DNA from: an uncultured delta proteobacterium
Lineage (GTDB): Bacteria > Desulfobacterota > Binatia > UBA9968
Assembly: GCA_963840855.1 (NCBI GenBank)
Contig: CAWJBB010000041.1
Span: 192,001 to 256,000 of the forward strand
Length of the DNA: 64,000 bases
Direction: 5' to 3'
How positions within the stretch are numbered: position 1 is the first letter of the stretch; each line of letters begins with the position of its first letter. The notes beneath the pieces were generated by a model, which did not search any database, was not told the origin of the DNA, and worked only from the letters and a program-made list of their open reading frames with translations. Positions 1 to 64,000 of this stretch are shown piece after piece. The position numbers were made by a program, and so were the translations under genes.

Positions 1-1
1 C

Positions 2-2224
2 ACCGATATACAGCCTGTGCTAGACGCCGTCGTCAAGAATGCTGCAAAGCTCTGCGAGGCTGACGACGCTTTGATTACTCGCATCGATGGTGATTCCTTG
101 AAAAGGGTAGCTAATTATGGACCACTGCCCGGGTCGCTGGGCGGAGGTCCGGCCTTCGACCGTGGCTCGATAGCCGGCCGAGCCATCATTGCCCGGCAAG
201 CCGTTCACATACCTGACCTCGCAACAGAACCAGTGGATGACCTTCCGGCACCACTCGCTAGAAGTATAGGAGTTCGGACCGTACTTGCTACTCCACTACT
301 GCGTGAGGGTATGCCGATCGGCACGATCATGATCCGTCGGACGGAGGTTCGACCCTTTTCGGAAAAGCAAATCAAGCTCCTCGAAACCTTCGCCGACCAG
401 GCAGTAATTGCCATCGAAAATGTCCGCTTGTTCAAGGAACTCGGGGAACGCAATGCGGAACTGCGGGAGGCCCTAGAACATCAAACTGCTACGGCCGAGG
501 TGCTTGGCATTATCAGCCGATCGCCTACGGACGTACAGCCGGTCCTCGATGCCATCGTCGAGAGCGCGGCGCGGGTTTGTGGGATTGATGACGTGCAGCT
601 GCGACTGCACGAGGGCGACAATATGGTTTCGCGGGCTCATTTTGGTCCCATACCCAGCGGCCGCTTCGAGATCAGCATCGATGCGCCACAGTTTCGCTGG
701 ATGCGCGAGCATGGCACTCTCCACATTCCCGACGTCCGTACGCAGCGCAATGATTTTCCAACGCTGGGTTCCGACAGCGGCTCGCGCACCTTTTTACTCG
801 TTCCCCTTCGTCAGCAGGGGGAACACATTGGAGTACTGGCCGCCCGTCGCGGCGAGGTGCGCCCCTTCACCCCGGTGCAGATCAAACTTCTCGAAACCTT
901 TGCCGACCAGGCGGTGATCGCAATCGAGAACGTGCGGCTGTTCAAAGAGTTACAAGAACGGACGCGCGAATTGATGGAATCGGTGGAGGAGATGAAAGCT
1001 CTCGGAGAAGTCGGCCAAGCAGTCAGCTCCACTTTGGATCTCCAGACAGTCCTCAGTACGATTGTGCGCCACGCTGTCCAGCTTTCTGGAACTAATGGCG
1101 GTGTTATCTATGAATACGATGAAGCTGCTCAAGAGTTTCATCTCAGAGCGAGCGACCGCATGGAGAAAGAAGTGATCGAGGCTCTCCAAACCACTCCAAT
1201 TCGCCCAGGTCAGGGTGCCACCGGGCAAACCGTGAGCGCTCGCGCGCCAGTTCAGGTTTTTGACTTATTGGACGAGCGAGAGATTAGCGGCACCCGAATC
1301 CGGCCGATAATGGCGCGGCTGGGTTATCGATCGTTACTTGCGGTTCCAATTCTGCGCGAGGAGCGGATCATGGGTGCCTTAACCGTCTGGCGTAAGGAGG
1401 TAGGCAACTTTTCACCTGAGATTGTGAACCTTCTTCAGACGTTTGCGACACAGTCCGCCCTCGCAATTCAAAACGCACGCTTGTTCCGTGAGATTGAGAA
1501 CAAGAGCCGCGAGATTGAGACGGCTAACCGGCACAAATCTGAATTTCTCGCCAACATGTCCCACGAGCTGCGCACGCCATTGACCGCCATCATTGGGTTC
1601 TCCGAGGTTCTTTCAGAGAAGGTTTTCGGAGAAATGAATGACAAGCAGAGCGAATATATGGACGATATCGTCTCCTCGGGGCGTCATCTTCTTTCGCTGA
1701 TCAACGACATTCTGGATCTGTCCAAAGTCGAGGCCGGGCGGATGGAATTGGATCTGACAAAGTTTGACATACCAACCGCGATCGACAACGCGCTGATTCT
1801 CATACGAGAACGGGCGACGCGGCACGGTATAACGCTACGGCATACCGTAGACGAGCGTGTGGGCGAAGTCCTCGGTGACGAGCGAAAGTTCAAGCAAATT
1901 CTTTTGAATCTATTATCGAATGCAGTCAAGTTTACTGCGGAAGGTGGACATGTCGACGTTGATGCCGCGTTGACCAACGGAGCGGTAGAGATATCGGTGA
2001 GCGACACGGGCGTAGGCATCGCCCCCGAAAACCAGGAGGCGATCTTTGAAGAATTTCGTCAGGTGGGTACCGACGTTTCCAAGAAGCGCGAAGGAACGGG
2101 TTTAGGGTTGACGCTCACGCGGAAGTTTGTCGAATTGCATGGGGGGAAGATTTGGGTTGAAAGCGCAGTCGGCAAGGGGAGTACATTCACGTTTACTCTG
2201 CCGCTTCAACCAAGAGAGGTTTGA
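2..2224 (+). CDS. Multi-GAF sensor histidine kinase (5' end lies outside the window)
   Basis: Repeated GAF units ending [19 protein letters not shown]; HisKA H-box [13 protein letters not shown]; HATPase N/G boxes ([21 protein letters not shown]). The frame is open to the window edge. Confidence 0.93.
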
Positions 2225-2604
2225 TGGCCAATGAACTAATACTGATCATTGAGGACAACGAGAAAAACCGTAAGCTCATTCGTGATTTACTTCAGGTCAA
2301 GGGCTACCAGACAATTGAGAGCGAGACAGCGGAGGAGGGGCTAAGACTGGCCGAAGAAAGAAAACCGGCCCTCGTTCTGATGGATATCCAACTCTCTGGC
2401 ATGGACGGCATCGCTGCGATGAAACAGCTTAAAGCTACGCCCGCTACTCGAACTATACCGGTGATGGCGATCACGGCATCGGCCATGACCCACACCCGTG
2501 AATCGATGCTGGATGAAGGATTTGACGGCTATCAGACCAAGCCGTTTAACTTGACCGAATTTCTCGCCGATGTGGGCGAGTTGATCAGTCAAAGTCGCTC
2601 ATAG
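2224..2604 (+). CDS. Single-domain response regulator (DivK/CheY-like)
   Basis: IIEDN, LMDIQL and TKP receiver motifs; the ATG overlaps the kinase stop (TGATG). Confidence 0.92.
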   Translation: MANELILIIEDNEKNRKLIRDLLQVKGYQTIESETAEEGLRLAEERKPALVLMDIQLSGMDGIAAMKQLKATPATRTIPVMAITASAMTHTRESMLDEGFDGYQTKPFNLTEFLADVGELISQSRS

Positions 2605-2705
2605 TCAATTCACTTTGCACAACTTCGCCAGAACCATTGGCTCGCGTGTGTCTGAATCGGTATTCGATCCGGAGCAGAACCGCGCGAGGATCTTTTAACC
2701 CTGTA

Positions 2706-2770
2706 ATTGAACTGAATTCTCCATCGACTCAATCCTGCGAGATTTGTCCGTTGCGTCGATCAATTCAATC
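2706..2770 (+). repeat. ~66-bp palindromic element, copy A (upstream of SBP gene 1)
   Basis: ATTGAACTGA...TCAATTCAATC termini; conserved core TTCTCC..AATCCTG.GAGATTTG..GCGTCG. Confidence 0.85.
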
Positions 2771-2884
2771 TTGGGTTAAAAATCTGGTTTTTCCACTCGA
2801 CGGATATCTTTCGCCTTCTGTCGTAAATCCCACTTTCCTTTATCTGTATCCGCGTGATAGATAACGCTCGAAACGAGGTGCGCA
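2771..2884 (+). promoter_or_regulatory. Conserved leader shared by all four SBP paralogues
   Basis: TAAAAATCTGG..CCACTCGACG..TCGCCTTCTGTCGTAAAT..CCGCGTGATA recurs at ~6091-6194, ~8431-8541 and ~17187-17295. Confidence 0.7.
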
Positions 2885-3883
2885 ATGAAGAAAGCTGCGG
2901 TGCCATCAATCCTTGTTGCAGTGGTGTTGCTTGCTCTTGGGGTGATAGCCGAGGCGCAGCAGCCGAAGAAAGTCCCTCGGATAGGGTATCTAGCGACAAG
3001 CGATGCGGCTACTGAGTCCGCCCGTGCCGAGGCAATTCGGCTGGCTCTGCGTGAGCTTGGCTACATAGAAGGACAGAACATCGCCTTCGAGTACCGATAT
3101 GCGGAGGGGAAGCGCGATCGGTTCCCCGAGCTTGCAACCGAGCTCGTGCGTCTCAAGGTTGATGTCATCGTGGTAGCAGGAGGCGACCTACTGGTCCGGC
3201 CGGTCATGAACGCGACCAAGACGATTCCCATCGTTATGATAGGCGTTGGGGGCGATCCTGTCGAGGACGGCCTAGTTGAAAGCCTTGCCCGTCCCGGCGG
3301 CAACGTCACCGGTCTTACTCTCCTTTACAGAGAACTAAGCGGGAAGCGACTGGAGCTGCTCAAAGAAGCCGTCCCAAAAGTTGTCCGTGTCGCGGTTGTC
3401 TACGATCCGGGCAATCCGCGCAGTGTACGCGATGTGAAAGAGGTTCTTCCAGTCGCGGCGCATGCGCTGGGATTGACTGTTCGGTCTTGGGAGGTACGAG
3501 ATGCGGACGGTTTTGAAAAGGTATTCGCTGCGATAAACAAGGAGCGCCCGGATGGACTCTATGTGCCCGGTGGGGGCTCGATAATCCTTGCTAACCAAAA
3601 ACGGATCGCGGGCCTTGCGTTAAAGAGCCGGCTACCGTCGGTGTATAACAGCAGAGAATTTGTAGATGCCGGCGGGCTCATGTCCTACGGGCCGGACATC
3701 GCAGACAGCTACCGGCGCGTCGCGTATTACGTGGACAGGATTCTGAAGGGAGCCAAGCCTGCCGATCTGCCGGTGGAGCAGCCGACGAAGTTCGAGCTGG
3801 TGATAAATCTCAAGACGGCGAAGCATATCGGCCTGACGATTCCGCCGGAGGTGCTTGCGCGGGCGACCAAGTTGATCAAGTAA
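2885..3883 (+). CDS. ABC transporter substrate-binding protein (ABC_sub_bind family), paralogue 1
   Basis: Signal peptide ending AEA-QQP; motifs RIGYL, LARPGGNVTG, KRLELLKE, PADLPVEQPTKFELVINLKTAK. Confidence 0.93.
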   Translation: MKKAAVPSILVAVVLLALGVIAEAQQPKKVPRIGYLATSDAATESARAEAIRLALRELGYIEGQNIAFEYRYAEGKRDRFPELATELVRLKVDVIVVAGGDLLVRPVMNATKTIPIVMIGVGGDPVEDGLVESLARPGGNVTGLTLLYRELSGKRLELLKEAVPKVVRVAVVYDPGNPRSVRDVKEVLPVAAHALGLTVRSWEVRDADGFEKVFAAINKERPDGLYVPGGGSIILANQKRIAGLALKSRLPSVYNSREFVDAGGLMSYGPDIADSYRRVAYYVDRILKGAKPADLPVEQPTKFELVINLKTAKHIGLTIPPEVLARATKLIK

Positions 3884-4052
3884 ATTGGTGTCTTCCTCTG
3901 GAATCGAAAAGATAAAACGTGCTTACCCGCTGCGCATTCTACAGGTAGACTTATTAGTTCAGCGGGAACAAGTTGATTAACAAGGTGATTCACTTCTCTA
4001 TGATACCGCTATACGTAAAACTGCCCAAACCACCCGAGCAGGAGGAAAAGTC

Positions 4053-4505
4053 ATGGCCGTGAAAGTGCTTGAGCTACATCACCACGGAATCCGGGTAGGC
4101 CCCACACCCGAGCAGCTGAGCAAGGCCCTCACCTTTTACCGCGACGTGCTGGGACTGACTCCAGATCCCGGACGCCCAAAGATTCCGGGCATCCCGGGAT
4201 ACTGGATGGATTTGGGTCACACACAGATTCACCTGATGGGAGTTAGCGGTCCTTCCAAGTACGCAAAGGGAGAACGGCAGGATCCGACGCTGACCCATGT
4301 GGCACTGGCGGTGCCGGACGTCCAGGAGGCCAAGCGCGAGCTGGACCGGCTCGGCGTCAAATACTGGACGTTGGCCGGCGTAGTGGGGCCGCATATCGAA
4401 CAGATCTTCATGGATGACCCGTTCGGCAACATGATCGAGCTGCACCAAATCGGCACCTGTCGTTGCAACAGAGAGAGCGCTGAAGGAACTGAAACCGTTG
4501 ATTGA
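4053..4505 (+). CDS. VOC/glyoxalase family protein
   Basis: LHHHGIRV, QIHL, HVALAV and DPFGNMIELH motifs; GGAGG RBS. Confidence 0.88.
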   Translation: MAVKVLELHHHGIRVGPTPEQLSKALTFYRDVLGLTPDPGRPKIPGIPGYWMDLGHTQIHLMGVSGPSKYAKGERQDPTLTHVALAVPDVQEAKRELDRLGVKYWTLAGVVGPHIEQIFMDDPFGNMIELHQIGTCRCNRESAEGTETVD

Positions 4506-4696
4506 CCGGCTAACAAGCGGCTAGCGCAAACTGCGAGAAAAGTACGCCGTTGTCATATCAATCGGCGTGAGGTTCGAGGTCTGCCGGAGCGTGAGACAAA
4601 TCAAGCCTTCGCGTCACCCCATAGACCTTTTCGTTTATGTCCCGCTCCTCGCCATGAGGTATTCTAGGCAGTTTATTGAAGCAGGAGAGAAAAGCC

Positions 4697-6001
4697 ATGG
4701 CTTCAATGCCACGCAAGGTCGACGCCAACGCGCTCCGTGTGGCTATCGTCGGCGGCTCGATGGGCGGGTTAACGACGGCGTTGCTGCTTCGCAACCTCGG
4801 CCGCGATGTCGATGTGTTCGAGCGAGCAACCGGCGAGTTGACCGGGTTCGGAGCGGGGATCGTAGCGCACGAAGTGAGCCTTCGATACTTCGTGGAACGA
4901 ACGACGATTTCGCTCGACAACATGACCGTCCCGGTCCGTACTTACCGGCTTCTCGACGGGGCCGGTTCACTGCTGTGGGAGGAACCCGTCGCCTACCGTT
5001 TCGTCTCGTGGGGCAGCCTGTACCGGGCCCTTCTTCGCGAGTTCGGCCGCGAGCGCTATTTCCAGGGAGCGGCGCTCGTCGGGTTTAGCCAGGACGGACA
5101 TGGAGTTGACCTGCGATTCGCTAGCGGGGAGCAACTCCGGTACGACCTTCTCGTGCTCGCGGATGGCGTCCTCTCGACGGGCCGCCAACTGCTGTTTCCC
5201 GGCGTCGAACCCGTTTACGCTGGTTACGTGGCATGGCGAGGCACGGTCGCTGAACGAGACATCCCGGTTCGCGTGCTCGAACGAATTGACGACACGATCA
5301 CATACGCACTCATCCCGAACAGTCACATTCTTGTCTACCCGATCCCCGGCGCAGATGGCCGTGTAGACCGGGGCGACAGACGCTGGAACTTCGTGTGGTA
5401 TCGTAACGTCGATAAGGGAGCTACTTTCGACGAGCTGATGACCGATCGCGACGGCTCCCCGCATTCGGTCTCGCTGCGTCCAAGTCGTGTTCAGGACCGG
5501 TACGTGCGCGAACTCAAGGAACTCGCCGCCGCTGCGTTGCCGCACGAGATTGCCTCTATTGTCACAGTCACCGAACATCCGTTCATCCAGGCGATTATGG
5601 ACGTCGAGTCGCCCACTATGGCCATCGGTCGGGTCTGCCTCTTGGGGGACGCCGCGTTTGCGGTCCGACCGCACGCGGCGGCCGGCACTGCCAAGGCCGC
5701 CGAGAACGCATGGACCCTCGCTGAAGCGCTTGAGGCATTCGACGGCGATTTGCCCGGCACGCTCCAGATGTGGTCCGAGCATCAAACAGCGCTCGGCTCA
5801 GGCCTCATCGCGCGGACGCGCCACATCGGAGAAGGCTCACAGTTCCGCTGTGACTGGCGGCCGGGCGATCCGGGCCTAAGGTTCGGCCTCTACGAGCCTG
5901 GTGATTCGTCCATTTGGACTCGCGCGCCGCGCGCCGTCGTCCTTAGGACACCAAGTGCGCAATCTGGAGTGCGGGGTGGAAAAACTGATGGCTCGGATTA
6001 A
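4697..6001 (+). CDS. FAD-dependent monooxygenase (2,6-dihydroxypyridine hydroxylase-like)
   Basis: GGSMGG Rossmann motif, ADG, YAGYVAWRG, NFVWY, LLGDAAF..RPHAAAGTAKAA. Confidence 0.85.
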   Translation: MASMPRKVDANALRVAIVGGSMGGLTTALLLRNLGRDVDVFERATGELTGFGAGIVAHEVSLRYFVERTTISLDNMTVPVRTYRLLDGAGSLLWEEPVAYRFVSWGSLYRALLREFGRERYFQGAALVGFSQDGHGVDLRFASGEQLRYDLLVLADGVLSTGRQLLFPGVEPVYAGYVAWRGTVAERDIPVRVLERIDDTITYALIPNSHILVYPIPGADGRVDRGDRRWNFVWYRNVDKGATFDELMTDRDGSPHSVSLRPSRVQDRYVRELKELAAAALPHEIASIVTVTEHPFIQAIMDVESPTMAIGRVCLLGDAAFAVRPHAAAGTAKAAENAWTLAEALEAFDGDLPGTLQMWSEHQTALGSGLIARTRHIGEGSQFRCDWRPGDPGLRFGLYEPGDSSIWTRAPRAVVLRTPSAQSGVRGGKTDGSD

Positions 6002-6070
6002 CTCTGCTGGAACGCAAGTAAACAATCAGAGACCCATGTAGTATGCACTTAAATGCCGCATCTAACTGAC

Positions 6071-6090
6071 GCGTCGTTCAGTTGAATCTC
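6071..6090 (+). repeat. Palindromic element copy B (right half only, upstream of SBP gene 2)
   Basis: GCGTCGTTCAGTTGAATCTC followed by the conserved leader. Confidence 0.65.
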
Positions 6091-6194
6091 AGGCTAAAAA
6101 TCTGGGTTTCCCACTCAACGAATACTTTTCGCCTTCTGTCGTAAATGGCACTTTTCTCTGCTACCTTCCGCGTAATACGCAAATGGTGTCTGCA

Positions 6195-7190
6195 ATGAAA
6201 AAAGCTGGTGTTTTGTCAATCCTGTTCGTAGTGATTCTACTTGCTGTTGGAGTCATAGCCGAGGCGCAGCAGCCGAAGAAGGTTCCGCGGATTGGATATT
6301 TATCAAATACCGGTCCCGCTGGTGAATCCAATCGTTCCGAGGCAATTCGATCGGCTCTACGCGAGCGTGGCTATATAGAAGGACAGAACATCGTCACCGA
6401 GTACCGATATTCGGAGGGGAAGGTCGATCGGTACCCAGAGTTATTGGCCGAGCTGGTCCGTCTCAGCGTTGATATCATCGTGGTCGCAGGAGGGGCACCG
6501 TCGATCCGGGCGGCCATGAATGCGACAAAGACTATTCCCATCGTGATGATGGGCTCTGGGATCGATCCTGTGGAGGGAGGCCTGGTGAAAAACCTCGCCC
6601 GTCCCGGCGGCAACGTCACCGGCCTTACTCTCCTTTCCAGAGAGCTAGGCGGTAAGCGGCTGGAGCTGCTCAAAGAAGCTGTTCCCAAACTTTCTCGCGT
6701 CGCGGTTCTCTACGATCCGGCCAATCCGGGCAGCGTAATCGAGGTGAAGGAGGCTCTTCCGGTCGCGGCCCGTGCGCTGCGGTTGACTATTCAGCCGTGG
6801 GAGGTGCGAGCTGCGAAGGATTTCGAGGAGGTGTTCGCCGCGCTAAATAAGCAGCGTCCGGATGGACTCTACGTGCTTGCGGGCGGCCTAATGACTGCTA
6901 ACCAGAAACGGATCGTCGGCTTCGCGTTAAAGAACCGGTTGCCGTCGGTGTGCACCAACAGAGAAGCTGTAGATGCCGGCGGGCTCATGTATTACGGGGC
7001 GGACCTCGTGGACAGCTACCGGCGCGTCGCATATTACGTGGATAGAATCCTGAAGGGAGCCAAGCCCGCCGATCTGCCCGTCGAGCAGCCGACGAAGTTC
7101 GAGCTGGTGATCAATCTCAAAACCGCCAAGCAGATCGGTCTGACAATTCCGCCGGAGTTGCTAACCAGGGCGAACAAGTTGATCAAGTGA
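6195..7190 (+). CDS. ABC transporter substrate-binding protein, paralogue 2
   Basis: Same motifs as paralogue 1; the ATG of MKKAG aligns with the paralogue starts. Confidence 0.93.
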   Translation: MKKAGVLSILFVVILLAVGVIAEAQQPKKVPRIGYLSNTGPAGESNRSEAIRSALRERGYIEGQNIVTEYRYSEGKVDRYPELLAELVRLSVDIIVVAGGAPSIRAAMNATKTIPIVMMGSGIDPVEGGLVKNLARPGGNVTGLTLLSRELGGKRLELLKEAVPKLSRVAVLYDPANPGSVIEVKEALPVAARALRLTIQPWEVRAAKDFEEVFAALNKQRPDGLYVLAGGLMTANQKRIVGFALKNRLPSVCTNREAVDAGGLMYYGADLVDSYRRVAYYVDRILKGAKPADLPVEQPTKFELVINLKTAKQIGLTIPPELLTRANKLIK

Positions 7191-7207
7191 CCACGCGGCG
7201 ATGCCAA

Positions 7208-7278
7208 GATTGAACTGATTTCTCCGACGAACCAATCCTGGGCAACGTTCGATGCAAGGATCGTTGAATTGCAACTTG
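7208..7278 (+). repeat. Palindromic element copy C (downstream of SBP gene 2; right half degenerate)
   Basis: GATTGAACTGATTTCTCCGACGAACCAATCCTG begins 18 bp after the stop codon. Confidence 0.75.
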
Positions 7279-7321
7279 TATCGAAATACTCTCTTGGCGA
7301 GTACAAGATAGGAGTTTAGTG

Positions 7322-8313
7322 ATGGCGGAAACACGAGCAGCACTCAAAGCGGTAGACCGTCTGGAAATCACAACTCTGGTGGACAACACGATCGACGTGT
7401 TTCTACCCAGCACAAATGAGATTCGTCGACCCCAAGTACCAACAGAGCTACCGTGGGGAGAACGTACGTCGCTTATTTCTGAGCACGGCTACTCTGCTTT
7501 GGTCAGAGTCCACGCGGGTGACCGCTCGGCTAGCCTTCTATTCGACGCGGGTATCAGCACCACTGCGCTCATTCACAACATGGATGTGCTCGAAATAAAG
7601 CCACAAGAGTTACACAGCATTGTTCTGAGTCACGGCCATGTCGATCATACGCAAGGCTTGGTCGGGATGATCAAGCGGCTAGGGAAAATGCGTATGCCCA
7701 TCCTGTTGCACCCCGACGCTTTTTTGAATCGCAAGGTGATCCTGCCTGACAAGCATGAGCTTCACTCGCCCGCACCAAACCGTCACTTGTTAGAACAGGA
7801 AAATGTCGAGTTCGTCGAAGAGCGGCTGTTCCTATTTGCTCGAAGGGATGGTGCTGGTGACGGGGCAGATCCATCGCACAACCGAGTTTGAAAAAGGGTT
7901 TCCCCATTCACTACTCCGAGATCAATGGCGCATGGCAGTCCGATCCGTTAATTCACGATGACCAGGCTTTAGTGGTGAACGTGCGGGACAAAGGACTCGT
8001 CGTGATGACCGGCTGCGGCCACGCGGGTGCAATCAATTCCATTCGTTATGCCCAGAAACTTACCGGCGTCGACAAAGTCTACGCGTTACTGGGCGGGCTG
8101 CACCTGACCGGCGCTGTTTTTGAGCCGATCATTGCTCCAACCGTGAAGGAATTGAAGGCAATTGCTCCACGACTTCTGATGCCCGGACACTGTACGGGCT
8201 GGAAAGCGATTCACGCATTTGCGCGAGAGTTTCCAGAAGCCTTTGTCCAAGGCAGTGTGGGTACTCGCCTGGTCGTTGAGTGCGGCTCACAAACAGCGGG
8301 AGGATTGAGTTAA
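7322..8313 (+). CDS. MBL-fold metallo-hydrolase, split by a frameshift near 7825
   Basis: SEHG, LFDAG, SHGHVDH in the first ORF; DDQAL, TGCGHAG, GGLHL, PGHCTG in the second ORF. Confidence 0.82.
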
Positions 8314-8363
8314 GGTGTCACGGCATTCGCGCGGCAGCTCACTATTTGCGTTAGCCTCCTTCA

Positions 8364-8430
8364 GATCGAACTGTTTTCTCCTACAAACAAATCCTGTGAG
8401 ATTTGCCTGTAGCGTCGTTCAATTCAATCT
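8364..8430 (+). repeat. Palindromic element copy D (upstream of SBP gene 3)
   Basis: GATCGAACTG...GCGTCGTTCAATTCAATCT. Confidence 0.82.
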
Positions 8431-8541
8431 CAAGGTGGCCCTGGACTTCTTAATTGACGAATCCGTGTCGCCTTCCGCCGTAAATCACCTTTTCTTTATT
8501 ACCGTCCGCGTGCTTAGTAACGTCCCAGGACTGGGTGGGCA

Positions 8542-9536
8542 ATGAAAAAGCTGGTGTCTCGTCAATCCTGTTCGTAGTGATCCTACTTGCTGTTGGAATT
8601 ACAGCCGAGGCGCAGCAGCCGAAGCAGGTTCGTCGAATAGGGTATCTAACTGGCTCTTCCCCTTCTGCTGAGTCGGCACGCATCGAGGCATTCCGACAGG
8701 GTCTGCGCGAGCTTGGATACGTCGAGGGGAAAAACATTGTCATCGAGTTGCGGGGCGCGGAGGGAAAGCTCAATCGTCTCCCCGCGCTCGTGGCTGAATT
8801 GGTGCGTCTCAAGGTCGACGTAATCGTTACGGGAGGTCCAGCGGTAACCCGTGCTGTTAAGGAAGCAACTGCTACAATTCCCATTGTGATGACACAGGAT
8901 CCCGATCCTGTTGGAAGCGCGTTCGTCGCCAGCCTCGCACGACCCGGCGGCAATATTACCGGGTTGTCAACCCTTTCCCCAGAGATAACCGGAAAACGAC
9001 TGGAGCTTCTGAAGGAGATCGTTCCTAAGCTCTCCCGTGTGGCTGTCCTCGGGACTTCGACCAGACCGGGCACCGCACGGGAGTTAAAAGAAGTGGAACT
9101 CGCCGCAGGGGCGTTCGGAGTGGAGCTTCAATACCTAGACGTTCTTGATCCCAAGGATATTGAGACCGCATTCCGAGCGGCGAGCAAGGGGCGGGTTGAC
9201 GCAGTCCTTATGTTGGTGTCGGGCGGCGTCGTCGATGCTCATCGAACAACGATTGTCGAACTCGCGGTAAAGACCCGGCTCCCTGTGATATACGGCACGG
9301 GCGGGCGAGCATTTGTAGAAGCCGGTGGGCTGATGTTCTACGGCGTGAACGTCAACGACTTGGACCGGCGCGCGGCCACTTACGTAGACAAGATACTCAA
9401 AGGGACAAAGCCCGGCGACATTCCCGTCGAGCAGCCGAAAAAGTTCGAGTTCATCATCAATCTGAAGGCCGCCAAGCAGATCGGCCTGATGATTCCGCCG
9501 AACGTGCTGGCGCGGGCGGACAGGGTGATTCGATGA
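8542..9536 (+). CDS. ABC transporter substrate-binding protein, paralogue 3 (one A missing in the homopolymer after the ATG)
   Basis: ATGAAAAAGCT here versus ATGAAAAAAGCT in paralogue 2; otherwise the full family motif set is present. Confidence 0.88.
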
Positions 9537-9563
9537 TGAAAGAAGACCTACCGAGAGCGCCAG

Positions 9564-9604
9564 GATTGAACTGAATTCTCCGTTCAACCAATCCTGTGAG
9601 ATTT
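9564..9604 (+). repeat. Palindromic element copy E (left part, downstream of SBP gene 3)
   Basis: GATTGAACTGAATTCTCCGTTCAACCAATCCTGTGAGATTT. Confidence 0.8.
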
Positions 9605-9723
9605 AAGCGTACGCCGCCGCTTGCGGCCCAGGCCGAACCTATGATGCTCATGGGCGTAAAACACGTGCAGGTGAGGCGCGACCTTAAAAATCTACGGCCG
9701 CTTGCAACTGAAAGGAGTTATCG

Positions 9724-11130
9724 ATGCTTAGAGTTGAGCAGAATGATCGGTTAACACAGGTGGGGCCGGGAACGCCGCTGGGAGAGCTCATGCGGCGGTA
9801 CTGGCAGCCAATCGCCGTGGCTTCGGAACTAAAGGAGAATCCTACCAAGTCCATTAAGCTCCTGGGAGAATGTTTAGTGCTGTACAAAGACCGGCAAGGC
9901 CGGTTGGGCCTGATCGATGAGGCCTGCGCGCATCGGCGCGTCAACCTGGTTTACGGCATTCCGGAGAATGAGGGCCTGCGTTGCCCTTATCATGGTTGGC
10001 TGTTTGACCAGCAGGGACGGTGTCTGGAAATGCCCGCGGAGGCCCCGGAAAGCACGTTCAAAAACCGGATCAAGATGAAGGCATATCCCGTTCAGGAGCT
10101 GGGAGGATTGATCTTTGCGTACCTGGGGCCGGAGCCCATACCGTTGGTACCGCGCTGGTATCCATTCGTGCGCGATGACGTGATCCGTGATGTCGGGTGG
10201 GCTGTGGTGCCGTGCAATTGGTTGCAGATCATGGAAAATTCTCTCGACCCGGTGCACGGAGAATACCTGCATCGCTATTTCACCAACTACGTATTGGAGC
10301 GGTTGGGTTATATCGAGGATAAAGGCGATCTCCGCGGCCCGGGCGGCGCGCCCGGGAGAGCGCACGGGAAAACGCCGGCAGACTACTGGCGCACGAGCGC
10401 CAAGGTGGTGCACCATAACAAGGTCGGCTTCAACGTTTTCGAGCACGGCATTACCAAACACCGGCTGCTGCAGGGAGAATCCGAGGAGACTTCCCCCTCT
10501 TGGCGCATCGGCCATCCGATCCTGTTTCCCAACTTTGAGCACGGCGCCGGCGGCGGCGGGTTCCAAATCCGCGTCCCGATGAACGATACCAACACTTACT
10601 ATCTCTGGTACAACTGCCACCCCGCATCTAGGGAAGAGGCTGCGGCGCAGAGGCCTGAGGACATTCCGGTCTATCGGGTGCCTCTGCCGGGCGTCGACGA
10701 GCGCGGGATACCCGTATGGGAGCGGTTCGACAACAACAGCGGCCAGGACAACATGGCGTGGGTTTCTCAGGGCGAGCGCATGCAGCGCAACCTAGAGAAT
10801 CTCGGCGAATCGGACGCCGGCATTATCCTGTATCGGCGGCTGCTCAACGAGCAGATCCAGATCGTCGAGGATGGCGGCGAGCCGATGAATGTCTTCCGCG
10901 ACCCGGCCAAAAATCAATGCGTGACGTTCCCATACGAAGGGGCTGAGGGAGCCGGTGATGAAACCGGTGATGTGGTTTACGGCTATGCCCGCCGCACCGA
11001 GAGACTTTCCAGCGGCACTTCCGGTAAGTATAGCCCGATCAATCTGAAGCGGGCAGAGGAGGCGGGCTCGCCGCTGCCGAAGCCGGTGCCGCCGATTAGC
11101 GGGGGCATTACTGTAACCTCGCCCAAATAG
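9724..11130 (+). CDS. Rieske non-heme iron oxygenase alpha subunit (LigX / phthalate 4,5-dioxygenase-like)
   Basis: LTQVGPGTPLGELMRRYW; Rieske CAHR...CPYHGW; mononuclear iron site ENSLDPVHGEYLH. Confidence 0.9.
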   Translation: MLRVEQNDRLTQVGPGTPLGELMRRYWQPIAVASELKENPTKSIKLLGECLVLYKDRQGRLGLIDEACAHRRVNLVYGIPENEGLRCPYHGWLFDQQGRCLEMPAEAPESTFKNRIKMKAYPVQELGGLIFAYLGPEPIPLVPRWYPFVRDDVIRDVGWAVVPCNWLQIMENSLDPVHGEYLHRYFTNYVLERLGYIEDKGDLRGPGGAPGRAHGKTPADYWRTSAKVVHHNKVGFNVFEHGITKHRLLQGESEETSPSWRIGHPILFPNFEHGAGGGGFQIRVPMNDTNTYYLWYNCHPASREEAAAQRPEDIPVYRVPLPGVDERGIPVWERFDNNSGQDNMAWVSQGERMQRNLENLGESDAGIILYRRLLNEQIQIVEDGGEPMNVFRDPAKNQCVTFPYEGAEGAGDETGDVVYGYARRTERLSSGTSGKYSPINLKRAEEAGSPLPKPVPPISGGITVTSPK

Positions 11131-11222
11131 CCGCGCGTACAATCGGCTGTCGTTCGCCAACCCGCTTTAAAAAAGTCGGGTTGCCAACTGCATCGAATCC
11201 GCGCTCGCCACAGGAGACCGCC

Positions 11223-11370
11223 ATGGAAGAAACTGCTGCTGTTCCCGAAGCGCAAAGTTTCCAGCTCAAGACCCCTTGCTGCCAGAAGGGCGGACCAACA
11301 AAGTCCTCGCCCAGACGGATTCGCTCAAGCTCCGCATCAAGGTGTACGCCGAAGGTGGCGAAAATGGCTC
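11223..11370 (+). pseudogene. Truncated cupin-domain gene fragment
   Basis: FQLKTP / EGRTNKVLAQTDSLKLRIKVYAEGGEN is a cupin-like N-terminus, frameshifted and cut off before the His motif. Confidence 0.45.
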
Positions 11371-11562
11371 GCGTGCCCCTGAACTGATCGAACTGTTCAA
11401 GGCTTTTTCCGGCGGCGCGCCGCTGCCGCCGCAGTTAGAAATCAAAGCCACGCGCTCCGAAGAAAAACCCGCGCACAGAAATGGCCGGGCCCCACAAGGC
11501 GGCGCCCGCCATTCCCGACGGAAGATCTCAGTTGCTCTCGTAGCTAATCGGCCGTATCGAAA

Positions 11563-12201
11563 CTAGGACTTCTTCTTGGGCAGCATCTCGGCGGGTATTT
11601 GGCGCGGGCCGATACTCTCGTGGTATTTATTGGTCTCCAGATCATACCTGCCGTGAAGGTTGGACGGTATGCCGTCCTTGGCGCTGCGGATGATCACGGC
11701 AGCCGTTCGCTCGCCGACATTCACCTCGATGTGGATGTCGCCCGGCTTCGCCAGATGGATATCCCCGGCTGCGGCCACGTAATCGGCGGTCTTTCTCACT
11801 TCGGCGTACTCGGGTCTGGTTCCATCATCAACGCGTTCGTACTGCACAATCCGCTCGTGCCCGTCCAGCAGCCCATAGGCGGTATAGATGCGCCCATGAT
11901 CGTGCGCGTGCTTTGGCTCGGTCTGGCGCCGGCCGCCCTCATGGATCTGGCCGTTCACGACAAACCCATAGTCGGGATCTTCGTAGAAGAGCAGGTTACC
12001 GCCGCGGCGCTCGCCCGAGCTCGGAATCGAACTGGGAACCGGCCACTGTCGCGAGGCCTCCCGCACCTCCGGATCCGCCAGCAGCTCCGCCAGGATCGGC
12101 CGCAACGCGACCCAGCGTTTATCCACGTCGGGCTCGCGCGCGAATAGCTCCCGCGTCTTGCTGACGAATCGTTCCAAAGCATCCTGGCCTCTGGTTTCCA
12201 T
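11563..12201 (-). CDS. Hypothetical cupin-fold protein (cysteine dioxygenase-like)
   Basis: LLFYEDPDYGFVVN, HDHG...YG...GHE, PGDIH metal-ligand pattern. Confidence 0.7.
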   Translation of the reverse strand: METRGQDALERFVSKTRELFAREPDVDKRWVALRPILAELLADPEVREASRQWPVPSSIPSSGERRGGNLLFYEDPDYGFVVNGQIHEGGRRQTEPKHAHDHGRIYTAYGLLDGHERIVQYERVDDGTRPEYAEVRKTADYVAAAGDIHLAKPGDIHIEVNVGERTAAVIIRSAKDGIPSNLHGRYDLETNKYHESIGPRQIPAEMLPKKKS

Positions 12202-12230
12202 GACTGAATCTCCTCCCTGTTGAAGTGGAT

Positions 12231-13414
12231 CTAAGCCTGTGGCTGCCCGTTCGCTTGGCCGGCGTTAACCGCCGGGGCGTCGCTGACGTTATAGAAACGA
12301 GCGCAGTTATCCCACAGGATCTTCCGTTTGTCCTCGTCCGAAAACGGTAGCTTGAGAAAGCTCTCCGTGGCATGCGGATAGCGCGAGTCGCCGTGGGGAT
12401 AGTCGGTCGAATAAACCAGGTTGTCGTTGCCGAGAAAGTCGATCGTGTAGCGCGCCGGGGTTTCGTCCGGCTCGACCGACGCGACGCACTGGCGTTTGAA
12501 GTACGCGCTCGGCGCATGGTCAGCTCGCTCATGTCGAGATCACCTTCCAACTCGTAAGCTTCGTCGAGGCGCCACAAGAGCCACGGCAGCCACGAGCAGT
12601 TGGCCTCGAGAAACGCGACCTTCAAGGTCGGGTGCCGCTCGAGGATACCGCCGCCCAGAAAGCTGCCGACGCCGAACATCTGCCCGATGGGCTGGCCGTA
12701 GGCGCGCTGCATCCCCGACGGCGAGCCGAACCAGAACCTTGTCAGTTGCGGGACGCTCGATGCTGTCGCCTGATGAAGTCCGAGCGGGATCTGCAGCCCC
12801 TCCAATGCATCCCAGAGCGGCTCGTAGTACGTGTCGTGCCAGGCTTTGCCATTTACGATATTGGATCTAAGAAAGACCGCCTTGAAACCCAGCTCTTCGA
12901 CCACCCGGTGCGCTTCCGCGACCGCGTCGTTGATGTCATACACCGAGATCATGCCGGCGCCGAGCATACGCCGCGGATCGGTTTGGCAGAGGCCGTGGAG
13001 CCAGTCGTTGTACGCGCGCGCGATCGCCGCGGCAAAGCGGGCATCCGCGACGCGGGCGCCGCCGTCCGGCCCGACCAGCACGTTCAAGCCCCGGCTCGGG
13101 AACATCACCGCGACATCGAGTCCTTCCACATCCATCGCCTCGAGCTGGACCTCGCCGCTCCAACCGCGCGCGGCGTCGCCGCGGTACAGTGCCTGGTTGC
13201 GCTCGTAGTTACGGCCCTGCCGCGTCCTTCTCCGGATCGGCGGGCCATTGACATTCTGGTCCAGGAAGGTGATGCGTAGGTCGCGCACATTTTCGGACAA
13301 GACACCCCGCGGCGCGATCGCGCGGAACTCCGCGGCAATATAGCGCTCCCACAGATCGGGAGGCTCCATGACGTGCATGTCGCTGTCGAAAACTCTAAAT
13401 CCATTCTTGGCCAC
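12231..13414 (-). CDS. Amidohydrolase_2 family protein (frameshift near 12510)
   Basis: DSDMHVMEP, AYNDWL, FLEANCSWLP; the C-terminal STDYPH..ILWDN is in another frame. Confidence 0.82.
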
Positions 13415-13420
13415 TTAGTT

Positions 13421-13683
13421 TTACCCTCCTTTCCTGCGCGCTGCTGCAAACCAGTTCGCCAGATGCACCGGTTTGCGCGGTATCCGGCTTTGGGACCGCC
13501 TTTTTGCGAAACCAAATAGTCTTCGACATAGGCCAGAGGGTCCACCATGCGATGCTGCCAGGCGCCGACGAGTCGATCCATTTTCATCGCCTCCGGCAAG
13601 GTGAGATTCGCTCCCATCTGCACCGCGATCTTGGCGGAGGCGAGCGCCGCCTGTGCAAAGCCGCCGCAGCTCAATGATGCCAT
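13421..13683 (-). pseudogene. C-terminal remnant of a crotonase/enoyl-CoA hydratase-like gene
   Basis: ALASAKIAVQMG...YLVSQKGGP resembles crotonase-family C-termini; no N-terminal part is visible. Confidence 0.35.
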
Positions 13684-13945
13684 GCGTCGTTAAGTCGCGA
13701 AAAAGGTTCACGTCCTTTCCTCCTCCACTGCCTTGAACCTGATGGGTGACTGGTCCGGACAAGTCCAACACCGACTGATTGAAAACACAGGCGCGTAACT
13801 TAGAGATCCTGACAAGAGAGCTGAGCGAGAGGGAATAAAGCAATTTATTTCCTACAAAATATCGTTGCCTCTTGATTTGCTTCTAATCGGCGCCCGCGTC
13901 TTGGTGCCAGTCACGAGCATGGATGCCAGGCTCTGGCCGGCGGCC

Positions 13946-15106
13946 TCATTGCTTCAGCCGTGGGCAGAAGCGCAGGGCGTTCGCACTCAGGATGTTGGTC
14001 TTCGCGTGCTCGGAGATTTTCTGCTCCTTGATGTTGGGGACGCCGTCGGGCCAGCAGGTCCCCCCGTGGGGGTAATCCGTGGCGAAAAGAAATAAGTGGT
14101 CGCCTAGCGCCTCGACGGCGTATGCGATGTGCTCCTCGTCCGACTCGATCGAGCAGAAAAGTTGGCCCGAAGCCAGGATCTCCGAAGGCTTCCGCTTCAA
14201 AAACGGCGTCTCGTAGGAGCGCGGCTTGTAGCTCCCCTCGAATTTCTCGAACATGTAGGGCATCCAGCCGCCGAATGCTTCGAAGATGCCTATCCGCAGC
14301 TTCGGGAAGAGGTCGAAGACACCGCCGCCAATGAGACCCGCAAGGGCGTACTGGCCGCCCCAGCTGTGGTAGATCGAGTTCGGCGCATTGACCCAGGGGG
14401 TAAGGGGCGGGCGCTTGAACCCGCCATGGACCCACACAGGCAGATCGAGTTCTTGGGCCAACCCGAAGATTGGCCGCAGCCGCGGGTGGTCAAGCATGGC
14501 CCCGTCGGGGCAGGCCCGCGGGACGAACGGTCCCACGTAATGCCTGTCGTTCGTCGCCCAGTAGTTGATCTGGCTAAGCGTCTCCTCGATGTCGCGCAAG
14601 TTGGAGTTGCTGACCCAGCGCAGCCGTCCCTCGGATCCGGAACAGTAGCCGGACATGAAGCGATGGTACGCCCGCTGCAGCGCGCTCTCGAACCCGATGT
14701 CGTCCAACATGCAGTAGCCGTCGGACTGGCTGGAGAACATCACGCTGATTTCGATACCCGCCGTGGTCATGTCTTTCAGGCGCGGGGCGGGATTCCAATG
14801 GCAAGATGGATCGATCTCCCGGCCGGTATTGCTGACCTCGCGGCCGGGCCCGCCCGGGCGCTCCTCCCGCGGCGGCGCGTCAAAGGCGTCGTAGATGCCC
14901 ATTGGGTGGCCGGGCAGCCGCGGCCAGAGCACTTCGCCGAGGCCGACGTCACCGGTCCGCTTCTGGTTGGCTTTGACTGCCGCGCTGAAGCGCGCGTATT
15001 TGTCACGATACTCGGGGTCGATGTTGCCCTTGTAGGTCTTGTCGAGGGCCCAGTACTCGCGGATGTGGGAATCCGCGTCGATCACGATGTGGTCGTTGAA
15101 AGCCAT
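13946..15106 (-). CDS. Amidohydrolase_2 family protein
   Basis: IDADSHIRE, VWVHG, FEAFGGW, FATDYPH, ILSANA. Confidence 0.9.
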   Translation of the reverse strand: MAFNDHIVIDADSHIREYWALDKTYKGNIDPEYRDKYARFSAAVKANQKRTGDVGLGEVLWPRLPGHPMGIYDAFDAPPREERPGGPGREVSNTGREIDPSCHWNPAPRLKDMTTAGIEISVMFSSQSDGYCMLDDIGFESALQRAYHRFMSGYCSGSEGRLRWVSNSNLRDIEETLSQINYWATNDRHYVGPFVPRACPDGAMLDHPRLRPIFGLAQELDLPVWVHGGFKRPPLTPWVNAPNSIYHSWGGQYALAGLIGGGVFDLFPKLRIGIFEAFGGWMPYMFEKFEGSYKPRSYETPFLKRKPSEILASGQLFCSIESDEEHIAYAVEALGDHLFLFATDYPHGGTCWPDGVPNIKEQKISEHAKTNILSANALRFCPRLKQ

Positions 15107-15109
15107 AAG

Positions 15110-16297
15110 CTAACTCCGCTCTTTTCTGTCAGGACGCGGGATGCCGAGAAGCTGAAGAATGTTGTCTGCCTGCATCTTGCGCCGCTCGTCGGCCGGAACC
15201 CCACCCATCTGCCGGTCCAGCACCTCGCGCGAGCGCGGCCAGTACGTAACCACGTGGGGGAAGTCGCTGCCCCAGATAATGTGGTCCACCCCGACCTCGT
15301 GGCGCAGCTTGATGCCGATAGGGTCGTCGTAGAAGCCCCAGTAGGCATGCTCCTTGATGTACTCGCTGGGGCGCCGCTCAAGCCGACGGATGCCGAAGTG
15401 CCGCTCGGCCCAGAAGTGATTCTTGTCGTACTCGGCATCCATCTGTTCGAGGTAAAACGAGATCCAGCCGACGTTGTTCTCGGCCCAGTAGATTTTGAGC
15501 TTGGGGAAGCGGTTCCACACGCCGGCAAAGAGCATCTGGCAGGCCGTTAGCGACCCGCAGCGCGACGGGTTGGCGTGCCGGTAGAGCCGATTGATGAAAT
15601 CGTCTTCGCCGTTCCAGTCGACGGGCTGCTTCGGGTAGTCGAAGATTTTGCCGTCGCTGCCGAAAGATATCGTCGTATGGATTGTGAGCGGCACCTCAAG
15701 ATCGATGGCCGCGGCCCAGAAGCGATCGTCCTCCGGAGTGGGGTAAGGTTTACCGGAAGGGAAGCTTTTAAGAGCGGTGGCACGGATCCCGGTGCGCTTG
15801 GACCGCTCTAGCTCGGCAATCTTGGTGTCGATGTCGCCGGCGGGGAGCATCGCCACGCCGAAGAGTCGGTCCGGGAAAGCGGCGCAATAGTCGGCGAGGT
15901 AGTCGTTGTACGCCCGCACCATCGCGAGATATGCCTCCTGGTCCTTGACTCGCATGCCGTGGGTGGCTGACGTTCCCGGGAAGAGCAGCTCGGCGTCGAC
16001 GCCGTCCTGGTCCTGCTCGCGCACGCGCTGCTCGGGCGAGCCGGATCCGATGGCCGTTGCGTACTCGAATCCAACCATGGGATCGAAGTCTTCAGGCGTG
16101 TGGCCCGCGTAGCTGCCGGTGCCGCCGAAATACTGCGAGCCTTCGGCGGAGACGATGACTTCGCCGCCCGTGGCGAGCTTGACGCGCTTGGGAGTCAGGT
16201 CACGGAACTTTTTCGGAACGCGGTCGGTCCAGAAATCCGCGGGGACCTGCAGGTGGCTATCTCCCGATACCATGCGATAAGTGCGGACCAGATGCAT
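15110..16297 (-). CDS. Amidohydrolase_2 family protein
   Basis: SGDSHL, QDQDGVDAELLFP, AYNDYL, AENNVGW, WGSDFPH. Confidence 0.9.
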   Translation of the reverse strand: MHLVRTYRMVSGDSHLQVPADFWTDRVPKKFRDLTPKRVKLATGGEVIVSAEGSQYFGGTGSYAGHTPEDFDPMVGFEYATAIGSGSPEQRVREQDQDGVDAELLFPGTSATHGMRVKDQEAYLAMVRAYNDYLADYCAAFPDRLFGVAMLPAGDIDTKIAELERSKRTGIRATALKSFPSGKPYPTPEDDRFWAAAIDLEVPLTIHTTISFGSDGKIFDYPKQPVDWNGEDDFINRLYRHANPSRCGSLTACQMLFAGVWNRFPKLKIYWAENNVGWISFYLEQMDAEYDKNHFWAERHFGIRRLERRPSEYIKEHAYWGFYDDPIGIKLRHEVGVDHIIWGSDFPHVVTYWPRSREVLDRQMGGVPADERRKMQADNILQLLGIPRPDRKERS

Positions 16298-16458
16298 ACT
16301 CCTCGTAACGATAGCAGGAAGTTCCTTTTGAGGTCAGCGGCACGGGAAATCAGAATTTAGTGCCAGCTCGGGATCGAGAGCTCCCAATAAGGGAACTGGC
16401 CCCGCTCCCTTTCTACGGGCGCGAGAATATCCGATAAATCGGACGTCTGTCAAATAAT

Positions 16459-17019
16459 TTGCCGGTTGTTGCCGCAGCCCGCCGATCGGTAGGGTTCGAT
16501 CCACTGAAGTGGATGTACAACGAGGAGCGCCGCGGCTACGACTTCGTGGAGCAGGAGCTGCTCGAGCGGTCGATCGTCCCGTCCCGGCGAACGCCGAAGC
16601 GCTCCAGCTCGCCAAGGTCTCAAGCTCGACTTCGAGCCCATCAAGCAATGGGCGATCCAAGCCTCGATTACTGGAGCGAAGTGAACGGGGTGTATGTCCC
16701 GCGCTCCATCCTCGAAAACGCCGCCAAGATCGGAGACGGCGAACGGGTGTTCATTCTTTTTCCGAAGAACCATCTCGACAGCATCCTGACCAGTTCGGCG
16801 AAATCGGAAAAAACAGAACCGGTTCCTGAGGCTTCCGCCGCGATTCAGTGGCCGACGGAACCGCGCTCGGCGCTCGACAAAATCCGCGACGCAATCAAGG
16901 ATTTGGCTGGCGCGATCTCCAAAGACAAGCGCGCCGACACTCCGGCTGAACCGGAGAAGAAAGAGGCCAACGAAGGCGCGGTGCTCGTTCTCTCCGAAGA
17001 TGAGGAAAAGAGCGAGTGA
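16459..17019 (+). CDS. Hypothetical protein (start uncertain, possibly a fragment)
   Basis: Coding-like ORF with a charged C-terminus; no recognisable motif. Confidence 0.35.
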   Translation: MPVVAAARRSVGFDPLKWMYNEERRGYDFVEQELLERSIVPSRRTPKRSSSPRSQARLRAHQAMGDPSLDYWSEVNGVYVPRSILENAAKIGDGERVFILFPKNHLDSILTSSAKSEKTEPVPEASAAIQWPTEPRSALDKIRDAIKDLAGAISKDKRADTPAEPEKKEANEGAVLVLSEDEEKSE

Positions 17020-17120
17020 TCTAGGAAGAGGGGTGGATGTCGGCTGAGCGAGAACAGAAACAAGCGGTTATCGAACTGGCAGCATTGCACCGCACCGAGG
17101 GCGCCAGCGGTTAAACCTAC

Positions 17121-17186
17121 GATTGAACTGTATTCTCCTACGACCTAATCCTACAAGACGGGACTGAGGCGTCGATCAGTTCAATC
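17121..17186 (+). repeat. Palindromic element copy F (upstream of SBP gene 4)
   Basis: Perfect 10-bp terminal inverted repeat GATTGAACTG / CAGTTCAATC; 66 bp long. Confidence 0.88.
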
Positions 17187-17295
17187 TCAAGCTAAAAATC
17201 TGGTTTTTCCACTCGACGAATGCCTTTCGCCTTCTGTCGTAAATCTCCGTTTCCTCTAGTAAGGTCCGCGTGATACATAACGAACCGTGTGTGTA

Positions 17296-18282
17296 ATGAG
17301 GAAAGCTGCAGTCTTATCAATCTTGTTTGTGGTGGTACTGCTTGATGTTGCAGTCATAGCCGAGGCGCAGCCGCAGGCAAAGGTTTCTAAGATTGGGTGG
17401 CTCTCAGCCCGTCCCGCTTCAAACAGAATTGTCGGGCAAGAGGTACTCGTGCGCATGCTCCGTGATCTCGGCTATGTTGAAGGCAAGAACATCGCTTTCG
17501 AGTATCGATATGCGAATAATAAACTCGACCGGTTTCCCGCCCTGGCCGATGAGTTGGTTCGTCTTAAAGTTGACGTTCTCCTCACGCCTGGGACCCCTGG
17601 CGCCCTAGCCCTCAAGAACGCTACCAAAACGATCCCCATCGTTTTTACAGATGTGACTGATCCTGTTGCGGCTGGGCTGGTTGCTAGCTTAGCGCGGCCT
17701 GGGGGAAACATCACTGGGTTCAGCAGCATAGAGGCGGTGTTGGCGGGCAAACGGCTGGAGTTACTCAAGGAAGCCGTTCCCAAGATTTCACGCGTTGCCG
17801 TGTTGTGGAATCCGCATGATCCAAGCTCCGCGCAGCAATGGAAAGAAAGCCAACTGGCGGCACGAGAACTGGGTCTGCAACTTCACTCCATGGAGGTCAG
17901 CAGCGCCGATCAATTCGAGAGCGCGTTCAAGGAGGCAAATCAAGTCCGCAGCTCTGCGCTCTTCGTGGTATCGAGCGCGTTGGCCGTTGCTAATCAAAAA
18001 CGGATCGCGGACCTAGCGATAAAAAATCGGTTGCCGGCGATATACACTCGCGGAGATCTTGTTGACAGCGGTGGCTTGATGTCCTACGGACCCGACCAAG
18101 CCGAACGCTTCAGGCGTGTCGCGGTTATGGTCGACAAGATTCTCAAAGGAACCAAGCCCGCCGACATTCCTGTCGAACAACCGACGAAGTTTGAGTTCGT
18201 GATCAACTTAAAAACGGCGAAGCAGATCGGCCTGACGATCCCACCCAACGTGCTGGCGCGGGCCGGTAAGGTGATCAAATGA
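17296..18282 (+). CDS. ABC transporter substrate-binding protein, paralogue 4
   Basis: Signal peptide AEA-QP; LARPGGNITG, KRLELLKE, PVEQPTKFEFVINLKTAK. Confidence 0.93.
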   Translation: MRKAAVLSILFVVVLLDVAVIAEAQPQAKVSKIGWLSARPASNRIVGQEVLVRMLRDLGYVEGKNIAFEYRYANNKLDRFPALADELVRLKVDVLLTPGTPGALALKNATKTIPIVFTDVTDPVAAGLVASLARPGGNITGFSSIEAVLAGKRLELLKEAVPKISRVAVLWNPHDPSSAQQWKESQLAARELGLQLHSMEVSSADQFESAFKEANQVRSSALFVVSSALAVANQKRIADLAIKNRLPAIYTRGDLVDSGGLMSYGPDQAERFRRVAVMVDKILKGTKPADIPVEQPTKFEFVINLKTAKQIGLTIPPNVLARAGKVIK

Positions 18283-18306
18283 TCGAAGAAAACCCAGCAG
18301 CGATGC

Positions 18307-18378
18307 CAGGATTGAACTGATTTCTCCGACGACTCAATCCTGTGAGAATTGTCCGTTGCGTCGTTCAATTCAGTCCTG
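18307..18378 (+). repeat. Palindromic element copy G (downstream of SBP gene 4)
   Basis: CAGGATTGAACTGA...TCAATTCAGTCCTG (12 of 14 positions inverted-complementary); core nearly identical to copy A. Confidence 0.88.
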
Positions 18379-18625
18379 CGGTAGAATCTTGGTCCCTGAT
18401 GAGTGATCGCTTTTGGGACCCGAGCAGAGGATTGGAAATCCTCTGCTCTTGTCATTCGATTACGAGTGTCCGTCCTCGCCCTGTCGCTTTGAGGTGGGGG
18501 GAGATGAGAAAAGCGAACTATGTACGAAGCCAAGAGTCTAAATCTACATAAGAACAACAAGAATTAAAAATTTATCAAATATTCGTAACAAGGAGTTAAC
18601 TTGACGCAGGTCATTAGCGTGGTAA

Positions 18626-19625
18626 TGCTTATACGGTTGTTTCAGCAAACCCCAATAGGTTGTGTTTACCCATGAGCGGAAGTTTTTGCCAAATCCAGAG
18701 CACCTCGAATGCGGCCGTAGGCCGTGGACCGCTGTTGTGTTCCCAGTCCGAGCAAAGTCTGAAAAGCCGCCATGGGTTGGTTACGCCGATTATGGCGAAA
18801 AACGAACTCATCGAGGTAAACTTGGAGTTGCGCGCGGCTGACACCGTGGTAGGTGCCGATCAACCACTGCTGAAGGTTGCCGATAGCACGGTCGGCCAAG
18901 GGCACTGCCGATTTGGCTCCCTTGCGCAATTCGGTTGTCTTCGGCTGCGCCCGCGCGATGTGCCGATACCCAACTTTGTCCAAACCCGTGAAACTCTTCA
19001 GAGCATCGGTGTAAATCGTCGAGCCCGCAGCGATATGCTGCTGGATAAAGCAACTGAGCGTGGCTGCCTTAAAGTCTGGGATCACAGCCATTCGCAGTCG
19101 CCCCGACGCCTTGCCGCGTTTCTCAACGGCCACCAAGACAAGAGCGGCTCGACGCCCCTTAAGTTGACGACTGCCGCGCAAGCCCGCCTGGGGGCCGCCA
19201 ATCCAAGCTTCATCGATCTCCACTTCTCCACGCAGAGGCTCGCGTGCCACGTTGATCATCGCTCGGCGCAGCTTGTGGAGCATCATCCAGGCCGTTTCGT
19301 AGCGGCGCAATTCCAGCTGACGCTGGAGCAAGAGCGCCGAAATCCCACGTTTATCCGTTGTCATCAAGTACGCCGCCCAAAACCACAACAACGATACTCT
19401 CGTATTGTGGAGAATGGTCCCCGATGTCAGAGACACCTGATGTCGGCACCCCGCGCACTGCCAGAGTCGCGTCATGACATACGCATGCTGGTTCCCACAG
19501 CGAGGACACTTAAATCCATCAGGCCAACGACAGGCGGCCAGATACTGCTGACAGGCCTCTTCGCTGGCGAACTGCCGCTGGAATCTCGCGAACTGGGAAC
19601 GGAGGCCAGCGCTATACCCGTACAT
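18626..19625 (-). mobile_element. IS1595-family insertion sequence; transposase ORF 18666-19625 with a damaged 5' end
   Basis: N-terminal Zn ribbon (WPDGFKCPRCG, WQCAGCRHQVSLTSGT); DDE-type motifs VEIDEAWIGG, IYTD, YLDEFVFRHNRR. Confidence 0.88.
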
Positions 19626-19937
19626 AGAACAACAGAATTAAATAATGTGTCAAATATGCGAAACAAGTATTAATTGACGGTCATTAGCGTGGTAGCATAA
19701 CTGTAGAAATTGCATCATTGCCCGTGGCTGCTGTGCATGCACTTCTTGGTAGAGTCGCAGCCGATGAAGCCGTCGAGAATTTTCCTGTCATCCAGATTTT
19801 CCACTGCGCCTCATCTCATTCATTTCCTCGCGATTCAGCAACTGGTGGTTCACGACACTGGTCCGCCCTCGCCAATATGACCAGATTTTTCCCCTGTACT
19901 ACGGAGGCGGTGCCTCGCGAAGAACAAGAGGTCAATT

Positions 19938-20330
19938 ATGTTGAGAAAGAAAATCTTAATGGTGGTTCTGCTATTTCTCATGGCCGGCACGCTGATGGCT
20001 CAGGAGCCCGAGGTCAGGTCGCTCATCTCGAAAGATCTGAAGGACTTCCCTGGCAAAGAAGGTCTGATGATTGCAGTGGAGTACCCGCCCGGGGGGGCGG
20101 ACCCTATCCATCGGCACAATGCACATGGATTTATCTACGTACTGGAAGGCTCCGTCGTAATGCAAGTGAAGGGCGGAAAAGAAGTAACGCTGACACCAGG
20201 GCAAACCTTTTATGAAAGCCCCAACGACGTACATGTCGTCGGCCGGAACGCAAGCAATACGAAACCAGCGAAATTCCTCGTTTTCTTGGTTAAGAATAAG
20301 GGCGCTCCTGTGCTAGTGCCAGTGAAGTGA
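19938..20330 (+). CDS. Secreted cupin-domain protein
   Basis: Signal peptide; YPPGGADPIHRHNAHGFIYVLEG, FYESPNDVH. Confidence 0.88.
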   Translation: MLRKKILMVVLLFLMAGTLMAQEPEVRSLISKDLKDFPGKEGLMIAVEYPPGGADPIHRHNAHGFIYVLEGSVVMQVKGGKEVTLTPGQTFYESPNDVHVVGRNASNTKPAKFLVFLVKNKGAPVLVPVK

Positions 20331-20487
20331 CTTGGGGAGCGTCTTTCCCGCTTGCTCCCATTATCGTCGACGGAGCAATGGGAACACGCACGAGAAACGA
20401 GCAGCAATGGTTCAACAAACAGAAACTCGCCATTAAGGCACTTAAACACTCGTCCGATTGCGGGCGACTACAGAAAGGAGAGCGCAT

Positions 20488-21243
20488 ATGAAAATCGTCG
20501 TCATCGGCGGCACCGGCCTGATCGGCTCGAAGACCGTCGCCATTCTGCGCGAGGGCGGCCACGAGGTCCTCGCCGCCTCGCCCAATACCGGCGTCAACAG
20601 CATCACCGGCGAGGGCCTCAAAGAGGCCATGGCCGGCACGCAGGTGGTGATCGACCTCGCCAACTCGCCCTCTTTTGAAGATAAGGCGGTGCTGGAATTC
20701 TTCCAGACCTCCGGCCGCAACCTTCACGCGGCGGAGGCCGCAGCCGGCGTCCGGCACCATATCGCGCTCTCCATCGTCGGCACCGACCGGACGCCCGACA
20801 ATGGCTACTTCCACGCCAAGGTCGCCCAAGAGAAACTGATCGAGACCTCCGGCATCCCCTACACCATCATCCGGTCGACCCAGTTCCTAGAATTCCTCGG
20901 TGGCATCGCCGCTTCAAGTGCGGATGGAAACATGGTCAGGCTTTCGCCCGGCCTGTTCCAGCCCATCGCGGCGGACGACGTTGCTGCCATCGTCGCCGAT
21001 GTGGCGCTCGCGGCGCCGCGCAACGGCATCGTCGAGATCGCCGGCCCGGAACGAGCACCGTTCAACGAAATCGTCGCCCGCTATCTGAAGGCGGTCGGCG
21101 ACCCGCGTCAGGTCGTGAGTGACCCCGAGGCCCGATACTTCGGCGGCCGGGTCGAGGAGCGCTCGCTCGTGCCGTTGGGCGAAGCGCGCCTCGGCCGCAT
21201 CGGTTTCGACGAATGGCTCCGCCGCTCCGTAGCTCAAAGGTAA
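20488..21243 (+). CDS. NAD(P)-binding SDR/NmrA-like oxidoreductase
   Basis: MKIVVIGGTGLIG, GYFHAKVAQE, RSTQF; AGGAG RBS. Confidence 0.9.
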   Translation: MKIVVIGGTGLIGSKTVAILREGGHEVLAASPNTGVNSITGEGLKEAMAGTQVVIDLANSPSFEDKAVLEFFQTSGRNLHAAEAAAGVRHHIALSIVGTDRTPDNGYFHAKVAQEKLIETSGIPYTIIRSTQFLEFLGGIAASSADGNMVRLSPGLFQPIAADDVAAIVADVALAAPRNGIVEIAGPERAPFNEIVARYLKAVGDPRQVVSDPEARYFGGRVEERSLVPLGEARLGRIGFDEWLRRSVAQR

Positions 21244-21439
21244 GTTACCAGGCAGGGTCGACGCGCAGCTCGAGATTGCGCCGAACCGTAAGGAGTTGCC
21301 CGTCACCCTGCCAACGCTTTACCGCGAAGTTCGCTTTCGTATCCGCGAAGCGGCCGACTGTCGGAACGGATTGCTCGGTTCGGCATCTCTTCTCTCGTCC
21401 CAAAAGCTTGAAACTTTTAAGTGCTAGTTGGGTGATGAT

Positions 21440-21740
21440 GTGAACTGCCCCGAGTGCCGGACTCAAAATTCAGCCGATGCCGTCTTCTGCGAGAATTGTG
21501 GGTCTCGGCTTGAAGTTGCCCGCACAAGTTGCGGTGGTTCCGGAGAAGTAGTGGTCGGTGCGATCGGCAACGACTTGAAGATGGACTACACTGCGGTCGG
21601 TCAGACCGTGCATTTGGCTTCTCGTATGGAGCAAATGGCGACTCCGGGATCCGTCATGATCACTAAAGACGCACTGCAACTGGCCGAAGGTTTTGTGCAG
21701 GTGAAGTCGCTCGGCCCGATTAGGGTAAAGGGAATGGGAT
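21440..21740 (+). pseudogene. Internally deleted zinc-ribbon adenylate/guanylate cyclase relic
   Basis: CPECRTQN...FCENCG joined directly to SGEVVVGAIGNDLKMDYTAVGQTVHLASRMEQ; truncated at VKG. Confidence 0.7.
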
Positions 21741-21769
21741 GTTGCCTCCAAACAATGTCTGGAGCAGTA

Positions 21770-22777
21770 CTACAGTACGATATTGTTTCTGGGTTCCAAT
21801 GGCGGCGGCAAGTTGGTTTCGCCAAGCATCTCCCGCAAATCTATTTCTGCGGTCCGGCACAGTTGTGAGATCGGGACGTCATTCGCATTCCCTTGAAACG
21901 GGCTTTCGGTGCTCTCTCCGACTCGCTCCAGCGAAGTGTACATCCAGGAAATCAATACACTGAAAGGGATAACCAGCCACACCATGTTTCCCTTGATCAC
22001 CCCCTCAACGCTGTCATTGAGCTTGTCGAATTCCCTGAGCAACCCAAAGGGAAGCAGAAGGCAGAACAATTTGATGAAAAAGGAATTGATAGTGGCATAT
22101 TGCCTTGGATACGGGAAATCCTTGATGCGTTCACATCTGCCTTGTTGCAAGAGGAAATCCTTGATTGCCCTGTGCATGTCGAGGAACTGCGCCACGACAA
22201 TCGCCTGGCTGGCGAAAAGCACTTTTATCGTTTTGCTTTGAAGGCTCATGATCTGGGTTGCCTTGCTGCCCGTGGCAAGAATCTGTTTTAGCTCCGCATC
22301 AGGAAGGTATTTCGCCAGCTCCGTTTCCAATGCCCTTTGCATTTCAGGGATGGAGTAATACTTCAAATACGCTGCGTTGTGTGCCTTGCTTGTGGTTTCC
22401 CATGCCCTGTTCTCCCGCAGTTGATAGCGCAATGCAGTCAACCAGGCGAGGTGGCGATAGACAAGCTCTCTTGATTTTTCGGCATTTTCAAAAAAGTCCC
22501 TGCTCATTATTCCCCAGGCCCAACTGCTGCTTATGATGTCGCCCCATATTTGTCGAGCTTCCCAGGTACGGTTGTAGGTTTGCAGGTTTTTGAAACCAAC
22601 GATAAACGCGGTGGCTGTTCCCAGGAGCGCCACCACCGTCCAGGGAATGCCCAGCCATTTGATGTTCCCGATCTGGTATGCAACAGCAGGTACGACTGCC
22701 AGAACAATCAGGACGTAAATATCCCTTTGTGTCCAATTGAGGAACTCCGAAAGTTTGTATGATTTGCCAGTGTGCAT
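21770..22777 (-). CDS. Bestrophin-family channel
   Basis: FKNLQTYNRTWEARQIWG, CERIKDFPYP, ESPFQGNANDVP. Confidence 0.88.
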   Translation of the reverse strand: MHTGKSYKLSEFLNWTQRDIYVLIVLAVVPAVAYQIGNIKWLGIPWTVVALLGTATAFIVGFKNLQTYNRTWEARQIWGDIISSSWAWGIMSRDFFENAEKSRELVYRHLAWLTALRYQLRENRAWETTSKAHNAAYLKYYSIPEMQRALETELAKYLPDAELKQILATGSKATQIMSLQSKTIKVLFASQAIVVAQFLDMHRAIKDFLLQQGRCERIKDFPYPRQYATINSFFIKLFCLLLPFGLLREFDKLNDSVEGVIKGNMVWLVIPFSVLISWMYTSLERVGESTESPFQGNANDVPISQLCRTAEIDLREMLGETNLPPPLEPRNNIVL

Positions 22778-23100
22778 GGTTGCTTGTCCTTACTACAGTG
22801 GGCATCAAACGACCTGCAGGTCGCGCATGTTCTGCCTCGGGATGGGTGGTGATCCCCGCAAAATGAGGCCGTCCCGCCTGTGCTTGTTTTATCCCCGAAC
22901 CTGGGGCAGAACATACACCTTCCATTGTCGAAGAAAAAGCAAGCGAACCTCGAAATAGCTCGTTTCTTTGAATGTGCTTTGAATGAACCATCTGTTGCTA
23001 TCTGCGGTAGTCGGGAAAATGGAGTGAGAGCGCAGCGACTGAAAACAGTTGAATTCATTCAGTTGGTGACCGATGGTGACACATAGCCCCGCTACGGCAA

Positions 23101-23124
23101 GAGGACTGAAAATCCTCGTGTCGG
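23101..23124 (+). other. tRNA-Phe(GAA) anticodon-arm fragment (probable att scar)
   Basis: GAGGA-CTGAAAA-TCCTC-GTGTCGG; no D or T arm. Confidence 0.7.
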
Positions 23125-23449
23125 GAGCGCGCGATTTGACACACTCAAGCCGACTAAGGTTGACCTAAGACCACCTTATCTGATACTTTCCGCCGAAAAC
23201 GGCCATCGGAGGGCTCGTTCGCTCTTCGAGTTTGTTGGCTGCTCGGGTTTTCCCGAAGGTGGCTAAGCCACTGGTCGTGGGGCAATACGAGGCGTGCAAA
23301 TCTGGGCGAGGCGCCACATTTGTCAATTCTTCGCCGGGAGCCTAGCCAAATGGCTCGAAAAGGCATGCCGTTTTATTAACGAAATTTTGACGCAGATGAA
23401 CGAATCAGTTTCATAAGCGCGTGGAACGAATGGGCTGAAGGAGCGCATC

Positions 23450-24376
23450 TTGAACCGGATCGGCGGTACGGTTACGCGTATCTTCAAGCGACTACGTCGG
23501 CGTAGCCGTCAAAGGCAGATGATGAGTAATTTGGAGGAATTGGACCAGCTTGGCTATACGATCGTACGCTACCAGCTTTCGCGCGCGACGTGTAAGACTA
23601 TTGTAGACGAATTTAGTCATTGGATAGATCGGAATTCGGATGTAACGGCAAAGTATCGAGATCAGGATGGGCATTTTCCGCGTATCATCAATGCGCACGA
23701 AGCTGTCTCTTTGCTAGCAAATGCGTGGGAAAGTTGCGACGCGGCGCTTGTTGTCGTAGACGGATTTTTCCATGAAAGAACATCACTCTATACAACCTTG
23801 TATTATGAACGCGGGTCGGCACAGGCATTACATCGTGACACGCCGCTGTTTTGGACAAATCCCCCTTATAAATATTGCGGTATGTGGATCGCTTTTGAGG
23901 ACGCTGATGCGGACAACGGGCCCTTGGTTGTCGTGCCTGGCTCCCACAACCTTCCGGAGATGGATCGGAACGGGATTGCGAATAGATTTTATGGAAAACG
24001 CGCTCACGACATTCCGGATTATTCCCACGATCTGTGGCTTGCATATCAGGCGGACGTAAACCGCATGGCGAGAGAATTCGGGCTCACCGAAACGGAAATC
24101 CACGTGCAAGCCGGTGACGTTATTATTTGGCACCCGCAATTGCTCCACGGAGGAGCGCAGATCCGCGACTCGGTGCGCACTCGGCATAGTTTGGTATGCC
24201 ATGTGACGCCGGAAAATGTGCCGGTGTTTCACCATGACTATTTCTTTAACCTCGATCGTCGGATGCCGGAGCGTCCTCGCTGGCAATATCGCTATGTGGG
24301 GGGTCGAACAGTCGCTGCCCACGGCCATGTTTCATTTGGTCATGACGAACACATTCCTGCAAAGAAACTGCGTTAA
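23450..24376 (+). CDS. Phytanoyl-CoA dioxygenase (PhyH) family Fe/2OG oxygenase
   Basis: QALHRD, WIAFED...[25 protein letters not shown]. Confidence 0.85.
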
Positions 24377-24903
24377 GTGCGCAGGGATCGAGATGTGCGG
24401 TTAGATCAGCCTATCAGTTCCCTTAACCCTAAATTGGTTACAATTAGCTAATTGGATATCTGAATTAAGAAAGGAACCACCTCTAGCTTTCCAGTTTTCC
24501 GGAGTGACTTTTTCTTGCAGAACCCTCAGCACAAGCAACAGTGTCATGGAATTCACGGGCCAGCGCGTCCATCTTCCTGCCGATCAACTCTTTCACTTAG
24601 TCGCGGATACCGAAAAACGTAGCGCGGAGCACCTGCATGGTCCCTAGAGGTAGCACTAAATACTGTCTTAAGTGTATGCAACCTCCAACGTTCGTGTCTG
24701 CTACTCCATACGTTTTGGGATGCCACCCAGGCTTCATGTGACCACCAAAAAAAATTCTCTCACGCCTCATTCTCGACTGTAACTTGGTCACCTCTTAAAG
24801 CCGTTGCATTCGCACAACCGAGAATCTGGACTACGAATTGCTTGTATCATCGGCTCGACCCGCAACAATAGGTCTTCGAAGTCACCCAGCGAGAAAGGGA
24901 AAC

Positions 24904-26361
24904 ATGCGTTCTAATCGTAACCGTTGCTATACCATCTTCCTCTGCACACTGATTCTCAGACTGTTAGGCGGGCATCATGAGACCCGTGCCGACTCACTGA
25001 GTATCAACACGCCGGAGAGGGTCAAATCAGCAAGAGCGCCGGCCCTTTCAACCGAGGCGTCAAGGTCCGACCACACGCATGGTGATTTCCTTGGAGCGTT
25101 TAGTGTGTTGGATTATGGCGCGGCGGGCGATGGTGTGGCCGACGACACGGCTGAAATACAGGCGGCGATTGACGCCGTTGAGGCAGCCGGTGGTGGTGTA
25201 GTGTATTTTCCTCGGGGCACATATCTAATCACGGCTGGCTTAGTTGTCGATCAGCAAAGGGTATCGCTAAGAGGCGCGGGCATAGGCGAAACGATTCTCA
25301 AAGGCAGCGGGACGATATCGCCGTTTAACGCCATCACGTTCCAGGGCACCGGCTTAGGCTCCGCGCTTGGGCCGCTGACTAGCAATTTTACCAGAGGCAC
25401 CAAGGTTGTGGCGCCGACAAGCGTATCGGGTGTTGCGGTCGGCGAACTTCTCTACCTTGACGCAACGGTTACGGTCCCCGCAGGCCAAAGCGCCACCAAC
25501 GCCCTAATTGCCGAAGTAACGGGCATTGCATCCCTAAACGTGACGCTTGAGGTACCCGCACCCATTACAATGAAGACGGGCGATACGCATAACGTCAAGG
25601 AATGGACGCCGCTCTATGCGCCGGGCTTAGCGGACTTGACAATCGACATGGGCGCGGCCACCGGGGCTGTGCGCCGGGGAGTTGTGATTAACGATGTGCG
25701 CAATGGGCGATTCGAGCACTTAGAGATTTTGAACTGTCCTGAATCGGGCCTCCAGTCATTCCGGGGATATCAGAATCACTACGAGGACATCAAGCTAAGG
25801 AAGTGCGGAAGTGCCTACGAATCGGATTTTCAGATAGCCTTCGAAACACATTCCCATTTCGAGGGCATCCAGTCGATCAACGCCACCGGTTTTGGCCCGC
25901 AATGGATAGCGTGCAGCTATTCGAGCGGGCATCGCATAGTCAGCACGGGGGCCAATGGCCGCGGGATCAAGTTTCACGGCCTTCTTGAGTCCAACTTTGA
26001 AACCCTAGTCGGCCTTAACTCCGCTTCAACTGGAATTGCCATCACGCTCAGGACTCAACATAACGACTTCACAAACCTCGTTGCCATGCAAAACACCGCT
26101 GGCTCGGGTAACGACAATGGCTTGTGGTTTAGCGGGCAGTCCAACATTGGGAATTATTTCTTCGGGGTTAAGCTCACCACCAATGGGAACTTCGATATTC
26201 AAACCAACTCAACCGACACGGATAATGTGATCGAGGGGGTTCAATTCGATTCGTTTAATAAGATTTCCAACCGCGGCGGGCCTACCAACATAATCATCGG
26301 CAGCCCTGCAGGGTCGGGCTTCTACGGCTTTGTGACACAAGATGATGAGAAACGTGAATGA
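24904..26361 (+). CDS. Right-handed beta-helix protein (pectate lyase 3 / tailspike-like)
   Basis: SVLDYGAAGDGVADDTAEIQAAID..GGGVVYFPRGTYLIT; Asn/Gly-rich PbH1-like repeats; hydrophobic N-terminus. Confidence 0.8.
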   Translation: MRSNRNRCYTIFLCTLILRLLGGHHETRADSLSINTPERVKSARAPALSTEASRSDHTHGDFLGAFSVLDYGAAGDGVADDTAEIQAAIDAVEAAGGGVVYFPRGTYLITAGLVVDQQRVSLRGAGIGETILKGSGTISPFNAITFQGTGLGSALGPLTSNFTRGTKVVAPTSVSGVAVGELLYLDATVTVPAGQSATNALIAEVTGIASLNVTLEVPAPITMKTGDTHNVKEWTPLYAPGLADLTIDMGAATGAVRRGVVINDVRNGRFEHLEILNCPESGLQSFRGYQNHYEDIKLRKCGSAYESDFQIAFETHSHFEGIQSINATGFGPQWIACSYSSGHRIVSTGANGRGIKFHGLLESNFETLVGLNSASTGIAITLRTQHNDFTNLVAMQNTAGSGNDNGLWFSGQSNIGNYFFGVKLTTNGNFDIQTNSTDTDNVIEGVQFDSFNKISNRGGPTNIIIGSPAGSGFYGFVTQDDEKRE

Positions 26362-26741
26362 GCATAACACTGGCTCTCAGTAAGGAGTCTATGGATGGGG
26401 ACGGCAAAGAAGCGTCTTATTCTTGCTACACCCCCTGTGGCAATTTGTTTCAGTTGACCACGGGAAGAACTAACGAGCTTTGGAACGTCGCAGGCTTAGT
26501 TGCGTTGACGCTTTCCCTCGAACTAACACCCATCCAAGCCGATAACCACATTTCAAGCACCGTCCATTGATCGCCTGCACGGGCATCTTGGTCTTCGGTT
26601 CGGTGACCACGATTCCCAAATAACCATTACACTTGGGACAGGAGCGTTAGAGGTTACTTGGTCACGGGACTATTGAGGTCAGCCTGGACCAGAGTTTCGG
26701 ACTACTAATCTAACGATTCTGAAGAAATCAGATGGCATCAG

Positions 26742-26931
26742 TGGAGACATCATGGAGACATCCATCCATAAGTAATTCAAAAGACAAAAGTTTTTTTTGA
26801 TTACAGGAGTCTCAATCGTGTAACTCACCGCGCAATTTTTTATTGTTGGACATTCGTCTTTGCTCCCGATAAACATTGTGGTACGCTCCAAAAATCGTTT
26901 GAAAGCGCCCTTGGAGACATTTTGGAGACAT
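26742..26931 (+). repeat. Two pairs of TGGAGACAT direct repeats (integrase arm-type-like sites)
   Basis: Copies start at 26742, 26753, 26912 and 26923 (11-bp spacing within each pair). Confidence 0.7.
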
Positions 26932-26982
26932 TCACATCTCGAAGAGTAGGGCAGGGCGCGCAAGTGATCGAAATCCCTAACC

Positions 26983-27081
<99 letters not shown>

Positions 27082-27113
27082 ATAGGTAAAACCGCCGTCC
27101 TAATCATCTCGCT

Positions 27114-27461
27114 TTACTGCCTGTACAGGTATAATCGTTTTTCCTTTAGCCCTCTTTTGTGCGGGAATTGTCCAGGTTCCACGGACAGCTTCATTGACTC
27201 ACGCTTTATTAGGTCGTCAAAGATGCGCCGCCACATATCCAGTATTTCTACTGAGAATTCGCCGCTGGGTCCTGTATGATCCATGAACTCGAGGAATTCT
27301 TCCATTATCTGCTCCGGTGCAATCCCGCGGAGAAGTCGCTTCCTGATTTGTCTCGCAAAGACTATCATCAACACTGCCATCGCCTTGTGTCCCATTACTC
27401 GTTTTCCGCTTAGGTATACGACGACATCTCCGGTATTCAGCGTCGTGATGCGATACTTCAT
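27114..27461 (-). CDS. Hypothetical satellite protein
   Basis: ORF directly after the integrase stop; no recognisable motif. Confidence 0.55.
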   Translation of the reverse strand: MKYRITTLNTGDVVVYLSGKRVMGHKAMAVLMIVFARQIRKRLLRGIAPEQIMEEFLEFMDHTGPSGEFSVEILDMWRRIFDDLIKRESMKLSVEPGQFPHKRGLKEKRLYLYRQ

Positions 27462-27464
27462 TTT

Positions 27465-28506
27465 TCAAGCCTTGCGCTTCATCGGAACAACTTTCCGCTG
27501 ACTCTGTTGCCTGTTGTATGCCTGCGCCTTCTTCATCGCCTCGCGCAAATCCTCTTCGTCGCTGATGTCGTACCGATCGTAAACGCTTCGGGTCCGGTGT
27601 CCTGACAGCTTCATTCCTTCATTCTCCGATACTCCGCCCTTGCGGAAATTCCGAATCGCGGAACGTCGCATATCATGCGGCCATAAATCCGGCTGTCCTA
27701 TCGCCTTGGCCGCCGCCTTGAAAGCCTTCCGGAATGACTTTATCTGCTTTCCCTTGCGGTGAAACACGTAGGGACAAATGATGTCGCGCGCCTTTATGCG
27801 CCGCTCGATGATGTCCCTAAGCGCATCTATCAGCGGTAGGGTCCGCGGTTTCTTGTTCTTGGAATACTGCCCCGGAAGCCTCACGGTCCAGGTGTCCAGG
27901 TCCAGCCAGCTCCATTGCATCGCCTTTGGTTCCGCCGATCGCCATGCGACTTTGATAGAGGAATTCGATGATGTCCCTGACGCCCGGGTCCGGTATCTCT
28001 GCCAGTAAGGCGTTGAATTCAGGGTTGCGAATGAAGCCCTGACGAACGTTATCCTCTGCCAGGTTCTCAACGATAGGGACCGGCAAGCCCAACAGCTTGA
28101 AGCCTAGTTTCAGGTAAGCGGTCTCGCGGTTGATGGTTGCCGGCGCCGCGGCCTCAAGCCGCTTTGTCTGATAGCCCTCTATTGCGTCCTTGTCGATGTC
28201 GACGACGCGATGAAACGGAAAGCCGGCTTCGAGGTTCGGCCAGCAGTATTGGACGTTGATAAACGAACGCTGCCCCTTCTTCTGGTAGCGTAGCCGGATC
28301 TTCTCAAGCATATCGGCCAGGGTATAGCGCTGGTCCTTGGGTTCGACATGCTTCGGTGTCCCTACGGTCTTGAGCCGCTTTAGGAGCAGCTTCCTGGCGG
28401 TGTTCTCGTTGTCCGTTTGCGCTGACTCGCGGTATTCCTTCCCGCGCCAGCTGTAGCGTACCCACCAAGTTTTCCCGCGAAGGTAGATTGAGCCTTGTCC
28501 TCTCAT
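27465..28506 (-). CDS. int: Tyrosine recombinase/integrase (frameshift near 27950)
   Basis: N-terminal GSIYLRGKTWW and APATINRE; catalytic WRSAE, KNKKPR, HDMRR, SGHRT, YDRY. Confidence 0.9.
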
Positions 28507-28525
28507 GGTTTCTCTTTCCTTCCGC

Positions 28526-28990
28526 TCAAAAGTTCATAATCATCGGGTGAGACTTATCGCCAACATCGAATTCTTCGGCGGGTACAATGTCGAACCATTT
28601 GATGTTGCTTGGCTTTAAACGGTAGCTCTTGTCCTTCGGTCCCTTCGCGATGATAAGCCCGCGTGGAGTAAATTTTTCTATTACAAATCCTGTGCCCCGT
28701 GGATAGGATGAATCGCCGGAACTATTCACCACAATACGAGAACCGATCGGCAAGGCTTTGATTTTTTCGAACTTGGCTTGAGCCTTGGCTTCCTGTTCGC
28801 GTTTGAAGATCACATCCCACCGCTCCCGCACGTACTTCTGAATTTCAGAAAGCCCCTCGCGGTCCAGCTTGGCAATCGCTTGCTTCACTTTCGTTATTTG
28901 CTTGACGTTGTTGCCCCTTGCGATTATATTCGAACTGCTTGGTTTTTCGGGCGTCGTTAGCGCGGCGCCCTTTCTATTTTCTAAATCCAT
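28526..28990 (-). CDS. Hypothetical satellite protein (coiled coil plus small beta domain)
   Basis: Co-oriented ORF between the xis-like gene and int; GGAGG-like RBS. Confidence 0.6.
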   Translation of the reverse strand: MDLENRKGAALTTPEKPSSSNIIARGNNVKQITKVKQAIAKLDREGLSEIQKYVRERWDVIFKREQEAKAQAKFEKIKALPIGSRIVVNSSGDSSYPRGTGFVIEKFTPRGLIIAKGPKDKSYRLKPSNIKWFDIVPAEEFDVGDKSHPMIMNF

Positions 28991-29037
28991 AAAAAACCCT
29001 CCATTCTCGCGCCCGGTAAATTTTTCCGCCTACTCCT

Positions 29038-29313
29038 TCACACACTCCCGAACTTCTTTGCCTCTATCCACTTGAGCAAACCTTGATGACTGAACCTCAA
29101 CAACCGCGGTCCCAGCTTCCGGGTAAACGGGAGTTTCTTGGCATGGTGGTATAACCAGTCCTCCGTCACGCCCAGCTTCTTGGCCACCTCGGTCGGGTCA
29201 AGCAGCTTATCCTCCCCGTTGTTGCCGGCCGCCGCCATGGCCTTTTTGACGGCCTCATCTATCAGGGCCTTCAGTTGCTCGGGGGTCGTGATGATGACTT
29301 GCGGTTCACTCAT
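29038..29313 (-). CDS. Excisionase/AlpA-like HTH_17 DNA-binding protein
   Basis: LLDPTEVAKKLGVTEDWLY...LPFTRKLGPRLLRFS. Confidence 0.85.
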   Translation of the reverse strand: MSEPQVIITTPEQLKALIDEAVKKAMAAAGNNGEDKLLDPTEVAKKLGVTEDWLYHHAKKLPFTRKLGPRLLRFSHQGLLKWIEAKKFGSV

Positions 29314-30527
29314 CGGGGGTCTTTACCAACCTTTGAGCCTGGAAATATCCGCACGAAATCATCAACCGCGATGCCGTTTTTTTGGGTCGTTTTTGGGTCC
29401 GTTTTTGGGTCCAAAAATGCTGTATTGGATGATCTGGTCTTGAATGAAAAAAGGTCAAAATCGCCAATACAGCATTCCTCTTTAGATTCCGCGGGGTTAT
29501 CTATGCTTTTGGATTCTGTATTGCTGTATTCAGTAGTATCTGAATACAGCAATACAGAATATTTATAGGGGTCGTTTTTCTTGCCGGAACCTGACTTCTC
29601 AATCAACCTTTTTTCGATGAGCAAATTGACCGCTTTGGAGACTATGTTCCTGCTCTTCTCTAGCGCCTCATGGAGTTCGGTGAGGCCCATTGTGCCGCCC
29701 TTCTTTAACGCCTCGATGATCGGCTCCAAGGTTTCATCGACTTCAACATCCTGGCGAGTCCCGATAGCCTCCAGGCTGCCATCTTCCTGCAGCTCGATGA
29801 CGGTCTCGGGTACGTCCTCGCCATAGCGCTGGATGGTGAAGAAGGTCCGCCGCTTTTCCCGCTTCTTGATCTGGATAGAGGTATCGACGCCGCCCAGGAG
29901 CCCCGTTGAGCCTAAGATGTCATCGCCATCGGCTCGGTCCACTTTGCCGGCATGGTGGGTCAAAAGAATGTGGCAGCCCTGCTTTCGTGCCGCTGACATG
30001 AGCGGCTCGAGGGTATTGGTCACTTGTGCGTAGTCGTTCAGGTCACGGACACGGCAAAACTTCTGCAGAACGTCGATGATGAGCAGTTTCGCTTTTGTCT
30101 CCACGATGAGCGGCTCCACTTCTTTGAGCGCGTTCAGGGGTGCAGAACCGAAATGAAACCTTATCGGCTCATCGGTTATCCCGGCGCCTTGAAGCTTCTT
30201 TTTAATTTCGCCCTTTTTCTCTTCCAAGGCGAGGTAGACAACCGGCCCCTGCATGGTGGCATGGTTGAGAAATTCCGCCCCCTTTGCGACTGCCACGGCC
30301 AAGTTAAACGCCAGTGTGGTCTTGCCTACCTTCGGCTTGGCGACAAGCAGGCTCATTCCGCCGGCGGGAAGGATGCCTTCCAATGTCCATGATGTCTCGG
30401 CATCTTCTGAAGCTAAAACGTCCTTTGCCGATATCAGAGTGAAATGATGCGCCGCGGCATTGTTGCCGTTACCGGCACGCTGCTTTAACTCCGCCTCGAC
30501 TTCGGCCGTAAATTGCGCCGTGCTCAT
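29310..30527 (-). CDS. RepA/DnaB-like AAA_25 helicase with C-terminal winged helix
   Basis: Walker A AKPKVGKT; YLALEE; Walker B LLIIDVL; LTHHAGK; GSTGL. Confidence 0.88.
   Translation of the reverse strand: MSTAQFTAEVEAELKQRAGNGNNAAAHHFTLISAKDVLASEDAETSWTLEGILPAGGMSLLVAKPKVGKTTLAFNLAVAVAKGAEFLNHATMQGPVVYLALEEKKGEIKKKLQGAGITDEPIRFHFGSAPLNALKEVEPLIVETKAKLLIIDVLQKFCRVRDLNDYAQVTNTLEPLMSAARKQGCHILLTHHAGKVDRADGDDILGSTGLLGGVDTSIQIKKREKRRTFFTIQRYGEDVPETVIELQEDGSLEAIGTRQDVEVDETLEPIIEALKKGGTMGLTELHEALEKSRNIVSKAVNLLIEKRLIEKSGSGKKNDPYKYSVLLYSDTTEYSNTESKSIDNPAESKEECCIGDFDLFSFKTRSSNTAFLDPKTDPKTTQKNGIAVDDFVRIFPGSKVGKDPR
29376..29560. repeat. Iteron/inverted-repeat cluster (putative satellite origin)
   Basis: Perfect 21-bp inverted repeat 29513-29533/29540-29560; perfect 13-bp inverted repeat 29416-29428/29464-29476; three TTTTTGGGTC copies. 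Confidence 0.7.
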
Positions 30528-31111
30528 CCCAGTTCCGCCAAGTCCAGCAGCCGTTCGATATCGATCCGTTGCCGGTAAAGCTCCACAACAAGGTTCGGGT
30601 TATTGATGTCATCGTCCAAGTCTTCCAAAATTGCCCATTGCCGCACCAGCTCCGCCTCAACGGTGCATATAAATTCCTTGTCCGTGTCCGGTTGCTTTCG
30701 AGCGACGGAACAGATGTGAATCTCCGCGCCAATCTCGCGCATTACAGAGCAAATTCTCGCTGACACTTGCCGCGCCCAACCTACGATTTTTTCGGCTTCG
30801 GCTCGGTGCGGTCTCGGCTTTGGCTTGAAGGTATCGAGTTGAAGGCGCGCGCATGCCTCTTTGAAAGTGATGTTTTCGATCAACTCCACAAAGTCGATAA
30901 CGTCGCCGGATTCCTGGCAACCAAAGCAGTAAAATAAACCCTTTTCCTCGCTGACAAAGAACGACGGTGTTTTGTCGGCATGGAATGGACAACGGCCGCT
31001 CAATTCCTTGCCGGCCCGGCGGAGTTCGAGGTAATTTTCGACCACTGCGACAATCGAAGGCTTGCAAAGCGGAGCAGTATTCGCATATGGTGCAACTGTC
31101 ATTTGGGTCAT
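30524..31111 (-). CDS. CHC2 zinc-finger (DnaG N-terminal type) protein
   Basis: GRCPFHADKTPSF...FYCFGCQESGDVIDF; no TOPRIM domain visible. Confidence 0.88.
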   Translation of the reverse strand: MTQMTVAPYANTAPLCKPSIVAVVENYLELRRAGKELSGRCPFHADKTPSFFVSEEKGLFYCFGCQESGDVIDFVELIENITFKEACARLQLDTFKPKPRPHRAEAEKIVGWARQVSARICSVMREIGAEIHICSVARKQPDTDKEFICTVEAELVRQWAILEDLDDDINNPNLVVELYRQRIDIERLLDLAELG

Positions 31112-31165
31112 GCCTTCCTTCTGGGTGGCAGCGTGGTGCAACCGCTGCCACCTTTTTTTTTCACT

Positions 31166-31819
31166 TTAATTCCGCGGCTTGGCGGCAAGGCTGCGCTCAC
31201 TAGATTCCGCGCCGGCAGTAGCAAACAGGGCTTCCTCGATTCGCGGCGCCGCCGGCTGGTCCGGCCGGATGATCTTTCCGTTCTTGTTCCTCCGCCAGGT
31301 TCGCATCGCGCCTCGACACAGATTTGTCATGAAATCCACAAGCAGTTCGGGATTCTGCCACACCTGTTTAGACTCTCGTTCAATTTTTTCCCCGTAAAGC
31401 TTAATGAGAGCTGACTGCCTTGTGGTGATCCAGTACATTACTGGAACAACAAAAAACTCCTTACCCTCGAATGCATCGGAAAGTCGATTAATCATCCGGT
31501 TAAAATCGTCGAAATTCTCCAGCGTGATATTTTCGACCGCGTCGTAAACTTTTAGTCCGAGTTCGCGGACGATTCGAATTTGGTCAAGCGTAAGCCCCGT
31601 CTGTTTGAACAGTTCCCGATTCGTGTGGAGCTCAGCCGCGGTTTCCGGCGCATATTCTGTCTTAACCCCGCGGCCACGCCTGCCGGCGGTCTGGGGAATT
31701 AAATTTCGTTGCGCGCCATAGATGAGATTGCTCTTCGATGCTTTCCAGTCCGTCCCGAGCTTTTTTAACTGTCTTTGAATTTCCGGCCGTTGTAGTAATG
31801 GTAAGTTTAAGTTTTTCAT
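31166..31819 (-). CDS. Hypothetical protein, possible MerR-like HTH regulator
   Basis: NLIP...GRGVKTEYAPE resembles a MerR-type wing; divergent from the HTH gene. Confidence 0.55.
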   Translation of the reverse strand: MKNLNLPLLQRPEIQRQLKKLGTDWKASKSNLIYGAQRNLIPQTAGRRGRGVKTEYAPETAAELHTNRELFKQTGLTLDQIRIVRELGLKVYDAVENITLENFDDFNRMINRLSDAFEGKEFFVVPVMYWITTRQSALIKLYGEKIERESKQVWQNPELLVDFMTNLCRGAMRTWRRNKNGKIIRPDQPAAPRIEEALFATAGAESSERSLAAKPRN

Positions 31820-31932
31820 TTTCTCTGTCCCTCTTTTATGCCTAGTGCTCACTATGCATTTATGTTAAGATATTGTCAAGAGCCCGAAGGTCGCTTTTGC
31901 CGCCGGCAACGGTTTGTGATATAAACCGAACC

Positions 31933-32175
31933 ATGGCCAAGAAGCAGAAGATGTTTACCCTGAGCGAAGCCGCCAAATATCTTGGCATTTCCGCCAACGC
32001 TGTCCGCAAAGCCATCAAGGCGAAACCTGAACCCCGGCTAGTTGCCACCGTCGGTAAATACACCCTCGAGCGCACCATCAAGCGCGAACTTACCGGCTAT
32101 CTCATCACCAAAAAGGCTCTGGATAATTACCAGGTCTCAGAGCGCCACCTTTACGCTGGAAAAAAAACTGAATAA
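31933..32175 (+). CDS. Small HTH DNA-binding protein
   Basis: FTLSEAAKYLGISANAVRKAI. Confidence 0.8.
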   Translation: MAKKQKMFTLSEAAKYLGISANAVRKAIKAKPEPRLVATVGKYTLERTIKRELTGYLITKKALDNYQVSERHLYAGKKTE

Positions 32176-32259
32176 CGGTTGAGTTTGCACTACAAACCAA
32201 CGGTTGACACTGCAACGCGAACCGTAGTAAACTTCTAGGCATTCCAAAGGGGGTGCCTA

Positions 32260-34266
32260 ATGATTTCAACCTGCCAGCGTTTAATCGATGAGACGGACCG
32301 CTTGATAGCCGCCAACGCCGCGGCGATAGCGGCACTCAGGAAACTATGGTCCGCAACTATCATCGGGATCCTGCTTCTTTTCGTATCGTCCGCACACGCC
32401 CAGCAATCCATTGTCACTGCCGAGTATGCCCGCGGCAATCAGCAAATCACATACATTCTTGACGAGGATGTTTTCCAACCGGGCGATTTCGTCGTCGTGG
32501 GAATCTGGCGCTGGGTAAACAACGCGCCCGTTTTTGGCATGTGGTTATCGTCCGAGTGGGCGCAGCCCGGCACTAGCCATTATACTTTTGCAGCATTGAG
32601 CGGGGAGAACAGCAACGTCCTCATGTCCGTTGAGACCTGGAACGGCGATCAACGTAAAGACATGGCGTGGTTCTGGGTAATGCAGCCGAACAATAGGGGC
32701 GATCTGAATTTTGCAAAAGGACGGGAGCGGATCGAGAATGGCTCGTATTTGAGCATTCAATTGCTCGGAATGAACTATGTCACTCACCCGGGCGAGATCA
32801 TGGGGAAGTTGGTGGGCATCACCTATCTCCAAAACGCCAGCGGCTGCTATCCATCCCTATGGATTGACGACGATAAAGTAGCGCAAGGAGCAACAGTGCC
32901 ATGCGGGTCGAATCAAAACCTGGTTGTTTTTACTGCAAGCCAAACAGGCAGACAACGAGAAGATCGGCGCAACATCGTGGCATCTGGCCACCACGGTTTG
33001 GTGCTCCGCATGTTACCAACGACTCCTGGCGTGGCGCGGTTTATAAAAGGCAAAAGAGACTGGTGGGAGAGGCACTACGGCACCAGCAACAGTGAAGTGT
33101 CGAAGCGGTATATTCTTGCTCTAGTAGGATATCTCTATTATTCGGCCAAGGGCGAAGCCGAGTTAAATATAGCGGCTAGAACCGGAGGATCTTACCGGAC
33201 CTGGCTGTCCTCGGCGCTGGTAAGCAATCCCAATCCAAGCACGACGTTCATGGACGTCCGAAGTCCTGGCATTTCAGGGGGGAATGGCGATTTCTGGAAT
33301 GCTTCGGGCTGGGTTAGTTCACGATTAGAATCGTCGGTCATTTCAGACACTATGGGAACCGATGCCGTATCAACCGTACGCCTGCTTGAAGCGGCGAAGA
33401 AAAAGAATGAGCCGATCTATCAGATCGATCCCTTCGGATCGATTCCTACCGCCAATCTTGTCTCCGGTGGCTGGCAACAAGGCGAGCTTGTTTTGCTGCA
33501 CCAATGGGTAAACGCGGGATGGTCAGCCATGGTTCCCGCCAGAGTTCAACAAATAGGGAGCTGGCGCGGGATCGGGATGTATATTTACGATATCCCCTCG
33601 GGCTACGGAGCCGCAATCATCAGCGGCAACTTAGGCTCACGAACAGGCAAGAAACCCATCGTGATTCGGGGAGGGTTTAAGGCCAGCACCTCGCCGTTGA
33701 CTGCCGCTCTATTCGAGCCGGGGCTCAATGCAATGGACGTGGGGGACTTCAATTACTTCGGAGGTTGGGCAGATGGCTATATCCAGGAGGCTGCGGCGAG
33801 CTTTCGTGATCTTTCCATGGACATTGAAACGGGGGTTCAAATTGCCGTTGGCCCGCTTGTTGTCGGGCTGGTACGAGGAATACTCCTTGTGGCACCGGAA
33901 GCCCCCGCGGCGCTGGCTTACATAGCATCGCGAGGTTGGTTTCAGCAGGGATACCTTAGCTTTTCGACGTTCAAGCGGATATTAGGAACGGTTCCTCAAA
34001 CACAGTGGCATCATATCGTGCGCCAATATCCCGACAACATTGTTAGATTCGGTTACGAGCAAATCCATCACCCGATGAATTTGATACGCTTGCCAGACTC
34101 TGTTCATTCGGCGATAACTACTTTTTACCGCCATCCACGGCCGGAATTAACCGGAACGGCGGAAGTGCTCAACACTTGGATCTTGAAACAGTCCTATCAG
34201 GTGCAATATGAAATCGGGATAAGGGTTTTGCAGTTGCAGGGCGTCACGAATCTCCCAAGGCCATAA
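32260..34266 (+). CDS. Secreted polymorphic toxin with a C-terminal HNH-like nuclease domain
   Basis: Signal-like ILLLFVSSAHA-QQ; pre-toxin region AVSTVRLL...PIYQID...WRGIG...GAAIISG; hydrophobic helix; tip SFSTFKR..QWHHIV.Q...RFG..IH...NLI...VHSAI..FY. Confidence 0.75.
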   Translation: MISTCQRLIDETDRLIAANAAAIAALRKLWSATIIGILLLFVSSAHAQQSIVTAEYARGNQQITYILDEDVFQPGDFVVVGIWRWVNNAPVFGMWLSSEWAQPGTSHYTFAALSGENSNVLMSVETWNGDQRKDMAWFWVMQPNNRGDLNFAKGRERIENGSYLSIQLLGMNYVTHPGEIMGKLVGITYLQNASGCYPSLWIDDDKVAQGATVPCGSNQNLVVFTASQTGRQREDRRNIVASGHHGLVLRMLPTTPGVARFIKGKRDWWERHYGTSNSEVSKRYILALVGYLYYSAKGEAELNIAARTGGSYRTWLSSALVSNPNPSTTFMDVRSPGISGGNGDFWNASGWVSSRLESSVISDTMGTDAVSTVRLLEAAKKKNEPIYQIDPFGSIPTANLVSGGWQQGELVLLHQWVNAGWSAMVPARVQQIGSWRGIGMYIYDIPSGYGAAIISGNLGSRTGKKPIVIRGGFKASTSPLTAALFEPGLNAMDVGDFNYFGGWADGYIQEAAASFRDLSMDIETGVQIAVGPLVVGLVRGILLVAPEAPAALAYIASRGWFQQGYLSFSTFKRILGTVPQTQWHHIVRQYPDNIVRFGYEQIHHPMNLIRLPDSVHSAITTFYRHPRPELTGTAEVLNTWILKQSYQVQYEIGIRVLQLQGVTNLPRP

Positions 34267-34280
34267 AAAGGAGGACACAA

Positions 34281-34583
34281 ATGAAAAAGTTATCTGAAAA
34301 GCAAGAGCAAGAACGAGAGATGAAGCTAGGCTTAAAACGACAAGCGTGGATGCTCAAAGACGCTGCTCAGGTTCAAGCAAAAACGGACAAGGGAATTGCT
34401 GATGCCGTAGAGCGGCTCAAAGAGAAATCCGAGTCTGAGATCAGGGAAGTCTACAACGAAGCATCTAGCGAATATGCGCAATGGCATATTAAAGACCCAG
34501 TGAAGGCTCAACCGGCGATGCACATCATATTCGCCTGCAAAACGATTCTAGGAGATAAACTAGAAGTGAAGTGGCCATCATAG
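34281..34583 (+). CDS. Putative cognate immunity protein
   Basis: 100 aa; starts 14 bp after the toxin stop with a strong AAGGAGG RBS; assignment is positional inference. Confidence 0.6.
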   Translation: MKKLSEKQEQEREMKLGLKRQAWMLKDAAQVQAKTDKGIADAVERLKEKSESEIREVYNEASSEYAQWHIKDPVKAQPAMHIIFACKTILGDKLEVKWPS

Positions 34584-34761
34584 AGCCGCGTCACCGCGAG
34601 ACGTAATTGATCTTCATGCCCGCGAACCCTCGCCGCCGGCGAGGGTCTTTTTCTTGTCCCGTTTCCGTTCTGCCTTTCTCTGAGCGCGGAGCTTTTTCGT
34701 AAGTTCGCGGTCTCTTTTTTTCAAGCTTTGCTTGTCCATGATTCCTCCCATCGGGGTTTGA

Positions 34762-34980
34762 CCCCCCCTATCTGAAATTCGCGGCCGCCGGAATCGCCTA
34801 TTTTGGAGCCCAATTGGAAGCGCGCTTCCAGTACGAACATCCAACTGGCGCCCGTGCGCATCGCCGCTCGAAACACGCCGGCATTGGCTCATAGCATGAG
34901 CCAATTGACTCTCATCGGCTATTAAGCCCCCCTATGCTAAATTCGCGGCCATGCGCGCGTGATTGCCAACCGGTCTACAA
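34762..34980 (-). other. Putative packaging (cos-like) region
   Basis: Imperfect 24-bp repeat CCCCCCTAT...AAATTCGCGGCC at 34762-34786 and 34927-34950, in non-coding DNA downstream of the capsid gene. Confidence 0.45.
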
Positions 34981-35162
34981 ATAATTTTGGCGTCGAGTTT
35001 GGACCGGCGCCGGCTCATTTCAATATTTCCTTTACTTTTCGCTGAACTAACTCTGCATTCGACTGCCAATCGGTCTCCGTTGGAGGCGGCCTCTAGTTTG
35101 GCGGCCACCTCGGTTATGCGTTAACGCATAAAAGCCAACCCGCAGATGTCTCCGGGTTGGAA

Positions 35163-36443
35163 TTATGGCGTGATCCCGGTCACCATCGCGAAACTTTCCG
35201 GATGCTCAAGCCCGATGTCGGCTCGCAGGTGCGCAAGGAATCCATATTGAAGATTCGCCGCGTACAGTTCGCGCAATACTTCGATACGCAACTGTGTCCG
35301 GATCCCGATCATGAGTTTACTGAAATCGCCCAGGATGATCCTGCTTGCCGTGCCCGGTGCCTCGGTGATTGACAGGCTAGTAGTCTGCATGAAAGGAACA
35401 GCCCTAAGCACTTCCGGTTTTTCCAACGGCGCGTTGGTCGTTGTTTCTTTCAGCTTCGCGAGCGTCGCAAGGGTGCGCGGGTGCATGATGGCGACATTTA
35501 CGACTGGCGAATTATCGACCCAGCATTCGTACATCGCGTCAATGATCTTGTCATAGTTCGCCAGCGCGCCGGCCGCTGCCACGCTGCCGACATTGGTTGT
35601 TGTGCTAATCCCCCGCGGCTCGGGTGGTGTGCCTGTGCCGATCAATGCAACGCGATCAAGCTCCCTGCTAAGACCGCCCAGGAGCGCGGCCGTCAACATG
35701 TCTTCGATGTTCACGCTATCCTCGACCAACTCCCTGGAAACTTTCACCATGACAGCGAGCGACCGCGGTATAAACACAACGCCCTCATAGGTGTTGTCCA
35801 CGATATCAACCGCGGCATTCTCCAGGCGCCATCCGGCCGCTGGGTCGGTCGCTATGCGTGCGATGGTCGTCTTGTCCGAGGTCAGCGGTACAGTCTTCGC
35901 CCCGGCGCGAATCGTTACCGTCGCCGCTCGAAGCCTATCAATAAAGCGACTTAACACGATGTCAGGCACCGAATAACCGCCGGCGCTGTCCGTGCCTTCA
36001 GCCAGTGCGCGCTTCTCCAAGTCCGTCTTCGCCCCGGTCACCATGGAGCGGAGAAAAGCCCCGATGGTGAGTTCCTTGTATTCGGGCTGGCGAATAAGCC
36101 CGCGGGTCTCCATAAACCTTTGGACGGATCGGTTAGGCGCCAGTACGTGGCCTTGTTCGATTTCAGGCACCGGCGCTGCCAAATCGCCAAAGATCGAGTT
36201 AACGGTTGGCAGACCACCAACGGCGCCACCATGCGCCAGCGCTACCACTTCCGCTTCCCGGGCCTCATCCGCCTCGAGCTGGAGAATCTCATGCCCAACT
36301 GCATCCATCCGAAGGTTGATCCCTCCATACTCGGTTTTCTCATCGATGGTCATCTCGCGGTCCTTCGCCGCGTTCAGAAGCTTCGTTGCCTGATCGTAAA
36401 GGGTCACTTTTTCTTGCCGTAGCTCAACACTTTTCATGCTCAT
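35163..36443 (-). CDS. HK97-fold major capsid protein with N-terminal delta-like coiled coil
   Basis: RALAEGTDSAGGYSVP, KVSRELVEDS, GTGTPPEPRGI, MHPRT, ILGDFS, RADIGLEHPESF. Confidence 0.93.
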   Translation of the reverse strand: MSMKSVELRQEKVTLYDQATKLLNAAKDREMTIDEKTEYGGINLRMDAVGHEILQLEADEAREAEVVALAHGGAVGGLPTVNSIFGDLAAPVPEIEQGHVLAPNRSVQRFMETRGLIRQPEYKELTIGAFLRSMVTGAKTDLEKRALAEGTDSAGGYSVPDIVLSRFIDRLRAATVTIRAGAKTVPLTSDKTTIARIATDPAAGWRLENAAVDIVDNTYEGVVFIPRSLAVMVKVSRELVEDSVNIEDMLTAALLGGLSRELDRVALIGTGTPPEPRGISTTTNVGSVAAAGALANYDKIIDAMYECWVDNSPVVNVAIMHPRTLATLAKLKETTTNAPLEKPEVLRAVPFMQTTSLSITEAPGTASRIILGDFSKLMIGIRTQLRIEVLRELYAANLQYGFLAHLRADIGLEHPESFAMVTGITP

Positions 36444-36628
36444 TTCCAGACTCCTTTGTGGTTACCAGCGAGCCGGTGAAGGGAGTCTGGTTTTAACGAT
36501 GTTTCATGCTCGAGCGGGGCCTTACGGGAGCGCTCGGGCGATTTTTCTTGCTGATCTATTTCTCTTTCCAGCGCGACGTCGATCGCGTGTATGTGGCGCC
36601 GGATCTCTTTGATGGTTTCCAGTTTCAT
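36440..36628 (-). CDS. Small hypothetical protein upstream of the capsid gene
   Basis: Stop overlaps the capsid start; short helical ORF. Confidence 0.5.
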   Translation of the reverse strand: MKLETIKEIRRHIHAIDVALEREIDQQEKSPERSRKAPLEHETSLKPDSLHRLAGNHKGVWK

Positions 36629-36629
36629 C

Positions 36630-36968
36630 TCAATGAATAGTCTCGGCGTGCTCTGGCGCGCGCCGTTTGATTTCCTCATCGCACAACGCCAGAATCGCCG
36701 TGCATACCGCAACCGTCTTGAAATACCGCTGGACTTCTTTGCATTCCGCGATTCCGTACATGATGCCGGCGAGGACTTTGATTTCCTTGTCATTCACGTC
36801 CTGATATTTAAGCGGCTGTATCTCCGGCCCGACTTCTCCGGCTTGTCTCGCCGCCCATTCCTGACTCAAGCCAATGAATAACTGACGCGCCAATGGATTG
36901 CCGTCGAATGCCGGATGCCTCACTGCGCTTAACAAGAGTTCGAGCCCTTCGATTTCAATGTCGAGCAT
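36630..36968 (-). CDS. Hypothetical satellite protein
   Basis: MLDIEIEG start with a purine-rich RBS; tightly packed with the downstream ORFs. Confidence 0.55.
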   Translation of the reverse strand: MLDIEIEGLELLLSAVRHPAFDGNPLARQLFIGLSQEWAARQAGEVGPEIQPLKYQDVNDKEIKVLAGIMYGIAECKEVQRYFKTVAVCTAILALCDEEIKRRAPEHAETIH

Positions 36969-37115
36969 GGGCCTTTTCCCTTTCCTCGCTTGTACAGGTT
37001 CTGTCCAGGTTCGATAGCCAACTATAACCAAAAACAAACAAGTGAGAGAGTATGAAAGAGCGATGTTTACTGTTGGAAAATGGCGGTGGTGTGCTATAGA
37101 TTGAGTGTTCGCAGA

Positions 37116-37179
<64 letters not shown>

Positions 37180-37251
37180 GGATAGGCAATAGGCGTGAGG
37201 CAATAGACAAAAGCAATAGTAGGATAGCTGAACCATTCCCTGTTGCCTTTT

Positions 37252-37386
37252 TGGGGATGTCGATTGCTGATAGTTAGGTCCCGTGCAAGGCGGCACCGTG
37301 AACCCCGTCAGGTCCGGAAGGAAGCAGCGGTAACGGAAGCACCCCTGTGCCACGGGGTAACCTGGCTGTCAGCAATGGGCATCCCC
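37252..37386 (+). ncRNA. ffs: Signal recognition particle RNA
   Basis: Conserved TCAGGTCCGGAAGGAAGCAGC in a long hairpin (GGGGATG...CATCCCC); typical position upstream of dnaX. Ends approximate. Confidence 0.9.
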
Positions 37387-37403
37387 GCCCTCGCTCTGCT
37401 CGG

Positions 37404-37459
37404 GATTTCAGATCGCAGATTTCAAATTTGCGATTTGAGATCCGACATTTGAGATTCCC
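37404..37459 (+). repeat. Degenerate heptamer tandem repeat (8 units, GATTTCA-like)
   Basis: GATTTCA GATCGCA GATTTCA AATTTGC GATTTGA GATCCGA CATTTGA GATTCCC. Confidence 0.75.
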
Positions 37460-37469
37460 GAAGGGATTT

Positions 37470-39086
37470 ATGTCCTATTTAGTCGTCGCCAGAAAGTGGC
37501 GTCCTCAGAATTTTGAAGATATTGCGGGTCAAGCCCATATCACGCGCACGCTGCAAAACGCCATCCGGACCAACCGCGTCGCCCACGCGTATCTATTTAC
37601 CGGCGTGCGCGGTGTGGGCAAGACCACCGCCGCCCGCATTCTCGCCAAAGCGCTCAACTGCGAAAAAGGGCCGGCGGCGACGCCCTGTAACCAGTGCAGC
37701 GTCTGCGCCGAGATCACCAGCGGCAACTGCTTTGATGTCTTGGAGATCGACGGCGCCTCGAACCGCGGCATCGACGAAGTGCGCCAGATTATCGAGAACG
37801 TCCGTTACCAGCCGGCCAAATGCCGATTTAAGATCTACATCATCGACGAGGTGCACCAGGTCACCAAGGACGCTTTCAACGCGCTTTTGAAGACCTTGGA
37901 AGAGCCGCCGCCGTCGGTGAAGTTCATTCTTGCCACCACCGAACCGCACCGCCTGCCGGAAACGATTCTGTCGCGCTGCCAGCGTCACGATTTTCGTCGG
38001 ATCGCGCTGCGCGAGATCGTCGAGCGGCTCGGTGAGATCGCCAAGAGCGAAGGATTGGCGATCACCGAAGGCGCCCTGGTGCTTTTGGCGCGTGAAGCCG
38101 ACGGCAGCATGCGCGACGCGCAGTCCTTGTTGGAACAGGTTCTGGCTAGCGCCGGCCCGTCATCACCCGTCGAGGAACGGTCGCTGCAAGAAATGCTCGG
38201 TCTCGCCGAACGGCGCGCGCTTTACGAACTTTCATCCGCGGTGATCGAAGGTCATGCGGGGCGCTGTCTGGAATTGCTCGCCGCGCTGTTTGCCGAAGGG
38301 CGCGATCTTTCCCGTTTGTCGCGTGATCTGGTCGAGCACTTTCGCAATCTCATGGTTGCCCGCCTAGGGGATCATGACCAGGCTTCCAACAGCGGCGGCC
38401 CGCTGCTCGATCTGCCCGATCAGGAGATCGACGATTTGAGGGCGCAGGTCAAGGACCTGTCGGTTGAAACGCTAGTGGATTACTTCGACTTCATGGCCGC
38501 CGGCGACGACGAAGTGACGCGTTCGCCCAATCCGCGATTTGCTTTGGAAGCGGTCATGGTCAAGTTAGCGACGCTCCCCAAAACGCTGCCGGTAAACGAG
38601 CTGCTAGAACGCTTGGAGGGGTTGGAAAAAAAACTCGCCGGGCGGCCGGTAGCCCCACCGGCAACGCCGAAGGAAGCGCCTGCGCCGGTCAGGGCGGCTG
38701 AGCACCGAGCCAACATCGCGCCTGCTGCGCTGCCGGGCGAAGCCTCGCCGAGCCCGAGTAGCCGGCAACCTGCGCCGGCCCAGCCGGTCGTTTCGGGTGA
38801 CAAAGAAGAAATGTGGCGTCATTTTGTTGCAACGGTACGTAGGGAAAAGAGGTTTTTGGCGTCACATCTCGATGGCGCGAAGGTGCTGGATCTGGCTCCC
38901 GGACGCCTCTCGATCGGCGTAGGCGAACGTCTTGAACTCAGCTCTTTGCTGGACACGGAAAATTTCGCGTCCCTTAAGAATATAGCGAAACAGTTTTTCT
39001 CCGAAGACGTCGCCATTGAAGTGAAACTCATCGCGGAAAGTCCGGCGGCAAATGACCCGATAGCCCACGGACCCTACGACGGTTAG
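37470..39086 (+). CDS. dnaX: DNA polymerase III subunit gamma/tau (true C-terminus may extend to ~39183 across frameshifts)
   Basis: MSYLVVARKWRPQ, GVRGVGKT, EIDGASNRG, IIDEVH, LLKTLEEPP, SRCQ. Confidence 0.96.
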   Translation: MSYLVVARKWRPQNFEDIAGQAHITRTLQNAIRTNRVAHAYLFTGVRGVGKTTAARILAKALNCEKGPAATPCNQCSVCAEITSGNCFDVLEIDGASNRGIDEVRQIIENVRYQPAKCRFKIYIIDEVHQVTKDAFNALLKTLEEPPPSVKFILATTEPHRLPETILSRCQRHDFRRIALREIVERLGEIAKSEGLAITEGALVLLAREADGSMRDAQSLLEQVLASAGPSSPVEERSLQEMLGLAERRALYELSSAVIEGHAGRCLELLAALFAEGRDLSRLSRDLVEHFRNLMVARLGDHDQASNSGGPLLDLPDQEIDDLRAQVKDLSVETLVDYFDFMAAGDDEVTRSPNPRFALEAVMVKLATLPKTLPVNELLERLEGLEKKLAGRPVAPPATPKEAPAPVRAAEHRANIAPAALPGEASPSPSSRQPAPAQPVVSGDKEEMWRHFVATVRREKRFLASHLDGAKVLDLAPGRLSIGVGERLELSSLLDTENFASLKNIAKQFFSEDVAIEVKLIAESPAANDPIAHGPYDG

Positions 39087-39218
39087 CGGCCGCCGAGCAA
39101 CTAAGCGACATGGCGAACGAGACACTCCGCATATTTCCTGGGCGTCGGTACGTTCGGTGCGGCGCGAGGGCGGAGAACCGTAGCGATCAGGTCGCGAGCA
39201 ACGGCAAGGAGAAGTTCC

Positions 39219-39545
39219 ATGGCACAGAGTTTCGGCGGCATGGGCGATTTACTCAAGCAGGCTCAGGAAATGCAGGGGCGTATCGCCAAGATCCAGGAAG
39301 AGCTCGGGCAAAAGACCGTGGAAGGATCGGCGGGCGGCGGCATGGTGCAGGTCACCATTAACGGCCAGTTCAATCTCACCGCCGTCAAGATCGAACCATC
39401 AGTTATCAATCCAGCGGAAAAAGAAATGCTGGAGGACTTGATTGTGGCGGCGGTGAACGATGGCATGCGCAAAGCGCGTGACATGGTTTCAACCGAGATG
39501 AGCAAGATCACCGGCGGATTCAAGATTCCCGGGCTTATGCCGTGA
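39219..39545 (+). CDS. ybaB: YbaB/EbfC nucleoid-associated protein
   Basis: LLKQAQEMQ, GSAGGGMVQV, LEDLIVAAVND; dnaX-ybaB-recR synteny. Confidence 0.95.
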   Translation: MAQSFGGMGDLLKQAQEMQGRIAKIQEELGQKTVEGSAGGGMVQVTINGQFNLTAVKIEPSVINPAEKEMLEDLIVAAVNDGMRKARDMVSTEMSKITGGFKIPGLMP

Positions 39546-39594
39546 TCCCAGCCGTTGGCATCGCAAATTCCAGCGCGGCGGCGCCGTGTCGCGG

Positions 39595-39667
39595 GTTCAA
39601 GGCGTTCAAGATGTTCAAGCCGTTACAGATATCCGAAATCTACTTGAATGATTGGAACGTTTGGAAC
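39595..39667. repeat. 9-bp-period GTTCAA / T(T/G)GAAC inverted array
   Basis: GTTCAA at 39595, 39604, 39613; TTGAAT/TGGAAC at 39644, 39653, 39662. Confidence 0.7.
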
Positions 39668-39764
39668 ATACGAAAGCGGGAGCGGTGGGTAATCCAGAGT
39701 ACGAATACGAAGCTTGCAATATGAAATCTAAAATCTGCCATTCCGAGCGAAGCGAGGACGCGCC

Positions 39765-40385
39765 GTGACGACTTACCCCGGGCCGCTGGCGCGTTTGATT
39801 CAAGAGCTTTCAAAGCTGCCGGGCATCGGTGAAAAGACCGCGGCGCGGCTGGCCTTTCATATGCTCAAGGGCAAAAAGGAGGATGTTTTCGCGCTCGCCG
39901 ATAGCATCGGCAAATTGCGCAGCGAGATCGGCCTTTGCCGGCGCTGTTTTGGTTTCAGCGAAGTGGAACCGCGCAACGGCGAAACAGCCCTCTGTGGGAT
40001 CTGCCGTAGCGCGGAGCGCGAGCAGGACAAGATATGCGTTGTCGAAGAGCCGGCGGATCTGATTGCTGTAGAAAAATCGCAAGAGTACCGAGGCCTCTAC
40101 CACGTGCTCCACGGCACCATCTCGCCGCTCGATGGCATTGGCCCGGACGCTTTGCGGATCAAAGAGTTGATTGACCGGCTTGGCGACCATTCGGTGCAAG
40201 AGGTCATCGTCGCCACCAATCCCACCATGGATGGCGAGGCGACAGCGCTTTATTTATCGAAGGTCATCAAACCGTTGGGCGTCGCCGTGACGCGCATCGC
40301 GCGCGGTCTGCCGATGGGCGGCGATCTCGAATACACGGATGCGGTCACGCTTGGCAAGGCCCTCGAAGGGCGGCGGGCGATTTGA
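39765..40385 (+). CDS. recR: Recombination mediator RecR
   Basis: LPGIGEKTAARLA, C4 zinc finger, YHVLHG, ATNPTMDGEAT, GLPMGGDLEY. Confidence 0.96.
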   Translation: MTTYPGPLARLIQELSKLPGIGEKTAARLAFHMLKGKKEDVFALADSIGKLRSEIGLCRRCFGFSEVEPRNGETALCGICRSAEREQDKICVVEEPADLIAVEKSQEYRGLYHVLHGTISPLDGIGPDALRIKELIDRLGDHSVQEVIVATNPTMDGEATALYLSKVIKPLGVAVTRIARGLPMGGDLEYTDAVTLGKALEGRRAI

Positions 40386-40391
40386 GCGCTT

Positions 40392-40679
40392 ATGGGCAAG
40401 CTGCTTTACATTCTGTTCCTGGCATTATCCGGTTGCATGGCCTTAGGTCGGGACTTTGCGACAACTCCCGTGCGCAATATTCAAAACAATATCACGACGC
40501 AAAATGAAGTTTTTGCCAACTTCGGCGAGCCGGCGCGCCGCGGATTGGAGAACGGCTTCGAGACCTGGACCTATTTCTACCAGTATTACCAACTCGCCCA
40601 GCTCAAAGACTCAAAAGAGCTTCATATCGTATTCAATAAAGACAAGACGGTGCTGAGCTATTCCTTCACCGCCCGCTGA
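40392..40679 (+). CDS. Small lipoprotein (BamE/SmpA-like)
   Basis: Lipobox LSGC; TTQNEVFANFGEP; ETWTY. Confidence 0.7.
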   Translation: MGKLLYILFLALSGCMALGRDFATTPVRNIQNNITTQNEVFANFGEPARRGLENGFETWTYFYQYYQLAQLKDSKELHIVFNKDKTVLSYSFTAR

Positions 40680-41106
40680 ACCCGCGCGCATCCTGGGACG
40701 AACGTGTTCGGGGAGCGGACCATTGTCGTTATTCAACGTTTCGAACAGAGCGCCGCCGTTGAACGATTTGAACTACTGGAACCAGCGGTTTCCTAGCCGC
40801 TGATTACGTTGAACTTTGAACGAGCGTTGATCCGATGACGACTTGAACGGCTTGAACGTTCCGCTTCTTACTATTGCCTGTTGCCTCACGCCTTGTGGCT
40901 GCCTGGGGGCCCCTGCGCTCCGAGTTGCCATGATGCTAGCTTAGCTAGACCCCGTAGTTCTACGAGGTTTCTTTTACAAGCGCGCGTTTTCTAATGTCGG
41001 TGACTTCCCAATTTTGCTTTGTATTTCTTTGTGTCGGTTGTTGCTAGGCGGTAAAGTTGCTAAGTCTCGCCCGGGTAGGTGCGTTCACATATACCGAGGA
41101 GAACTC

Positions 41107-42394
41107 ATGAAGGCAACAACGGTAACATCGCTGGGAAATATATCACTCACGTTCTCGATTGGGGGATTGATCGCCACCGAATTGGCATTACGTCACGGAT
41201 GGGTCGCGGCTCCCGGCTGGAAGGTTCTTCTCCAAGCCTTCGAGGCGGCTACCGTCGGTGGGCTGGCGGACTGGTTCGCGGTGAGCGCGCTGTTTCGTGA
41301 GGTTCCCGTGCCGCTGATACGACGGCATACGAATATCATCATCAAGAATCGCCAACGCATCGTCGATGGGATTGCAGACATGGTGCAGAACCGATGGCTC
41401 GCCCCCAAGATCATTCGCGAGTACTTAGTGAATTTCTCGGCATCCCAATATGTTCTGGACTTCCTAGCAAACAAGGATCATTTGGAAACCGTTCTTGCAA
41501 TGGTCCGGGACATCATCCAGCATTTTGCGCGCGGAATCGACGCTCCTGAAGTCGCGGGGTTTCTTGAGCGCACGCTCAAAGACCAACTGCGGGTTCTTAA
41601 CGTCGCCGAGCCCCTCGGACGCTGGTTGGGACAGCGTATACGCAGCGGCGATCATCACGGTGCGTGGGATACGCTTCTTCCGATTATGGAAAATGCGGTT
41701 CGGGAGCCTGAGGTGAAAGCGTTCGTCCAACGGACGATTGCGCGCGCGTTCGAAGCGTACAAAGACGGGCGGACTTCTGAAGCGGCTGGTCGTCGAGTTG
41801 GCGCGCGGGCTTAACGTCGTGAATGAGGAAGAGATGGTTGCATCCTTCTTATCCCAAATGGAAGTGGTGGTCCGCGAGGCGCAATCTGATCCCGCCCATC
41901 CACTCAGAGCTCGAATCGACGGCATTCTGATTGAATTCGCAGATAAACTAGCGGTCGGCGACGCCGATGCTGTGTCGGTGATTGAGAAGCTGCAAGCGGC
42001 TCTCATCAACGGAACGGACGCACGCGAAATACTCCAACGCACGGTGCGGCGGCTCAGTGATACCATCGAGAAGGAGTTTCAAAAACCGGGCTCCGATTTC
42101 AATAATCTCATGCGCCGGACTTTTCACGATCGTCTGGAAATTTTTCGCGCAGACATATCGGCGCAAGAAAAGGCCGATCGGTGGGTGACAGAGGTTGCCC
42201 TGGAATTGATGGAAAAACGGCACGAGATGATCGGTCAAATGGTTCGCGGTAGCCTTGAAAAACTGTCCGATCTCGATCTGGTGGGGCAGATTGAGGAGAA
42301 AGTCGGTCAGGACCTCCAGTACATTCGTCTCAACGGAGCCATCGTCGGCGGACTTGCCGGGGCGGTGCTTGCGATCATGAAACTGTTAGCGTAA
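41107..42394 (+). CDS. DUF445 family membrane protein (frameshift near 41770)
   Basis: EAATVGGLADWFAVSALF, HTNII; C-terminal DLQYIRLNGAIVGGL. Confidence 0.85.
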
Positions 42395-42648
42395 ATCAGT
42401 TTTTGTCGACGCGATCCTATGACATGGAGGAGCGAGGTTCTCGAGTAAGTATAAAGAGTGGGGTGAAGACCGCCTCGGCGCGGATATAGAAGCGGATTGG
42501 CAAATGATCGACGAAGTCATATCACGCCGGGATACTAATTTAGATACAGCAGTGAATGGTGTGAAAAGACAAAGAATTTGGATTCGAACGCCGATAAAGT
42601 AAATAAGGCCGATCTTTCGCACGGAAATCAAAATCATGGAGAATCGAT

Positions 42649-43741
42649 ATGAGAAGCAGAATCTTCCTCGTCGCGGTCATATGTTTCACCCTAGCGCTGA
42701 GTGGTTTGGGTGTTTCCTTGTTTTTGCCTATGCAGAGCCGAGAGCGGGTCGCTGATATTGCCTACGCGCAGAATCCATCTTTTTACCAAGGAAAGACCAT
42801 TCGCATCATCGTCGGGAGCGACAGCGGCGGCCTTTACGACCTCTGGGCTCGGCTCTTCGCCAAGCACATGCCGAAGCACATCCCGGGTAATCCGAATATG
42901 ATTGTTCAGAATATGCCTGGCGCCGGCGGTCTCGCGGCGACGAATTATCTTTACGGGCTGACTAAATCAGACGGACTGACTTTGGGGATGTTTCAGGCGC
43001 ATCGGTACATGCAGCAACTCACCGGAGCGGAAGAGGTCAAGTTTGATCTGCGTAAATTCAACTGGATCGGCACCATGGAAAAAACCGAGGTCATGTTTTA
43101 TGTCCGCGCCGATGTTCCTTACAAATCTTTCGACGACGTCCTAAAGTCGAGCGAGCCTCTCAAGTGTGGTGCCACAGGCTCCACCGACGGTACTTACTTG
43201 CTGGCTAAGATTTTTGAGGAGACCCTCGGAGCCAAATTCAATCTGGTCGTCGGCTATCAAAGCGGTAATGCAATCGATCTGGCAATGGAAAAGGGCGAGG
43301 TTGTTTGCCGCGGCATGATCGTCACAGGCCATTTCAGCCGAGAGCCCTTTCTCACATGGCACAAGAAGGGTTTTGATCGTCACTTGGCTCAGAGCGGTCA
43401 AAAAAGAGACCCCAGAATGGCCGAAGTTCCGTCGCTGGTAGAACTGATGGACAAATATAAGACCAGCTGATGTGAGCCGGCGCGTCGCTCAGGTGATACT
43501 GGCCGGCAACGAGTACGGCCGTCCCATGGTGGCTACTCCGGGGGTTCCTGCGGATCGAGTTAGAATACTGCGCGAGGCTTACTCAAGGGCCCTAAAGGAT
43601 CCGCAGCTTCTGGAAGAGGCGAAACAGTCCAAATTGGAAGTTGAACCGGCCTCCGGAGAAGAGTTGCAAGCTCTTACGGAAAGAGTGATGAATCAATCTC
43701 CAGAGGTCATCGAAAGGGTTAAAAGGCTCGTAGGCAATTAG
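42649..43741 (+). CDS. Bug/TctC tripartite tricarboxylate transporter substrate-binding protein (frameshift near 43468)
   Basis: FYQGKTIRIIVG..GGLYD, HIPGNP...QNMPGAGG; C-terminal PGVPADRV in the next frame. Confidence 0.85.
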
Positions 43742-43792
43742 CGTTCGCGATGGGAAGTCGCCCTGGCTAAATCCCAGGTGTAGTGAATTTCG

Positions 43793-44558
43793 CTAGGCGA
43801 GCCGGTTTCCGCTGGCCAACAGTTTTCCCCATCCGGTTACCGGCGGAATAATTCCTGGAAAAACAAGATTGCGCCAGACCTCGGCGCTTGTTCTGGTAAA
43901 GGTAGGTTTGCCAAACTCCTCTTCGATTACGGGTATGACGTGGAGGCTCATTGTCGCTCCGCCCGGAACGAAGATTGCTTCCGCATCTGAGGCCACGCGA
44001 GCAGCCTCGCGGCCAACCTCCAGCGCTAGCTTTAAGCCTTCCTCAAACGACATGGCAAAAGCCTCCTTTCCCCACTGGCCGCGCTTTGTAATTCCAACTA
44101 CCTTGATGCCGCCATCCTCCAGATATCGTACGACGGCCTGATTGAATTCATCTGTCCATCGTCCTCCCACCGCGAGCTTTTTCAATCCCAGGTGTTGCAT
44201 CGCTGCAATAGCGGCTTCGAGAGGCGCATCACCACGTATGCCGGTCTTGTCTTCGGCCTCTTTTAATAACCTTACCACGCGGGGCCGTCCCAACTGCGCG
44301 GATACCGGAGTCCCACCGAGAACAAATACATCGACCTTTTCTTGCGCCAGCGCATCGACGCAATTCCAGTAGTTTGGAATGGCGGCCTCCACAGCGTCCC
44401 GGGTAAAATCTCTTATCCCCAGAACCGCAGTGACCAACATAATATTGGTAGGGACAATCTGGTAAAACTCGTAACCAGGTCCGCGTCTCGCTCTGCGCGC
44501 CTCGACGGCGGCCGGATCAATGTGACCAAAGCGAAATTTTGGTATGAGCCTTTCCATA
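43793..44558 (-). CDS. Maleate isomerase / arylmalonate decarboxylase family protein
   Basis: LGGTPVS, AAMQHLGLKKLAV, AEAIFVPGG, IEEEFGKP, GWGKLL. Confidence 0.75.
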
Positions 44559-44812
44559 CTGCCCCTCCCGTTCGAGAACGTCATAGTGGTTTGCGAGCCG
44601 ATCATTTCTTCGCGTAATACAGGGAGACCTGGGTGTCAAGCTACCTTTGCGTCGGACGACGGTAAGGGGCGTGCATAAGACGTGAGGGGAAAAGGTTCCA
44701 GACGTTCCAAGCCTCGGGGTAGCGGAAAGAAGCCGGAAGGAGTATTCCCATATCTTGGGAATTGTCGAAACGTCGAAATGAATGCTAGATCAACAAGAGG
44801 AAGGAAGATGCT

Positions 44813-45583
44813 ATGAAGATCATGAGCCTAGGCAAGATGCCGAGGAAAGTGACCGCCGAGGAGATCGCGGAACTGGAAAAGCCGTGGAATCGTTATGCCT
44901 CGCCAGGCACGCGTGTGGAGGTCGCTTTTCCTGACGATTTCGAAGGGTCCCGGGTCTGGGGAGTCCTCGCCCAGCAAAAAATGCAGAACGGCCTCGATCA
45001 TATTATGGAGGCGCCGTCCCTCATCCGGAAGATCGTGTGGGCGGCGGAGAACGGCTACGACGCGGTCGTCCAGAGTAACACGTTCGATCCGGGAATCGAT
45101 GGCGCGCGGCTCTCTGTTTCCATTCCCGTCATCGGCCCTTTCCGGACCACGATTCACATAGTCGCGAACCTGGTTGACCGGATCGGCATCGTCGTTCCGC
45201 TCCCGTCCCACGTTCCCTATACATGGCGCCTGCTGCGCACCATGGGCATGGACGGGTTCGTCACCGGCATCCGGAGCCTCGATATCTACGGCGCGGACGT
45301 CAAAGAACGGAAGGAGGAAATCACCCGCAAAACGGCCGAGCTGATTCGCAGTCTCGTGAGCGAAACCGGTGCCCACGGCGTGATCCCGCTAGGCGGCGCG
45401 CTCATTCCCAGCGTGGTTGATCCCGCGGAGCTTCAAGAAATAACCGGCGTGCCAGTCTATAACACCAAGGCGATCTCGGTCCGGGTTGCCGAGATGTGCG
45501 TAAACCTGGGGCTGACCCATAGCCCGATAACTTATCCACGTGGCAAGCTCAAGTATCAGGATTTCGCCGCCAAGCTGGCATGA
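44813..45583 (+). CDS. Asp/Glu/hydantoin racemase family protein
   Basis: AAENGYDAVV..TFDPGIDGAR..VSIPVIGP; TGVPVY; GLTHS. Confidence 0.78.
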   Translation: MKIMSLGKMPRKVTAEEIAELEKPWNRYASPGTRVEVAFPDDFEGSRVWGVLAQQKMQNGLDHIMEAPSLIRKIVWAAENGYDAVVQSNTFDPGIDGARLSVSIPVIGPFRTTIHIVANLVDRIGIVVPLPSHVPYTWRLLRTMGMDGFVTGIRSLDIYGADVKERKEEITRKTAELIRSLVSETGAHGVIPLGGALIPSVVDPAELQEITGVPVYNTKAISVRVAEMCVNLGLTHSPITYPRGKLKYQDFAAKLA

Positions 45584-45629
45584 CTCCGCCTGCGGGGGCG
45601 GATTTTCGATCGAGGCACTTTCTGTTCGG

Positions 45630-46000
45630 GAAAGTTATTTCCCACCAATTCCGCATCCATTACGAGCCTTCCCTTCCATTGAGGCTGCAGGTCCGACATA
45701 GATTTCGGAGCCTCTTCGCGGCTCACCAACTGTTTGTTGAAAACGAAAACCATCGGCGTGGCAAAGGCGCTATTGACGTAACCGCGCTTATCGTAGAAAG
45801 CCTCCCGCAAAAACTTCGCTGCGGCGAGTAGTAGCGCATGATGGCCTGCTCCTTTTGGAGGCTATTCAGGAAGACTGCGAAGTTGCAGGACATCGTACAG
45901 GTGGGCTTTGGCTCTGTTCTCCGTGAGGACTCGATTGGCCAACGCGCCCGGACTTGCCAAGCGTTGATCTTCACGAGGCTCAGTTTGTTGAAGCCGTATC
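45630..46000 (-). pseudogene. Degraded ABC (Fe/thiamine-type) substrate-binding protein fragment
   Basis: YYSPQR, FVFNKQLVSREEAPKS..DL.P.WKG.LVMD spread over several frames. Confidence 0.55.
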
Positions 46001-46097
46001 CCCCGGATGATATTGAAAGCTACGACGCGTCACTGCTCGTGAATAATCCCCGGCACGATTCGCCGGAATGCATCCGCCCGATTGGAGGTTAACGAGA

Positions 46098-47172
46098 TGA
46101 TGGACGATACCAAGGGTACGGGAAATCTCGGCCGGATCTATTTTTTGGCGCCTTTATTTGCGCATTCCTGATTGCTCTTTTGATTCCTGATTACGCCATA
46201 CCCCAAGCCCCTTTCTACAAAGGGAAGACCATCACTTTCATCAACGGTGTCGAGCCGGGCGGAACAGGAGACCTCCGGGGTAAACCCATCGCAACGTTTC
46301 TTGCCAAACACATTCCTGGAAATCCAACTGTCGTTACGGAGTACATGCCGGGCGCCGGAGGCCGAAAGGCGGCCAATCACATGTACAGCGTTGCTCGCCC
46401 GGACGGCCTCGCCATCGCTCGTATTTCCAGCAGCATAGTGCCGAACGCCGTCCTGGGCGAGACCGGAGTCCGATACGATCTCGACAAGCTCATCTATCTT
46501 GGGTCGGCGGAGAGCGTTTTTCACTTCGTTCTTTTTACGCGCAAAGATGCTGGACTAAACAATCTGGAAAAGCTGCGCGCTACTCCGCAGGTGCGGATCG
46601 CTGCCGGGCCAGTGGGGCATAGCACGTATTACCTGCCCCGGGTATTCGCTTACCTCATCGATATGAAGGAACCGAGGATCGTTCCAGGATACGGTGGGGC
46701 GGAGTCGGATATCGCTTCGATGCGCGGCGAAGTGGACCTAAGAGTCATCAGCACGGGTAGTGTAAATCGCGAGTGGATCGAGAAAGGTCTTGTAGATTTT
46801 CACGTCGCGCTTGAGATTCCACGGGGCAGGAAGTTCCCGGGCTTTACTCGTCTACCCGAGCTCGAGAGCTTTGTCAAATCGGAAAAGGATAGAAAACTCC
46901 TGGCCATGGTGCGAGCGTTCCGGCAAACTGGCGCACCTTGGATTCTTCCGCCAAAAACGCCCAAAGAGCGGGTACAGATCCTGCAGGAAGCGATGCGGAA
47001 GACTTTTGCGGACCCAGACTTCCACAGGGAGTACAAGAAAGTCACCGGCGATGATGCGACGCCGCTTCTGCCGGAGGAGCTAGAGAAGGTGATAAGGGAA
47101 CTTCCTCGCGATCCTGAGGTCGTCGAGCTTTTCAAAAAATTTGTTGGCGGCGGACCTTTGCCTTCCCGATGA
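46098..47172 (+). CDS. Bug/TctC family substrate-binding protein (start uncertain, frameshift in signal region)
   Basis: PFYKGKTIT, HIPGNP..EYMPGAGG, ARPDGL, PPKTPKERV. Confidence 0.85.
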
Positions 47173-47276
47173 TCAGAACATAGCAGAAGGGGTCAACCGG
47201 CTAAAATTCATAGGCGCGGATTGGCGTTTTAAGCTCCATAGGACCACTTTACTGTCGCACTCGCGGAAGGAGAGTC

Positions 47277-47597
47277 ATGACTTTTCCAATCACATCAATT
47301 GCTAAACTGCTGATACAACTAGCCACTATTACCCCTACGGTTAATAATTCCATCGAGCAAATTCGGCGATTAATCGATACAATTCGAAAACCTGGAGCTG
47401 GTACTCAGAATCAGCTAGACGATCTAAAGAAGGCAATAGAATTACAGGCGGCAGTCAATAAGGAGATGAACGACAAGCTGAAACTCATCGAAACGGTTCT
47501 TCAAACCGTGCAAAAGTCCCTTAAGATCTTGGCCGTGACCGGAGCGAGCGTAGGATTAATCGCACTAGTAGCGTTGGTCGTTGCGGTCGTGAAATGA
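47277..47597 (+). CDS. Hypothetical coiled-coil protein with C-terminal TM helix
   Basis: AGGAG RBS; C-terminal hydrophobic segment. Confidence 0.65.
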   Translation: MTFPITSIAKLLIQLATITPTVNNSIEQIRRLIDTIRKPGAGTQNQLDDLKKAIELQAAVNKEMNDKLKLIETVLQTVQKSLKILAVTGASVGLIALVALVVAVVK

Positions 47598-47631
47598 AAG
47601 ACGTTGTGATCGGTTAATTCAGGGTACTCCG

Positions 47632-49053
47632 CTGACGCCTGGTAATGAGTACGATGCTGTTGTTCTTGGCGGCGGGCCTAACGGGCTTGCCGCCGCCATT
47701 GTCATGGCGCAAGCCGGCAAGTCGGTCGCTGTTTTCGAAGCGAACGACACGATCGGAGGCGGCGTTCGGTCAGGCCAGCTTACGTTGCCCGGTTTCGTGC
47801 ATGACCTCTGTTCCTCGGTTTATCCACTCGCAATAGGCTCGCGGTTTTTTCGTTCGCTGCCGCTCTCGCAATACGGTCTCGAGTGGATCGAGCCGCCGGC
47901 CGCTCTCGCGCATCCGTTCGACGACGGCTCGGCGCTGATCGTCGAGCGCTCGGTTGAAGCAACGGCGGCAAAATTGGCGTCCGACTCAGCCGCCTATCAA
48001 ACGCTATTTGGTCCGTTGTGCACGGACTGGGACAGTCTCTCGGTAGACCTTTTAGCTCCACCCCGGTGGCCGAACCGACCGATTCAATTCGCGCGCTTCG
48101 GACTTGCGGCGCTTCAGCCGGCGCGGCGATTTGCCGAGCGCCGCTTCAACGAAGCTCGGACGAAAGCGTTGTTCGCCGGCTTGGCCGCGCACTCCATGCT
48201 GCCGCTCGAGACATGGGGATCGGCGGCGTTCGGCTTGGTCTTGGGTGTCACCGCGCATGCACTCGGTTGGCCCATTGTTCGCGGCGGCGCGCAGCGCCTG
48301 GCTGATGCCCTATGCTGCTATCTTCGTTCACTAGGGGGTAAGATATTTCTCGACCATCCGGTGCAAACACTGGCAGAGCTGCCGTCATCGCGAATCGTTT
48401 TGTGTGATGTGACGCCGCGCCAGTTAGTGAAAATAGCCGGCCCGCGGCTGCCGTCGTGGTATCGCGACAAGCTGAAAAAATATCGTTACGGGATGAGCGC
48501 CTTTAAGTTGGATTGGGCGTTGTCGGCTGCGGTACCATGGAGCGCGAGAGAGTGTGGCCGGGCGGCCACCGTGCATCTCGGCGGGAGTCTCTCCGAGATC
48601 GCGACTTCCGAGCGCATGGCCTGGCGCGGATCTCACGCGAACAAACCCTTTGTGCTGCTCGTGCAGCCTTCGTTATTCGACCATTCACGAGCGCCCGCGG
48701 GAAAGCACACGCTTTGGGCCTATTGCCACGTGCCGCATGGATCCGACTTCGAAATGACCGGAAGAATCGAGGCGCAGATTGAACGCTTTGCCCCCGGTTT
48801 TCGCGCGACGATCCTTGCCCGCCATGTTTCTACCCCGGCCGAGTTGCAGCGGCGCAATGCCAATCTCGTCGGCGGCGACATCAACGGCGGCGCGCCCACT
48901 CTGCGCCAATTGTTTTTTCGGCCGACCCGACAAGTGTATTCGACGCCGTCGCCCGGACTGTATATTTGCTCGTCGTCAACGCCTCCGGGCGGCGGTGTCC
49001 ATGGTTTATGTGGTTACTATGCCGCATGTACGGCTTTGCGCCAAATGATGTAG
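47632..49053 (+). CDS. Phytoene desaturase-like FAD-dependent oxidoreductase
   Basis: In-frame YDAVVLGGGPNGLAAA upstream of the called ORF; LPGFVHDLCS, NANLVGGDI, STPPGGGVHG. Start codon uncertain. Confidence 0.88.
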   Translation: MTPGNEYDAVVLGGGPNGLAAAIVMAQAGKSVAVFEANDTIGGGVRSGQLTLPGFVHDLCSSVYPLAIGSRFFRSLPLSQYGLEWIEPPAALAHPFDDGSALIVERSVEATAAKLASDSAAYQTLFGPLCTDWDSLSVDLLAPPRWPNRPIQFARFGLAALQPARRFAERRFNEARTKALFAGLAAHSMLPLETWGSAAFGLVLGVTAHALGWPIVRGGAQRLADALCCYLRSLGGKIFLDHPVQTLAELPSSRIVLCDVTPRQLVKIAGPRLPSWYRDKLKKYRYGMSAFKLDWALSAAVPWSARECGRAATVHLGGSLSEIATSERMAWRGSHANKPFVLLVQPSLFDHSRAPAGKHTLWAYCHVPHGSDFEMTGRIEAQIERFAPGFRATILARHVSTPAELQRRNANLVGGDINGGAPTLRQLFFRPTRQVYSTPSPGLYICSSSTPPGGGVHGLCGYYAACTALRQMM

Positions 49054-49273
49054 ACGAGCGTGCTCGTTGCCGCGGACGACGTTCTAAGCGCGGCGCCGCA
49101 AAAATAGATGGTTCCAGTTGTTCCAAACGTTCCAAGCCTGGCGGTAGTTCAAAGATCATTTAGGCATGAGGCGTGCCGTGTGTTTCAGAGATCTTCGTTT
49201 CCAGAAGGTCTGGTCCGCCAGGGGTTTTCGGGGAGCGAGGCACCGTCAACCTCCTTCATGATCGAAGTCCGGT

Positions 49274-50266
49274 CTAACTCAAGAGTAAGAACAGCTTGGT
49301 CGCAAGCCAGCCGATGGCGCCGCAGATCGGAAAAGTCAGGATCCAGGCGGCGACGATCTCGAGGGTTACGCCCCAGCGCACCGCGGATAAGCGCCGCGTT
49401 GCGCCCACGCCGATGATGGACGTGTTGATGGTGTGAGTCGTGCTCAAGGGAATGCCGAGGCGGGTGGCCAGCTCGATGGTCATGGCCGCGCTCGTCTCGG
49501 CGGCAAAGCCGTGCACGGGCTCCAGTTTGGTGAGGCGCAGCCCCATGGTCTTGACGATGCGCCAGCCGCCCACCGCGGTGCCAATGCCCATCGTGGCGGC
49601 GCACATTATGATGACCCAAATGGGCACGTTGAATTCCGGTATGATCCCACCCAAGAGGAGCGATAGCGTGAAAACGCCGATGAACTTCTGCCCATCGTTG
49701 GAGCCGTGGCTAAATGCCATGAATGCGGCGGAGACAATCTGTAATCGACCGAAAATCTTCCGCACCGTTCCGGGCCTGGTGTGGGCCAGGCTGCGGTAGA
49801 GCAAGCCCATCAGGAATAGGCCGCCAAAAAAACCCAAAAAGGTGGAGAACAACAGGCCGATGAGAACTTTGTTCCACCCGGTGGCAACCAGGCTCTCCGG
49901 TCCAGCCGTCGCAAGAGCCGCGCCGGTCAATCCGGCGATCAGGGCATGACTCTCGCTTGTCGGCATGCCGAAATACCACGCCAGAGTACTCCAGAAAATA
50001 ATCCCCACCATGGCTGCGCCCACCGTGGCCAGATTGATAATGTCGGGCCGAACTATGTCCTTGCCGATGGTGGCGGCCACAGCCGTGCCCGACATCGCGC
50101 CTAGCGCGTTTAGAATTGTCGCCATAATGACCGCCTGATAGGGCGACAGCACGCGCGTCGAGACCACCGTGGCGATGGCGTTGGGGGAGTCGGTCCAGCC
50201 GTTGACGAATTCAGCGGCCAGGATGAGTCCCAGGACAAAAATGAGCAGCCAGCTTGCGTCGAACAT
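49274..50266 (-). CDS. pit: PiT-family inorganic phosphate transporter
   Basis: NGWTDSPNAIATVVSTR, PTSESHAL, HGSNDGQK, GIPLSTTH. Confidence 0.93.
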   Translation of the reverse strand: MFDASWLLIFVLGLILAAEFVNGWTDSPNAIATVVSTRVLSPYQAVIMATILNALGAMSGTAVAATIGKDIVRPDIINLATVGAAMVGIIFWSTLAWYFGMPTSESHALIAGLTGAALATAGPESLVATGWNKVLIGLLFSTFLGFFGGLFLMGLLYRSLAHTRPGTVRKIFGRLQIVSAAFMAFSHGSNDGQKFIGVFTLSLLLGGIIPEFNVPIWVIIMCAATMGIGTAVGGWRIVKTMGLRLTKLEPVHGFAAETSAAMTIELATRLGIPLSTTHTINTSIIGVGATRRLSAVRWGVTLEIVAAWILTFPICGAIGWLATKLFLLLS

Positions 50267-50282
50267 TGGAGAAACAGAGCGA

Positions 50283-50897
50283 TCAGGAATTTTTCAGGCC
50301 GATGCTTTCGAGGATATTGGCGACATCTTCGCAACGATCGGTGGCGGATTCGAGGATCTCATATATGTCGAGCCACTTGATGACCTCCATCGGCGAGGTG
50401 CCATCGCCGAAAAGGTTGCCGATGGCTTTACGGTAGATGTCGTCCGCGGCATTCTCCAGGCGGTTGATCTCGATGCAATACTCGTCGATGTCGTCCAGGC
50501 GCGGCATATGCGACACGGCCTTGACCAGTTGTTCAGTAGCCGTAACGATGAGATCGGACAACTCCAGGGCTTCCGCAGTGGGCCGTTCGATTTTGAACAG
50601 GACCATGCGCGACGCACCCGCCTCGATGGCGTCCATCACGTTATCCAACGCCGTCGTCAGCGCGTGAATATCTTCCGCGTCGATGGGGGTTAAAAAGGTC
50701 TGGTTCAGGCTCCGGATCGTCCGATGGGTGAGGCGGTCGCCTTCATGTTCAAGGTCTTTGAGCTTTTTCCACGACTCTTGCGGATTGTCATAGCGCTCAA
50801 ACATTTCCTTTAGGGCTTTGGCGCCGGCGAGGGCGTTTTCCGCGGACTGTTTGAAAAGGTCAAAAAATTTTTCCCGATGGGGGGAGAAATTAAACAT
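50283..50897 (-). CDS. DUF47 (PhoU-like Pit accessory) protein
   Basis: LEHEGD, TFLTPIDAEDI, LENAAD, ESATDRCEDVAN. Confidence 0.92.
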   Translation of the reverse strand: MFNFSPHREKFFDLFKQSAENALAGAKALKEMFERYDNPQESWKKLKDLEHEGDRLTHRTIRSLNQTFLTPIDAEDIHALTTALDNVMDAIEAGASRMVLFKIERPTAEALELSDLIVTATEQLVKAVSHMPRLDDIDEYCIEINRLENAADDIYRKAIGNLFGDGTSPMEVIKWLDIYEILESATDRCEDVANILESIGLKNS

Positions 50898-50962
50898 GGA
50901 ATCGAAGCCTCTATAAAAGGGGAGAGACTTTTACATAGCAGCTTGGAGAACTTGCCGCAAGC

Positions 50963-50991
50963 AATGTTAAGGAAATGTTACGGCAATGTTA
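50963..50991 (-). promoter_or_regulatory. Pho-box array upstream of DUF47-pit
   Basis: AATGTTA three times at 50963, 50974, 50985 (11-bp period). Confidence 0.78.
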
Positions 50992-53220
50992 CGAGCCCTC
51001 GTTGGCGAGGGCGATGAGCAACCGTTCGACCCGGGCGCGAATGGCGTCGCGGACGTCGCGGAAAACTTTGAGGATATGTTCCTCGTCGCCGTGCGCTAAC
51101 GCCGGGTCGGGCAAGGTCCAATGATCACGCCTCGCGTCTGCCGGAACAGCAGGGCAGGTCTCCGTCGCGTCGCCGCAAAGCGTGATGAGTAGATCGACGC
51201 TGTCAAGCGGGACTGCGTCTAATCCTTTTGAGCTTTGATTGGAAATATCGATGCCGGCTTCTTTCATCACCTCGACCGCCAGCGGATGGACCGGTTTTGG
51301 CTCCGTTCCCGCGCTGTAGATGCGGTGGCCGTTTACGGCCAGACGGCGCGCGAATCCTTCGGCCATCTGGCTGCGGCAAGAGTTGCCGGTGCAGAGGAAC
51401 AAAATATTTTTGTGATCTGTTTCTTGTTGGACCGCCGGCAATTGAACATGCACCGTGGTGCCCTTTTGCATGACGCTCTCGATCTTAAGTTTGCCCTGGT
51501 GCGCCTGAACGATGTGCTTGACGATGGCGAGACCTAAACCGGTTCCCCCCAGCTCGCGAGAGCGCGCCTTGTCGACGCGGTAAAATCTCTCGGTGAGCCT
51601 GGGAATATCATTTGCGGGGATGCCAGACCCGGTATCGCTCACCGATAATTGAACCATTAACGGCGCGCCAGGAGCGGCCGGCGTCTTCGCAGCTTTCAAC
51701 GCGACCTTGCCGCCAGAGGGCGTGTATTTGACCGCATTATCGATCAAATTGATGAACAGTTGCTGGAGCCGGTCGAAGTCGCCGAGCAGCGGCGGTAATC
51801 CGGGTTCTATTTGTTTGTTGAGTTCGAGATTTTTCGCATTTGCCTGGTTCCAGAAAACCTCCAGCACGCGCTGTGCTAGCTGGGCGATATCCACCGGTCG
51901 CCGCGCCAGCGGCAATTTTCCTGATTCCAAATCGGACAAGGTCAAAAGGTCTTCAGTCAGGCGGCTGAGCCGTTCGGTATTGCGCTCGATGACGCCGAGA
52001 AAATGGCGCATGTCGGCGGGATCCTCTGGCGGAGTTCGGAGCAGCGTTTCGACGTAACCGCGGATGGCGGTGAGTGGCGTGCGTAACTCGTGGGATACGT
52101 TGGCGACTAAGTCCGAACGCACCAACTCCAACCGCTTGATCTCGCTGATGTCGTGAAACACGAGGATCGAACCGCATGCCTCCTGGGCGCCGTCCTTTAG
52201 ACTTACGGCGTTGACGCTGACCCAGCGGCCCTCGTCCAGTTCGACTTCCTTGGAATAGCCCCGGTTGGCGAATTCGACTTCGAGCGCCTCACGCATGACC
52301 GCCAGCATTTCGGGGTGGCGGGAAAGCTCGGCGATGGAGGCGCCCTGGACGTCACGACCGGGTGGGACTTGAAACATCCGTTTCGCCTGCTCGTTGATGA
52401 CCAAAACCCGTCCTTTGGGGTCGAGCACCAGCACGCTCTCGATCATGCAGCGCAGGATCGAGTCCGCCTTTTCCTTTTCGGCGACGATTTGTTGAATGTG
52501 GTCCCGTAGCTTGCGACCCATCTCGTTAAGGTGCCGCTCCAGAAGATTGATTTCATCGCGTCCCGTGGTGGAGAAAAAATCATGGGGAATCGTGCCACCG
52601 GCGACCTGGCGCGAGAATTCCACCAGCCGCCCCAAGCGCCGGCCAAAATGGCGGAAAAAGACATAGGCAATCAGCAAGGCGAGGGCGGAGGCAGTGAGCA
52701 AACCCATTAACAAAGCGCGCCCCAGCGCGCTCGTCCGTTTTTCTATATCGGCCAGGGGAAAGGCAAGCCGGACGATTCTCTTTCGGCTTCCTTCGTTTTG
52801 AAGAATTGCGCGATAGAAGAGATCGTAGCCGACGGTGGTGCTGTGGCGTATCGCGGAGCCACTTCCCTTGGCCAGCGCATCGACGATTTCGGGCCGCCCG
52901 GCATGGTTCTCCATGGCTTCGGCAGGTTCGGCGGAATCGCCGAGCACTTGGCCGTCCAGGGCGATGATCGTTATGCGCGCGCCTAATTCGTCGGACAGGC
53001 TCCGGGTGAGGACATCTAGCGGGGCGCCCTCCAGTTCGAAGGGCAGAGCTTTGGCGAGCAGGCGCGATTCACGCTCCATGCGCGCCCCCAGCGAGGAGAT
53101 ATAAAGGTCTTTAACAAGCGCCTCTGAATAGAAGTAAAAGCTCGCGAACAGCAGCGCGATGATGGCGAGATAGCTAAGGAAGAACTTGAATATGAGGCTA
53201 CTGTTCCAGAGCCTTTTCAT
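50989..53220 (-). CDS. phoR: Phosphate sensor kinase PhoR with C-terminal arsenate reductase (ArsC/LMWP) domain
   Basis: 2 TM helices, [47 protein letters not shown]; then ILFLCTGNSCRSQMAEG...TLCGDATETCP...HWTLPDP. Confidence 0.92.
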   Translation of the reverse strand: MKRLWNSSLIFKFFLSYLAIIALLFASFYFYSEALVKDLYISSLGARMERESRLLAKALPFELEGAPLDVLTRSLSDELGARITIIALDGQVLGDSAEPAEAMENHAGRPEIVDALAKGSGSAIRHSTTVGYDLFYRAILQNEGSRKRIVRLAFPLADIEKRTSALGRALLMGLLTASALALLIAYVFFRHFGRRLGRLVEFSRQVAGGTIPHDFFSTTGRDEINLLERHLNEMGRKLRDHIQQIVAEKEKADSILRCMIESVLVLDPKGRVLVINEQAKRMFQVPPGRDVQGASIAELSRHPEMLAVMREALEVEFANRGYSKEVELDEGRWVSVNAVSLKDGAQEACGSILVFHDISEIKRLELVRSDLVANVSHELRTPLTAIRGYVETLLRTPPEDPADMRHFLGVIERNTERLSRLTEDLLTLSDLESGKLPLARRPVDIAQLAQRVLEVFWNQANAKNLELNKQIEPGLPPLLGDFDRLQQLFINLIDNAVKYTPSGGKVALKAAKTPAAPGAPLMVQLSVSDTGSGIPANDIPRLTERFYRVDKARSRELGGTGLGLAIVKHIVQAHQGKLKIESVMQKGTTVHVQLPAVQQETDHKNILFLCTGNSCRSQMAEGFARRLAVNGHRIYSAGTEPKPVHPLAVEVMKEAGIDISNQSSKGLDAVPLDSVDLLITLCGDATETCPAVPADARRDHWTLPDPALAHGDEEHILKVFRDVRDAIRARVERLLIALANEGS

Positions 53221-53911
53221 CGAATTTGTAGCCCACCCCTCGGAGGGTTAAAATCCATTTGGGATGGCTGTCGTCCTTTTCGATCGCCTTTCGCAAGCGC
53301 CGGATATGAACGTCGACGGTCCGGGGCGTCACGTAGGTCTCGCCACCCCAAACCCGGTCGAGCAGTTGGTCGCGGCTCAGCACCCGGTTGGGATTTTGCG
53401 CCAGAAAGCGCAATAGTTCAAACTCCTTGAGCGTTAGCTTGATGGTTTTTCCTCGGGCGAAAACCTCGTAGGTCGTGAAATCGATGCGCAGCGGCCCTTT
53501 TTCGTACGACGGCGGGCTATCCGCGGCGGCAGCGCTTTCTGACCTCCTGAGTATCGCGCGCACCCGCGCCACCATTTCACGCGGGCTGAAGGGTTTCGCC
53601 AGGTAGTCGTCTGCGCCCATCTCCAAGCCGATGACTTTGTCGGCCTCGCCAGCCTTGGCGGTGAGCATCAGGATCGGCAGGTGCGCCGTGTCTTGGCGGT
53701 CGCGCAAGAGCTTGCAAAGCTCCATTCCGGACATACCGGGAAGCATGAGATCGAGAATTATCAGATTCGGTCTGGCGCGCTGGAGTAGTTTTAGAGCTTG
53801 CTCGCTATCTTCGGCCTCGATCACTTTGTAGCGCTCTTGGACGAGATTGTATTGGAGGAGTTTGCGAATATCGGGCTCGTCTTCGACGACGAGAATCGTT
53901 GGATTGGCCAT
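53198..53911 (-). CDS. phoB: Phosphate regulon response regulator
   Basis: VEDE, LDLMLP, GADDY.AKPFS, RTVDVHIRRLR; located between phoU and phoR. Confidence 0.92.
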   Translation of the reverse strand: MANPTILVVEDEPDIRKLLQYNLVQERYKVIEAEDSEQALKLLQRARPNLIILDLMLPGMSGMELCKLLRDRQDTAHLPILMLTAKAGEADKVIGLEMGADDYLAKPFSPREMVARVRAILRRSESAAAADSPPSYEKGPLRIDFTTYEVFARGKTIKLTLKEFELLRFLAQNPNRVLSRDQLLDRVWGGETYVTPRTVDVHIRRLRKAIEKDDSHPKWILTLRGVGYKFDEKALEQ

Positions 53912-53920
53912 ATGTGAAAA

Positions 53921-54613
53921 CTAAACGGTGGGCGGAAGCTCCTTGAGATGGCGAATGCTTTTACCCTTGACCATGAAAATGACCATTTCGGCGATATTCG
54001 TCGCGTGATCGGCGATGCGCTCGAGGTACTTCGAGATCGAGCTGATCTTGATCGCCCGGTTGATGGTGTGCGGGTCGTCGATCATGAAGGTCACCACTTC
54101 GCGAAAGATCTGACTGTTCAATTGATCGACCTCTTCGTCGTCCTTGCAGACTTTGAGCGCCAGATCGGTGTCCTCGCGCACGAAAGCATCGAGGCTCTCG
54201 CGTATCATCCGCTGCGCTACGCGCGCCATGCGCGGGATGTCGATGTAGGGTTTCAACTGCGGTTCCTGGTTCAGCTCCAGGGCGCGCTCGCAGATATTCA
54301 CCGCCATATCGCCGATACGCTCGAGATCGGTCGTAATCTTGAGTCCGGTGGTGATGAATCGGAGATCCCGTCCGGCCGGTTGATGCAAAGCCAGAAGGCG
54401 GACACATATATCGTCAATATCGACGTCGAGACGGTTCACTTCGTGATCCCGCTCGATAATCAGTTCGGCCAGCTTCGAATCCCGCTCGACCAGAGACTTG
54501 ATCGACTTCTGAATCTGGTCTTCGACCATCCCGCCCATGTAGAGGATCTCTTCCCGAAGCTTCTTAAGTTCTTCTTCGTATCTTTTATCGGTATGTTCCA
54601 TTGACGTGGACAT
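53921..54613 (-). CDS. phoU: Phosphate signalling protein PhoU
   Basis: QPAGRDLR, DLERIGD, LERIADHATNIAE. Confidence 0.96.
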   Translation of the reverse strand: MSTSMEHTDKRYEEELKKLREEILYMGGMVEDQIQKSIKSLVERDSKLAELIIERDHEVNRLDVDIDDICVRLLALHQPAGRDLRFITTGLKITTDLERIGDMAVNICERALELNQEPQLKPYIDIPRMARVAQRMIRESLDAFVREDTDLALKVCKDDEEVDQLNSQIFREVVTFMIDDPHTINRAIKISSISKYLERIADHATNIAEMVIFMVKGKSIRHLKELPPTV

Positions 54614-54624
54614 GAGGTTTCTCC

Positions 54625-55476
54625 TTAACCGAAACGACCGGTGATGTAGTCTTCGGTTTGGCGCTTCTCCGGCGCGGTGAAAAGGGTTCCGGTCTCTCCG
54701 AATTCTATCAATTCGCCGAGATAGAAAAAAGCCGTATAGTCCGAGACCCGGGCGGCCTGCTGCATGTTATGGGTCACGATGACGATGGTGAAAGTGTTCT
54801 TGAGTTCATGGATCAATTCTTCGATCTTGGCGGTGGAAATCGGGTCGAGGGCGGAACAGGGCTCGTCCATGAGCAATACTTCGGGTTCAACGGCAAGAGC
54901 CCGGGCAATACAAAGGCGCTGCTGCTGCCCGCCGGACAAATCAACCGCGCTCTTGTGCAGGTTGTCTTTGACCTCGTCCCATATGGCGGCGCGGCGCAAG
55001 TTCTTTTCGACGACTTCGTCGAGGTAGCTTCGGTTATTCACGCCGACGATGCGCAATCCATAAACGATGTTCTCGTAGATACTCTTGGGGAAGGGGTTCC
55101 ATTTCTGAAAAATCATGCCGACGCGGCGGCGCAGATTGATGACATCCATGGACGGGTCGTAGATGTTTTTGCCGTCAAGGTTGATACTGCCGGTAACGCG
55201 GGTATTGAGCACGAGATCGTTCATGCGATTCAGGCAGCGCAGCAGGGTGGTCTTACCGCAACCGGAGGGACCGATGAAGGCGGTCGATTTCTTCTCGCCA
55301 ATCTCCAAATTGATGGATTTTAGCGCATGCTTCTCGCCATAGTAAAAATCGACGTTTTCAACGCTGAAAATATTCCTAACCGGCTCGCCGACTTTGGTTT
55401 TGATGACCGACGTGTCCATGGGTTTAATAGAAGGCCGGCTTGCAATGACGTCTGCCGCTGATTCGTGTACGCTCAT
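54625..55476 (-). CDS. pstB: Phosphate ABC transporter ATPase
   Basis: [45 protein letters not shown]. Confidence 0.96.
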
Positions 55477-55518
55477 CTTACCTCCATTAGGTATATTTGT
55501 CATTGGAGATCCTTGGCG

Positions 55519-56443
55519 CTACCATTTGATGCGTTTTCGGAAACGATAGCGGAAATAGATCGCGATACCGTTCATCACCAAGGTCATAACCATCAGCACC
55601 AAGCCCGTGGCCGCCGCGTTGAGGTGGAATTCGGCTTGGGGCCGCGAAACCCAGTTAAACATTTGAATTGGCATAACTGAAAATGGCGACCACAGCCATT
55701 CAAAAGAGATAAAAGGAAACTCGGCTTTGATCGGAGCGTCGGGCAGGAATGCGATAAAAGTAAGGGCGCCGATGGTGATCAGCGGCGCGGTTTCCCCGAT
55801 GGCGCGCGAGAAGCCCGATAATGACGCCGGTCAAGATGCCGCCCATCGAATAGGGCAACACATGATCGCTGGTGGTTTGCCATTTGGTCGCGCCGAGGGC
55901 GTAAGCTGCTTCTCTCATGCTGCCGGGAACGGCGCGGATGGATTCGCGGGTGGCGACGATGACGATCGGCAAAATCAGCAGCGCCAAGCGTGAGCCCCGC
56001 TGAGAGCACGCTCTGTCCGAATCTGAACTGATAAACAAACAATCCCAGTGCCATCAAGCCGTAAACAATGGACGGCACGCCCGCCAGGTTGGCGATATTG
56101 ATTTCGATGATCGCGGTGAACCAGTTTTTCGGAGCGTATTCCTCCAGGTAAACGCCGGCGCCGACGCCGATTGGAATAGCCGCCAGGGCGGTCACGATCA
56201 TGACGAGAATCGTGCCCACCCAGGAGGAGAGAATGCCCGCTTGGCCGGCAAAACGGGACGGAAACGACGTAAAGAAATGCGGCTGCAGACGCGCCAGCCC
56301 GTCGATGGCGAGGTCAGAAAGCAAGGTGGCCAAGGTGAGCATACCGATGAGGGTCGAGATCAAGCCGACACGGCAAATAGCTTGTCCCGATTCTTATTGC
56401 CGGCGACGCTTTTTTCAATGTCGGATGGAGACGGCTTCTGCAT
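55519..56443 (-). CDS. pstA: Phosphate ABC transporter permease PstA (several frameshifts)
   Basis: [29 protein letters not shown] across frames. Confidence 0.88.
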
Positions 56444-56444
56444 A

Positions 56445-57401
56445 TCAGTAAATCTCCCTGAAGCGCTTTCGAAGCAAGTAACCGCCGATGTTGAAAATCA
56501 GAGTCATGCACATCAAGGTCAAACCCGCGGCAAAAATACTTTGATAGGCGATGCTGCCGTGGGGCAAATCGCCCAAGCTCACTTGCACGATATAGGCAGT
56601 GATCGTCGCGGCGCCTTCCATCGGATTCAGCGTCAGATTGGGCTGGGTGCCGGCAGCGAGGGCAACCACCATGGTTTCGCCGACCGCCCGGGAGAACCCC
56701 AGCACGTAGGCGGAGGCGATGCCGGAAAATGCCGCGGGCACCAGCACGCGAAGCGCCGTCTGCAGCCGCGTCGCGCCCATGGCATAGGAGCCTTCGCGAA
56801 TATGCACCGGGACGGCCTTCATCGCGTCTTCGCTGAGCGAGCTGACATAGGGATGATCATGATGCCGATGACGATGCCGGCGCTCAGCATGTTGAAGCCC
56901 GGCAGATTCGGGCATACAGACTCTGAAGCAGAGGCGTGATGCAACAGCAGCGCAAAATAGCCGAAAACAACCGTCGGCACAGCGCTCAACAGCTCTAGGA
57001 TCGGTTTCAATACTTCACGAACCGTGGTGTTGGCGTATTCACTCAAATAGATGGCAATGGTAGTTCCCAGCGGCAACGCCACCAGCAGAGCGATCGCCCG
57101 AGGTCACAAGGGTGCCAGTCACCAACGGCAAGATGCCATAGCGCGGGTTCTCGAACAGAACCGTCCACTGCGTGTCGGTGAGAAAATCAATGATCGATAC
57201 GTTCTCAAAAAAATGCCAGGACTCAGAGATCAAGAACCCAGACGATGCCCAGCGGTAATCGCGACTGAGAAAACGAGCACAGAGGAACATGCAACACTCG
57301 ATGACTCGCTCGCGAATCTTTTGGAGAGTTAGCCCGGAGCCACGGGCTTTGACTTGGCTTTGTAAAGCGACATAAGCAGCGTCGGCTTGATTTGTCTTCA
57401 C
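56445..57401 (-). CDS. pstC: Phosphate ABC transporter permease PstC (several frameshifts)
   Basis: [41 protein letters not shown] across frames. Confidence 0.88.
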
Positions 57402-57501
57402 ATCGTCTTTTCCTCTCTGACCTGATGTGGATCGGAGCGCTCGGCGGAAACGCGAGACGGGGCGCCGGAGTGCGCCCCGTCGCGTCGATCATTGACACCA
57501 G

Positions 57502-58493
57502 CTAGAGTTTCGGCTCTCGCTTCAGAAGTCTTCGATGGTGACTCCGACTTCCGCGCTTGCCGCCGAATGCCGTTCCGACTTTGCCGCTTTTTCACGTGAC
57601 TCGCGCCCAAGCGTATAGGCTTTATCTGCGGTAGCGGCACGTATTTGACTTCCCTGACCAGCTTCGGAGCGTGCTTGAGATAGTACTCCACAAACTCTTT
57701 AACCTCTGGCTTTGCCAAGGACTTCTTGCTCACATAAATATAGATCGGCCGGGAAAGCGGTTGATAAGTGCCATCGAGCACAGTCTTTTCCGACGGGCCG
57801 ACGGGACCTTTGCCGTTATCGATCGCGACGGCTTTGAGCTTACCCTTGTTCTCAGCATAGTAGGCGAAGCCGAAAAATCCCAAGGCATTGTGGTCGTTCG
57901 CAACGCCTTGAACCAGGACGTTATCATCCTCGCTCGCCGTAAAATCGCCGCGGCTGGATTTCGCTTTCCCAGCGATGGCTTCGGTGAAGTAGTCAAAGGT
58001 TCCGGAGTCGGCTCCGGCGCCGAAGAGCTTCAACGGGCGTCGGGCCAACTGGCTCGAACTTGATTCCATTTAGTGACTTTCCCCTGCGCGGCGGGCTCCC
58101 ACATTTTCTTGAGTTCAGCCACGGTCAGAGATTGAGGACCACTCGTTTTTGGGGTTGACGATTACGGTGAGGGCATCGAAAGCGACCGGCAGTTCGATGT
58201 ATTCAATGCCGGCGCCTTTGCACGCCTCCATCTCCTGTTTCAAGATGGGCCGAGATGCGTTGCTGATATCGGTTTCGCCGCGGCAGAATTTCTTAAAGCC
58301 GCCGCCCGTACCCGCGATACCCACGGTTACCTTGATCTTGCCCTTCTTCGCTTTCTGGAACTCTTCGGCAACGGCCTCGGTGACCGGAAACACCGTGCTC
58401 GAACCGTCGATTTGAATCAATTTGCGCCTGGGCAGCTCGCTCGACAAACACGAAAAGACCGAGCAGGCTGAGAATTAACAATATTTTCTTCAT
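57502..58493 (-). CDS. pstS: Phosphate-binding protein PstS (several frameshifts)
   Basis: Signal peptide; [40 protein letters not shown]. Confidence 0.9.
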
Positions 58494-58526
58494 AGTTTCC
58501 TCCTGTTATGAGCTTTAGCGATCTAT

Positions 58527-58565
58527 CATTACGATCTGGTTACAACCATGTTAAACAGCTATTAA
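58527..58565 (-). promoter_or_regulatory. Pho-box array proximal to pstS
   Basis: CATTAC, GGTTAC, TGTTAA, TATTAA at 58527, 58538, 58549, 58560 (11-bp period). Confidence 0.72.
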
Positions 58566-58663
58566 TTCCCGCATGGGCTTCTGCAACGTGATCTCGGCTT
58601 ATGCTTTCGGGAGGCCATCAGGGTTCGTATTTGCTTGATTTGACGAGAAACTTAGAGGACTTG

Positions 58664-58702
58664 GGTAAAGCCTGCGTAAAGTCAATGTAAAAAATATGTT
58701 AA
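58664..58702 (-). promoter_or_regulatory. Second Pho-box array in the pstS/kinase divergent region
   Basis: GGTAAA, CGTAAA, TGTAAA, TGTTAA at 58664, 58675, 58686, 58697. Confidence 0.68.
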
Positions 58703-58739
58703 GGGCGATGCTGGGCTTGGCTTCGAAGGTTGCTGGTCT

Positions 58740-58756
58740 GTAACACAAACTTAACA
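58740..58756 (+). promoter_or_regulatory. Pho box oriented towards the kinase pair
   Basis: GTAACA (58740) and TTAACA (58751), 11 bp apart, on the + strand. Confidence 0.6.
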
Positions 58757-58840
58757 ATGTAGTGGTTCAGTTCAGACTCTGCCTTTGATAGGTTCACCCG
58801 GCGGGTCGGAACAGCTCAAGCGGAAATACGGAGAAACGCT

Positions 58841-59575
58841 ATGGCCGGCGGCATGAAAATGTACGGCAAGCATCGCTTCCCGGGAAGACTTTTTATCGTC
58901 GAGGGCATCGACGGGTCAGGCAAGAGCACGCAGCTGATGCTGCTGCAAAAATGGCTCGAGTCCGAGGGCTATGTCGTTTACTTCAGCGAATGGAATTCCT
59001 CCCCCCTCGTCCGCGACGTCACCAAGCGCGGCAAGAAAAAGCAGATGCTCACGCCGATGACTTTCAGTCTGATCCACGCCACCGATTTTGCCGACCGCAC
59101 CGAACACGATATCATTCCGCCCCTCAAGGCGGGCGCGGTGGTCTTGGCGGACCGCTATATTTATACCGCCTTCGCCCGCGACGTCGTGCGTGGGGTCAGT
59201 CCCAGTTGGGTGAGAGGGCTGTACGATTTCGCGGTTAAGCCCACCGTGTCGTTCTATTTCCGCGCGCCCTTAGACGTGGCGATGAAGCGGATTCTCGGTG
59301 GGCGGGACGCGATCAAGTATTACGAAGCCGGAATGGATCTCGGACTGAGCGACGACATCGAAGAGTGTTTCGAGCTTTTTCAAGGTAAGATCATCGAGGA
59401 ATATGAAAAAATGGTCGATGAGTTCGGCCTAGTGCCCATCGACGCGACGCGTTCCATTGAAGAGCAGCAAGCCGAAGTGAGACGGATCGTGATGCAGGCG
59501 CTGGAAGGTACCAAGAAAACGAGGATTCGCAAATGGCTCGATTTGGCTTCTTTGGCGAAGGACTCCCGGGCATAG
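58841..59575 (+). CDS. Thymidylate-kinase-fold P-loop kinase, subunit A
   Basis: VEGIDGSGKST, LADRY; EWNSS where canonical Tmk has REPG. Confidence 0.85.
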   Translation: MAGGMKMYGKHRFPGRLFIVEGIDGSGKSTQLMLLQKWLESEGYVVYFSEWNSSPLVRDVTKRGKKKQMLTPMTFSLIHATDFADRTEHDIIPPLKAGAVVLADRYIYTAFARDVVRGVSPSWVRGLYDFAVKPTVSFYFRAPLDVAMKRILGGRDAIKYYEAGMDLGLSDDIEECFELFQGKIIEEYEKMVDEFGLVPIDATRSIEEQQAEVRRIVMQALEGTKKTRIRKWLDLASLAKDSRA

Positions 59576-60234
59576 ACCTCGAAGAGCTGAAAGGAAAGCT
59601 CATCGTCCTCGAGGGAACCGACGGGGTGGGGCGGTCGACGCATATCGGCTTATTAAAACAGTGGCTGGAGAACAACGGCCACGCCGTGTTGGACACCGGC
59701 ATGACCCGCTCCCCTTTGGCCGGCAAGCGGCTCAAACAGGCGAAGGAAGGCCACACTCTGGGCGGCATCACGATGAGCCTGTTTTACGCCACCGATTTCG
59801 CCGACCGTCTGGAAAACGAAATCATCCCCGCGTTGCGGGCGGGTTTCATCGTGCTTACGGACCGTTATATTTATTCCCTGATGGCCCGCGCCGTCGTGCG
59901 CGGGGCCGACCCGGAGTGGTTGCGCGAAGTCTACGGTTTCGCGCTCAAGCCGGATGCGATTTTTTATTTGCGCGTCAATATCGACGATCTGGTGACCAGG
60001 GTTTTGCAAAGCACGGGGTTCAATTACTGGGAGTCCGGCATGGATCTCCGTATGGGCGAGGACTTGTACGAGAGCTTCGTGCGTTACCAGCGCTGGCTGC
60101 TCGGCGAGTTCGACAAGATGGTGGAAACCTACGGCTTCGACATCGTCGACGCTTCGGGCACCGTCGAGGAGGTGTTTCCGCGCCTGCGCGACCGTATCCA
60201 GAGGATCGTCGAACGCAACGGCCATGCGCAATGA
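59533..60234 (+). CDS. Thymidylate-kinase-fold protein, subunit B (P-loop Lys replaced by Arg)
   Basis: LEGTDGVGRST, LTDRY, YWESGMDL; overlaps subunit A by 43 bp. Confidence 0.85.
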   Translation: MARFGFFGEGLPGIDLEELKGKLIVLEGTDGVGRSTHIGLLKQWLENNGHAVLDTGMTRSPLAGKRLKQAKEGHTLGGITMSLFYATDFADRLENEIIPALRAGFIVLTDRYIYSLMARAVVRGADPEWLREVYGFALKPDAIFYLRVNIDDLVTRVLQSTGFNYWESGMDLRMGEDLYESFVRYQRWLLGEFDKMVETYGFDIVDASGTVEEVFPRLRDRIQRIVERNGHAQ

Positions 60235-60237
60235 TTC

Positions 60238-61206
60238 TTAGTCTTGCCCCACCGCTTCCACCGGATTTTCATCCCCCGCGATTGTGAATTCGGTTTCACC
60301 GAACGCGCGCGAGGTTTTTTCCGCGTGTTTCACCAGGCCGTCGATGCTGGCATTGGCGCGGCGCTGTTCACGCTCCATTTCCACGAGCAACGCCCGCGCC
60401 AGGCCAGGATGGGTGGCTAAGAAATCTTTTCGGCTCAGAAACTCCGCGCAGGTGTCCAAGAGAACCTGGCGGTCGTGCCACGAGCCTAATTGATCCTGCA
60501 GCAAGCGCAAGGATTTCACCCGCGCTTTTGCTGGCCCGTCGCCTAACTCGGCGAGAAGCTCGACCCGGTAGCGCAGCCGCTTGCCGGCGATGCGCAGCGC
60601 GTGCACTTCCTTCGGCTCTGGCCGCGCTTTGGCCGTGGCGATGGCATCCCGCCAATCGGCCAGCGCCCCGGCCACGCTCTTTTTCAGGCTGTCCTCCAGC
60701 GCTTCAGCGCCGCTGTCAATTAGGACGCGCGCGCGGTCGGCGAAGTTCACGAGGTCGAAGCCGCGGAGCTTTTCCCGGCTGCGCTCGACGGCACGGGCGC
60801 GCCGGTTCCCGAGCTGGGCTCGCAGCTGGTCCCAGGCATCCCGCACCACGGGATTACTGGCAGCAGCGATTTTTTCTTGCACCAGTTCGGTCATGACATC
60901 CAGATTGCGCGGCCGACCCAGGATCTTGCGGATACTGCGCAACGCGCGCATGAGCTTGCGCGGCTTATTTTTTTTCGTGGATTGCGACGCGAGCATGCTG
61001 AGAATCTGCTGCAAGCGCCGGCTCCATACCCGCACATCGTGAATCATTTTAGCATCGTCGGTCACAATGACACGGGGCATGAGAGCGGCGAATTTTTCCA
61101 GCCGTTTGCGGCCCAACGCGGATAATTTCCCGTTCGTCGCGGTTGGCGGCGGGTCCGCTGAGTTTGCTTCGTCTGTTGTTGAGTTCGGGGAAGTCGCGGC
61201 ATTCAT
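60238..61206 (-). CDS. CHAD domain (polyphosphate-binding) protein
   Basis: IHDVRVWSRRL, LGRPRNLDV, HALRIAGKRLRY, LQDQLGSWHD. Confidence 0.9.
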   Translation of the reverse strand: MNAATSPNSTTDEANSADPPPTATNGKLSALGRKRLEKFAALMPRVIVTDDAKMIHDVRVWSRRLQQILSMLASQSTKKNKPRKLMRALRSIRKILGRPRNLDVMTELVQEKIAAASNPVVRDAWDQLRAQLGNRRARAVERSREKLRGFDLVNFADRARVLIDSGAEALEDSLKKSVAGALADWRDAIATAKARPEPKEVHALRIAGKRLRYRVELLAELGDGPAKARVKSLRLLQDQLGSWHDRQVLLDTCAEFLSRKDFLATHPGLARALLVEMEREQRRANASIDGLVKHAEKTSRAFGETEFTIAGDENPVEAVGQD

Positions 61207-61211
61207 AAAGG

Positions 61212-61730
61212 TCACGATTTGGCGCCGCGTGTGCCCAGGAAACGGAGCTGTTTCGGCGCCAGCAAGGCGCGGAGCGTCCCAGGACTGCGGGGTGGCAAGG
61301 AATCGATCTCGATGTGGCAAAGACCGCCCTTTTTGAGAGCGATCTCGAGGGCGACCGTTTTCTTGCCCGTGACAAGGAAAGCCGCGGTGCCGCTTAGCAA
61401 CGGCTCATGTCCCACAAGTAGCAGGTGCTTGCAGTGTTGGTAGTCGCTCAGGCTGGCGAGCAATTCCTCCACCGAGCAGTTCGGTTGGAGCCCCTCCACC
61501 ACCGTCAATTGGGATTCTAGACCCAGCGCCTCGGCGACGATGTCGGCGGTCTGGCGCGCCCGCGCTAGGGGACTCGTCAAAATGGCGTCGAAGTCGAGGC
61601 CGAGACGGCGCAAGCCGCGCACCGCCTTGCGCATTCTTTTAGTACCTTTTGCCGTGAGCGGCCGCTCGCCGTCCGGTGCCGTTTCTTCGGCACTTACCGC
61701 GATGCCGTGACGCAAGAGATATATGTTCAT
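61212..61730 (-). CDS. sixA: Phosphohistidine phosphatase SixA
   Basis: YLLRHG, RPLT, TSPLARARQTA, LVGHEP. Confidence 0.9.
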   Translation of the reverse strand: MNIYLLRHGIAVSAEETAPDGERPLTAKGTKRMRKAVRGLRRLGLDFDAILTSPLARARQTADIVAEALGLESQLTVVEGLQPNCSVEELLASLSDYQHCKHLLLVGHEPLLSGTAAFLVTGKKTVALEIALKKGGLCHIEIDSLPPRSPGTLRALLAPKQLRFLGTRGAKS

Positions 61731-61772
61731 GGTTCGTCTTACCCGGCGCGGTGGTGGCACCCCAGACGCGGA

Positions 61773-62213
61773 TCAGGTGAGGTTGCGCCAGTAGTCCATA
61801 AACAAAGCGAACACTCTCTTGTTAATTTCATCACGTTCTTCGCGCAGGGTCGATAGGCCGGCCAAATCATTGTTTTGTGCCGCCCTGGAACTCGCAATGG
61901 CCCATTGTTTCACCTTGGCTCTGGCTGGCAGGGTGGCGCATTTCTTGTCAGCGCCGGCGAAGCTTACGATCAGGTCGATTTCATCTAACGGCACCTGGTC
62001 AACGCTTTTGGAATTTTGCGTCGACATGTTGATGCCGAGCTCTTGCATGACTTTGCGCACGGGCACGGGAATGTTGCCGGGGGTGACGCCGGCGCTGAAG
62101 ACGCGCACTTTGGGTGGCCCCAAGTGCTTCGCCACCGCTTCAGCCATCTGGCTCAAACGGGCGTTGTCCTGGTCCAGAAATAAGACGTTTCTCTGGCGAA
62201 TCTCGCGGCGCAT
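61773..62213 (-). CDS. ArsC/LMW-PTP-fold protein lacking the catalytic CX5R motif
   Basis: VLFLDQDNARLSQMAEA, FSAG, MQELGI...QNSKS, RDEI. Confidence 0.82.
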   Translation of the reverse strand: MRREIRQRNVLFLDQDNARLSQMAEAVAKHLGPPKVRVFSAGVTPGNIPVPVRKVMQELGINMSTQNSKSVDQVPLDEIDLIVSFAGADKKCATLPARAKVKQWAIASSRAAQNNDLAGLSTLREERDEINKRVFALFMDYWRNLT

Positions 62214-62230
62214 GGAATACCTCCTGTGAA

Positions 62231-63778
62231 TTACCGAGTTGCGCTGTTTTTGGACTTTTCAAAAGCAACGTCGATATTAAAAACTTCCTGCATCAAGCTA
62301 GCCTTTTTCGCCGCCCGTTGGAAGTGTTCTTTGAGATTGGCCGCGGCGGAGGCGGCGATGATCAGCTCCTTCGAGTTTTTCTGCGCGCAGCTTACCGCTT
62401 TAACCGTTTGGTCATGGGTGAAATCCAGAGAGTCGGCGACGCGCAGAATAGCGCTCAGCTTGCGTACGATCTGTTGTTGATCGGGATGCAACTGGCTGAA
62501 GGCCAGGTGTTTTTGGCTCGGATGCGCTTTGCGGTGATAGCGCGCGACATTGGCGATGAGATCGAGATCAGTTCTGCTGAAGGAATTCATCGCCGAGCTT
62601 TTGATCAGGTAGTATGAATGCTTGTGGTGCTTGGGGTAGGCGACGAATAAGCCGATGTCGTGCAGGGTGGCCGCCGCATGCAGGACACTCGCGAATTTTT
62701 CCGGCAACTGGTGCAGGTCGTGGAGTTGATAGAAGAGATTTAACGCGAGCTGGCTCACGTGCTCGGCGTGAGCGCGGTCATAGAGGTATTTCTGGCACAC
62801 CTGTTCGAGGGACTCAGCCCGCTCCGCCCCGGCGTGCCAGGGTTCGGCGGCCGAATAATGGCGCTGCAACAAGTCCACCATCAGGCCGTCGCGCAGACCG
62901 CGTCGGCTAACGAAGAGGTAATCCAGTCCGGCTGCCGTCATGATTTCATGGAGCACCAATCCACCGGCAACGATGATGTCGGCGCGCCTGGGATCGCCGC
63001 TGATCATCGACGCGCGTTCAGAGGCGGGCAAGCCTTTCAATAATTCAAGCAAAGCTTTAAGCCGCGACCGGCGCAGGATGGCAAGTGAATCGGGTTTCGT
63101 GTCGCCGCCGACCAGGGTATCGGTTTCGGCCAGAGCGGTAACCGTTCCGCCGCTGCCAAACGCCATGGTGAATTTTTCTTTTTCAATGCGGCGCACCACC
63201 GGCTTGAGTTTTTCCTGAACCAGCTCGCGTAAATTCTTGATCTCGCGGTTGCGCGGCGGGTCGGTGGCGAGAAAGGCTTCGGTCAAGCGCACCGCCCCGA
63301 GGGGCAGGCTGAACAGGCAAAAGAGCGTACTGGTATTGGCCACGGAAAACTCGACGCTGCCGCCGCCAATGTCGAGGAAGAGCCCCAGGGGCAAATGAAA
63401 ACGCAACCCGCTCATGATGCCGAGACTGATGAGACGGGCTTCGTCTTCTTCCGAAATCACGTCCAGTGGGATGCCGGACTTGCGCGCGCGGCGAACGAAA
63501 GCTTTGCCGTCGCGCGCTTCACGCAGGGCGCTGGTGCCTACGGCGCGAACGGATTTCACGCGGTAGCGGTCGGCCAACGCGCGAAAATCACCGAGAACTT
63601 TTAGTGCGGCATCGGCGGTGCGGGGATCGAGTTTCCCAGTGCGGAAAACATCATGGCCCAATCGCACGGGCTGGCGTTCCTGCTCCAGAACTCGATATTG
63701 CTTCGGATGGTCGACGGCGGCAATCTGCAGACGCATCGCGTTACTGCCGACGTCAACGACGGCGAAATGGTCCGGCAT
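62231..63778 (-). CDS. ppx: Ppx/GppA exopolyphosphatase with HD domain
   Basis: VDVGSNAMR, GTSALREA, EEDEARL, DIGGGSVE, GLRDG, LHDIG, HHKHSYY, ARYHRK. Confidence 0.93.
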   Translation of the reverse strand: MPDHFAVVDVGSNAMRLQIAAVDHPKQYRVLEQERQPVRLGHDVFRTGKLDPRTADAALKVLGDFRALADRYRVKSVRAVGTSALREARDGKAFVRRARKSGIPLDVISEEDEARLISLGIMSGLRFHLPLGLFLDIGGGSVEFSVANTSTLFCLFSLPLGAVRLTEAFLATDPPRNREIKNLRELVQEKLKPVVRRIEKEKFTMAFGSGGTVTALAETDTLVGGDTKPDSLAILRRSRLKALLELLKGLPASERASMISGDPRRADIIVAGGLVLHEIMTAAGLDYLFVSRRGLRDGLMVDLLQRHYSAAEPWHAGAERAESLEQVCQKYLYDRAHAEHVSQLALNLFYQLHDLHQLPEKFASVLHAAATLHDIGLFVAYPKHHKHSYYLIKSSAMNSFSRTDLDLIANVARYHRKAHPSQKHLAFSQLHPDQQQIVRKLSAILRVADSLDFTHDQTVKAVSCAQKNSKELIIAASAAANLKEHFQRAAKKASLMQEVFNIDVAFEKSKNSATR

Positions 63779-63822
63779 CGGCGGGTTTATACCATACTTT
63801 GCGCGCGGCCCGATCGCTCAAA

Positions 63823-63850
63823 TGTTACAGCAATATTAAGTTTATGTGAA
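63823..63850 (-). promoter_or_regulatory. Pho-box array upstream of ppx
   Basis: TGTTAC, TATTAA, TGTGAA at 63823, 63834, 63845 (11-bp period). Confidence 0.65.
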
Positions 63851-64000
63851 GTGTTTTGAAAATGACGAGGTTCTCTGATGCCATACAGGGCCGGCGCCGC
63901 TCTGTGATACGATCGTTCAAAATTGGCGTAGCTTGTGCAAATTTTATGCGACCACCAGTCATGGTGCTAGCGTGTCTCATACGCTTTCGGCGCTCGGGCG

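What the first reader, a model, noticed from the sequence alone, without database searches (positions are those of the whole stretch)
2706..18378. A ~66-bp palindromic element brackets orphan SBP genes in a cassette-like array
Seen: seven co-oriented copies (2706, 6071 partial, 7208, 8364, 9564 partial, 17121, 18307) of an element with GATTGAACTG...CA(G/A)TTCAATC termini and a conserved asymmetric core. All four SBP genes have a copy ~110 bp upstream, and three have another 18-28 bp after the stop codon, preceded by GC(GAT/GC)GCCA(A/G)G-like sequence. From 6071 to 9604 the layout is element-SBP-element-MBL hydrolase-element-SBP-element. I saw no copy elsewhere in the window. Inference: these may be recombination or mobilisation sites that make SBP genes amplifiable cassettes, loosely like integron attC sites or REPINs. 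That could explain the paralogue expansion of this family. I do not recognise the element as a described class.
Basis: partly seen in the sequence, partly recalled or inferred. Interest (0 to 1): 0.82.

Follow-up and report, generated by a model that had tools for sequence, protein, structure and literature searches.

The report
Recombinase double sites shuffling gene modules
The repeated 66-base element is a back-to-back pair of cut-and-join sites for a small DNA-rearranging enzyme whose gene sits between the same two sites in related soil bacteria; together they look like an undescribed system for swapping gene modules, many but not all of them binding-protein genes.

Summary
The repeat is real, but it is two 30-bp sites, not one palindrome. 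Each is a 12-bp arm, a 6-bp spacer and a 12-bp arm: site A (spacer TTCTCC) and site B (GCGTCG), joined by 6 bp or standing alone. The genome has 70 A and 55 B, co-oriented within clusters on 14 contigs. Site A occurs in 53 of 89 other family genomes. In relatives a 301-aa Xer-like tyrosine recombinase gene replaces the 6-bp linker: A lies about 85 bp before its ATG and B overlaps its stop codon. It is under purifying selection and is not XerC, XerD or IntI; this genome's copy is broken. Recently shared DNA blocks end inside sites (9 of 40 ends, 3.3% expected), and in several pairs the arms change at the spacer. The hairpin shows no covariation at its outer stem and the host dif differs. Best reading: self-catalysed, spacer-matched module exchange, like Acinetobacter dif modules. 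It is not SBP-specific: 55 of 97 SBP loci lack a site. No activity or circle is shown.

The parts
2705..2734 (+). site A (arm a1 - spacer TTCTCC - arm a2)
   Evidence: PWM 49.1 bits
2741..2770 (+). site B (arm a3 - spacer GCGTCG - arm a4), 6 bp after A
   Evidence: PWM 50.2 bits
2628..2700 (+). weak attC-like stretch whose R'-like box (TTTAACC) starts 11 bp before site A
   Evidence: score 5.0, below the confident level of 7; uncertain
17..2604 (+). GAF histidine kinase (5' end outside the window) and response regulator: a non-SBP module between B (C41:190966, outside the window) and A at 2705
2885..3883 (+). SBP1, ABC_sub_bind; no A after it
   Evidence: PF04392
6059..6088 (+). solo site B
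   Evidence: 33.1 bits
6183..7190 (+). SBP2 (likely start 6195), a B-SBP-A module
7208..7237 (+). site A; its partner B is not recognisable
   Evidence: 48.4 bits; best B score -10.6
7319..8313 (+). frameshifted metallo-beta-lactamase-fold hydrolase (two ORFs)
8364..8429 (+). joined A (8364-8393), 6 bp, B (8400-8429)
   Evidence: 39.7 and 46.0 bits
8535..9536 (+). SBP3; open from GTG 8535, while the ATG at the family's usual position (8542) is out of frame
9564..9604 (+). site A (9564-9593) plus linker and first 5 bp of a3; rest of B lost
   Evidence: 42.2 bits
17110..17116 (+). GTTAAAC box 11 bp before site A; no confident attC upstream
   Evidence: score 5.5
17121..17186 (+). joined A (17121-17150), 6 bp, B (17157-17186)
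   Evidence: 45.4 and 37.8 bits
17287..18282 (+). SBP4 (likely start 17296), a B-SBP-A module
18310..18375 (+). joined A (18310-18339), 6 bp, B (18346-18375); last site of this array
   Evidence: 49.0 and 41.0 bits

Best explanation
The element is two double-stranded dif/lox-type core sites, A and B, for a dedicated single-subunit Xer-like tyrosine recombinase (P0001 family). Both sites use the same arm motif: conserved outer arms, variable inner arms, and different fixed 6-bp spacers. The recombinase should therefore join A only to A and B only to B (inferred from the spacer-matching rule of this enzyme family). All sites in an array are co-oriented, so the reactions are excision and integration, or two-step exchange, not inversion. 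The sites cut the array into outer modules (B-cargo-A: SBP, kinases, enzymes) and inner modules (A-x-B, where x is the recombinase gene or just 6 bp). The 66-mer is the empty inner module. SHOWN: anatomy, clustering, recombinase nested between A and B, purifying selection, breakpoints at sites, arms travelling with their own flank. INFERRED: catalysis by this enzyme, spacer exclusivity, circular intermediates, and autoregulation through site A upstream of the gene. In this genome the only copy found is a pseudogene, so the arrays are probably frozen or depend on an enzyme supplied in trans.
For: Anatomy: solo A (41 of 70) and solo B (26 of 55) exist, and solo-B homology starts at element position 37. 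A pattern that left the spacers free returned 24 loci; 17 of them (12 genome records) had these spacers or near variants. Recombinase: among copies found by searching with the gene alone, A precedes the ATG in 7 of 8 with a visible 5' end. B overlaps the stop clearly in 6 of 10 with a visible 3' end and is degenerate in 1. Three further loci found through the sites show the same 3' link, and one the 5' link (L021, L057, L116). The same recombinase module has different flanks on each side in different genomes. dN/dS is 0.06-0.11 in all 10 pairs of 5 intact copies, and R154-K178-H246-R249-H272-Y281 are present. Breakpoints: 9 of 40 ends of blocks >=92% identical and >=400 bp fall in a site in both partners (3.3% expected; binomial p 5e-6, ends not independent). 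L080/L105 share 2.1 kb at 98% through a1 and differ from a2 onward. C46/C50 end at A position 18. C46/C75 differ in a4. C69/C85 share 2352 bp at 99.96% ending at B. In pooled pairs, a1 positions 1 and 12 follow the upstream flank (91% and 70% against 59% and 53% background) while a2 does not, and a3 follows the upstream flank, not the downstream one. Order of neighbouring sites: A-B adjacent 199, B..A 106, against A..A 43, B..B 18, A..B distant 16.
Against: No recombination, binding or circle was observed; the runs laid were contigs of relatives only. Sites are far commoner than the enzyme: 53 of 89 family genomes have site A, but full-length recombinase copies were seen in only 5 of 90 and fragments in about 5 more (only 5 candidates scored per genome). 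G000's copy is broken. 3 of 10 recombinase copies lack B and 1 of 8 lacks A. 31 of 40 recent block ends are not at a site in both partners. 61 A..A or B..B neighbours break the alternation. The fixed 11-bp spacing between integron attC R' boxes and site A (33 of 117 non-SBP A; 20 of 55 with a confident attC against 2.6% of controls) is not explained by this model. Some inner-arm position pairs do covary (z about 3).
Confidence: 0.75

Rival explanations
1. The 66-mer works as a single-stranded hairpin (a1:a4 and a2:a3 stems with a mismatched 6x6 bubble), like attC or the CTX-phage attP. It would be recombined by one strand exchange, by P0001 or by the genome's IntI.
For: Both strands fold at about -10 kcal/mol. 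The arms contain AAC...GTT triplets. The genome has an IntI above the TIGR02249 cut-off. Real attC sites abut A. Inner positions 19:48, 26:41 and 27:40 covary (z 2.7-3.4).
Against: In 150 unique 66-mers the polymorphic outer-stem pairs are independent (8:59 p 0.45; 12:55 p 0.09), and real elements fold no better than left/right chimeras (-9.7 vs -9.6; -10.4 vs -10.3). The halves persist alone and 950 bp apart around the recombinase. No sites lie near intI on C1 or in the attC arrays of C4, C13, C21, C26, C58. No replication-strand bias: 4 against 5 of the larger arrays. P0001 lacks the IntI insertion.
Confidence: 0.1
2. A-recombinase-B is a small integrative or transposable element and the 66-mer is its MITE-like derivative. 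It moves as a unit with its ends at the outer edges and targets the DNA just downstream of attC sites or SBP gene ends.
For: Autonomous and non-autonomous forms share ends. The fixed 11-bp distance from attC R' resembles the 5-bp targeting of pdif sites by IS1202-family elements (PMC10132070). The R' boxes before A are varied. Three collapsed a1-spacer-a4 sites could be empty targets.
Against: No target duplication was apparent in flanks inspected by eye (not tested formally). a1 travels with the upstream flank and a2 with the downstream one, which puts the crossover inside. Spacers do not mix between the left and right positions in the unbiased set. Collapsed sites can also arise by slippage between the a2 and a4 direct repeats.
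Confidence: 0.1
3. The sites are substrates of host XerCD (true pdif modules) or merely operators or REP-like repeats copied along with SBP tandem duplications; the recombinase is ordinary cargo.
For: 12-6-12 geometry and a XerD-like arm core. Most genomes with sites show no P0001. Many sites flank SBP genes.
Against: The host dif is a different 28-mer, matched in 67 of 90 family genomes and nearly always single-copy; its XerD arm matches the element arm at 6 of 11 positions. The recombinase has both sites at fixed offsets, with B overlapping its stop codon. Sites also bound unrelated cargo.
Confidence: 0.05

Closest known systems
Acinetobacter dif modules (pdif sites, XerC/XerD; PMC13141974 passages read, PMC10132070 first part read)
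   Same: About 30-bp arm-6-arm sites bounding gene modules; two alternating module types; exchange between sites with matching spacers; co-oriented sites excise module pairs; module replacement by two crossovers.
   Different: Uses its own single recombinase encoded between the two sites, not host XerCD. The arms do not match host dif. There are only two fixed spacers across a whole family, so inversions appear excluded, whereas pdif spacers vary and inversions occur. The arrays are chromosomal and an empty 6-bp inner module is the norm.
Integrons / CALIN (IntI, attI, attC; PMC4889954 passages read)
   Same: Polar arrays of gene plus site; arrays mostly lack a nearby recombinase; recombinase gene followed by a site and then cassettes (L116, G017) resembles intI-attI.
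   Different: The recombinase scores 70 bits against the TIGR02249 cut-off of 265 and lacks the IntI insertion; sites have fixed length with no covarying outer stem; both halves act as crossover points; the gene is co-oriented with the array; modules can be multi-gene.
Single-recombinase Xer systems (XerS/difSL, XerH/difH, XerA) and heterospecific lox/FRT cassette exchange (named in bioRxiv 10.1101/542381 passages for the Xer members; the rest recalled)
   Same: One Xer-like protein with a cognate site next to its own gene; two non-interacting spacers as in engineered RMCE.
   Different: Dozens of sites per genome bounding cargo, alongside an intact separate XerC/XerD/dif; natural rather than engineered.
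R64 shufflon Rci/sfx (recalled, not tested)
   Same: Sites with one conserved and one variable arm and a conserved spacer, acted on by one tyrosine recombinase.
   Different: A shufflon inverts segments within one gene; here all sites are co-oriented and whole genes are exchanged.

Membership tests
dif modules (pdif) | Site = two arms separated by a 6-bp spacer | tested here: met
   12-6-12 anatomy
dif modules (pdif) | Arms are the host XerC and XerD binding sites | tested here: not met
   Host dif found in 67 of 90 family genomes; XerD arm 6 of 11 identical to the element arm
dif modules (pdif) | Two module types alternate | tested here: met
   A-B 215 and B-A 106 against A-A 43 and B-B 18: mostly, not strictly
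dif modules (pdif) | Carried on Rep_3/OrfX plasmids | tested here: not met
   Arrays lie inside chromosomal contigs of up to 333 kb, some near tRNA genes; no plasmid database search was run
dif modules (pdif) | Recombination needs matching spacers | not testable with these tools
   Needs an assay; fixed spacers and crossovers at spacers are consistent
Integron / CALIN | IntI integrase with its specific insertion | tested here: not met
   P0001 69.7 bits against cut-off 265; insertion absent in alignment
Integron / CALIN | attC folded as a covarying ssDNA hairpin | tested here: not met
   No outer-stem covariation; chimeras fold equally well. The IntegronFinder attC model was not available; Rfam gave no match at the element
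Integron / CALIN | Crossover at G/TT of GTTRRRY at the 3' end of the site | tested here: not met
   Arms switch partner at the 6-bp spacers; solo B begins at position 37
Integron / CALIN | Co-oriented array of gene-plus-site units | tested here: met
   (0 of 49 multi-site loci mixed)
Chromosomal XerC / XerD | Above TIGR02224 / TIGR02225 cut-offs | tested here: not met
   204 vs 335 and 203 vs 330 bits; 34% and 31% identical to the genome's own XerC and XerD
Tyrosine recombinase superfamily | R-K-H-R-H/W-Y catalytic set | tested here: met
   Present in P0001; motifs found in 100-117 of 120 homologues, fragments included
REP/REPIN with RAYT, or MITE | Dispersed copies in either orientation, linked Y1/DDE transposase, target duplication | tested here: not met
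   Clustered and polar; no RAYT/Y1 family among 194 array proteins (23 short ORFs of 217 not scanned); duplications inspected by eye only

The most novel reading that the evidence does not exclude
This is a gene-cassette platform separate from integrons: a natural recombinase-mediated cassette exchange system with two orthogonal spacers and a self-mobile Xer-like recombinase. It organises about 4% of some Binatia-type genomes, captures integron cassettes into its own modules, and belongs to a wider undescribed class in other uncultured phyla.
Probability: 0.5. Interest if true: 0.9.

Novelty: new variant of a known kind. Interest (0 to 1): 0.78.

Why it matters
It would add a third kind of site-specific gene-module shuffling beside integrons and Acinetobacter dif modules, in soil bacteria that current integron-finding tools would not flag. 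It offers a mechanism for part of the accessory-gene turnover there, including 42 of 97 orphan SBP loci in this genome. The parts are small and fully specified (a 301-aa enzyme and two 30-bp sites), so the claim is directly testable. A natural pair of non-cross-reacting sites for one recombinase would also be a useful engineering tool.

Tried and rejected
Rfam E-value scan of window 1-40000: nothing at the element. Other tyrosine recombinases near arrays (21 PF00589 matches): judged from their sequences to be phage-type, RIT-type or IS91-associated (labels from recall); the one right after B on C35 belongs to an IS91-like insertion that splits arm a4. Arrays as CALINs: only 4 of 30 attC-like hits lie in arrays, 3 of them abutting A; a stricter scan found 2 of 30. 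Element as the sole content of an integron cassette: an R''-like AAC at the matching offset after B in only 2 of 206. Own sigma-70 promoter in each leader: 5 of 182 against up to 6 in shuffles, no support with that pattern. Replication-strand bias: none. Recombinase in viral contigs: none confirmed. Circles or junctions: no run held more than 0.24 of the words; four runs of contigs showed only paralogue chimeras, uninformative. Three dif-like repeats on C79 are duplicated upstream regions of paralogous genes. Seven hits of the spacer-free pattern (Bacteroidetes, Chloroflexi and others) have unrelated spacers and score no A or B; dropped. The SBP tree is the quick tree; the careful search did not finish. 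Literature: six full-text searches listed no description of this element or recombinase; the library lacks most subscription papers. No supplements were read.
Full report
OBSERVATION. The seven copies are present and co-oriented, and there are no others in the window. The four flanked genes are PF04392 ABC_sub_bind proteins. The copy at 7208 has only a recognisable left half, and the MBL hydrolase is split.

ANATOMY. An HMM from five window copies gave 111 genome hits at E<=10. A second round gave 36 near-full copies, 22 of them exactly 66 nt as extracted, which parse as arm-6-arm-6-arm-6-arm with 12-bp arms. The outer arms are conserved inverted repeats (GATTGAACTGAW / WTCAGTTCAATC); the inner arms are degenerate versions of the same motif. 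I call the first 30 bp site A (spacer TTCTCC) and the last 30 bp site B (spacer GCGTCG). Separate matrices find 70 A and 54 B at >=20 bits, against 0-1 for shuffled matrices. Of the working set (70 A, 55 B), 29 are joined, 41 A and 26 B stand alone or have a degenerate partner. They form co-oriented clusters on 14 contigs spanning about 270 kb, or 3.8% of the genome, plus single sites on two more contigs.

CARGO. 31 of 70 A follow an SBP C-terminus and 25 of 55 B precede an SBP N-terminus. Other genes in the arrays include GAF histidine kinases, SRAP peptidases, DNA-ligase fragments, hydrolases, methyltransferases and IS (194 of 217 non-SBP ORFs scanned). Of 97 SBP loci, 15 have both sites, 27 have one and 55 have none. 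On a quick tree of 53 full-length SBPs the label needs 14 changes against 17.5 for shuffles (26 of 500 as low). The element therefore accounts for part of the SBP expansion at most.

DISTRIBUTION. A pattern fixing only the outer arms found 25 stretches (24 loci) among 185,579 species genomes. 17 loci from 12 records carry the same spacers or near variants. These records are titled Candidatus Binatia or Deltaproteobacteria, with some bins titled Pyrinomonadaceae, Blastocatellia or Verrucomicrobiia, which may be transfer or mis-binning. That the window is Binatia is my inference from these titles and from P0054's source name. The 140 loci analysed held 202 A and 182 B, and 0 of 49 multi-site loci had mixed orientation. 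The exact site-A 17-mer is in 53 of 89 other family genomes, 2 of 5 and 0 of 28 in the two other families of the order, with 0 for the reversed control. These sets may overlap; pooled analyses were de-duplicated by sequence.

RECOMBINASE. Three of those loci carry a XerC/D-like gene; in L021 the order is SBP-A-recombinase-B-SBP. P0001 (301 aa) has 225 homologous clusters at E<=1e-40; the 120 listed are 63-93% identical. The next full-length relatives are at 55% and 42%. It is below the XerC, XerD, XerA, XerS and IntI cut-offs, lacks the IntI insertion, and shares the R..W of XerD's putative recognition helix (role of that helix recalled). Searching 90 family genomes with the gene alone found full-length copies in G000, G002 (2), G003 (2), G017 and G391, and fragments in G256, G016, G357, G007 and G018. 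A precedes the ATG (spacer 72-76 nt upstream) in 7 of 8 of these copies with a visible 5' end. B overlaps the stop codon clearly in 6 of 10 with a visible 3' end, is degenerate in 1 and missing in 3. Five copies are intact, with dN/dS 0.06-0.11. The G000 copy (C93) has frameshifts, a stop and no B. A class-wide protein search found it in only 2 of 401 genomes at E<=1e-70.

WHERE THE CROSSOVERS FALL. Of 275 ends of non-SBP homology blocks (>=75% identity), 33 lie in a site in both partners. Of 40 ends of blocks >=92% identical, 9 do, where sites cover 3.3% of the bases. L080 and L105 share 2.1 kb at 98% through arm a1 and differ from a2 on. C46 and C50 share a module from a4 to A position 18. 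C46 and C75 share 2 kb up to B and differ in a4. C69 and C85 share 2352 bp at 99.96% ending at B. Pooled pair profiles agree for a1, a2 and a3; a4 was uninformative. This is the pattern of exchange within the 6-bp spacers. Most other block ends are not at sites; several look like IS edges or domain swaps.

MECHANISM. A Xer-type tetramer synapses two A or two B sites and exchanges strands across the spacer. Matching spacers are required in the pdif system (PMC13141974, passages), and I infer the same here. Two fixed spacers then give two independent reactions, which excise, insert or swap B-cargo-A modules and A-x-B modules, including the recombinase gene itself. The hairpin alternative gained no support from outer-stem covariation, folding of chimeras or strand bias, although a few inner pairs covary, as co-inherited inner modules would. 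Host XerCD is unlikely because the family dif is a different, conserved, nearly always single-copy 28-mer.

UNEXPLAINED. When A is not preceded by an SBP tail, a GTTRRRY box often starts exactly 11 bp upstream (33 of 117). 20 of 55 such cases end a confident attC, against 2.6% of control GTT sites. Yet attC sites are rare in the arrays, and the genome's true attC arrays lack A and B. Either IntI drops cassettes at a target just before A, or the element once travelled inside an integron cassette, or it targets attC. I could not decide.

KNOWN SYSTEMS AND NOVELTY. It works like dif modules and is arranged like an integron, but it fails defining tests for both. Six literature searches listed no description. 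Papers seen: PMC10132070 (first of six parts), PMC13141974, PMC4889954 and bioRxiv 10.1101/542381 (passages); all others as listings only. Earlier AI notes on this genome reached the same reading (e1-6736292, e1-6736471) or an attC-like one (e1-6735848, e1-6736302), and notes on other genomes describe analogous two-spacer systems. These are unchecked leads, not independent support, and I reached my reading before opening them.

VERDICT. A real feature. About 75% for a dedicated-recombinase module-exchange system; new variant of a known kind; interest 0.78.

Noticed in passing
G000 C6, C30, C32, C34, C87 and others: Tandem SBP arrays without the element. Instead they have short heptamer-like tandem repeats around the signal-peptide region, and remnants of an SBP C-terminus directly before many SBP starts: a second route of SBP amplification.
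   Followed up: no
G000 C10 ~3070-3830, C27 ~169620-170380, C87; L033, L108, L146: An insertion of about 750 bp whose 3' end looks like a group II intron (domain V/VI-like; recalled) sits at the stop-codon region of SBP tails, several times just before site A.
   Followed up: partly
G000 C35:34649-32232; L031; L033: An IS91-like element with an integrase-like gene is inserted into the GTTC of arm a4 of site B, splitting the site.
   Followed up: partly
G000 C46:134199-134226: Chromosomal dif candidate, matched in 67 of 90 family genomes; an array lies 30 kb away.
   Followed up: yes
G000 C1:45987-46880; C21:55430-55939; attC clusters on C4, C13, C21, C26, C58: Genuine integron integrase (next to a triplet of RIT-like recombinases), a partial second one, and ordinary attC arrays.
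   Followed up: partly
window 26983-27072 and 37111-37179: tRNA-Ser with a 69-bp duplicate 10 kb away and an integrase fragment near 27500-28100: an integrated island next to the array.
   Followed up: no
window 18666-19625: IS1595-family transposase with terminal repeats near 18551 and 19626, right after the last site.
   Followed up: no
G003:C8 57423-60456 and G002:C23 76891-79954: Two recombinase modules in tandem, separated by a B-gene-attC-A module.
   Followed up: partly
L022, L024, L027, L043: Palindromes in Bacteroidetes and Chloroflexi records share the 11-bp outer arms, within short tandem repeats, but have unrelated interiors.
   Followed up: no
G000 C41:191081 and C85:93529: A very degenerate extra A-like copy lies about 85 bp after B in the leader of the multi-GAF kinase module in two arrays.
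   Followed up: no

Follow-up and report, generated by a model that had tools for sequence, protein, structure and literature searches.

Arsenate enters bacterial cells through phosphate transporters, most of all under phosphate scarcity with an active Pho regulon, and PhoBR controls arsenite oxidation. To our knowledge, the coordination of phosphate and arsenate in bacteria has been described solely as loose cross-regulation in which the genes involved are separate. The thioredoxin-type arsenate reductases ArsC of B. subtilis and S. aureus pI258 (1JL3, 1LJL, 2CD7; TIGR02691) are free proteins of about 14 kDa, whereas the ArsC described here forms the C-terminal part of a sensor kinase in the membrane. 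The usual context of arsC, typical rather than strictly defining, is an ars operon with an arsenite exporter; here it is a pst-pho operon. Kinases of the PhoR/PnpS/WalK type (NF046044, TIGR02966, NF033092) have the same domain order as the kinase described here, an invariant histidine, and a phoB/phoU/pstSCAB operon, but not the C-terminal enzyme domain. Fusions of ArsC named in the accessible part of PMC6205960 are Acr3-ArsC of M. tuberculosis, aquaglyceroporin-ArsC of Salinispora tropica, ArsR-ArsC, and ArsN-ArsC. Phosphate genes sit in arsenic islands, according to the accessible part of a preprint (bioRxiv 10.1101/870428).

The phoR::arsC gene and its phosphate locus

The window, which is the whole stretch of 64,000 nucleotides of DNA that was analysed, contains a phoR::arsC fusion gene (50989..53220) that is a single open reading frame with an ATG start, encoding 743 amino acids followed by a stop codon. 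This gene and all the genes and domains given below with coordinates are on the minus strand. Its translation contains ...VHVQLPAVQQETDHKNILFLCTGNSCRSQMAEG...ITLCGDATETCP...HWTLPDP..., and the order of its Pfam domains is sCache-HAMP-PAS-HisKA-HATPase_c, an 11-residue linker, and LMWPc. The periplasmic sCache-like domain (aa 39-147, 52780..53106; PF16736, 42.3 bits) is flanked in the predicted structure by long helices formed by residues 8-58 and 156-207. The HAMP match (aa 190-240) reaches 21.7 bits and lies below the 25-bit cut-off. The cytoplasmic part consists of a PAS domain (aa 254-358, 52147..52461; PF00989, 37 bits), the HisKA or DHp domain (aa 368-434, 51919..52119; PF00512, 76.8 bits), in which the phospho-acceptor His377 is unchanged across 105 aligned sequences, and the catalytic HATPase_c (CA) domain (aa 480-596, 51433..51783; PF02518, 101.3 bits). 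The linker (aa 597-605, 51406..51432), whose sequence varies but whose length does not, leads to the thioredoxin-type ArsC domain (LMWPc, aa 606-735, 51016..51405), which matches PF01451 with 82.1 bits (cut-off 23.2, E 5.9e-23); the span of ~50989-51411 given in the first-pass annotation agrees with these borders. Pfam yields no Response_reg match in the 743-residue protein.

The kinase part misses the NCBIfam equivalog cut-offs for PnpS (364.3 vs 400), phoR_proteo (303.9 vs 334.2), and the Bacteroidota PhoR model (224 vs 500). Judged by sequence, it is the PhoR-type sensor of a pstSCAB-phoU-phoB-phoR operon. The end of the phoB-type response regulator gene (53198..53911; Response_reg and Trans_reg_C; 270.2 bits to the PhoB model TIGR02154, cut-off 296.2) overlaps the start of the kinase gene by 23 nt. 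Further upstream are phoU (53921..54613; two stretches matching PF01895, 167.9 bits), the gene of the ABC ATPase PstB (54625..55503; PF00005), the position of which is conserved among relatives, and pstA, pstC, and pstS (55700..58447), which are all frameshifted in this assembly and were recognised from fragmentary open reading frames in a three-frame reading. The indels in pstSCA were seen against contigs of three studies. The pst-pho gene order is repeated in 30 related loci. Downstream of the fusion, at a distance of 91 nt, is a DUF47/PhoU_div gene (50283..50897; PF01865, 80.7 bits), followed by a PHO4/Pit-family phosphate transporter gene (49274..50266; PF01384, 301.4 bits). Of 21 fused loci, only 8 have the DUF47-pit pair after the fused gene, and the link to Pit that had been drawn initially is weaker than it appears from this window. 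The same phosphate island contains a SixA phosphohistidine phosphatase and a catalytically dead LMWPc paralogue (61773..62213), which has the P-loop D-Q-D-N-A-R-L and has lost the equivalents of Cys82 and Asp105.

The fusion is real and not an artefact, as is confirmed by several observations. The DNA of the junction between HATPase_c and ArsC contains no stop codon, and neither an ATG or GTG codon nor a Shine-Dalgarno-like run was seen from the end of HATPase_c to the P-loop, as the earlier description of an in-frame fusion had held. The position ~51420, where read support had been proposed as a check, is bridged with zero gaps by contigs from three independent soil studies: X1 record 1 (51092-51817), X5 record 8 (50931-52105), and X8 record 15 (50931-53912). 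All three come from relatives that are ~96-97% identical and are Logan contigs rather than raw reads of the source sample, and coverage gaps in single runs were left out of the evidence. Moreover, residues 590-743 of the fusion match 471 database proteins of 408-1301 amino acids at E<=1e-3, and all of the best 120 of the 471 combine PF01451 with PF00512 and PF02518. That two genes were joined by an assembly or frameshift error is a notion that could draw on the indels in nearby pstSCA and on a SelB match split across two frames in the same assembly; it is vanishingly improbable given the gapless contigs and the occurrence of the same fused frame in 24 of 41 family genomes and in those best 120 proteins. 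Two apparent split genes were rejected: the internal TGA in genome G010 is the terminal stop, and the separate arsC frame in G453 is due to a stretch of undetermined bases (N) at the junction.

Catalytic residues of the ArsC domain

The last 143 residues of the fusion protein match B. subtilis ArsC (1JL3, E 9.8e-39) without a gap over residues 2-132. The domain thus belongs to the fold family of the B. subtilis and S. aureus enzymes, with matches to 1JL3, 1LJL, and 2CD7 at E of about 1e-38 to 1e-33, a gap-free overlap of ~131 residues, and the CX5R motif, Cys82/Cys89, and Asp105 in common. Residues C610, R616, C682, C689, and D705 of the fusion correspond to Cys10, Arg16, Cys82, Cys89, and Asp105 of ArsC; the P-loop reads C610-T-G-N-S-C-R616, and C682 and C689 have C-X6-C spacing. 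The complete set for a thioredoxin-coupled ArsC, including C-X6-C, had been recognised in the first-pass annotation, and the structural alignment bears this out. Among 121 sequences, Cys10 is conserved in 116, Arg16 in 117, Cys82 in 120, Cys89 in 118, and Asp105 in 119; all five occur together in 110, and the other 11 have at least one substitution. The mean conservation of the ArsC domain (0.75) is about equal to that of the kinase CA domain (0.79), and the proteins compared are only 56-96% identical overall. These comparisons support the interpretation that the thioredoxin-type catalytic set is complete and under selection.

The eight full-length variants with catalytic substitutions are scattered, and their conservation of ArsC relative to the kinase is lower (ArsC/kinase 0.914 vs 0.956, uncorrected p 0.019), as is expected if the value of the domain lies in catalysis. 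One copy, that of G455, is degenerate and has lost Cys82, Cys89, and Asp105. The fused domain alone scores 162.4 bits with TIGR02691, below the equivalog cut-off of 174.3, and since the acr3-linked ArsC of a relative reaches 135.5, the cut-off also excludes the operon ArsC of the family. Lysine at ArsC position 65, which is aspartate in the B. subtilis and S. aureus enzymes, was discarded as a peculiarity of the fused family because stand-alone relatives have lysine there too.

The first-pass annotation had offered an oxyanion sensor, a redox sensor, or a detoxifying enzyme as possible roles of the domain. Cys82 and Cys89 of ArsC are needed solely for the disulfide cascade and recycling by thioredoxin. 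Because both cysteines are kept almost throughout, a pure phosphate-binding sensor fits poorly. A role other than arsenate reduction, with the P-loop serving as a reversible phosphate gauge or the domain acting as an LMWPc phosphatase on PhoB~P, PhoR~P, or another phosphoprotein, is improbable. The LMWPc fold and the CX5R P-loop are common to phosphatases, and LMWPc-type proteins have seemingly been recruited to phosphate biology, as the SixA protein and the dead LMWPc paralogue in the phosphate island illustrate. However, the fused domain matches the models and structures of low-molecular-weight protein tyrosine/arginine phosphatases less well than those of ArsC (NF008486, 24.2 bits vs a cut-off of 247; YwlE structure, E 1.8e-6 vs 9.8e-39 for ArsC), the CTGNSCRSQMAEG stretch is common to the fused domain and the aligned ArsC structures, and neither binding nor hydrolysis alone explains why Cys82 and Cys89 are kept.

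Distribution of the fusion and its relation to the kinase

The fused form occurs in 24 of the 41 sampled genomes of the family and is absent from 12. No fused form turned up among 400 further genomes of the phylum or among 16 genomes from the two families that are its sisters within the order. The fusion is thus shown to be restricted to one bacterial family, which consists of uncultured soil bacteria with Candidatus Binataceae/Binatia MAGs as the nearest named relatives. These counts are in keeping with the earlier view that the architecture is not canonical for PhoR. The database names of the fused proteins, which were assigned automatically, include 'PhoR', 'thioredoxin type arsenate reductase', and 'ATP-binding protein'. 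A scan of genome contigs with the patterns NSCRSQMA and GGTGLGLAI matched generic kinases and stand-alone ArsCs; with no fused form among the at least 80 loci listed, it provided outgroup ArsCs and is uninformative on the range of the fusion.

The fused ArsC domains are shown to have a single origin, separate from the acr3-linked ArsCs of the family. The dead LMWPc paralogue belongs to the same ArsC lineage and is placed with the fused domains at the 96* split of the tree. An ArsC would have been gained once, at the C-terminus of PhoR in the ancestor of the family. The module was afterwards lost about six times or more, cleanly and with the pstSCAB-phoU-phoB-phoR frame retained, and the unfused orthologues in the family end 6-31 residues past the CA domain. 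The repeated losses, together with degenerate copies such as those described above, could be taken to mean that the module is a neutral, decaying leftover from the loss of a stop codon between phoR and a downstream arsC. This is very improbable: the domain matches the CA domain in conservation among proteins of such divergent overall sequence, most copies retain all five catalytic residues, and none of the 12 unfused loci examined has phoR followed by a separate arsC in the same direction. Convergent Acr3 and ArsC genes (G008) or MIP and ArsC genes (G451) occupy the place 3' of phoR in two lineages without the fusion; the recurrence of such pairs indicates a tie to arsenate handling at the level of the locus and favours an enzymatic role of the module.

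The distance from LP595 to L607 is 11 residues in 106 of 121 sequences and 9-12 in all of them, whereas the mean column identity of the linker is 0.31; one genome has a linker of ~44 residues. The linker is modelled as flexible, with pLDDT below 50 at residues 600-602 in a predicted structure with a pTM of 0.37. Only one of 398 columns of the kinase core separates fused from unfused proteins, and the three columns that change in at least four of seven fused/unfused sister pairs have conservative exchanges. The 398 columns therefore contain no signature of co-adaptation of the kinase to the module, and the conservation of DHp (0.82/0.83) and of CA (0.73/0.74) is equal in fused and unfused proteins. 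A complex prediction for two DHp-CA cores (360-599) and the ArsC domain (600-743) gave a score of 0.00 and a mark of 0.32, which bears neither way on docking.

Neither Acr3 nor ArsB has a match in the source genome, which is 94% complete. A match to Acr3 is missing from 9 of the 24 fused genomes, including G011, G021, and G449 (98% completeness), and ArsB is present in 1 of the 41 family genomes. Candidates for ArsA in the source genome were dismissed as short P-loop-level matches, and an aquaglyceroporin as an exit for As(III) was rejected as well, since the sole MIP protein scores as aquaporin Z (410 bits) and has unrelated neighbours. A Sec-containing ArsM-like candidate is a possible sink for As(III). 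The fused genomes G005, G013, and G014 also contain a separate arsC-acr3 pair, and the fused copy is therefore not needed there for classical resistance.

The reading that we tentatively favour, at a little less than an even chance, is that the protein carries an active arsenate reductase tethered to the kinase and produced together with the Pho/Pst system, so that the module is an enzyme rather than a signalling part. When the Pho regulon is on, phosphate transporters would admit arsenate, and ArsC from the same transcript would be held by the kinase on the cytoplasmic side of the membrane. Cys610 in the CX5R P-loop may attack arsenate and reduce As(V) to As(III), followed by the Cys682/Cys689 disulfide cascade and the resetting of the enzyme by thioredoxin. 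The phosphate mimic would thus be removed. Such a module would be accessory and niche-dependent, and lineages could delete it without harm to PhoR. The lack of a kinase signature, the modelled flexibility of the linker, and the repeated clean loss all lean in this direction, and the known fusions of ArsC to membrane proteins and regulators are a precedent. Against a tethered enzyme, As(III) produced in a cell that has no way to expel it would seem harmful, the geometry of the module relative to the kinase could matter given the near-fixed length of the linker, and sensor kinases are usually scarce proteins, which limits bulk detoxification.

A coupling of the domain to Pho signalling had also been proposed in the first-pass annotation, and neither the core columns, the structure model, nor the pattern of loss provided positive evidence for it. 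As the main alternative to a tethered enzyme, it is possible, although doubtful, that a catalytic ArsC reports cytoplasmic arsenate to PhoR as an arsenate-triggered redox switch. Turnover might form the Cys682-Cys689 disulfide and change the shape of the domain ~11 residues from CA, and this might alter the engagement of CA with DHp, either via the short tether or from one protomer of the dimer to the other. The outcome might be less kinase or more phosphatase output, with Pst and Pit expression lowered during arsenate influx until thioredoxin resets the switch. Oxidised thioredoxin-type ArsC undergoes a large conformational change, and the switch would require the same full catalytic set as is conserved. 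The nearly invariant length of a linker with a variable sequence, the choice of a sensor kinase as partner, unlike the transporters of the known channel and pump fusions, and the presence of the module both where no exit for arsenite is recognised in the genome and beside separate arsC-acr3 pairs, which fits a non-classical role, are consistent with this. If the module were such a detector, the dead paralogue could be a non-catalytic offshoot of its signalling function. However, no position of the kinase core tracks the module over at least six independent transitions, DHp and CA are equally conserved with and without it, the structure model has no fixed arrangement of the domains, one lineage tolerates the long linker, and the module is often lost.

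Comparison with known systems

The PhoR-ArsC fusion is apparently undescribed so far. No description of a kinase-ArsC fusion was found in the literature, judged by titles, the beginnings of abstracts, and part of PMC6205960; in that part, no kinase is given as a partner of ArsC, and the word 'kinase' is not in the main text. The main text of the Binatota preprint (10.1101/2020.09.14.296780) contains none of the words 'PhoR', 'phosphate', and 'two-component', and the single mention of 'arsenate' in the preprint is among its references. An arsenate reductase hard-wired into the phosphate sensor of one family ties the control of phosphate uptake to the handling of arsenate, and close relatives with and without the module are natural controls. 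If the module is a tethered enzyme only, the fusion provides co-expression and placement at the membrane, and the kinase is a new kind of partner for a readily fusing domain. Feedback on the kinase, if it exists, would amount to a new principle of sensing and would offer a compact component for circuits that respond to arsenate. A detector of arsenate would make the protein the first sensor kinase to tell arsenate from phosphate by chemistry, with an enzyme as the input domain, and phosphate transporters would be shut down exactly while they import arsenate.

As in the ArsC fusions named in the accessible part of PMC6205960, the domains are joined in one polypeptide, and the fusions with a pump or channel likewise tether the enzyme at the membrane; their partners, however, are components of arsenic resistance (an exporter, a channel, or a repressor), whereas the partner here is a kinase of the phosphate regulon. 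Hybrid histidine kinases share the position of an extra domain after HATPase_c, but the domain here is an oxidoreductase rather than a receiver or HPt. Pho-arsenic cross-talk and arsenic islands also link phosphate to arsenic; there, the link is made by separate genes and regulators, whereas here it is a covalent fusion within the sensor.

The fused protein and its architecture

The gene phoR::arsC (50989..53220, minus strand) is a single open reading frame of 743 amino acids, and its translation is identical to the protein text quoted in the first-pass annotation. Pfam domains are arranged in the order sCache_like (residues 39-147), HAMP (190-240, slightly below the cut-off), PAS (254-358), HisKA (DHp, 368-434), HATPase_c (CA, 480-596), and LMWPc (606-735, 82.1 bits versus a cut-off of 23.2). 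No stop codon and no obvious internal start are present in the junction DNA, as that annotation had stated. The C-terminal 143 residues align without gaps to residues 2-132 of Bacillus subtilis ArsC (1JL3, E 9.8e-39), and therefore C610, R616, C682, C689, and D705 are located at the positions of Cys10, Arg16, Cys82, Cys89, and Asp105, the full catalytic set of a thioredoxin-coupled ArsC that had been noticed earlier. The domain alone scores 162.4 bits against the NCBIfam thioredoxin-type ArsC model (cut-off 174.3) and just 24.2 bits against the phosphotyrosine phosphatase model (cut-off 247). The best NCBIfam scores of the kinase part are also below the cut-offs (PnpS, 364.3 versus 400; proteobacterial PhoR, 303.9 versus 334.2). 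The kinase is identified as PhoR from its neighbours: pstB, phoU, and a PhoB-type regulator are on the same strand, the regulator gene sharing its last 23 nt with the start of the kinase gene, and genes for DUF47 and a Pit-family transporter are located downstream.

The junction at ~51420, for which the first-pass annotation had proposed a check of read support, was compared with Logan contigs from four soil/permafrost runs of four studies aligned to 50900-58500. Contigs from three of the studies cross it with zero gaps (X1, 51092-51817; X5, 50931-52105; X8, 50931-53912); they belong to close relatives, roughly 96-97% identical, and are not source-sample reads. A search with residues 590-743 in a collection of 5.8 billion proteins, limited to lengths of 408-1301 residues, gave 471 matches at E<=1e-3, and the best 120 of these all combine PF01451 with HisKA and HATPase_c, the architecture that had been suggested for searching. 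It is practically inconceivable that the fusion was produced by assembly or a frameshift, given the gap-free crossing and these 120 proteins. In a library of 1.84 billion representatives, the best 150 matches to the ArsC domain include one kinase-length protein (P0014, 740 residues), and the remainder are stand-alone, tandem, or short forms. In essence, the combination of kinase and ArsC therefore defines a single protein family, members of which are already present in public databases under automatic names.

Distribution, origin, and conservation

The closest named sequences are from metagenome-assembled genomes labelled Candidatus Binatia, Binatota, or Binataceae; a few further close ones are labelled Deltaproteobacteria, Zixibacteria, or Verrucomicrobiae. 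The taxonomic range, another check proposed earlier, was determined with residues 480-743, a match over both halves indicating fusion. In an even phylum-wide sample, only the genome of the window itself, G000, contains the fusion among 401 genomes at E<=1e-65, and none of 16 genomes from two sister families of the order does. Among 41 metagenome-assembled genomes of the window's own family, which are 60-100% complete and, being related, non-independent samples, 24 are fused (G000, G001, G005, G006, G007, G009, G010, G011, G013, G014, G018, G021, G023, G440, G441, G443, G445, G446, G447, G449, G450, G453, G455, G457), 12 are unfused (G004, G008, G012, G015, G016, G017, G019, G020, G022, G448, G451, G454), and five could not be scored (G024, G442, G444, G452, G456). 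Truncated contigs were scored by match ranges, the fused genes of G006, G446, and G457 being truncated, and the junction sequence of G453 contains a run of N. G002 is fused in addition to the 24. The unpublished G009 and G015 were used solely in the fused/unfused and Acr3 counts; without them, 23 are fused and 11 unfused of 39. Both states occur inside each of the genera g1, g9, g17, and g279.

The gene order pstSCAB-phoU-phoB-phoR is identical in fused and unfused loci, and unfused PhoR ends with 6-31 unconserved residues past the CA domain. The maximum-likelihood tree of the kinase core (residues 201-598, 34 rows, three sister-family outgroups) tracks the genus codes, with the two states interleaved. 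With G453 scored as unfused, parsimony gives 11 state changes, at least six of which are required by well-supported branches, and the labels cluster no more than in shuffles. In the tree of 56 ArsC-type domains, a split with 96% SH-aLRT separates every fused domain and four catalytically dead stand-alone paralogues from all 31 remaining stand-alone ArsCs, including acr3-linked ones from the same family, which are 53-58% identical to the fused domain. The fused G007 domain, labelled as stand-alone in this tree, is placed inside the fused group, and the AU test does not reject monophyly of the 20 rows that carry the fused label (p 0.21). Both trees are quick searches with SH-aLRT support and without bootstraps. 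We regard a single fusion in the family ancestor, followed by repeated clean deletions, as the simplest history, the direction of change being inferred.

In the query and 120 homologues, Cys10 is kept in 116, Arg16 in 117, Cys82 in 120, Cys89 in 118, and Asp105 in 119 of 121, and all five together in 110. Mean column identity was calculated from 105 full-length sequences that share 56-96% identity with the query: DHp 0.87, CA 0.79, ArsC 0.75, PAS 0.70, sCache 0.66, and linker 0.31. The eight full-length variants in which a catalytic residue is substituted come from more than one lineage, and their ratio of ArsC to kinase conservation is slightly lower (0.914 versus 0.956; Mann-Whitney p 0.019, uncorrected for relatedness). 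The G455 copy has lost Cys82, Cys89, and Asp105, and that of G007 has C-X5-C spacing. That the fused domain is a neutral relic without a selected role is very improbable.

Arsenic and phosphate genes

No Acr3, ArsB, or real ArsA was found in G000, which is 94% complete, and its single MIP scores as aquaporin Z. Its two further LMWPc paralogues both have degenerate P-loops, so the fused domain is the only intact LMWPc-type ArsC found in this genome. Acr3 is matched at E<=1e-10 in 15 of 24 fused and five of 12 unfused genomes, counts that include fragments below the cut-off (G010, G018, G450, G004). Nine of the 24 fused genomes, including G011, G021, and G449 (98% completeness), have no Acr3 match, and ArsB is present in one of 41 family genomes. 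Acr3 usually has its own adjoining ArsC (G004, G005, G008, G012, G013, G014, G019), and some genomes therefore contain both kinds of ArsC.

The locus consists of recR, bamE, a variable slot, and the phoR 3' end, and the slot contains DUF47-pit in eight of 21 fused loci examined. In two unfused lineages it is occupied by Acr3+ArsC (G008, L146:748-2309) or MIP+ArsC (G451, L131:1774-3109), with LMWPc-type ArsCs; both pairs are convergent to phoR and ~30 nt or less from its stop. Together with the fused domain, arsenate-handling genes thus occur at the phoR end in three forms.

The pstA, pstC, and pstS genes (55700-58447, minus strand) are each frameshifted in the assembly, and the ~6 kb from pstB through pit are intact. 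Contigs of three independent studies concur against the window in 12 listed 1-2 nt indels (56849-57627) and an 87-to-81 nt replacement at 57404-57492. The frameshifts reflect either Pst decay in this strain or poor assembly of the stretch. Upstream of the pst operon, a conserved-looking cluster (60238-63778, minus strand) comprises ppx (Ppx-GppA), a dead LMWPc, the phosphohistidine phosphatase SixA (TIGR00249, 102.6 bits versus 74.5), and CHAD, the last two overlapping by ~109 nt as called. The stand-alone LMWPc (61773-62213, minus strand), between ppx and sixA, has lost Cys10, Arg16, Cys82, and Asp105; further dead paralogues are L019:16679-17074 (G011), L140 (G016), and L139 (G024). In the ArsC tree, they group with the kinase-fused domains, apart from ordinary ArsCs. 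A catalytically inactive branch of this lineage thus seems to have been recruited to phosphate/polyphosphate genes, long-branch effects being possible. Two tandem overlapping thymidylate-kinase-like genes (58841-60234, plus strand) occupy the interval from CHAD to pstS, in opposite orientation to both, and such a pair is at the equivalent place in G002, G007, and G022.

Beyond the window, an ArsM-like methyltransferase gene (L147:1360-2235, minus strand, G000 contig C69; NF008823, 205 bits versus 263) contains an in-frame TGA at '...DLWAA-U-IGGAL...', where ArsM has an arsenic-binding cysteine, and an 8-bp GC-rich hairpin begins 11 nt downstream. Its product may be a selenocysteine enzyme and could serve as a pump-free sink for As(III). 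An ArsC/Spx-family (PF03960) reading frame ~26 kb before the window (L120:1441-1809, minus strand; G000:C41:165537-165845) reads N-U-T-T-C-R-K-A if TGA encodes selenocysteine, yielding the redox motif UxxC. On contig C1 (L155/L156), the whole length of the SelB model is matched, split across two adjacent frames, a further sign of indels in the G000 assembly.

Coupling to the kinase and possible function

No sign of communication between module and kinase was found in core columns, per-domain conservation, or the structure model. When 21 fused and 10 unfused family kinase cores were compared, one of 398 columns (E556, E/D) was >=85% conserved in fused and <=50% in unfused cores, three columns changed in at least four of seven sister pairs (K/R, I/V, E/D), and per-domain conservation was equal. 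The AlphaFold2 model of the entire protein has confident domains (mean pLDDT 79.3), a pTM of 0.37, and pLDDT below 50 at residues 600-602. One fused orthologue, that of G014 (L023:9150-9283), has a linker of ~44 residues instead of 11. Pointing the other way, the linker is otherwise strikingly constant in length, 11 residues in 106 of 121 sequences and 9-12 in all. The periplasmic sCache (approximately query residues 45-200) is missing from some fused and unfused PhoRs (L022, G007; L029, G016; L122, G449; L124, G440; L128, G450).

In established ArsC chemistry, Cys82 and Cys89 have no role outside the disulfide cascade and the recycling by thioredoxin. The retention of the complete catalytic set, including both relay cysteines, argues for a predicted redox-active arsenate reductase. 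It argues against a module that passively binds phosphate and against a phosphatase, and a role as phosphate gauge or phosphatase is improbable. Of the readings compared, we rank highest, tentatively and at somewhat less than an even chance, an ArsC that acts on its own, as a module tethered to the kinase and co-produced with it, to which the lack of kinase co-adaptation, the variable flexible linker, and the frequent clean loss point. Arsenate enters via phosphate transporters (PMC6205960), and its influx would be greatest when the Pho system is induced, when ArsC would be made together with the kinase. The weakest point of the tethered-enzyme reading is that an As(III) exit was not found in G000 and several other fused genomes. 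This observation, the constant linker length, and the sensor as fusion partner would suit an arsenate-triggered redox switch, which is possible but less likely; the features that point to a self-acting module speak against it.

A full-text literature search, judged by titles and the starts of abstracts, found no description of a kinase-ArsC fusion. Known fusion partners of ArsC are Acr3, an aquaglyceroporin, ArsR, and ArsN (PMC6205960). No kinase is among them, whereas the partner of ArsC here is a PhoR-type kinase.
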